Notes: a model not told the origin generated them from the sequence alone. DNA of 33,112 nucleotides from Folioceros fuciformis (GCA_049999805.1 JBNGIO010005796.1:1-33112), one strand, 5' to 3'; shown: positions 1-33,112, counted from the stretch's first letter. Numbers and translations: made by a program.

Positions 1-3000
1 GGGCATATATAACCACCTAAGTGTCCCCGAACCACCAAGGCCCAAGGGCAACCTTACTCACTCACTTCCAAATCGTGGTCTTCGATATCCCAAACACCCA
101 AAGACCAAGGCCATTTTTGGGTATGAATACCCCTTCTTATTCACATACTAAGCCGATTCGCTCGTTCCTTCACACAGAAAATTGCAGCCTGCTCATTCTG
201 TCACTCAAAATGGGAGTGTCGAAAGTTTTTTTCCTCTACAATAGGATAGGCCAGAATTCATTGCATCTTAGATTAGCATTTAGTAAGATGTGGTGAATAT
301 GCTTTCTTGGAACTGATGCCACTCGTAATTAAGAGCGCTTGACTGCCTGAGACTGAACTTAATGGCGGCTATGATCCCGCCCGTCGTGTACAAAGAGGCT
401 TGTTGGTGCCTCACTAAACAACAAATGTTGGAGACACTTCCCAGTTGAGATCCCCGCACTGCCCATGGCTGGTTTGGAGAGGTCTAGGTGGGTAGTGTGT
501 GCGCGACGTTCCTAGGGGTGGTTGAGAGCTTTTGCTCCGTAGCGAGTGGTGAGGGGGATGAATCAGCAAATTCCTTGTTAAGTGGAAGGTCACCTTCCCT
601 TATTCTCTGAATGGCTGATTGTGGTCCGTAGCTGAGGAGAGGGGGACGAATCCACTAGTTGCGCAAAGTGGAAGGAGAACTTCTCTTTCCTTTATTCCCC
701 GAATGGCTGATTGTGGTCCGTAGCTGAGGAGAGGGTGACAAATCCGCTAACCGCACGGAGTGGAAGGGGAGCTTCTCCTTCCCTTATTCCCTGAACTATT
801 GGCTGCATTTCGAATCAAGTGTTGAAGCGAGTGTGTGAGAGAAGAGAGTGTGTGAGAAGACGAGGTGTGGAAGGAGTGAGTGTGTGAGAAGAAGACTGAA
901 GGAGGGAGTGAAGAGAAGGAGTGGTGAGGGGGACGAATCCGCCAACTGCGCGGAGTGGAAGGAGAACTTGTCTTTCCCTTATTCCCTGAACGATTGACTG
1001 TGGTCCGTAGCTGAGGAGAGGGGGACGAATCCGCCCATTGCGCAGAGTGGAAGGGGAGCTTCTCCTTCCTGTATTCCTTGAACTGCTGGCTGCATTTTGA
1101 ATTTGGTGTCGAAGTGAGTGAGTTGAGAAGAGAAGAAGTAAGTGAGCTGAGGAGAGAAGAGGAGACGAACTGACTACAACTAACTGAAGAGCCTTGTTGA
1201 GAGACTGAGGAGGATCCTGGAAGATGGCTGAGGTTGCTGCAAGATTGCTGGAGAATTGAAGAGAATCGCTGAGAAATTGCTGAATGGTTGAGAAAGAGTT
1301 CTGAAGTTTGGATGTGATTTCTGGAGAATTTCGGAAAGATTTCTAGACATTTGTGGAAGAATGTTGGAGATTGTTGAAGCCTATGAGGGATTGTAAAGGA
1401 TTGTTGAGGAATCGCTAGAGATTTGTGGACGTTGCTTAGAGATTCAAGACCCTTGGGGACAGACCTGTGAGGAATAAGTGTACACTAGAGTTCTAGGATG
1501 TTTTGAATGTGATGAGAGTGTTGCATGTGTATGTGTGGGAGCGTGGTTGATCCGCGGGGTCTTGTTCCACAATGATTAGCATTTGCATGTGTGTGGAGCA
1601 TCCAATAAGACCAGATCTATGAGTCTGGAAGCCCCTAGGACACAAACCCGTGGTGGAAACCTGTGGCGGTGCATGTGCTGGAAAATATTAGTTAGGGCTG
1701 CAGGTGGGACCCACCACGGTCATGGATACCACTACCGGTTGTGGAACCAGTGACTGCGGTCGTAGAGTAGGGTCTGCGGTAGCTAGGCTAATTGAGGGGT
1801 AGTGGTAGGGCGTAGTAGGTCGTAAAAGTGGTAGTGGATAGGGTCAGTCTTAGGCAAGAGATAGTAGTAGAAGAAACCTATGTTACGTGGCACAAATCAT
1901 TCCCTTCAAAAGGAATCCCATGGCTACAACAACATAGAGGGTTTGTGTGGGCCTTGCAATGTCTTCGAACACAACATTTTACTCCACACTTAGCTAAATA
2001 TTCTATTATTTATCACTAATCATACTCATAAGCCTTATATCATTATTTACTGATTACTATTTGCATGAATCTAAGCAATAACATTATGCTTTATATTTAC
2101 TTGTACTAACCTAGTTATAAAGATGTAGCTTAAGTAAAATAAAGGGTTCAAGAGAAACCACTTTTAAATGAGGTTGTTAAAAGTGTAGTCCAAGTGTTCA
2201 CTTCAAGCATTCTCATAATTTAAGCTCCTTGAGTCTAACCTCAAGGGCATAGAGAAAGTGCTTTACGTTAAGTGTGCTCACACTTTAGGCTCCCAAAGCT
2301 TAAAGGGGCTTTTGTTCACCCTTCCACTTCTAAGTGTAGAGAGATGTGGTATATGCATAAGAGAAGAAAAATGTTTGGTTCACACATTGCCAACACTCTT
2401 GGTTTGGGTTGGACCTTTGGAGCATGCAATTGAGGCTAGGAATGACCTTTCTATTTTCTCAAATTTAAAATTCTAATATGCATGGAAATATGTATTTAAA
2501 TTGCTATTATCTATTGGTGTCTTAGGCATAAAGCCAACCAATACTTAGGCATTGTATTCATGTTTACTTTCAGTTTCATTATGGTCTCCCTTGAAGACTT
2601 AGGTAGCCATTTATATAATTACCTTGATCTTGTTAGTAACTTTTGTTGATTTAAATGAAGAATTCTGTCTGTTGGGAGCAAGTTTGGGTACGGCCTCTTA
2701 CTTGGAGGTTTCCTTGTAAGATGGAGCGAGGCCAATGTTTTTTATTGTTCCAAAATAGCAGCTTGCTACACCATTGAGAAGGCGTTAGATTTTGAGCATG
2801 AGGAGTTCTATATTGGTGGTAAATGCTTTAGAAGTGATTTTCAAAGATTTATTGAGCATTCCAAAAGTCCCTTGACATGCTTTTGGAACTTTTGAATGTT
2901 CTAACTTGGGGCATTTTCGTGAGTGATATTGGGGTCAAGATAAATCCTCCTGCAGTTCAGTTAGCAGTTCTAGCTTCAATTATTCCAAGGTCCACTCAAG

Positions 3001-5437
3001 AGGGGAATGAAGATGTCGAGACCAAGACATATAGAGGACTTGTTCTCTATCTAGGGATGGCATTCCATTCACTTGGTGTTCTACGTTGTTATGGAATGAC
3101 GCCGTCAAGAGGGAGGTCGATGAGTGGTCATTGCTTCTTGCATGTGGAGGAAGAGTTCCATAGTCCTACTCTAAGTAACCTCCCCTATACATGTATATTG
3201 GGTGCAATCTTCTTTTTGCCTCCTCTTAGGATCCCTAGTCTAAGTCGTGGTGCCCCACCACTCCATTGTATATTCGTCTTGGTCCAGCCGAGTGTCATCC
3301 CTTATATCTTGATCATCTGTGCCCTTTCAACGCACTATTTCATATATTCTCGACGTTGTAAAAGATATCGGTCCTTGTATTCATTCAACTCTAAGTTTGT
3401 CCTTTCTAATAATCATGGGGCTTGGGCCCTTGTATTCCTTTTTTGGGGATAGATTGGATCAAAAGAAGGTGTGGCACGCTAAGGAGAGAGAAAGAACTTT
3501 ATTCCTAAACTAGTTAATGGATAGAACAATTTCCGAGAGGAGTGAGTTGCACCCACCTATTTAGCTTCTTAAGAACAAAGCTTAATGCCCTCATATCCTC
3601 ATTAGTGTAGAAATAAAAAAATGAGGCATCGTAACTTTGGCTTGATGGAAAACTATTTTTTCTTGTGCTAATTAGGTTAATTGACCAGGGAATAATTGGT
3701 TTAGTTATTAGAGTGGGTATAGGTTTGGTCCCATACCTGAAAAAGTTTACGTGGTACCAGACCATAGGGTCGAGAAAGTTTGAATCTAGGTTTGGTGATT
3801 GGTTAAATATTAATTAAAGGTATATAGTATTAAAAATAATATCATTAAATATTATTAAATAATAGAATAATGAAATGATCGTTTGAACTTAGGAGCGGAA
3901 ATATGGGGTATGTTAGGGTGAGGGTCAGATATCAAGTCTGGTTGGCTGATTACATGATGGACTAAACAACCGTGGAGGCCGTGCCCTAGTTAGGGCAGGG
4001 ACTACGGGCACTCCCATCCCTCTCTTCCTCCCTTCTCCTCAATTCTCCTCTTGTTCCCGCTTCCTCCTTGGATCCACATTGCAGGTAGGAGGAGGGATCC
4101 CTAAGTGATGAATGTGCGCATATGAGGAGGTTGAGCCAAGCTGAAGGATTTGGCCGATGTAGGACGAGGCCTGACCTCTTCTTCTCCCTGATTTCTTTCC
4201 CAATTCTCCTCTTGCCTGTCCTGATTGCCTCCCCAATCCGCTCCTTAGGTTGATTTCTCATCGCCGCGCCCAATCTCGTTGCTCTCTCTTCCCCACACGC
4301 TCCGTCTATGTATCCCAACCTTGCTGGCCTCCTCTTCTCCCATCTGCCCTGTCATGATTCCTTCTCCTTCATGGAGCAAGGAAGGGAAGAGATTGAGGTG
4401 TCCGCAAGATCTTTGAAGATCAAGCATCCTTCAAGGTCTTAGAATAGTTTAATAGGTGGTGGATACTTATGGTGGTAGGGTCAACAATTTGTAGGGCTAG
4501 CTCATCAATATTGGCAGCAAGAGGTATTAGGAAAGTCTAAATAAGTGGCTGGTGACAGTTGGCTAGGCTAGTGGTCTTATTAAAATAATAATTGTTAAGC
4601 TAGAGAGAGGTGAGGTAAGAGAGAGAGAGGCTCCTATAAGATCGAGTGAGCCTGTAGGAGGCAGGTTGTCACTTTGCGATGTCTCTCAGGTTGTCCCTGC
4701 TGGGATACAACAGTGTGTACCGGCTGTGCATGTGTGCAGCGTTTGGTAAAGCTTTGAGAAATGGTGGCTAGGGTTAAGGGCAGGATCCCTTTAATTCTTG
4801 ATTGTGCTCTCGGTGTCATGTCCCCATGATCCCCATGATCTGTCATTCTCGTTTTCTCGTAAGGCTGGAGTGAGTGCCAACCATGCTTGCATGGTGTCTG
4901 GTGCGAGGGTCAAAGCCAAGAATCTCTAAAGGGGAGCTATGGTGGGATGTCTCTTCTTGCTTCTTGTTGTTTGTCATAAATAACATATTTTCTTTCTATT
5001 TATTTTAATTTAATCTACTTTAAAATAAAAAAGATTTTAATTTATCCTATTTTACTCTATTTAAATAATAATGGACTAAATGGTATTTAGATTCCCATTT
5101 TGTTGGCTATTTTCTTTGCCATTCTCAAAATAGAATATTGTGGGTAACCCATTCGTCAATCTGTTCCAATTCTTGCATCGTTTGGTGCTTTATGTCATGG
5201 GGTATGTTCCCATCCATGTATAAGTGGTGGTTCATATCATGGGGTGTTGTTTGTCGATCTGATCAAAGGGGGTTGGGTGGGATTGTGACACATGTGGTTG
5301 GAATTACAAACACTTATTTCTACTTGGTAAGTCCTAGCAAGGTCAACCAACCTTACTCCTCCTCTACCGTATCTTAAGGCCCTCTATGCTTAGCTGGAGG
5401 CCATTGAGCTATGACCTTGGCATATTAGTGGTGTACA
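1..5437. mobile_element. Probable decayed retroelement-derived/repetitive DNA (family not identifiable)
   Basis: No credible protein ORF. Alternating GA-rich, AT-rich and tandem-repeat blocks. LTR-like termini GGGATTGTGACA (ends 5290) and GGTGTACA (ends 5437). No matching second LTR or TSD found in the window. Confidence 0.35.
551..1115 (+). repeat. Array of five ~88-92 bp diverged tandem units with a GA-rich spacer
   Basis: Unit head GAGGGGGACGAATCC (variants) at 551, 639, 731, 926 and 1018, each followed by GTGGAAGG..(C/T)TTATTC(C/T)C. Units at 551, 639 and 926 end in TGTGGTCCGTAGCTGAGGA; units at 731 and 1018 end in TGGCTGCATTT. Confidence 0.85.
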
Positions 5438-5485
5438 AAAGACATTCACATAGAAAATGAAAAAAGAAAGCCTGCACAAACTCAC

Positions 5486-5966
5486 CTTTTTGGGCTTTGA
5501 ATGTGGAGTAGTGCTGTGTACACATCCGAGACAAATATGTTCAAGTCACATGCAAGAGAATGCATTGTTTACCTCAATACGCTGAAATTGTATTTGACAT
5601 TAAAAGTATCTCCTTTTCTCTCCGGTGTGACGGCCATAACAGGCTCCCCTGTTAGATGGCAAGAATGCAAGAGAGCTATTCATATTCATTTTATGTTTCA
5701 TGATATTGTAGCTGTTCTCAAGACCGTATGGGCAAACCTTGGGTTTCTTCTAAGAATGTGGCTGATTCTTCTAAGTGGTCAATTTGGCATGGAGTGGTAT
5801 GCCCTGCTAAAGCCATTCCAAGTTGTGAGAAATTGTGGTTTAGGTGTGCAGATCCGGGATGGTCAAGAAACATAGCTATAAAACCGCGCCACCACTCTGT
5901 CATAAATTCTCGATAAAGTCTGGTTGTTCGCGGAAACAAACTGTGACGAAGACGGCGGCCCCACAT
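5486..5966 (-). CDS. Partial: 5' exons of an unidentified spliced gene, divergent from the UPL5-like gene
   Basis: Predicted exons 5966-5738, 5648-5573 and 5513-5486. GT-AG introns of 89 and 59 bp keep frame (phases 1, 2), giving ...LEETQ-GEPVMAVTPERKGDTFNVKYNFSVLS-TTPHSKPKK. A strong donor AAG|GTGAGT follows at 5485. Start codon uncertain; no family recognised. Confidence 0.5.
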
Positions 5967-6601
5967 TAGGTCACGACGATGTTGGGACCCACCGCCTGGT
6001 GTGTAAGAACTCCACTCTCTCTGATCATGCCTGCGTGGAGAAGGCAGCAGAGGCTATGGACATGTCGCTGTGTGTTCCAGCAGCGGTAAGACTGTGATGA
6101 AGTTCTTGCAAGAAGGTGTAAGATGCGTTCAGCCGCACCTCGAAAAGCCTCTGCAGGGTCACAGGCTTCCCTTGTCTTAGTGTACACTGGCTACAGTGCT
6201 ACCTCGTGGTGGCCAAGCTCCTAGTGTCGAAGGTGGGGAGCGGTGCGTAGCTCTGCCCCTTCTATGCAGTGCGTACTGTGGCCAGATTCCCCTTCTCTCT
6301 AGATTTTCAGCAACATCCACTGGACGGAGCTCATGGTTGCCAAACGCCGACGTTGTAAGGGGAGTCCGGATATTGGTGTCAAGAGTCGCTCAGGTCTTCT
6401 CAATTGCCTTGAGTGATATAGATGGGGTTGTTTCTCGGTTACACAAGTGGCGCCCTTAGCTAGGGTAGGCAATTATCTTGGGCGTCGCAGGTGTGCGGCA
6501 ACGCGCCTCCTTCCTATGGGAACCAGAGAATGAAATTCTTCGGCATACTGAAATTGTTGTGCTGTATCGGTATCGGCCGTACTCGTTTGGACAGGGAGGG
6601 A

Positions 6602-9600
6602 ATGGCGATGGACAGGGGCTCAGCCCACCAGCCTTTGACGTCAAGGTCTGCTTCTTCTAAAAGAAAACTTGAGGAATTAGATATGGGGGCCGCAGAGTCT
6701 GCCGTCAGGTCTCAGGCACGAGCTCGACGGGAGCCTACGGATGAGGCCCCCGATCGAAGTATCGCGGAATCCAGTGTCAGAGTGCCAGGTGAAGGCCAGT
6801 CTTTGGATGCGGAAAGCTGCATGCGAGAGGAAGCTGGGCAGTCAGCGTTAGATGCAGATACGTCGTGGAAAGGGACACAAGAGCGGGATTCTCTTGAAGG
6901 CACTAGCAAGAGGCTTGTGAGCAGAGAGGATGGTGACTTGCGTGGAGAGGAAGCGACGGGGCATGCTCCAGAGCTTCCAAGCAGTGTCGTCACATCACGA
7001 GCGACTTTGCCAGGAGACACGGTAGTATCTAGTCCTCAATCTGCAGCAGCCTTTTCTGGAAACAATGTCTGCGGGGCGGGTGGAACCCTTTTCAGGGAAG
7101 CTACTGAGGCAGCTTTGTCTGTCAGCCCGCTGAGCTCTCCAATTGGTGATGGTAGCCTTTATGCCAGAGGCTATACGGAGGTCTGCAGTAGAGAGCAAGA
7201 ATTGGAAGGGGGAGATTTGGAACTCGCAGATGTTGGTGAGTGGAGTGACAGAAGCTCAGGGGAGGAAGGTCAACCTGGCGGCGGCAGACATCTTTTAAGC
7301 GAACGCAGCAACGACGGATTCAGTGAAGGGAATAGTGGCAGTCTCGATCGTGGGGCTTCGAGCGTTTCTCCTGATGTTTTTAGACATGCACCAGCAGATC
7401 GTCCTGAGATCGAATCGGATGCATTTTCAGATGGCAGTGTCAACTCAATGCCTGGTGCCATCTCCGCGCCTATGGAAGATGTTATAAGCACTGTGTCTGC
7501 TGCCATGCAGACTGGTTCGGAGATGAATGGAGCCGCCTCTGTGGACCTCACTACTTCTGGAAAGTTGCAGTTCTTTGTGAAGACCTTCCTGGATAGCCGT
7601 ACCATTCTTTTGACAGCACATGCAGCTGATTTGATCGATTCAGTCCATGAACAGATTTTTATGAAGACAGGCCTACCCGTTTCAGACCAGCGTCTTATTT
7701 TTTGCGGGCGGCAGCTGCAACAAGGGCACAACCTTGAAATGTGTGGTGTCACAAATGATGCCACTCTTCATCTAGTAGCACGCATGAGAAGTACAACTCT
7801 TCCACATTCCTGGCAACTAATCAATGACCTGGTGGACACATTGCGGAGGGTGCGTGTACGTGAGCAGAACGATAACTGGCATGTGAGATTGCAGCTCCAG
7901 GATCGTGTGAGAGGAGCAGTGAAGGAGTTTCTGAAGATGGCATCAAAATCTCTTCCAATCTACGAGCATATGCAGGTGCTGTCGCTGAGAACTGTGAAGT
8001 TTTTACTGAATATGATTGCATTGTAGAGCATAGTAGAGGCCAATGGTATGGAATTGTGGACAATGCCTGTAAGTATAGGCGTTCAGGTTCTCAAACCCCT
8101 TAATTCCATCCAGCAGAACAGCAATAGATCTGAGGGTTGGGCTCTTGTTTCTGGGTGGTGCCATGTTTCACAGTCGTTATCCTGACAGCTTTATGTCAAT
8201 CTAATGAATGTGAACTTATTGGTGCAAGCAGATATTCCAACTTGCTGGAGCAACGACAGCCTTAGTTATGCTGCTGTTCTCTCAAGATGCAAGCAACAAA
8301 GGCTGTGCAGAGAAATGTATAACGCTTTTTCTGTCTGCAAATGATGACTATCTGCCTCCACATGTTCATTATCACTGTGCTCCTATATTGCTCGACTTCT
8401 GCAAATTGTTAGGGAAGAGTGCTCCAACTCACAACCTGTACAATCTTTGTCGAGCTGCTTTGGCACGCCTCCTTGACACTGTTGGTGTTGTGAGTCCTTA
8501 TTTCAATGAGGCTAAGCCTGAAAGTGTTGTTCATGATTTCTCTCCATTTGTCCAAGAGCTCGCTGTGAAGGTGGTTCTCAGCCTCGAGTCAACTGCTTTG
8601 GCCTTTCCTGTTAAGGACAGTTGTATCAGTTTTGGCTACGTTCAACATGCAAAGGAGTTTACAGCTTTTGTAGTCCCTCTGTGCAAGGCAATGAAATTAT
8701 GCAAAGGTATTGAGTTTGTTCGCACGATGGGGAACCAAGAAGATGCTGTTGTAGTAAGCAGTTCAGGACACCGGCCAAACATGCAGCACTATCGTCCAAG
8801 CAGCCTGAGAGTTGCAGAAATCAAGAAACCAGGGGATGAGGAGCTGCATAAAGCTTTGTTAAGTTCAGAGGTCGGATCTCATCAGTGGCTGCTTGTGGTA
8901 TTTCAAGTATTGTTACGAAAAGTCGGTAACTGCTTGAAGGGCATCACACAGGGAGTCATGGCACAGGAGAAAGGGGTTAGTAGCGGACAAACAGATGTTT
9001 GTCCATATGGGTGGGCACCTTTTCTTTTCATTCTAAAAGGTCTCCATGCTATTGCGCTGCTTGATCAGGTTGCCATGGATGACCTGCAGTGCTTCCTGTG
9101 TTCGCATCGAACTGCAATGAATGTGCTCATCCAACAGTCGCGCTGGCATGATGATAACTTTTGGCTACTGGATTATAAATTTTTGCTAGATGTCAGATCA
9201 AGGAAACGGCTTGCAATGGCCATGCTCCCTGAACCACAAGATGACCATGAAGAACGGCAGGAAATTTTGGTCCATCGTGGTGAACTTCTGGCAGAATCTT
9301 TTGAGCTTTTGGCGTATGTGGAACCAGAGGTCTTGCACGGAGGCATTTCTGTTGAGTTTGCAGTAGAGGAGGCGACAGGGCCTGGTGTGTTGAGGGAATG
9401 GTTCTGTATGTTGTGTAGAGAGATTTTTAATCCAGGGAATGCACTTTTTGTGGCGTGCCCAAATGACCGCAGAAGGTTTCATCCAAATCCTGGTAAGTCA
9501 CAAGATAGCGTAGGGCAACACTGGGTTCAATGACATTTCACTTGCTGATGAATTGTTCGTTGTGCAGCCTCTGGTGTAAATCCGGGACACCTTACGTACT

Positions 9601-10637
9601 TCAGGTTCTGTGGGCGAGTTCTAGCGTTAGCACTTATGCACAAAGTTCAAGTGGATGTGGTTCTCGCATTATCGTTCTTCAAGCAGCTTTCTGGTGTACC
9701 TGTGGTGTGGGAGGATGCGAAGGACGCAGATCCCTGCCTGTATGATAGCTGCAAGAAAATCTTAGAAATGGATCCTGCTGTTGTCGATTCAGACATTTTG
9801 GGGCTTACGTTTGTTAGTGAAAAAGAAGAACTGGGTTGTCGGGAGACACTGGAACTGTGTGAAGGTGGCAAGGACATGGTTGTAACCAGTAGAAATCGTG
9901 AGAGGTTTGTTGAGCTTTTGGTGCAGCGTCGCTTGGTAGCTTCGGTGGCTGACCAAGTGAAGTCATTTTCTGAGGGTTTTCAAGACGTGCTCGTGAATGC
10001 AAGTCCTTGTCGATTTTTCCAAGTACTAGACCTTGAAGATCTAGACCAGATGCTATATGGTGACGACCGGAACATATGTCTGAGTGACTGGCGAACTCAT
10101 ACAGAATACCATGGTTACAGCAGTTCGGATCTTCAGATAGTGTGGTTCTGGCAGGTACATATTCGTGAACCTTTCATCATTTCAAGAAGTTGCCAGAGAT
10201 GTGTGTGTAGCATGTGCACCTACGAAGTACTGTTAGTCTTGTATGCTGTGTGTTTCCTGTCCTTGTTTTCCAAGCTTGAGACCTCAAATCTGTAGCATAG
10301 GTCATGTCTGTACGTTTTTCTTTCCATTTGAACTGTATTCCCTCTTGATTGACGCGTGTTCTGGGCTGTGAAGGTAGCGGAGGCTATGACCGCAGAGCAG
10401 CGCAGGAAGCTTCTTTTCTTCTCAACATCCGTCTCGCACTTGCCGGCCCAAGGTTTTGCAGGCCTTTCTTCAAAATTCCATATACATCGTGCTCATACTG
10501 ACATAAGCTGGTTACCGACGGCTCATACTTGCTTTTTTCAACTCATTCTGCCACCCTATACCTCCTACGATATGATGTGCACGCGCCTTCAGGCAATCAC
10601 AGAGGGGCATATTGCAGAAGGTTTCGGTTTCGCCTGA
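6602..10637 (+). CDS. UPL5: HECT E3 ubiquitin-protein ligase with N-terminal ubiquitin-like domain (UPL5-type)
   Basis: Exons 6602-7975, 8232-9492, 9568-10154 and 10374-10637; all GT-AG and frame-consistent (~1161 aa). Ubl domain (LQFFVK..DQRLIFCGRQL..ATLHLVAR). HECT motifs EEATGPGVLREWF, RRRFHPNP, YFRFCGRVLALALMH and catalytic LPTAHTCF. An in-frame upstream ATG exists at 6530. Confidence 0.93.
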
Positions 10638-11008
10638 CGCAACGGGCCTTTGTAATTCGCTCTTACAATCCATGGGAAGGCAATGGTTTAACTGGCCCTA
10701 AGTACATAACTTGTGAGGACCCAAGTTTTATATTACCTATGGCAGCCACCAGTGAGCCAGGTGTCGTCGGACACTCAGTTGTCTGATTGTTGTGTTGTCG
10801 AGACTGACAGCAACAATTACTGCCTGGAAGCCAGACTTTTACATAACTTGTGGATTTCAGTCACTTAGCTTTGAGTGGGAATTGAGGAGAGTGATCCTCC
10901 TCACTCAAACAGGTACAGGGTTTCTCTTCTAAGTTGTGTCATTTATAGGGACCAACTTACATTTCATGTAAATGTTTGTAAGATTGAATCAAGATAGCTA
11001 GCGTCAAA

Positions 11009-13559
11009 TCAAAGTAAATGGTTCCCGGTCTTTTTGAGCCGTTTCAAAATGTCATCCTTAAGCTCCCGTCGCAACGTTTTGCCTGCCAAGGACTTGGGTA
11101 TGGACGACACGAATTCGACGTGCCTTACTTTCTTGTAGCTCGCCACCTGCAAAGCGTAGTAAGAGCGGTCAAGAGTCTTGCCAGTGTGAAAGGTTATGTG
11201 TTTGAGTGCAAACACTTTAGCTCTGTTACCTTGGCTGCCACGTAGCGTATAACATCGTCTTCGTGGAGATCGCTGTTAGGTGCTAGAACCACGCAGGCTG
11301 CTGGCAACTCTCCTGCCTCGTCATCTGGAAGTCTGCCAATCTCCAGATTGAACATTTTAAGAGCTGTGCGAATTTGATGGAACATTTGCAATGGCCTACC
11401 AGTGTCCTGATGCATTTTACTCACGGTATGACTGCAGCGTCAGCGATAAGTGGGTGGGCCACCAGGATGGCTTCCAGCTCTGCCGGAGGAACCTGTAAGA
11501 ATCCAAGGTTGTGCCGTTTTAGATGCATGGATTCAATCAAAGATGTCGGGACCTACGGAATCATCCTCTGGCGAAAGCTTACAAGTTGCTTCCAGTACCT
11601 GGAACCCTTTATACTTGATGAGCTCTTTCGCTCTCTCGACTATGAAAACATCTCCATCGTCGTCGATGTAGCCTACGTCTCCTGTGTGAAGCCAGCCCTG
11701 CTCATCGATAGTGGCTGCTGTGGCTGCTTCGTTTTTGAAGTAACCTGCAGGTGAACTTGTGGATATTAAAGGAAGGCACTGCAGAGAATTGTCCATCAAA
11801 TTGATCGCGACGTAAGACGTGGAAGTTGCATTCATGGGAGAAGCAATCGGAATGACGTGGGCAAGTGTGCTTCCTGAAGATTCAAGATACCATGCATGGT
11901 GGACTCGCCGCGTACGCATATTTCTCCTGCACGATTTGCAGGCAGGGACTTCCCCGTGTCCGGATCCAGAATTCTCATCTCCGTTCCTGAAGATGAAGGA
12001 GGCGAAAACAACCGATGACTCATGAAGCTGACCAACTATGCACAACCTTGTCATTCTCTGACCAAGGACTCTAACCTCATCTCATGTATGTACCTGGAAC
12101 GAGGAAGCCGACGGAGCCTTTCTTGGCACTCTTTCTGGGATAGCCTGGAGGTGGATGGCTCAGTGTGATGCAGCTGTACTCGGTCAGTCCATATGCCTGC
12201 ATCCACCACATACTCTTAACGGTGAGCATATGAAGGGGTGAATTTATGTCCAATGCAATGTTGAGCAATTGCCTTTGAGAACTGACCTGCCGTAATTCAA
12301 CTCCAGGGAACCTGGTTTCAAATGCCTTTTGGATTTCAGGCGGGAGTGGTGCGGCTGCTGTCATCACTACCTCCAGCTTTAGCTTGCTCAGGTCGAACTC
12401 GTTCACGATCGGACTCTTCACCATCTGAAGGATGATGGGAGGCACGAGAGGGGTGAAGGTTACCTCGTACTTTATCAGGGCTGCCAACATGAGTCGTAAA
12501 TCGTATCTGGGCAGCACCACCAGTGTGCCCTGATACCTCATGGTGGAGCAGCATATCCCCGTTGTGCCATAAATGTGGAAGAAGGGCAGGAGGCCCAACA
12601 CCACATACTTTTTCACAGCAACTAGCTGGGCGGGAGTAGGAGCCACTAGAGGAGGCACTAGTGGCGGGCAAGTGCGGGATGTGTTAGCTAGCAGATTTCG
12701 ATGGGTGAGCTTCACTCCCTTGGACAGTCCTGTTGTGCCCGAAGAGTAAGGCAAAGCACACAGATCGTCCTGCTCCAGTTCACAAGCAACTTGAGCTGGT
12801 CAGGACTCCACTTGAAGTATGCTCACGAGTCACACACCACAGCAGTCATCCGTGGTCACCTGTAAAAGGGGCTCAGGGGGGACGTATTCTGATCCGTCGT
12901 ACTCGAACAAGCGCTGCACTGATGTGGAACCTTCAGGATTTGGTGTCACTGACTTGTCCGTGGAAGCTGCCGAGCCAAGGGCCAGGAGAAGAATTGGCAG
13001 CTGATGCGCGAATTGCTTCACCTTGTGGACGTACGCTGAGTCGGTCACCACGACTTTTGCTTCGGAGTCTTGAATCTTCATTGCCACGATTTTGTAACCA
13101 AGAGTCGAGTCGCTGATTGATCAATGCACGTCCATGTACTACGACGCATGCAATACACAATTGCTTTTGCTTGGAGCTGTAGAAACGCGTTACCTGTTTC
13201 TCAATCTCTTCAGGGTGTGAGTATGGGTTCCCTCCAGAGTACACGCCGCCGGCCCACATGATACCGAGTACCAGAATAAAATACTCGGCCGAGTTGGGCA
13301 GAAGAAGGAACACCACGTCTCCCTTTCGGATGCCCAGAAGGTTTCTAAGCCCGGCGGCCACGTTTTTCACCAAGATTCGAGCTTGGCCGTAGGTGTACCG
13401 CCGCTCGTCCGATGCATCCACAATAGCCACTTTGTGCTCATCTTCAGGCCGGATTCCATTCAACAGAATGAATTCTGGAACAGTGACGTTGGTTGGAATG
13501 GCTGCCGTCGGCAGGCTGCTCTGGAATATGTGTTCCGTGGACTCGGCGGGAGAAGCCAT
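11009..13559 (-). CDS. ACOS5: 4CL-like acyl-CoA synthetase of the ACOS5 (sporopollenin fatty acyl-CoA synthetase) clade
   Basis: Nine exons 13559-13194, 13075-12860, 12769-12287, 12196-12094, 11986-11891, 11744-11599, 11492-11425, 11332-11230 and 11146-11009 (572 aa), all GT-AG and in frame. AMP-binding [43 protein letters not shown]5-type signatures [34 protein letters not shown], AYGLTExSCITL and SIPKSLxGK. Confidence 0.9.
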
Positions 13560-13805
13560 TGAATGGCACGCTCAGGCGGCCCCGACGGGTGAAGAGAGGA
13601 ATTGAAGTGAGGCTGATGTAGGAGCTGCCTGCTGCGCCAAACGGTATGGGTTTTGTATGTTTCTTCAGTGGCGAGCCGTCAGTGGGTAGCGAAAGCGCAA
13701 ACCTTGCATGCACAGTTTCAAGAAATCGGTCGTTGGTTGTTGGGCTACTGAACTCAACCGCGCCTGGTTTCCTGCGCTCCATAACCGGGCGCCGAGCGCC
13801 GGGCC

Positions 13806-13812
13806 GGTAGGT
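13806..13812 (-). promoter_or_regulatory. AC-I-type MYB element (ACCTACC) upstream of the ACOS5-like gene
   Basis: GGTAGGT on + equals ACCTACC on -, ~250 bp upstream of the ATG. A short motif that may occur by chance. Confidence 0.25.
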
Positions 13813-14038
13813 AGAGCTTGCTTGCCCTGCGAGTCTCCTCCGTCATTTTCACTCTGTGTACGCAAATCTGATTTTTTCTGAACGGCTTTATGCTTTCTTT
13901 ACAAGAATGAACGACATAGACGTCGTCCCCTTCCATGGGGATGAGTATGGCATGCCAAAGGGATGCGTCCTCTCTCTAGGTTTTTGTATCCAGAGTAAGC
14001 TAGATTCTGCTTAAGACTCAGCCGCGGGGGAAGTAGAC

Positions 14039-14192
14039 CCCTAGGCCTAAATATCGGTTCGCCAAGGTACGGCATGGTGAATCGACATGCCATGCCATGA
14101 GCATGGCCTTCCTCTCCCCTACTCCTCTCTCTCTTATCCGTGCCAACTCGCCATCGAGCTACCAACTAACTCGGAAAACTAATTCAAGTCCC
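14039..14192 (+). repeat. Left terminal inverted repeat
   Basis: CTAGGCCTAAATATCGGTTCGCC...GCCATGCCATGAGCATGGCCTTCCTCTCCCCT...ATCCGTGCCAAC matches the reverse complement of 23249-23358 with 12 mismatches in 110 bp (hand count). A weaker match continues to AACTAATTCAA. Confidence 0.9.
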
Positions 14193-14850
14193 ACAGCAAT
14201 ATTGCTCGCCCTTTGTTCGTTTCAATTGCGAACGAGAGCGGAGAGAGTGCTATGCTCAAAGCACGACACACGGTAAGAGTTGAAAGACCAAAGGCTGGGG
14301 AGGATGCACGTATTCTGATCGTGCTCCAGCGATGGATGAGGTTGCAATGCATTGTCCTTTTGCAGTTCAGAGGCTTGGTGGAGGGAAATTTTCTTTCAAT
14401 GACTTGGAATGGCAGCAATCCTCATACAAGCATCCATCTTGTCCTGGCCAAGACAAACAACGACAACTAGCTTACATCCCTTGGACCAGAGTGCAGGATT
14501 TCATAGAGGGCATGAACTCATTGCTACATGCTCCTACAAATTATTACAAGGCATCTCGTAGAGGGCCGGCCAACAATACTTCAGTAGTAAGTTGTCTGAA
14601 GCTAGATGCAGCCATTGTCATAACACAGTATGTATGGACCCTAAGGATTCAATCCGTTTACTTTTTGCTTGCTGGTATCATTGAAAGATTTCATCTTCAG
14701 TGTTTTGCTTGCAGTTATTGGTGTGGATATGGGCCACAGGACTTGCGGAATATTCTCATGCCTCCACCACCTGTACCTATTAGTGTGGAGGGTGAGAAGA
14801 AGCGTAGACAGTCTCGGATTGCTAACGGTGAAAGCATCAAACTCGGTTGT

Positions 14851-15146
14851 TGTAGGATCGCTCGAAGAGAGCTACATGGTGAAGGAGAGGAGAGGAGGAG
14901 GCAAGGAGGAGAGGAAAAAGAGAGGTCGCACTCTCACAATAGAGTCTCAATGGCAAAGGAGCTCAAGGGGGTATTTATACCCTCTAGAAGAGCTCCCTAG
15001 GCAGCTTCACAAGAAGTGTACAGGAAGCTACGCAAGAAGCTTCCTACATATTAGCTTAAGCTAATCTAAACTAATGGTACTTAACTAGAGACTAATCTTA
15101 GACTAAACACATTAGTCTAAGCACATTGGGCTTTAATAACCCTACA
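14851..15146 (-). repeat. 3' LTR of copia element (296 bp)
   Basis: Direct repeat of 21029-21293 with ~19 substitutions and two indels (19 and 12 bp) by hand alignment. Confidence 0.95.
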
Positions 15147-15157
15147 ACCTCCCTCTT
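15147..15157 (-). other. Polypurine tract
   Basis: AAGAGGGAGGT on the - strand immediately before the 3' LTR. Confidence 0.85.
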
Positions 15158-15188
15158 AAAGGCCAATTTACCTTCATAGGAGAGCGGT

Positions 15189-18100
15189 CTACCTCATGCC
15201 CATGAGTGTCCGAGCTTGTGCGAATTGCTCCGAAGAGAGCCTCTTGGTAAGAACATCTGCAGGGTTCTGACTAGTGTGAACTTTGACAAGTTGTACCCTC
15301 TTGTCTTCCAACACCTCTCGAATGAAGTGATACTTCACTTCCACATGTTTGGTCTTTGCATGAAACACTGGATTCTTCACCAACTGGATAGCACTCTGGC
15401 TATCACAATGCAACATTGACAGCTCAACCTTGATCCCCAAATCTCCCACTAAACGAGCGAGCCACATGGCTTCCTTGCATGCCTCAGTCGCTGCAACATA
15501 CTCAGCCTCTATGGTAGATAGCGTTATGCACGATTGCAAATGAGATCGCCCTTCTAGTGCACATGAAGACATAACTTGATGTGGACCTCCTTTTGTCCAT
15601 ATCCCCTGCATAATCAGCATCCGTATATCCCTCTACAGATGCATCTTCACTACCAAAACATAAGCACAAAGCTTTCGTACCATTCAAATACCTCATAACT
15701 CCTTTCACTGCCTCCCAATGCTTCTTGCCAGGGTTTGACATAAACTTGCTAACCACTCCCACTGCAAAGGCAATGTCAGGACGTGTAGCAATCATTGCAC
15801 ACATCAAACTCCCTACAGCTGATGATTATGGAATCTTCTCCATTTTAGCTTTGTCCTCTGCAAAACTTGGGCAATCCTTGCTCGACAGTTTCACATATGG
15901 AGGCAACGGAGTACTCAATACCTTCCCCTTCTCCATATTGAAACGTTGAAGCACCTTGTTAATGTATTCAGTCTGAGACAAGTAAAGCAAACGCTTCTGT
16001 CTGTCTCGACCAATACACATGCCAAGAATATGGCTTGCCTCTCCCAAGTCTATCATGTCAAAGCAAGCATTCAACTTTGACTTCAACGTTGAAATCTCAT
16101 CACTGTTAGTCCCAGCAATTAGCATATCATCCACATAGAGTACCAGAATGAGCAAGCTTCCATCCTTCGCTTGCTTCGTATAGAGGCCATGATCCTCATT
16201 GCTACGTTTGTAGCCTTGAGAAAGCATAAATGAGTGGAATTTGAAATACCACTCCCTGGGTGTCTGCTTCAAACCATAAAGGCTCTTCTTTAACCTGCAC
16301 ACTAGACTCTCTTTGCCCTTCTCAATGAAACCCTCGAGAGCTCCTTGGTAAGAACATCTGCAGGGTTCTGACTAGTGTGAACTTTAACAAGTTGTACTCT
16401 CTTGTCTTCCAACACCTCTCGAATGAAGTGATACTTCACTTCCACATGTTTGTTCTTCGCATGAAACACAGGATTCTTCGCCAATTGGATAGCACTCTAG
16501 CTATCACAATGCAACACTTGCAGCTCAACCTTGATCCCTAAATCTCCCACTAAACGAGCAAGCTATAAGGCTTCCTTGCAAGCCTCAGTCGCTGCAGCAT
16601 ACTCGGCCTCTGTGGTAGATAGCGTTATGCACGATTGCAAACGAGATCGCCATGAGACTGCCCCTCCTGTGCACATGAACACATAACCTGATGTGGACCT
16701 CGTTTTGTCCATATCCCCTACATAATCAGCATCCGTATATCCCACGACAGATGCATCTTCACTACCAAAACATAAGCACAAAGCTTTTGTACCATTTAAT
16801 TACCTCATAACTCCTTTCATTGCCTCCCCATGCTTCCTACCAAGGTTTGACATAACCCTACTAACCACTTCCACTGCAAAAGCAATGTCAGGACATGTAG
16901 CAATCATTGCATACATCAAACTCCCTTCAGCTGATGAGTATGGAACCTTCTCCATTTCAACTTTGTCCTCCGTAGAGCTTGGGCAATCCTTGCTCGAAAG
17001 TTTCACATATGGAGGCAATGGAGTACTCAATACCTTCCCCTTCTCCATATTGAAACATTGAAGCACCCTGTTAATGTATTCAGTCTGAGACAAGTAAAGC
17101 AAATGCTTCTGTCTGTCTCGACGAATACGCATGCCAAGAATATGGCTTGCCTCTTCCAAGTCTATCATGTCAAAGCGAGCATTCAACTTTGACTTCAACG
17201 CTGAAATCTCATCACTGCTAGTCCCAATAATTAGCATATCATCCACAAAGAGGACCAGAATGAGCAAGCTTCCATCCTTAGCTTGCTTCGTATAGAGGCA
17301 ATGATCCTCCTTGCTACGTTTGTAGCCTTGAGAAAGCATACATGAGTGGAACTTGTAATACCACTCCTTGGGTGCCTGCTTCAAACCATAAAGGCTCTTC
17401 TTTAACCTGCACACCAGATTCTCTTTGCCCTTCTCAATGAAACCCTCCAGTTGCTGCATGTATACCTCTTTCTGGATATCACCATGCAGAAATGCCAACT
17501 TCACATCCATTTGGACAAGTTCCATGTCGTGCCTCGCAACCAGACCAAGAACGCATCGCAAGGTGGTCATTTTGACAACTGGTGAGAAAATCTCATCAAA
17601 GTCAGTACCTTGCTGTTGCTTAAAACCTTTAGCAACTAATCGTGCCTTGTACTTGGGTTTGCCATAATGGGGTATGTCCTTCATCTTATACACCCATTTG
17701 CATAGCAATGCTTTCTTGCCCCTAGGCAATCGAACCAACTCCCAAGTTTGGTTCTTATGGAGCGAATCCATCTGCGACTGCATCGCCTTCTCCCACTTGT
17801 CCCTTTCGGTCACTGACATGGCCTCTTGATAATAAGAGGCCACCCCACAATCCGTCAGCATAACATAATCAAGAGATGCAACATACATGTTAGGAGGACG
17901 TGAGATCCTTCCTGACCTACAAAGTACTGGCGCCTCGACCGGAGCTGGTTGCACTCTCTCCTCTTCTACAAGCGGAGGAATTTGTTCTTGCACATCACAA
18001 CGTTCAACCTGAGCGGGATGGTCGAGTCCATCTTCATGAAAGACCACCCATCGCACCTCCACAGTTGGAGTAGGCTTCTTGTGCATCTTTGTTTGATTGA

Positions 18101-20216
18101 AGAACACGTCATTGCTGCGAACCATCCTCTTGGCTTCTGGATCCCACAGACTGTATCCCATCTCACCAAATTCACCATAGCCAAGAAAAATACATTTCTT
18201 GGACTTGGGTGCCAACTTGTCCCGAAACTCCTTCGGAACATGGTAGTATGCCTCGCAGCCAAACACTCGTAGATGCTTGTAAGACGGCTTCTTCCCAGAC
18301 CACATCTCCTTTGGAACCTGTTCATCCACAGCCCTATTAGGAGATCTGTTAATAAGATGCACCGCAGTAACCACTGCTTCTGCCCAAATCCGTTAGGCAA
18401 ACTAGAGTTTGACAATAAAGTACGCATCCTTTCCTGGATAGTCCTGTTCATCCATTCAGCCACACCATTCTGGGAAGGAGTGTACGGGGTAGTCAATTCT
18501 CTCCTGATTCCCTTGGAATCACACAATGATTGGAAAGCCTTCGAAACATACTCTCCCCCATTGTCTGTCTTTAGACATTTCAGTAGGAGGCCAAACTGAT
18601 TCTCCACAAGGGTGACGAACTTCTGAAACACTGTCAGAACATCATCCTTTTTCCTCAAAGGATAAACCCACACCTTGTGCGAGAAATCATCTATGAAAGT
18701 GATAAAATAAGATGCACTGCCTAACGATACAATGGGCATTTGTCCACAAACGTCACTGTGAACCAATTCAAGAGGTTTACTTTTGTGTTTACCTCTTGCT
18801 CCATGTGGTGACTTCATCTGTTTCCTATACAGACAGTGCTCACACACGGAGAAATCGGAGAAGTTAAAAGCAGGGACGTAACCAAAACGAGATAGTATCT
18901 TCATTCCTTTTTGAGACATATGTCCTAACCGACTATGCCACAAGGAAACACTTGGCTGTTCCGTTACATAAATCACATGATCCTTGATAGTGGTTACCTG
19001 AAGTGAGTACAAAGTGCCACACTTCGATCCACAAGCTAACACAAGAGAACCTTTGGAGATCTTCCAAGAATGATCTCCAAACCAACAGTGGTAGCCAGAG
19101 TCATCCAACTGCCCTGCATTAATCATGCTTTTGGTCAACTTCAAAACATACCTAACATCCTTCAGTACGAATGAAGATCCATTGTCAAACTTCAGCTGCA
19201 CATCACCAACGCTTGCAATCTCGCATGCGTACTTATTTCCAAGCTGAACACATCCTTTCCTAGTAGCATCATAAGTGCTAAACCACTCCCTATGTGGAGT
19301 AACATGGAAAGATGCTCCAGAGTCAATTATCCAATTACAGAATAAGTGACTCTCCACGGCTGTCAGTTGTGCAGAATCGAAGGAGTAAGAGGTAAGAACA
19401 TCTCCATCATCAACAGAGTTCACCTCGTCACGGTTGACACTCAGACTTTCCTGGTTGTCGCTCTGCTGCTTCTCCTTGCCTTTGTCCTTCTTGAGCTTCT
19501 CGCAATCCCTTCTTATGTGACTCAACATTGTTACGACTACGAAACTTACTACAGGAACGACTTCACTCCTTATACTTCCCCTTTGAAGTGGACCTTCCTC
19601 TCACCATGAGGGCATTGGAACCTTTCGAGGGTTCCATATTCTTCCTGTTTACCTCCTTTGTTAATAGGCTACCTTCTACATTTACAATAGTATGACCACT
19701 GGCAGGAGCGGAATTACTCAGAGCTGTACGAAAAGTGTCCCAACTCTCTGGTAATGTGACCAACTTCTAGAAATATAGCTCTCACGGAATCTGGGAATGA
19801 GATACCTTGAGATGAGAGCTGGCTGAAAATGGTATTGAATTCGTTCAGATGATTAGACATCCTTGTTCCTTCCTTCATCTCCAAGTCCACCAGCTGTTTC
19901 AACCAGTACATCTGAGAAGCCGCACTTTGCTTCTCGTACAGGTCACACAACTTCTGCCATAGCTCATAACTTTTGGTCTTGTCTTTCACGTTGAAGTAGA
20001 CCGACTTCGATAATGTTAGCATGATGGTAAACCTAGCAAGCTCATCTAGATCCTGCCATTCATCCTGAGTCATGCTAACAGGTTTCACTCCTAGCAGCTT
20101 GATGGGCTTGATCTACTTCTTCTGTACTACAACATTATACACTTGTTCTTTCCAGACGGGAAGTTAGTACCATCTAACTTCTCGATATTGAACATGACGT
20201 TTTCGGAGGACGCTAT
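15189..20216 (-). pseudogene. copia gag-pol polyprotein (frameshifted, with stops)
   Basis: gag IEKLDGTNF, protease WIIDSGAS, LWHSRLGH, integrase HSDVCG/TDNGGEY/QNGVAE, RT KARLVAKGF, LKKSLYGLKQ, (Y/F)VDD, and RNase H GYTDAD, TEAEY, CDSQSA, NPADVLTK. Confidence 0.95.
15235..17447 (-). repeat. Head-to-tail duplication of the RT(C-terminal)-RNaseH segment
   Basis: Copy A is 15235-16335 (1101 bp) and copy B is 16336-17447 (1112 bp). Junction AAACCCTC|GAGAGCTCCTTGG. The 11-bp difference is a deletion in copy A near 15550. Confidence 0.92.
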
Positions 20217-21014
20217 GTTTCAAATTCGAAGCAAATCAAGCAAAAGGCTAGTTAGAGAATGGCTGAAATGTAATGTAGATTTTGTTATCCTCACAACTTG
20301 TGCCTTGATTGCTCACAACTGGAGTGTCTCGACCTTCGATCGAAATTTGGTAGCCTCGTGGCTGGGAACTTAGTTGGCTAGCGTTTGCGCTGCCCGAACC
20401 CACGTCTTCGTCGGTGGCGCTTGTATCGACCGAAATATCACTTCTTGGCACCCACGCCGACTACGGCACCTGTACCGTCTACGGCGCCTTCGCCGAACTC
20501 AGCGCCCGCGGCCTAGCCGGTGCCTTAGGCCACTTCACAGCATTGGCGGGTTGGCCACACCTCGAGCCCGCGGCACTCGCATCCGGGTCTAGCGCCGCTG
20601 GCCGGGCTGGCGCCTCTGGCGCTCGGGGTCAGGCGCCTTGGCGCCGCCAGGCCACTCCCCCCCCCCACTCGGGGGGCCTATGCTGCCCGGCCCCCGCATG
20701 CGGAGTTAGGCGCGCCGGACGGGGGCCTGGAGCCCCGCTCCGACCGGGGGCCTAGCGGCTCACGGGGTCTGGGCTGCCCCAGGGCTTGGCACCCCCTTGG
20801 GCTATGCCCGCATGGCCTGGCCGCAATCCGGCAGTTGGGTTTAGCCTGGCACCTACGCCCGCGCGGGGGGAGGGTGCTCCTACGCCCTCTGTGCACCGGC
20901 GCTCTTAGTGACCTCCGCGTACCAGCGCTTTGGGCGCCCCGTGCTCCTCCTAGATGTTACACACGGCCTAGTTCACTCCGATGTCTTATGCACCATCACC
21001 CTTGCTCCACACCT

Positions 21015-21026
21015 GCTCTAATACCA
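21015..21026 (-). other. Primer-binding site (initiator tRNA-Met type)
   Basis: TGGTATTAGAGC on the - strand, 2 nt after the 5' LTR; one mismatch to canonical TGGTATCAGAGC. Confidence 0.88.
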
Positions 21027-21028
21027 CT

Positions 21029-21293
21029 TGTAGGATTGCTCCAGGAGAGCTACATGGTGAAGGAGAGGAGAGGAGAAAGAGAGGTCACACTCTCACAATA
21101 GAGTCCCAATAGCAAGGGAGCTTAAGGGGGTATTTATACCCTCTAGAAGAGCTCCCTAGGAAGCTTCACAAGAAGCGCACAGGAAGCTTCCCGCAGATTA
21201 ACTTAAGCTAATCTAAACTAATGGTACTTAACTAGACACTAATCTTAGACTAAACACATGAGTGTAAGCACATTGGGCTTTAATAACCCTACA
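21029..21293 (-). repeat. 5' LTR of copia element (265 bp)
   Basis: TG...CA ends with a 6-bp inverted repeat; adjacent to the PBS. Confidence 0.95.
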
Positions 21294-23206
21294 GTTGTCA
21301 AGCTTCGTTTGCCATTGCACAGTTACGAAGATGGCCAGTAATTGCTCAAGTAACATTATACGAAACTATGCATGTGGATGTTTTTGGAAGAGTGTGTCAT
21401 GGCCTAGAGTACGCAGGCATGCCAAGAGATGTTAGGGCTCCTCACTTGAGTGCTGACAAGAAGTCATGGGTGAAACATGGTTTATTGTGTAAACCATGTG
21501 TTTGGTGTAAACCTACTAGTACAAGTATCAGCTCTTCACAATTATGGCTTTCGACCTTCACATGAATGGTATTCCGGTAGCATGGGATTTGGCAAGGACA
21601 GTACAAGTGACACCATAGCTAGGTGGTTGACATCTTTTCATGAGGTTCTGTTAAGTAAGGATGCAAATTGGTTGCCCTCTGCAATATTGGTTGATGATTG
21701 TGCAGCTGAGATTGGTGCAATTTGAAAGGTTTACAATTACAGTGTTCATGTTCTACTTTGCCTCTGGCATGTGCGTTGTGCTTGGCTCCGTAATCTTATT
21801 AAGAAAGTCCAAAACAGGGTAGACAAGAAAGCCATATGGCAGGAATTAGGTGAACTGATGTATGTCAAGGGCTCCAGCACATCAATTCAAGATACAATTT
21901 GGGAGGGTGAGCAATTGCTATTTTCCTTCTATGCCAAGTGGGAGAAACGGCAACCCGTGTTCGTGGGCTATTTCAGAACAACCTGGGGTGCACAACTAGG
22001 TTAGTCCATATCTCCAGCCTCGTATTCTCCCTTTTCAAGCTTGTACACATACACATCTTCACAAGGCCTATTTTGATTGCAGGCATGTTCATAAAAATGC
22101 CCGCATGCTTCCACATGCAGGGCAAGACTGTGCCTCTGCTATAGAGGCATGGCATCGGTTTTTTAAGCAGAAACTTAGTCTTACGAGGGCATCTCTTGCT
22201 GGCAGACGAGTAGACTGGCTGTTTTACATTAATTGTGCTTCGTATGTGAACCATTGCAAAGAAGGAGGGTATGTGGTTAACACAACCGAGGAGAAACTGG
22301 TGCACATTGCAATAGATGGGGCAACTCTGATTGAGGATGATAATGTTACTTTGCCTTCCCCACCTTGTACCACAGCTCTATGCAGGAGTTCAACAGATGC
22401 CTATGTGACATATACAATTGAGAATGCATATTCCATGTGGGCTACATGTGAGTGTGCTCAAGGGAGGACAGGCTTTATTTGTAAACACATCGTGAAAGTG
22501 CAAGATATGCTTGGAGTGCTCTCATACACACTCCAGATGAAACGTCAGTATACAGCAACGAATGGTCTGGTAATTCAGGAGCCTGTAACAACTCTTGCTT
22601 TATGTGATAATAGAGAATAGTTGATGGAAAGCGTTTCGTGCAACCTGCAACCCGCTGTGCAGGGTGTTTTATGTAACGAAAGTAGAACATAAGATCAGAT
22701 TCGCTTCCTTGAATAAGATTGCAATGCTATTGTGAATTTGATGCACAAGAATAAGGAAGTCGTGGAGAATGCAGCGCTTTTGGTGAAACGTACACTCATG
22801 GATGTCCAACGTTTGATTGCATATGAGCAGGAAATGCCTGCAGCACGGCAGCCTCTTCAAGCATTCACCACCAACGAGGAAGACAATAACATCGTCAGGA
22901 CTAAGCCATTCTTCTCACCACCGAAGAAAAAGAAGAAGAGAGTTACTTGGAAGTTATCAACAGACAAAGAAAACTAGCGTAGGTGTAGGTGCGATGTAGG
23001 TGCCAGTAATGTCTCCCTTCATATGTTTTGACCAATGCTGCAATTAATCAAAAACTCAGTCTTGGTGATTGTCCTCTCTGCTCGTCTTGGTGATCCTCCT
23101 CCACGCTTTCCTCAGTGCGTCCTAGCTGCGCATGCCTGAACGCTGTGCGTGCTGATGAGTTCGACTTTGTATTGTGCCAGAGTATCGCCATGGTATTCAG
23201 GATGAC

Positions 23207-23360
23207 GGGAATTTGAATTAGTTCCCCTCGCCCCCGGTGGCCCGGTCGCGGGTTGGCACGGATACGAGAGAGAGGGGCAGGGGAGAGGAAGGCCATGCTC
23301 ATGGCATGGCATGTTGGTTCGCCAGGTCGTAACCTGGCGAACCGATATTTAGGTCTAGCC
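23207..23360 (-). repeat. Right terminal inverted repeat
   Basis: Reverse complement of 14039-14192; followed directly by GAAGTAGA. Confidence 0.9.
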
Positions 23361-25279
23361 GAAGTAGAGGCCCTTGAATGGGTGTCGAGGGATCTCTGTG
23401 CCCCATGCGGAGTTCAAAAACGATGCTTGAAATGAGGTAGGGGAGGCATTGTGATCGAGGCAGGCCTCAATCATTGGTAGTGGCGAGAGATTGAGGCCCC
23501 CCCTTAGAAATGTGTCGTTGTTTATTCGAGAGTCCCGGGATACGGGCCTCAAGCCCCGCGATAATGTAGTTGGACAAAGGGGAGTTAGATGCTTGCCGGT
23601 GTTGCAGGCTCATGGGCTAGGTCTAATTCAAAGGAAATGAGAGCAGGCGTTTATTGTATGGAATACCGATACGGTCAAGGTTTGTTTCATAGAATGTTTT
23701 GCCCCTCCGTATATGGTCCAAATGTTTGGGCATCACAAACCTGTCCACATAGGTAGTTGGCAGCCATTTGGGCATCCCGATAGAGACAATGCAGCGTGTA
23801 ATAAGGGTTTTCCTAACTTTTGAGCGGTTGTCATATGTTTTTTTTCGTTTTGACACGTCTGTGTCCCAGACGTTGGAAGCTCGCAAGACCTAGTTGTGGA
23901 GGGGAAGAACGCCGTGTTTTGTAGATGGAGCTTGATGCGGTGGAGGCGAGTATTGTGAGACGCATAGCAGCTGGCGGAGGAGGTTCCCAGGGGACCTAGG
24001 CAATGGTGCAGGGCAGGACGCTTAAGGGGTGGTGATGCGGATCGAAGTTCCGGGTCCAGCATCCCGCCAACGAGGATGGTGTGAAAGCGGCAGCGCAAGC
24101 TCTCCTACTCTGAGGTGTGCTCCTCTAGAGAGGAGGAGGATGACTATGCGTTCACGGTGAGGTGCTGCTCCTGGCAAGCAAGGGCGACGTGCAACAAAAG
24201 GAGGCAACAACGAAGGCAATGTCGCGGACACCCTAGTGGACGCGGTGCATGCTTTGCACAATAGCCTAGGCTTGGTGGAGTTGCTAGAAAGTAATTTGCG
24301 CAAGCTGAGGGCAAACATACGTGATTGTGCAACAGATGTGTAGGCTATCTCTCGTGCTAGGGATCGTGAGGTTTAGGGATGCATGTGGCGTGCAGGGTCT
24401 GGAAATGTAAGCAGGTTAGAGGCACTGGCCTTGGTGTTGCAGAGATGGTAAACCTCTGGAGTTTTTCCTAAATCTGCTATTCGTAGATTGATCTTGTAGC
24501 AGTAGCGTTGGTAGTCTATAGATGTTTTGTGGAAGGTGCTATAGGTTGCCTCCTTGCCTCTGTGGTCTAGCTTAATGAACTTGATGTTTTTGTGAACCCT
24601 ATAAAAGCAGCTGTAATTGCTGTTGTGGCTTCTTTTACCTGCAATCCTTAAGCTGTCATTTGCAGCAAAACTGTTGGAGCAACCTCAAGCTGTAGTATGA
24701 TGGAAATGCAGGCTTGAAAATGATTGTTCAGTGAGAATGGTAGAGGCCCAAAATCCTAGGACATCCCGCAACCTGTGAGAGCTTTTTCCATGCATAAAGT
24801 GGATTTAGGGTTTAGCGTTGTTCTGAATCGGTATTCCATATTATTGAACGATGGAGGATGTCCGTTGTGGGATTTTCCTTTGAACAACAATCTATTCATC
24901 TTATGCGACACAACGACCATGAGTGGTGTCTTAAGAAAGAATTTTGACACCTCCCCTTTGCCTTGTGTGGTATGCCATAGGTTGAATGTGAAACCTTTAT
25001 ATAATTTGTCTCCTTTAAGACTTCCAAAATATATGAGCCCATCTAAAATTCACATAGACATGTGATACAAATCTTTCCATGAAAACCAAAGGTTTGAGCA
25101 ATGCTATGTATTTCTTAGCTAGGCCGATCACATGTTTTTTGTATCATGTGGGCTTTACGATAAACGGGGTATTTTCTATGATTGAAAAAGAGATGGAAAG
25201 TCCCATATACTCCAAAGATTGGAGGAACAACCCCATTAGGGCCAAAGGCAAAAAGAGATACTCTCCCCTGCAAACATCA

Positions 25280-25948
25280 TTATAAAAAATTACCTAATCC
25301 TCCCAAAATGTCATGATGTGGAATAACAAAAGGCCTACCTACCACTGGTGCCGAAGAAGCCGCTTGACCTGCACTTGTTGTTGTTCTAAAAACTGCATTG
25401 GCGAATGCTCCTTGCAAAGCAATGGATGTGTCACGTTGTCGAAAGAAGGCCATCACAGAGGAAAGAGGGAGAACACCATTCCTATTGCTCTGATAAACCT
25501 TGGCGCACTCCTTGATAAACCTTGAAAAGTCCTTGCCCATAGCTCCATGAGTCTCAAGAGCAAGGGAGATGAAAGCATGCCCATCTTGCAAGGGAGAATA
25601 CTTATGGACTTTGGCACTTGTACAACCCTCTCCCGCCCAACAAGGGGGGTTGATGATGACGTGCTCACAAATCGAATCCCTAGTGGGATCCGTAACAACC
25701 ACATCAGCAATATAAACCTGTTCTCCCCTAGTGAAGAAAAGGTCAGCTCTAAGTGAAACCCCATTGCGCAAAGTATATGAACGCTCCCTATATGGAAGAA
25801 ACCCACACTCCCTATCCATTGAGAACATGACATCCCGAACTACATCATGAGTGGCAATGCGGTGCCCCCCAACGGGATAACGTGCCAAATGGGACCCTGT
25901 ATCAACAATGGCAACCCCACAACTGCATGTAGAGAGAGAAAAAGCCAA
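25280..25948 (-). mobile_element. 5'-truncated non-LTR retrotransposon fragment: zinc knuckle + restriction-like endonuclease (CRE/RLE type)
   Basis: CSCG..HLAR (decayed CCHC), THDVVRD, RADL, ADVVVTDP, KVHKY and LALETHG: the motif order of the C-terminal RLE domain of CRE/R2/NeSL-type elements. No RT recognised upstream. Confidence 0.78.
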
Positions 25949-26645
25949 GGTTTAGGCTTATAATAGGTATCATGGATTTGTCCAAGTTTGTCCGAGCCTG
26001 CACTAAATCTATAATAATGGCAAGACTGAGCCTAACCTTGTATTCTTGCTTTCTTTGGTAGAGAGTTTTCATCCCTTTTGCCAGATGTTTAGGACATCAT
26101 CAGTTTTCGACTAGTGGGATTGAGCCGGAGAGAAGGGTTTCCATCCCTCTAAGGCTCTAGGGTGTACATTGGCCAAGTGCGGTATTCATGACGTCATTGG
26201 GCACGAGAAATAACTTCTTCAAATTTAGAGAGAGAAAAGGTCGGCGACCTTGTCTCTCTCAATGCAGGCCTTTCACATTCCTAAAGGAATAGTCCCCTCC
26301 TCCCACTAATAGATAATGCCCCTTTCCATCTCTTTTTTTCATAATAAAGGTTACTCCTTCTCCGAGATGAGGTACGATCCCCCTCACGATTCCTCTAGTC
26401 CTTGAGTAGCACTCGCAATAACTTTGACCTTTACGTTTCTTCCTACTTCATTACTTGGATCCCGATTCCAGTCTCTAGCTCTGGATGCCACGGGCTAGCG
26501 CCTGGAACCTTCCGACGACGCCGCGCGTCCATGAACAATGCTGACCATGCCCAAGGTGTTCATTGTCAAGGTGAAGAAATCGTATTACCTGCCATTACAT
26601 GTACAAGGCGGCTGGCGTGTGGGCAGACAACTTCCAACGAACAGT

Positions 26646-29460
26646 TTAACCCTTTATTTGGCCACTTGGTTGTAGCAAGGTTGTGCCAAGCTGAACCATT
26701 AGGGGATACACGGGCGGAAACTCTTTATCCCCTCTGGCTCTGACTTTAGCAGAAAAGTTATTGAGGGTGACCTTAATAATGTTCCTCCATGCTGCCTCCT
26801 CTCCATTGGAATCCAACCACCTAGAGTACTCAGCTGGAGTTAACTTCGCCTGCTTCATTGGTGACTCCAACTCTTCTGGGGCCCGAGAGTACAGGTGATG
26901 AAGAATAGCACTCGGAGGAAGCTCTTGCAGTAGAGGGCTATTTTCGATCTGATTTGTCTCAAGAAAGATGAAGGGTTTAAAGGCACGCAAAGCCCGATAT
27001 GGTGAACCAAGCTGCTCCACAGGAAATAAGTTTTGGCCCACAACTAGCTCCAGCTCCGCCATGTCCCGTGCCAACTTCAACTTCCCTGCCTCTGACAACG
27101 GCCTTATCAAGGCAGCATGACGCACAAAGAACAGTAACACACGTGATGCCATCTTCCGTGCAAGGCTTGCACAGATTGTGTCTCCAGATGCTGTGGAATA
27201 GCCTGTCGACAGTAATCCAGGTAGGAGCTTCGCGAGAAACTCAGACCGAAACAAGATAACCGTTCTCTGGAATTCCTCCATATAGCTGGAACTGCTCCCT
27301 CCAGGATCCTTCTCCAAAGATGTGGAACCAAAATTCAGATCATGTACCTGCAGGATAATGCTTTCCAGTCTTTCCGCCATGGCTTTGAAGAGAGGGGCAA
27401 TGGAGTCCGATGCTACCCGATAAATGTCCTGTAAAGAAGAGGAGAGAACTTCTGTAGCTGAACTCGGCAGCAGAGATGTTAGCCGTGAGTGCACTTCCTG
27501 TAATTGGAGACAAAGTGTGAAGTTCTTCAATTGCAAAGAATTCGCAGGTCCAGTGACCTGCCTAGAGTCCGATCCTGTGGAGAACTGATGCAGCCAGATG
27601 CACAACATTAGTAGGAGAACATATGAGAGACACCGCAAAATATTCTGAGGAGCACCATTGAAACCAGCATTATCCCCAGAAATCCTAGAGTTACCTGATA
27701 GTCTGCTTTCTCTGCAAACAGATGCAGCACTTTGCCAACTTCACGTAGAACTAAAACAGTAAGTCTTTCCTCTGTTTTTACAGCTTCCACTTCCTCCTGG
27801 ATCCGCGACACAAGTCGCAAGATTTGCTCTTGCGTAGGGATGCTCCCTCTAACAGCAAGCACAAACATTCCATACACCAGGTCACTTAAACTTTTCTGAC
27901 AGCGAGCCAAGTACTCTGTCTGGTAAGGCTCCAACCCGTCAATTAACAGGTCTTTGTCTTCAGGCTTGATAGCAGCTGAAACACCTTTCACATCTGGAAC
28001 GTGTAGAAGTCTTTCCAGCAGATTGTCCACCATATTAAGGAGTTTGGGGTATCCAAGCACAAAATTTTCTTTCACAAAGCTCGAAGCAGTAAACGCAGAC
28101 TTCATTTGACTTGAGAAAGACTTCCCAACTCCTTCCCACACCCGCTCTGTGAGCATAGGATCACCAGCCTGTATAAAACAATTCAGTAGCCAGCAGACAC
28201 GTGAAACAACTTTGGAAGATGGCAGACTTTGGATGCCAAGAAACAGAAAAGCAAAGCCCACAAAGCCTAAGTTCGAGGAATAACAGATTATTTCACCTGG
28301 ACAACTTCCTCTAGAAAAACCAGATGTGAGATTGGATCTCGCTTCTTGGACAGGACACGCTGCAGGTGCCAGACAGCAATAAGAATCGAATGAAGCTGGT
28401 CCATGCATGTTGCCATCCGTTGCCACAGCCCATCCCGTGCTCTTCCCGTCCCTCCAAGCTGAGGTGTGCCAGATCTCTGAACGCCCCCAGGGCCCCCAAG
28501 AGGCCCCACACTAGCTGAGATAGCTTTCATGTCCAGAGCTACGCTAACACTTTTAACTGCCTGAACTTTATACTTGGTAATGAGGTTTTCCACAGTTGCC
28601 TTAAGCTCTCCCATATTGTAGTAGACTTGCAGGAAACTTCCGACCTCTGGTTGGTTTAGAGACTCCATGCCAGTTTCAAGTCCCTTCATGGCTTCACTTC
28701 GAATCCGATTTCCCACTCCTGAAAGCCAGGAGGCCTGTTCATCTATGACATCGACACCAGAGAGATCAGCCTCTCTCCTGACAGTCTCCACCTCATAGAA
28801 GAGCTGAGCCGCTTTCGACAAATCAATCTTAGCTCCTTCAGGAACTTCCACAATTTCCCTCAACTTCTTCAGATGCTTCAGCACGCGGGTAACTGACCTC
28901 AAGAGCTCTACAGTTTCATGCAAAGAAGAAAGTTGCCTCGATTTAGCCTTCATCGACTTGTACGGATCCGCAATCTCGGATCTGACTCTGCCAACAGATG
29001 CCTGCAAACTGTCGACTCCTGCCCTCACCACAGCCAGCACAGTTTCCGCCTCTTTCAGGCTGGAAATCGGCTTGAGCAGCTCATCGTGTCTAAGGAACAC
29101 TTCACTTCTCAGCTGCTTCTCGAGGAGCTGGATGCCTTCCTCCAGCTTCTCGGAAGAGGCTGCGGCAGATCCGCTGCTCAAAGCATCACTAGCAAATTGC
29201 GTGGCATTGAAGTCCTCTGACAAAAACTTGGAAAAAACTGTGTCTTTCTCGAATTCCTCGATTGCAGTCCTGGCAGACGCTTCAGCGGATTCTGTCACAC
29301 CGACGTCCAATCCGCTCAACGAGCTAGATCCATTCTTCTCGTGGTGAAACGAATGCCCTGATCTGAAACTGTGTAGATGCTGAAGCCGCGGTGATTGGCC
29401 CGGGGAAGCTCGGTGAAGCGAGCTTCCAGTTCTCTGCAGCGACATGGTGGTCGCTGTCAT
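26646..29460 (-). CDS. COG5: Conserved oligomeric Golgi complex subunit 5
   Basis: Exons 29460-28297, 28168-27695 and 27584-26646 (858 aa), GT-AG and in frame. Motifs FNATQFAS, LEKQLRSEV, VWHLQRVLSKKRDP, FVxGYPKLL, FVRHAALIRPLSEAGKLKLARDMAELEL and YRALRAFKP. Confidence 0.93.
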
Positions 29461-30594
29461 GACTTCGAAGTCGGGCTGCCCGTCGAAGGCTCACCTTCGC
29501 AACTTACTACAATCCCTCCCCGGGGAAACGCCCCTAGGGCTTGAGTAAGGCCCTGCTCGTTTAATGAAGCTCCAACGAGACTGCTTGGACCACAACCCTC
29601 CTTGCGTTGTGGAAGAAGGTTGGATGTGTGGTGATGACCACAAACCATCGCGCCAGAAAAGTCCTTAGGGTCTGAGCGACAACGCGAGGCGCGCTGTCGT
29701 GTTTCAGGGAGTACGTCCTTCCTCAGGAAGATTCTGCATACAGTTCCTTCTTCCTCCTCCTTGTTGTTGACGAAAGAATTATTGCCAGATCATATCTCAG
29801 TTATGCGATACTAATGGCCGAGCTTCTTGCTCGCTAGCTCTCTGCTCTTTCCTTCTGTAGAGTTGCAGGAAGACGAGCAGACAGAGGTCGCAAGTTAGCG
29901 TGCCTCTCTCCGCTCGTGGTGTCACAATGGAAACGCGGCGCATCCTCGTTCAACAGCTCGCAGCTGGCTCGATGAGCGGGCGAGCACCTCATGTTGCCGG
30001 TGTAGACGGATCGGTAAAAATGGCCATGAGAAGCCTTTCGGGTGTGACCACGGATGGCATTTGGCCGCGAACTGGCGACCATTTTGGGAAGAGTTTGCAG
30101 AGGCAGAGTGTAGCGAAGAGGAATGCGAAAAGGCGGGACAAGGGAAGTGTGAAAGGACACTTGTGGGACTGGTTTGATTTCTGGATTTCGGCAGGATATA
30201 AAAAAGCCACGAGCGCAGTGTCGATGACGGCAAGGCGCAATGCTAAAGGGACGGTGCAACTGAGCTCTGGGCACGCTTCCACCGTGTCGCAACGGCCTGG
30301 TTCCGTTCTGAGAGCTTGATCTGCTTCTCCTCGTCCCGAAGCGAGAGAGGGGCTGTTCGTCCACTGCCGCAGCAAACGAGCGCGTGAGCTTTTGTGTGGA
30401 AGCCATGCAATCCACGTAGCTGCCAGTGTGCTAAGAGGTGGTGAGGTGGTCGGATGGCCGGATTCGCTAATTCACAGTAGATCTGGCTTGCATCTGCAAG
30501 GAATTCGGATTTGAATCGCTTGTGTGGTCCCTGGGATCTAGGCCAATTGCAGGACGGTGAATGCTCCCCACGATTGGTGAGCTCTGGGAAACAG

Positions 30595-32343
30595 ATGGCC
30601 TCTATTTGGGCGCTGGACGTTGGGCGCATGGCAGCGGAGTTCAGGCATGGTTTGAATACCAAGCTGTCTGAGTTTGAGCCGCTGGTGGTGGTTGCAGCGT
30701 CGGTGGCAACATGGCTCTTCATTTCGTCCTTGCGCTCTGCTTTGAGTTCTGCGTACTCCGATCTTCAGCACAAGGGGGTTAGGCAGTGCTTCTTCACCAT
30801 TTTGTTTAGCATTCTGAGGCTAGTGCCAGGCGTGAGGAATTACATGCAAGCGGAGCAGGAGAAGGTGATTGACAAGTTGCGGGCGAGTTTGAAGACTGAC
30901 CGGGGAGCTTGGCTTTCGGAACTTCCCCATACTGGCGCAGCCGCGGAAACTGTGCTTGACAGACTGAGATTTCACCAACGTGGAGACAGCGCTTGGCAGG
31001 GAAGAGTTTCGGGAGCAGTGTACATAGGAGGGAACAATGGTGAAGGGCACTTTTCGTTGCTCAATGAGGCATACTCCCTCTTCTCTCACACCAATCCGTT
31101 GCATCCGGATTTGTTCCCCAGCGTTGCTCAGTTCGAGGCAGAAGTGGTTGCTATGACTGCCGCCACTCTCGGAAGCAAGTCTAAGCTCTCTGGAGGTGAG
31201 GTGTGTGGCAATATGACCTCCGGCGGCACCGAAAGCATACTCATGGCCATGAAAACAGCTCGAGACTACATGAAGACGGTGAGGGGGATAGTCAAACCCG
31301 AGATGATTATACCTGACTCTGCCCACTCTGCATACGACAAAGGTGCGGACTACTTTGGCATCAGACTCTGGAGAGTACCAGTACTGAGGGAGTCCCTGCA
31401 GGCCGACGTGAAACAGATGGCTCGGCTGATAAACAAGAACACAATCCTCTTAGTAGGTTCTGCTCCAGGTTTTCCCCATGGCGTAATAGATCCCATAGAG
31501 GAGCTTGGAGCGTTGGCTTCCAGGAGAGGAATCTGTTTTCATGTGGACCTTTGCCTTGGAGGCTTCGTTGTTCCTTTTGCTCGAAAGCTTGGCTACCCCA
31601 TTCCTCCCTTTGACTTCACTGTAGAAGGCGTCACATCTATATCTGTGGATATTCACAAATATGGTCTCGGGCCCAAGGGCTCCAGTGTTGTTCTTTACCG
31701 GAACCATGATCTGAGAAGGCATCAATTTGTGGCGGTGACAGAGTGGTCTGGCGGCCTCTACATCTCACCTTCCATGGCTGGGAGCAGGGTGGGCGGCATT
31801 ATAGCAGCATCTTGGGCAGCAATGATCGCTCTCGGGGAGGATGGATATTTGCTGACAGTGAGGAAAGTGATGGAAGCGACTCAACAAGTTCGAAAGGGTA
31901 TCGAGGCTATTCCAGGTCTTCACATCTTGGGAAAGCCAAGCACCACTGTCATAGCATTTGGATCTAAGGATTTTGACATTTACAAGGTGAGGTCCCTTGT
32001 GAGCTTAGTATGTATTTGCCTCTCGTGGTTTGAATTCGCATGATCTGATGTTTGCGTTCCACTTGTGTAAATCGTGGGACAGGTGAATGATGTCATGTCG
32101 AAGAAGGGTTGGAGCTTGAATGCACTCCAAAAGCCTAGTGGGATACATGTTTGTGTTACGCTGCAAATTGCAAGTACGGTAGATGCGTTCATCAGCGACC
32201 TCGCAGATGCTGTGAGCTATGTGAAAGCTAATCCACAAGGTGTTGAAGATGGCATGGCACCCATATACGGGGCCGCAGCAAAGATGCCAGACCGGGGAAC
32301 GATAAGAGATATTCTGGTAGCATATATGGATTCTAGGTGTTGA
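30595..32343 (+). CDS. DPL1: Sphingosine-1-phosphate (dihydrosphingosine phosphate) lyase, PLP-dependent
   Basis: Exons 30595-31986 and 32083-32343 (550 aa). N-terminal hydrophobic anchor, SGAVY, HTNPLHPDLFP, TSGGTESI, SAHSAYDK, PLP-lysine motif SISVDIHKYGLGPKG, and MAPIYG. Alternative start at 30628. Confidence 0.93.
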
Positions 32344-32764
32344 TCCACCGTTCCTAATCACCCCTCTGCAGCCTGTAGACTGATGACCTAGAAGATTTAC
32401 TGTTGATTTGAATGACTTAGTGTATTTAAGCTTACATATTTACATTGAGAGAGCAGGTAGTTTTAACATTATCCCTTGAACAACCGACCTATCGATCCGA
32501 GATCAGCTTCTTCCTGTCTTCCCGCAATTGTAGCCCATCCGAGGTATCAGAAGTACCCCCACGGTGGACACGCTGAACTCACAGCGACAAAAATGTGAGG
32601 ATGGCGGGAATTGAAACTTCGGGACACCTGGTGCTGCAAGAAATGGAACAGCCATTTAGTGAGCGGGCATGGCAGGAAGCAAATGGAAGCCTTGGGGCAC
32701 CGCATGCTGGAGAGACTTGGCTACCTAGACTAGACGTCAATGCCGACTGAGCTCCTTCCGTTTA

Positions 32765-33112
32765 TCACCATCTGTACTTGGTGAATTTCAATGATTCAGG
32801 CGTCATTTGAGTGAGTTTCCTAAACACGCCGACCATTTGATACATCTCCTCGTCCGGCTCTCCAGGCTCATCTCCGAATGCAATTTTTTCTGCCTCCTCC
32901 TCCTCGGGTCCCTCACTAGTACTCTGGGCGCTGCGCGCCTTCTTCTGGCTAACCGAGTCCTCGGATGAAGACGGTACCACCCCGCCAAGTCGCTTCCCCA
33001 GTGTACCACAGCCGGGCCCGGCACCATTTGCAAGTCCTTCCATCACCGGGACCCGGACAGCCGTGTGTCCCATTTCAGGAAAGTGCTCAGTCTCCCACCG
33101 GGCATTCTCGTG
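32765..33112 (-). CDS. Partial: 3' end of an unidentified gene entering from the right edge
   Basis: Frame open from the window edge (HENARWETEHFPEMG...) to TGA at 32765. Bipartite-NLS-like KR-x14-KKAR, an acidic tract, and a compact C-terminus FRKLTQMTPESLKFTKYRW. Confidence 0.55.
   Translation of the reverse strand, partial: HENARWETEHFPEMGHTAVRVPVMEGLANGAGPGCGTLGKRLGGVVPSSSEDSVSQKKARSAQSTSEGPEEEEAEKIAFGDEPGEPDEEMYQMVGVFRKLTQMTPESLKFTKYRW

What the first reader, a model, noticed from the sequence alone, without database searches (positions are those of the whole stretch)
14030..23368. A bounded DNA transposon carrying a transposase of the plant 'SWIM zinc finger' gene family
Seen: ~154-bp TIRs, a perfect flanking 8-bp repeat, and a two-intron ORF between them with motifs IPWxRVxDF, YWCGYGPQD, KxGCxxxF..HVDxxGxxCHG, GIPVAW, VDD, CLWHV, AIEAWH and SWIM. 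Recalled knowledge, not searched: this motif series matches the Arabidopsis At4g13970/At1g60560-type SWIM proteins, generally annotated as stationary host genes of MULE-like ancestry. Inference: here the family is still packaged as a mobile element, a candidate for the transposon lineage from which those genes were domesticated. It may be an undescribed TE family.
Basis: partly seen in the sequence, partly recalled or inferred. Interest (0 to 1): 0.82.

Follow-up and report, generated by a model that had tools for sequence, protein, structure and literature searches.

The report
Broken Mutator-like transposon with SWIM transposase
This is a real but dead copy of a cut-and-paste "Mutator-like" jumping gene in a plant genome, and its enzyme gene is a distant cousin of a conserved, unstudied plant gene family that apparently arose from such elements.

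Summary
Window 14038-23360 is a DNA transposon. Its terminal inverted repeats (TIRs) are 123 nt at 87% ungapped and about 152 nt at 82% gapped. It is flanked by a perfect 8-bp duplication, GAAGTAGA. A Ty1/copia retrotransposon (14851-21293, own duplication GTTGT) is nested in its gene.

Contigs from public runs show the element is multi-copy. In the best-holding run, 8 contigs break at 14041 into unlike flanks. One copy lacks the copia, and internal-deletion derivatives exist in related species.

The gene encodes a transposase of the Mutator-like (MULE) superfamily. Its relatives carry the Pfam MULE, ZSWIM1-3 RNaseH-like and SWIM domains, and none carries a FAR1, MuDR or KDZ domain.

This copy is dead. 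It has the copia insertion, a deletion of about 120-150 codons that removes the first catalytic Asp, a frameshift and a TGA stop.

In trees it lies outside the conserved seed-plant host-gene clade ("zinc ion binding / SWIM zinc finger family") but inside the same land-plant clade. Its exact place is unsure.

The Arabidopsis genes themselves were never seen. Repbase and Dfam could not be checked.

Verdict: a new member of a known kind, of moderate interest.

The parts
14030..14037 (.). Left target-site duplication, GAAGTAGA
   Evidence: Identical to 23361-23368 and directly abuts the element.
14038..14192 (+). Left terminal inverted repeat (core 14041-14163)
   Evidence: One search gives 123 nt at 87%. 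One search gives 152 columns at 82%. In one search other copies break at 14041-14044 into unlike flanks.
14332..14586 (+). Transposase exon 1 (ATG at 14332; motif IPWTRVQDF)
   Evidence: tblastn of P0010 matches 14365-14592. The splice sites are inferred from GT/AG dinucleotides and reading frame, not shown by RNA.
14701..14850 (+). Transposase exon 2, first part (YWCGYGPQD ... KLGC), cut by the copia insertion
   Evidence: tblastn of P0021 matches 14680-14850.
14851..21293 (-). Nested Ty1/copia LTR retrotransposon. LTRs at 14851-15146 and 21029-21293; target duplication GTTGT at 14846-14850 and 21294-21298.
   Evidence: LTRs are 93.2% identical, K2P 0.072. Pfam finds RVT_2, rve, gag_pre-integrs and Retrotran_gag_2 on the minus strand. 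In one search a contig of another copy runs from 14842 straight into sequence like 21296 onward.
21299..21490 (+). Transposase exon 2, second part (Cys/His-rich N-terminal domain, HVDVFGRVCHG)
   Evidence: tblastn of P0004, P0021 and P0025 matches 21296-21490. The frame is continuous with 14850 across the copia.
21491..21519 (+). Junction of an internal deletion. About 120-150 codons present in all relatives, including the first catalytic Asp (motif MDATFGTNKY), are missing here.
   Evidence: P0004 residues 133-252 have no counterpart. Searches with that segment from 4 relatives gave nothing significant in the element; the best hit had E 0.19 on the wrong strand.
21520..21585 (+). Transposase piece YKYQLFTIMAFDLHMNGIPVAW. 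A 1-base frameshift follows, between 21586 and 21599.
   Evidence: reading frame 21301 here against frame 21300 downstream.
21600..22001 (+). Catalytic core piece holding the second Asp (VDD), the CLWHV motif and an in-frame TGA at 21723-21725
   Evidence: The query P0001 found 180 relatives at E<=1e-3.
22093..22568 (+). Exon with the catalytic Glu motif (AIEAWH) and the SWIM zinc finger (22447-22488)
   Evidence: The Pfam SWIM match is weak: E 0.066, 13.2 bits against a cut-off of 19.6.
22717..22977 (+). Probable last exon (C-terminal tail with KKKKKR, then a stop)
   Evidence: ORF. By eye it resembles the C-terminus of P0004. This is inferred and was not scored.
23208..23360 (-). Right terminal inverted repeat (core 23236-23358)
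23361..23368 (.). Right target-site duplication, GAAGTAGA

Best explanation
Window 14038-23360 is an old, defective copy of a cut-and-paste DNA transposon of the Mutator-like (MULE) superfamily.

What the intact ancestor encoded. It carried one transposase of about 700-800 residues with three parts:
- an N-terminal Cys/His-rich domain that presumably binds DNA;
- an RNase-H-like DDE core, with motifs ..MDATFGTNKY.., ..VDD.., CLWH and ..IEAWH..;
- a C-terminal SWIM zinc finger.

How it works (inferred from what is known of MULEs, not tested here). The transposase binds the roughly 150-bp TIRs, cuts the element out and integrates it elsewhere, duplicating 8 (possibly 9) bp of the target.

History of this copy. 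It landed about 470 bp upstream of an AMP-binding (4CL-like) gene. It then lost the first catalytic Asp region by an internal deletion, acquired a frameshift and a stop, and was hit by a copia retrotransposon. It cannot make transposase. At best it could be moved in trans.

The family. It is multi-copy in this species and in related species, and it has spawned deletion derivatives and apparently many short TIR-only (MITE-like) copies. The transposase belongs to a green-plant MULE clade. That clade also contains conserved host genes, in seed plants and in liverworts, that look like domesticated transposases.
For: Structure:
- One long inverted pair that extends to 152 nt when gaps are allowed.
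- A perfect 8-bp duplication abutting both ends.
- Passages read in Dupeyron 2019 (PMC6446971) give MULE target duplications as 8-11 bp and TIRs as often hundreds of bp.

Mobility (contigs of 4 runs laid on 13500-14850 at 80% likeness or more):
- 141, 33, 100 and 64 contigs were laid for X1, X3, X4 and X6.
- Summed word depth in X1 is 6.5-9.5 in the flank (13546-13913), 260-313 in the TIR and 60-258 inside the element.
- 8 contigs in X1 break at 14041 into flanks that disagree with each other (agreement 0.45). One contig does so in X3 (at 14042) and one in X4 (at 14041).
- One X1 contig passes 14842 straight into sequence like 21296 onward, so that copy has no copia.
- X3 and X4 contigs join 14524 to about 21325 and 14371 to about 22275. 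These are deletion derivatives.

Homology:
- All 22 relatives tested by tblastn hit the element collinearly, the best at E 2e-41.
- 16 of 22 relatives match Pfam MULE at E<=0.01, 11 of them above the curated cut-off.
- 11 of 12 match MULE, 10 of 12 match ZSWIM1-3_RNaseH-like and 8 of 12 match SWIM.
- The motif series is shared.
- The element keeps the CLWH state, which most host-clade rows have changed to R or Y; Cannabis and Elaeis keep H.

A second element of the clade. Metagenome contig L004 (8842 nt) is bounded by 130-nt arms that are 99% complementary. It holds an open, full-length transposase gene with MULE at 32.2 bits.

Decay of this copy.
Against: - The window's own translated pieces hit no Pfam MULE model at E<=1 (0 of 6 pieces). 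Superfamily membership therefore rests on relatives.
- The outermost 2-3 bases of the two ends do not pair, so the exact termini and the duplication length (8 or 9) are unsure.
- Only the left end was laid on reads. The right end, the copy number and the existence of any intact copy in this genome are unknown. No whole genome is held.
- Contig depths are not copy numbers (tool caveat).
- No tree with MURA, FAR1/FHY3, MUSTANG or Jittery could be built, because none of those sequences was available from a tool.
- L004 has no flanks, so no target duplication can be seen. Inverted contig ends can also be assembly artefacts.
Confidence: 0.87

Rival explanations
1. A stationary host gene, or pseudogene, of the SWIM family that happens to be flanked by two independent insertions of a short TIR-type (MITE-like) element in opposite orientation. 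On this reading it is not one mobile unit.
For: In one search the TIR core (14052-14143) is far more abundant than the inner part in two other species. Summed depth is 4916-8147 against 71-930 in X4, and 6362-9518 against 43-457 in X6. Short TIR-only elements therefore exist and could land independently.
Against: - The 8-bp duplication flanks the composite as a whole, not each arm.
- The inner sequence is itself multi-copy in X1, with depth 60-258 against 6.5-9.5 in the flank.
- Other copies join the TIR to the inner sequence (X1 joints 14163->14259 and 14164->14267).
- Deletion derivatives join the left inner part to the right inner part.
- The protein keeps transposase-type motifs.
Confidence: 0.04
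2. A Pack-MULE-like non-autonomous element that captured a host SWIM gene. On this reading the gene is cargo, not the element's own transposase.
For: MULEs are known to capture host gene fragments (abstract of PMC6446971). Conserved host genes of this family exist.
Against: - The gene is full-length from N- to C-terminus and fills almost all of the non-copia interior.
- It is itself of MULE-transposase type.
- It groups outside the host-gene clades.
- It keeps the CLWH state that most host-clade rows lack.
- L004 shows the same gene inside another TIR-bounded unit.
Confidence: 0.04
3. An element of another superfamily that also makes 8-bp duplications, such as Zisupton/KDZ, hAT or P.
For: The 8-bp duplication. 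A SWIM finger is also reported for Zisupton (recalled, not checked here).
Against: No relative matched any KDZ, hAT or P transposase Pfam family. This holds for 0 of 22 at E<=0.01 and 0 of 12 at E<=0.1, whereas the MULE and ZSWIM1-3 RNaseH-like domains match.
Confidence: 0.02

Closest known systems
Mutator-like elements (MULE superfamily; MuDR, Jittery, Hop and others)
   Same: - Long TIRs, an 8-11-bp target duplication and a single large transposase.
- Relatives carry the Pfam MULE (PF10551) core and a C-terminal SWIM finger.
- The element inserted near the 5' end of a gene.
- Deletion derivatives exist.
   Different: - The N-terminal domain matches neither the FAR1 (PF03101) nor the MuDR (PF03108) DNA-binding model in 0 of 12 relatives.
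- A 176-residue core query found only 180 representatives at E<=1e-3 among 1.84 billion proteins, the best at 36% identity. This is therefore a separate, small clade and not ordinary MuDR or FAR1.
- The relation to named MULE groups was not tested by a tree.
Conserved seed-plant 'zinc ion binding / SWIM zinc finger family' genes
   Same: The same domain order and motif series: IPxxRxxDF, YWCxYGP, RGCxCHF..HxD..G..CHG, PVAW, DD, CLW, IExYH and SWIM. They lie in the same land-plant clade in the trees (support 98, 92).
   Different: - These are host genes. Identity runs 61-89% from conifers, Ginkgo and Amborella to eudicots, and there are three subclades that each hold Ginkgo and angiosperm members.
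- The H of the CLWH motif is often replaced by R, and the first Asp is replaced by N or H in angiosperms of one subclade.
- The window element is only about 30-35% identical and lies outside their clade.
- The Arabidopsis proteins themselves were never retrieved.
FAR1/FHY3 and MUSTANG (known domesticated MULE transposases of plants)
   Same: A precedent for MULE transposases turned into conserved plant genes (PMC4948706 abstract and passages; PMC5715367 passages).
   Different: - No FAR1 domain appears in the relatives.
- At4g13970 and At1g60560 are named neither in the main text of either paper nor in the 10 supplements of PMC5715367.
- The clade here reaches ferns, a lycophyte, liverworts and green algae.
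Metagenome contig L004
   Same: It carries a transposase of the same clade (about 32% identity to the window) between long inverted ends.
   Different: - Its frames are open and the first-Asp region is present.
- Its arms are 99% complementary.
- It has two extra large ORFs on the other strand with no Pfam match.
- Its TIR sequence is unrelated to the window's.
- It has no flanks, so no duplication is visible.

Membership tests
MULE (Mutator-like) superfamily of DNA transposons | The transposase has the MULE / RNase-H-like DDE domain (Pfam PF10551), scored on the window's own translation. | tested here: inconclusive
   0 of 6 window pieces hit MULE at E<=1. The domain is split here by a deletion and a frameshift.
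MULE (Mutator-like) superfamily of DNA transposons | Clear homology to proteins that carry the MULE domain. | tested here: met
   - All 22 relatives hit the element by tblastn, the best at E 2e-41.
- 16 of 22 relatives match MULE at E<=0.01, 11 of them above the cut-off.
- 11 of 12 match.
MULE (Mutator-like) superfamily of DNA transposons | A complete catalytic D, D, E triad with the C..H motif. | tested here: not met
   The second Asp (VDD), CLWH and the Glu (AIEAWH) are present. The first Asp region is deleted in this copy. It is present in TE-like relatives and in L004. This bears on whether the copy is active, not on its ancestry.
MULE (Mutator-like) superfamily of DNA transposons | Long terminal inverted repeats. 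| tested here: met
   123 nt at 87%; 152 nt at 82% with gaps.
MULE (Mutator-like) superfamily of DNA transposons | A target-site duplication of 8-11 bp. | tested here: met
   8 bp perfect, or 9 bp with one mismatch. The 8-11 bp range is from a passage of PMC6446971.
MULE (Mutator-like) superfamily of DNA transposons | Several copies at different genomic sites. | tested here: met
   For the left end only: 8 X1 contigs break at 14041 into unlike flanks, and there are copies in three other species' runs.
MuDR-type and FAR1/Jittery-type MULEs | An N-terminal MuDR (PF03108) or FAR1 (PF03101) DNA-binding domain. | tested here: not met
   0 of 12 relatives at E<=0.1 and 0 of 22 at E<=0.01.
MuDR-type and FAR1/Jittery-type MULEs | Groups with MURA, FAR1/FHY3, MUSTANG or Jittery in a tree. 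| not tested
Zisupton / KDZ transposons | A KDZ-type transposase domain. | tested here: not met
   No KDZ family appears among the Pfam matches of 22 and of 12 relatives.
Seed-plant 'zinc ion binding / SWIM zinc finger family' host genes (At4g13970/At1g60560 type) | Falls inside the conserved host-gene clade. | tested here: not met
   The host clade has support 100 without the window element. A position as its sister is not rejected (AU p 0.096).
Seed-plant 'zinc ion binding / SWIM zinc finger family' host genes (At4g13970/At1g60560 type) | The Arabidopsis genes At4g13970 and At1g60560 belong to this clade. | not tested
   No Arabidopsis row appears among the 120 listed of 612 hits. The only link is by name: 'zinc ion binding' (P0253) and 'SWIM zinc finger family protein' (P0223, P0065) in the clade, and AT4G13970 = 'Zinc ion binding' in a table of PMC6265505.
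Seed-plant 'zinc ion binding / SWIM zinc finger family' host genes (At4g13970/At1g60560 type) | Shared domain order and motif series. | tested here: met
   Motif columns; sequences.

The most novel reading that the evidence does not exclude
The window element and the intact-looking contig L004 may be the first structurally defined mobile members of a green-plant-wide MULE clade, found in algae, liverworts, a lycophyte, ferns and gymnosperms.

On this reading the clade was domesticated at least twice:
- once before the seed-plant radiation, giving three conserved paralogues of the 'zinc ion binding / SWIM zinc finger family' genes;
- once in liverworts, giving the Marchantia 8g13000 type.

These domestications would be older than, or comparable in age to, FAR1/FHY3 and MUSTANG. 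I found no description of them in the papers searched.
Probability: 0.35. Interest if true: 0.55.

Novelty: new member of a known kind. Interest (0 to 1): 0.4.

Why it matters
The seed-plant 'zinc ion binding / SWIM zinc finger family' genes are strongly conserved. Identity runs 61-89% from conifers to eudicots, and there are three old paralogues. The papers searched here report no function and no origin for them.

A bounded, multi-copy transposon with the same protein architecture shows that the lineage was, and perhaps still is, mobile in non-seed plants. It also gives an outgroup for dating and rooting the domestication. And it shows which residues changed when mobility was lost: the H of CLWH, and the first Asp in some angiosperms.

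The element itself is an ordinary dead transposon with a nested retrotransposon.

Tried and rejected
- Whole genome: none is held, so there was no genome-wide TIR census and no empty-site test.
- Pfam on the window's own pieces gave only weak, sub-threshold matches (SWIM E 0.066, plus chance-level hits).
- A word-index protein search with 22108-22617, looking for longer proteins, found 332 candidates and none at E<=1e-3.
- Protein Data Bank sequence search with the family profile gave only two chance hits at E 0.9.
- Earlier findings of this scan gave nothing by place, sequence or words.
- Zisupton/KDZ, hAT and P superfamilies were rejected because relatives match MULE models and none of theirs.
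- The first-Asp segment of 4 relatives was searched against the window at E<=50. Nothing credible was found in the element, so the segment is deleted, not displaced.
- No other copy or fragment of the element lies in the window.
It was replaced by LG+G4 on 68 rows and by the mixture model on 39 and 38 hand-picked rows.
- L004's TIR was not found in the other 8 metagenome loci, so no target duplication could be obtained for that family.
- In one search the stretch 13868-14005 next to the element is uncovered in the three other species' runs. Nothing can be said about an empty site there.
- Papers: At4g13970 and At1g60560 occur in only 2 papers of the library, both times as table entries. They are absent from the main text of PMC5715367 and PMC4948706 and from the 10 supplements of PMC5715367.
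- Not reached: the supplements of PMC4948706 and PMC6446971 were not read, and no search listing here returned Hoen and Bureau 2015 (recalled); each may bear on whether the family is already listed.

Full report
**1. The observation**

In 13500-24000 there is exactly one long inverted pair: 14041-14163 and 23236-23358, 123 nt, 87% complementary. With gaps it runs to 152 columns, 124 identical, spanning 14041-14192 against 23358-23208. Directly outside lie GAAGTAGA at 14030-14037 and at 23361-23368. At one placement an 8-bp identity has chance 4^-8. The outermost 2-3 bases of the two ends do not pair, and a 9-bp duplication with one mismatch fits too, so the termini are known only to within about 3 bases. 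No other copy of the element lies in the window.

**2. The nested insert**

Positions 14851-21293 are a Ty1/copia retrotransposon on the minus strand.
- Its LTRs are 14851-15146 (296 nt) and 21029-21293 (265 nt). Both run TG..CA. They are 93.2% identical over 265 aligned columns, with K2P 0.072 and 31 gap columns.
- It is flanked by GTTGT at 14846-14850 and 21294-21298.
- Pfam finds Retrotran_gag_2, gag_pre-integrs, rve and RVT_2 in copia order.
- Removing 14851-21298 restores the codon series ..KLGC|QASF...
- A contig of another copy in run X1 passes from 14842 straight into sequence like 21296 onward. The copia therefore arrived after this family had spread.

**3. The gene**

On the + strand, pieces collinear with relatives of 700-800 residues lie at the following positions:
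- 14332-14586
- 14701-14850
- 21299-21490
- 21520-21585
- 21600-22001
- 22093-22568
- probably 22717-22977

The gene is broken in four ways:
- the copia insertion;
- a deletion of about 120-150 codons between 21490 and 21520, which in every relative hold the first catalytic Asp (..MDATFGTNKY..). A direct search for that segment found nothing in the element;
- a one-base frameshift between 21586 and 21599;
- a TGA at 21723-21725.

Splice sites are inferred from GT/AG dinucleotides and reading frame only. No RNA was examined.

**4. Is it mobile?**

No genome is held, so I laid contigs of four public runs from four coded organisms on 13500-14850 at 80% likeness or more.
- 141, 33, 100 and 64 contigs were laid.
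- In X1, the likely source species, summed word depth is 6.5-9.5 in the flank (13546-13913), 260-313 in the TIR and 60-258 inside the element.
- In X1, 8 contigs break at 14041 into flanks that disagree with each other (agreement 0.45). One contig does so in X3 and one in X4.
- Contigs in X3 and X4 join 14524 to about 21325 and 14371 to about 22275. These are the internal-deletion derivatives typical of DNA transposons.
- In X4 and X6 the TIR core is far more abundant than the interior (4916-9518 against 43-930). This suggests many short TIR-only derivatives.
- At several TIR positions most other copies carry the base that the right TIR has (for example 14078 and 14082, T here and C elsewhere). 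Part of the 13% mismatch between the TIRs is therefore decay of this copy.

Caveats: these are contigs, so depth is not copy number. Only the left end was examined.

**5. What family?**

A HMMER search of 1.84 billion representatives with 21474-22001 (stop read as X) gave 180 proteins at E<=1e-3, 16 at E<=1e-10 and none at E<=1e-30. The best identity was 36%.

Named relatives come from the following organisms:
- ferns (Adiantum, Ceratopteris);
- a lycophyte (Diphasiastrum);
- liverworts (Riccia, Marchantia, Calypogeia);
- gymnosperms (Ginkgo, Taxus, Cryptomeria);
- green algae (Mesostigma, Enallax);
- angiosperms.

Of 22 longer relatives, 16 match Pfam MULE at E<=0.01, 11 of them above the curated cut-off. 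Most also match ZSWIM1-3_RNaseH-like, and several match SWIM. In a set of 12 relatives the counts are 11, 10 and 8. None matches a FAR1, MuDR, KDZ or hAT model. The window's own pieces match no MULE model, which is expected given the deletion and the frameshift.

The passages I read in Dupeyron et al. 2019 (PMC6446971) give 8-11-bp duplications and long TIRs as MULE traits. The element is therefore a MULE-superfamily transposon of a small, separate clade.

**6. Relation to host genes**

A search from the Cannabis member found 612 proteins at E<=1e-10. The 120 listed are 52-100% identical to it, including Amborella at 68%, Ginkgo at 64% and Cryptomeria at 61%, mostly over about 99% of the length. 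This is a conserved host gene. Some members bear the names 'zinc ion binding' and 'SWIM zinc finger family protein'. A table in PMC6265505 gives AT4G13970 the description 'Zinc ion binding'.

How the tree rows were chosen:
- One search used 68 rows: the window, the 43 of 150 representatives that are at least 400 residues long, and 24 others.
- Searches used 39 and 38 hand-picked rows. I dropped the long-branch rows P0035, P0125, P0055, P0045, P0080 and P0028, and used P0292 in place of its fragment P0046.

What the trees show:
- The seed-plant host clade has support 100 and splits into three subclades, each with Ginkgo and angiosperm members.
- A liverwort clade (Marchantia, Riccia, Calypogeia; 75-86% identity) also looks like a host gene.
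- The nearest neighbours of the seed-plant host clade are gymnosperm proteins with near-identical paralogues on different contigs (Cryptomeria, Taxus). Support for that grouping is 95-97.
- The window element lies in the same land-plant clade (support 98, 92) but outside the host, seed-plant and fern clades.
- It joins the lycophyte protein at support 82, with a long-branch warning. Without that row it falls at the base of the clade.
- Forcing it next to the host clade costs 12.4 log-likelihood units, and the AU test gives p 0.096, so this is not rejected.
- The root is not inferred; the algal rows were used as the outgroup.

**7. Signs of domestication against mobility**

TE-like rows (Adiantum, Diphasiastrum, Cryptomeria multi-copy, Riccia, the algae) and the window keep CLWH. 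The Marchantia clade (SLWY) and most seed-plant host rows (CLWR) have lost the H; Cannabis and Elaeis keep H. Angiosperms of one host subclade have N or H in place of the first Asp. The Glu motif is kept nearly everywhere. This fits host genes that no longer cut DNA, but it is inference.

**8. A second element**

A scan of metagenome contigs with P0023 gave 9 loci that are 82-93% identical to it in protein and 70-81% identical to L004 in DNA. One of them, L004 (8842 nt), begins and ends with 130-nt arms that are 99% complementary. It holds open frames covering the whole transposase, including the first-Asp region, with MULE at 32.2 bits. It also has two further large ORFs on the other strand that have no Pfam match. 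It is about 32% identical to the window protein, and its TIRs are unrelated. It has no flanks, so no duplication is visible. Inverted contig ends can be artefacts.

**9. Mechanism**

Shown: the structure, the multi-copy state, the homology and the defects of this copy.

Inferred from established knowledge of MULEs: the transposase binds the TIRs, excises the element and integrates it with a staggered cut that yields the 8-9-bp duplication.

Recalled and untested: that the N-terminal C..C/H..H..CH domain is a WRKY/GCM1-like finger. No Pfam model of that clan matched.

The copy sits about 470 bp upstream of the start of an AMP-binding (4CL-like) gene. This fits the known preference of Mu elements for gene 5' ends, which is stated in a passage of PMC12973397.

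**10. Verdict**

The element is real and well bounded. It is a dead member of a MULE clade.

The claim that it is the source lineage, and the claim that the family is undescribed, are open.

Searches of the paper library found no description of this clade or of the origin of these host genes. Repbase, Dfam and several supplements could not be consulted.

Noticed in passing
window 15235-15839 and 16336-16951: The nested copia carries an internal tandem duplication of about 1.1 kb (90-93% identical), so part of the RT/RNase H region is present twice. Its pol frames are also broken between the integrase and RT. The element is defective; it was described only.
   Followed up: partly
window 20350-21000: A GC-rich stretch (0.594 in the 20001-21000 bin) lies inside the copia between gag and the LTR at 21029. 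It holds long Ala/Gly/Pro/Arg-rich ORFs on both strands. Its origin is unknown; it could be captured or inserted sequence.
   Followed up: no
window 14052-14143, read against runs X4 and X6: In two other species the TIR core has summed contig depth about 10 to 100 times that of the element's interior. Many contigs leave the TIR at 14118-14135. This suggests a large population of short TIR-only (MITE-like) derivatives or a related family.
   Followed up: partly
L004 1-8842: A metagenome contig bounded by 130-nt arms that are 99% complementary. It has an open, full-length transposase gene of the same clade, a subterminal repeat (37-161 against 181-304, about 85%), and two large minus-strand ORFs (5165-6172, 335 aa; 6255-8024, 589 aa) with no Pfam match. 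It is possibly an active autonomous element with accessory genes.
   Followed up: partly
proteins P0163, P0222, P0265, P0248, P0157 and others (alignment): Host-gene clades differ from TE-like members at catalytic motifs. CLWH becomes CLWR in most seed-plant host rows and SLWY in liverworts. The first Asp becomes N or H in angiosperms of one subclade.
   Followed up: partly
window 6464-10295 (+), 12077-13571 (-), 26646-29490 (-), 30481-32043 (+): Neighbouring host genes have unusually long exons:
- a HECT ubiquitin ligase with a ubiquitin domain;
- an AMP-binding (4CL-like) enzyme whose start lies about 470 bp from the transposon;
- COG5;
- a PLP-dependent decarboxylase-fold enzyme (sphingosine-phosphate-lyase-like by eye).
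   Followed up: partly
window 25280-25951 (-): A 223-residue open frame with no Pfam match at E<=0.001. It may be a remnant of another mobile element.
   Followed up: no
window 593-911: Tandem repeats (period 92, 2.2 copies; periods 17 and 32) lie in a strongly G-over-C skewed region (GC skew 0.34 in 1001-2000), with long Ser-rich ORFs on the minus strand.
   Followed up: no
window 13624-13851, read against runs X3, X4 and X6: The left flank is held once per run in three other species, with 21-26 differing letters over 200-228 bases (about 10%). All three share an 86-base skip at 13537-13624. This looks like orthologous upstream sequence of the AMP-binding gene and would be useful for an empty-site test.
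   Followed up: no
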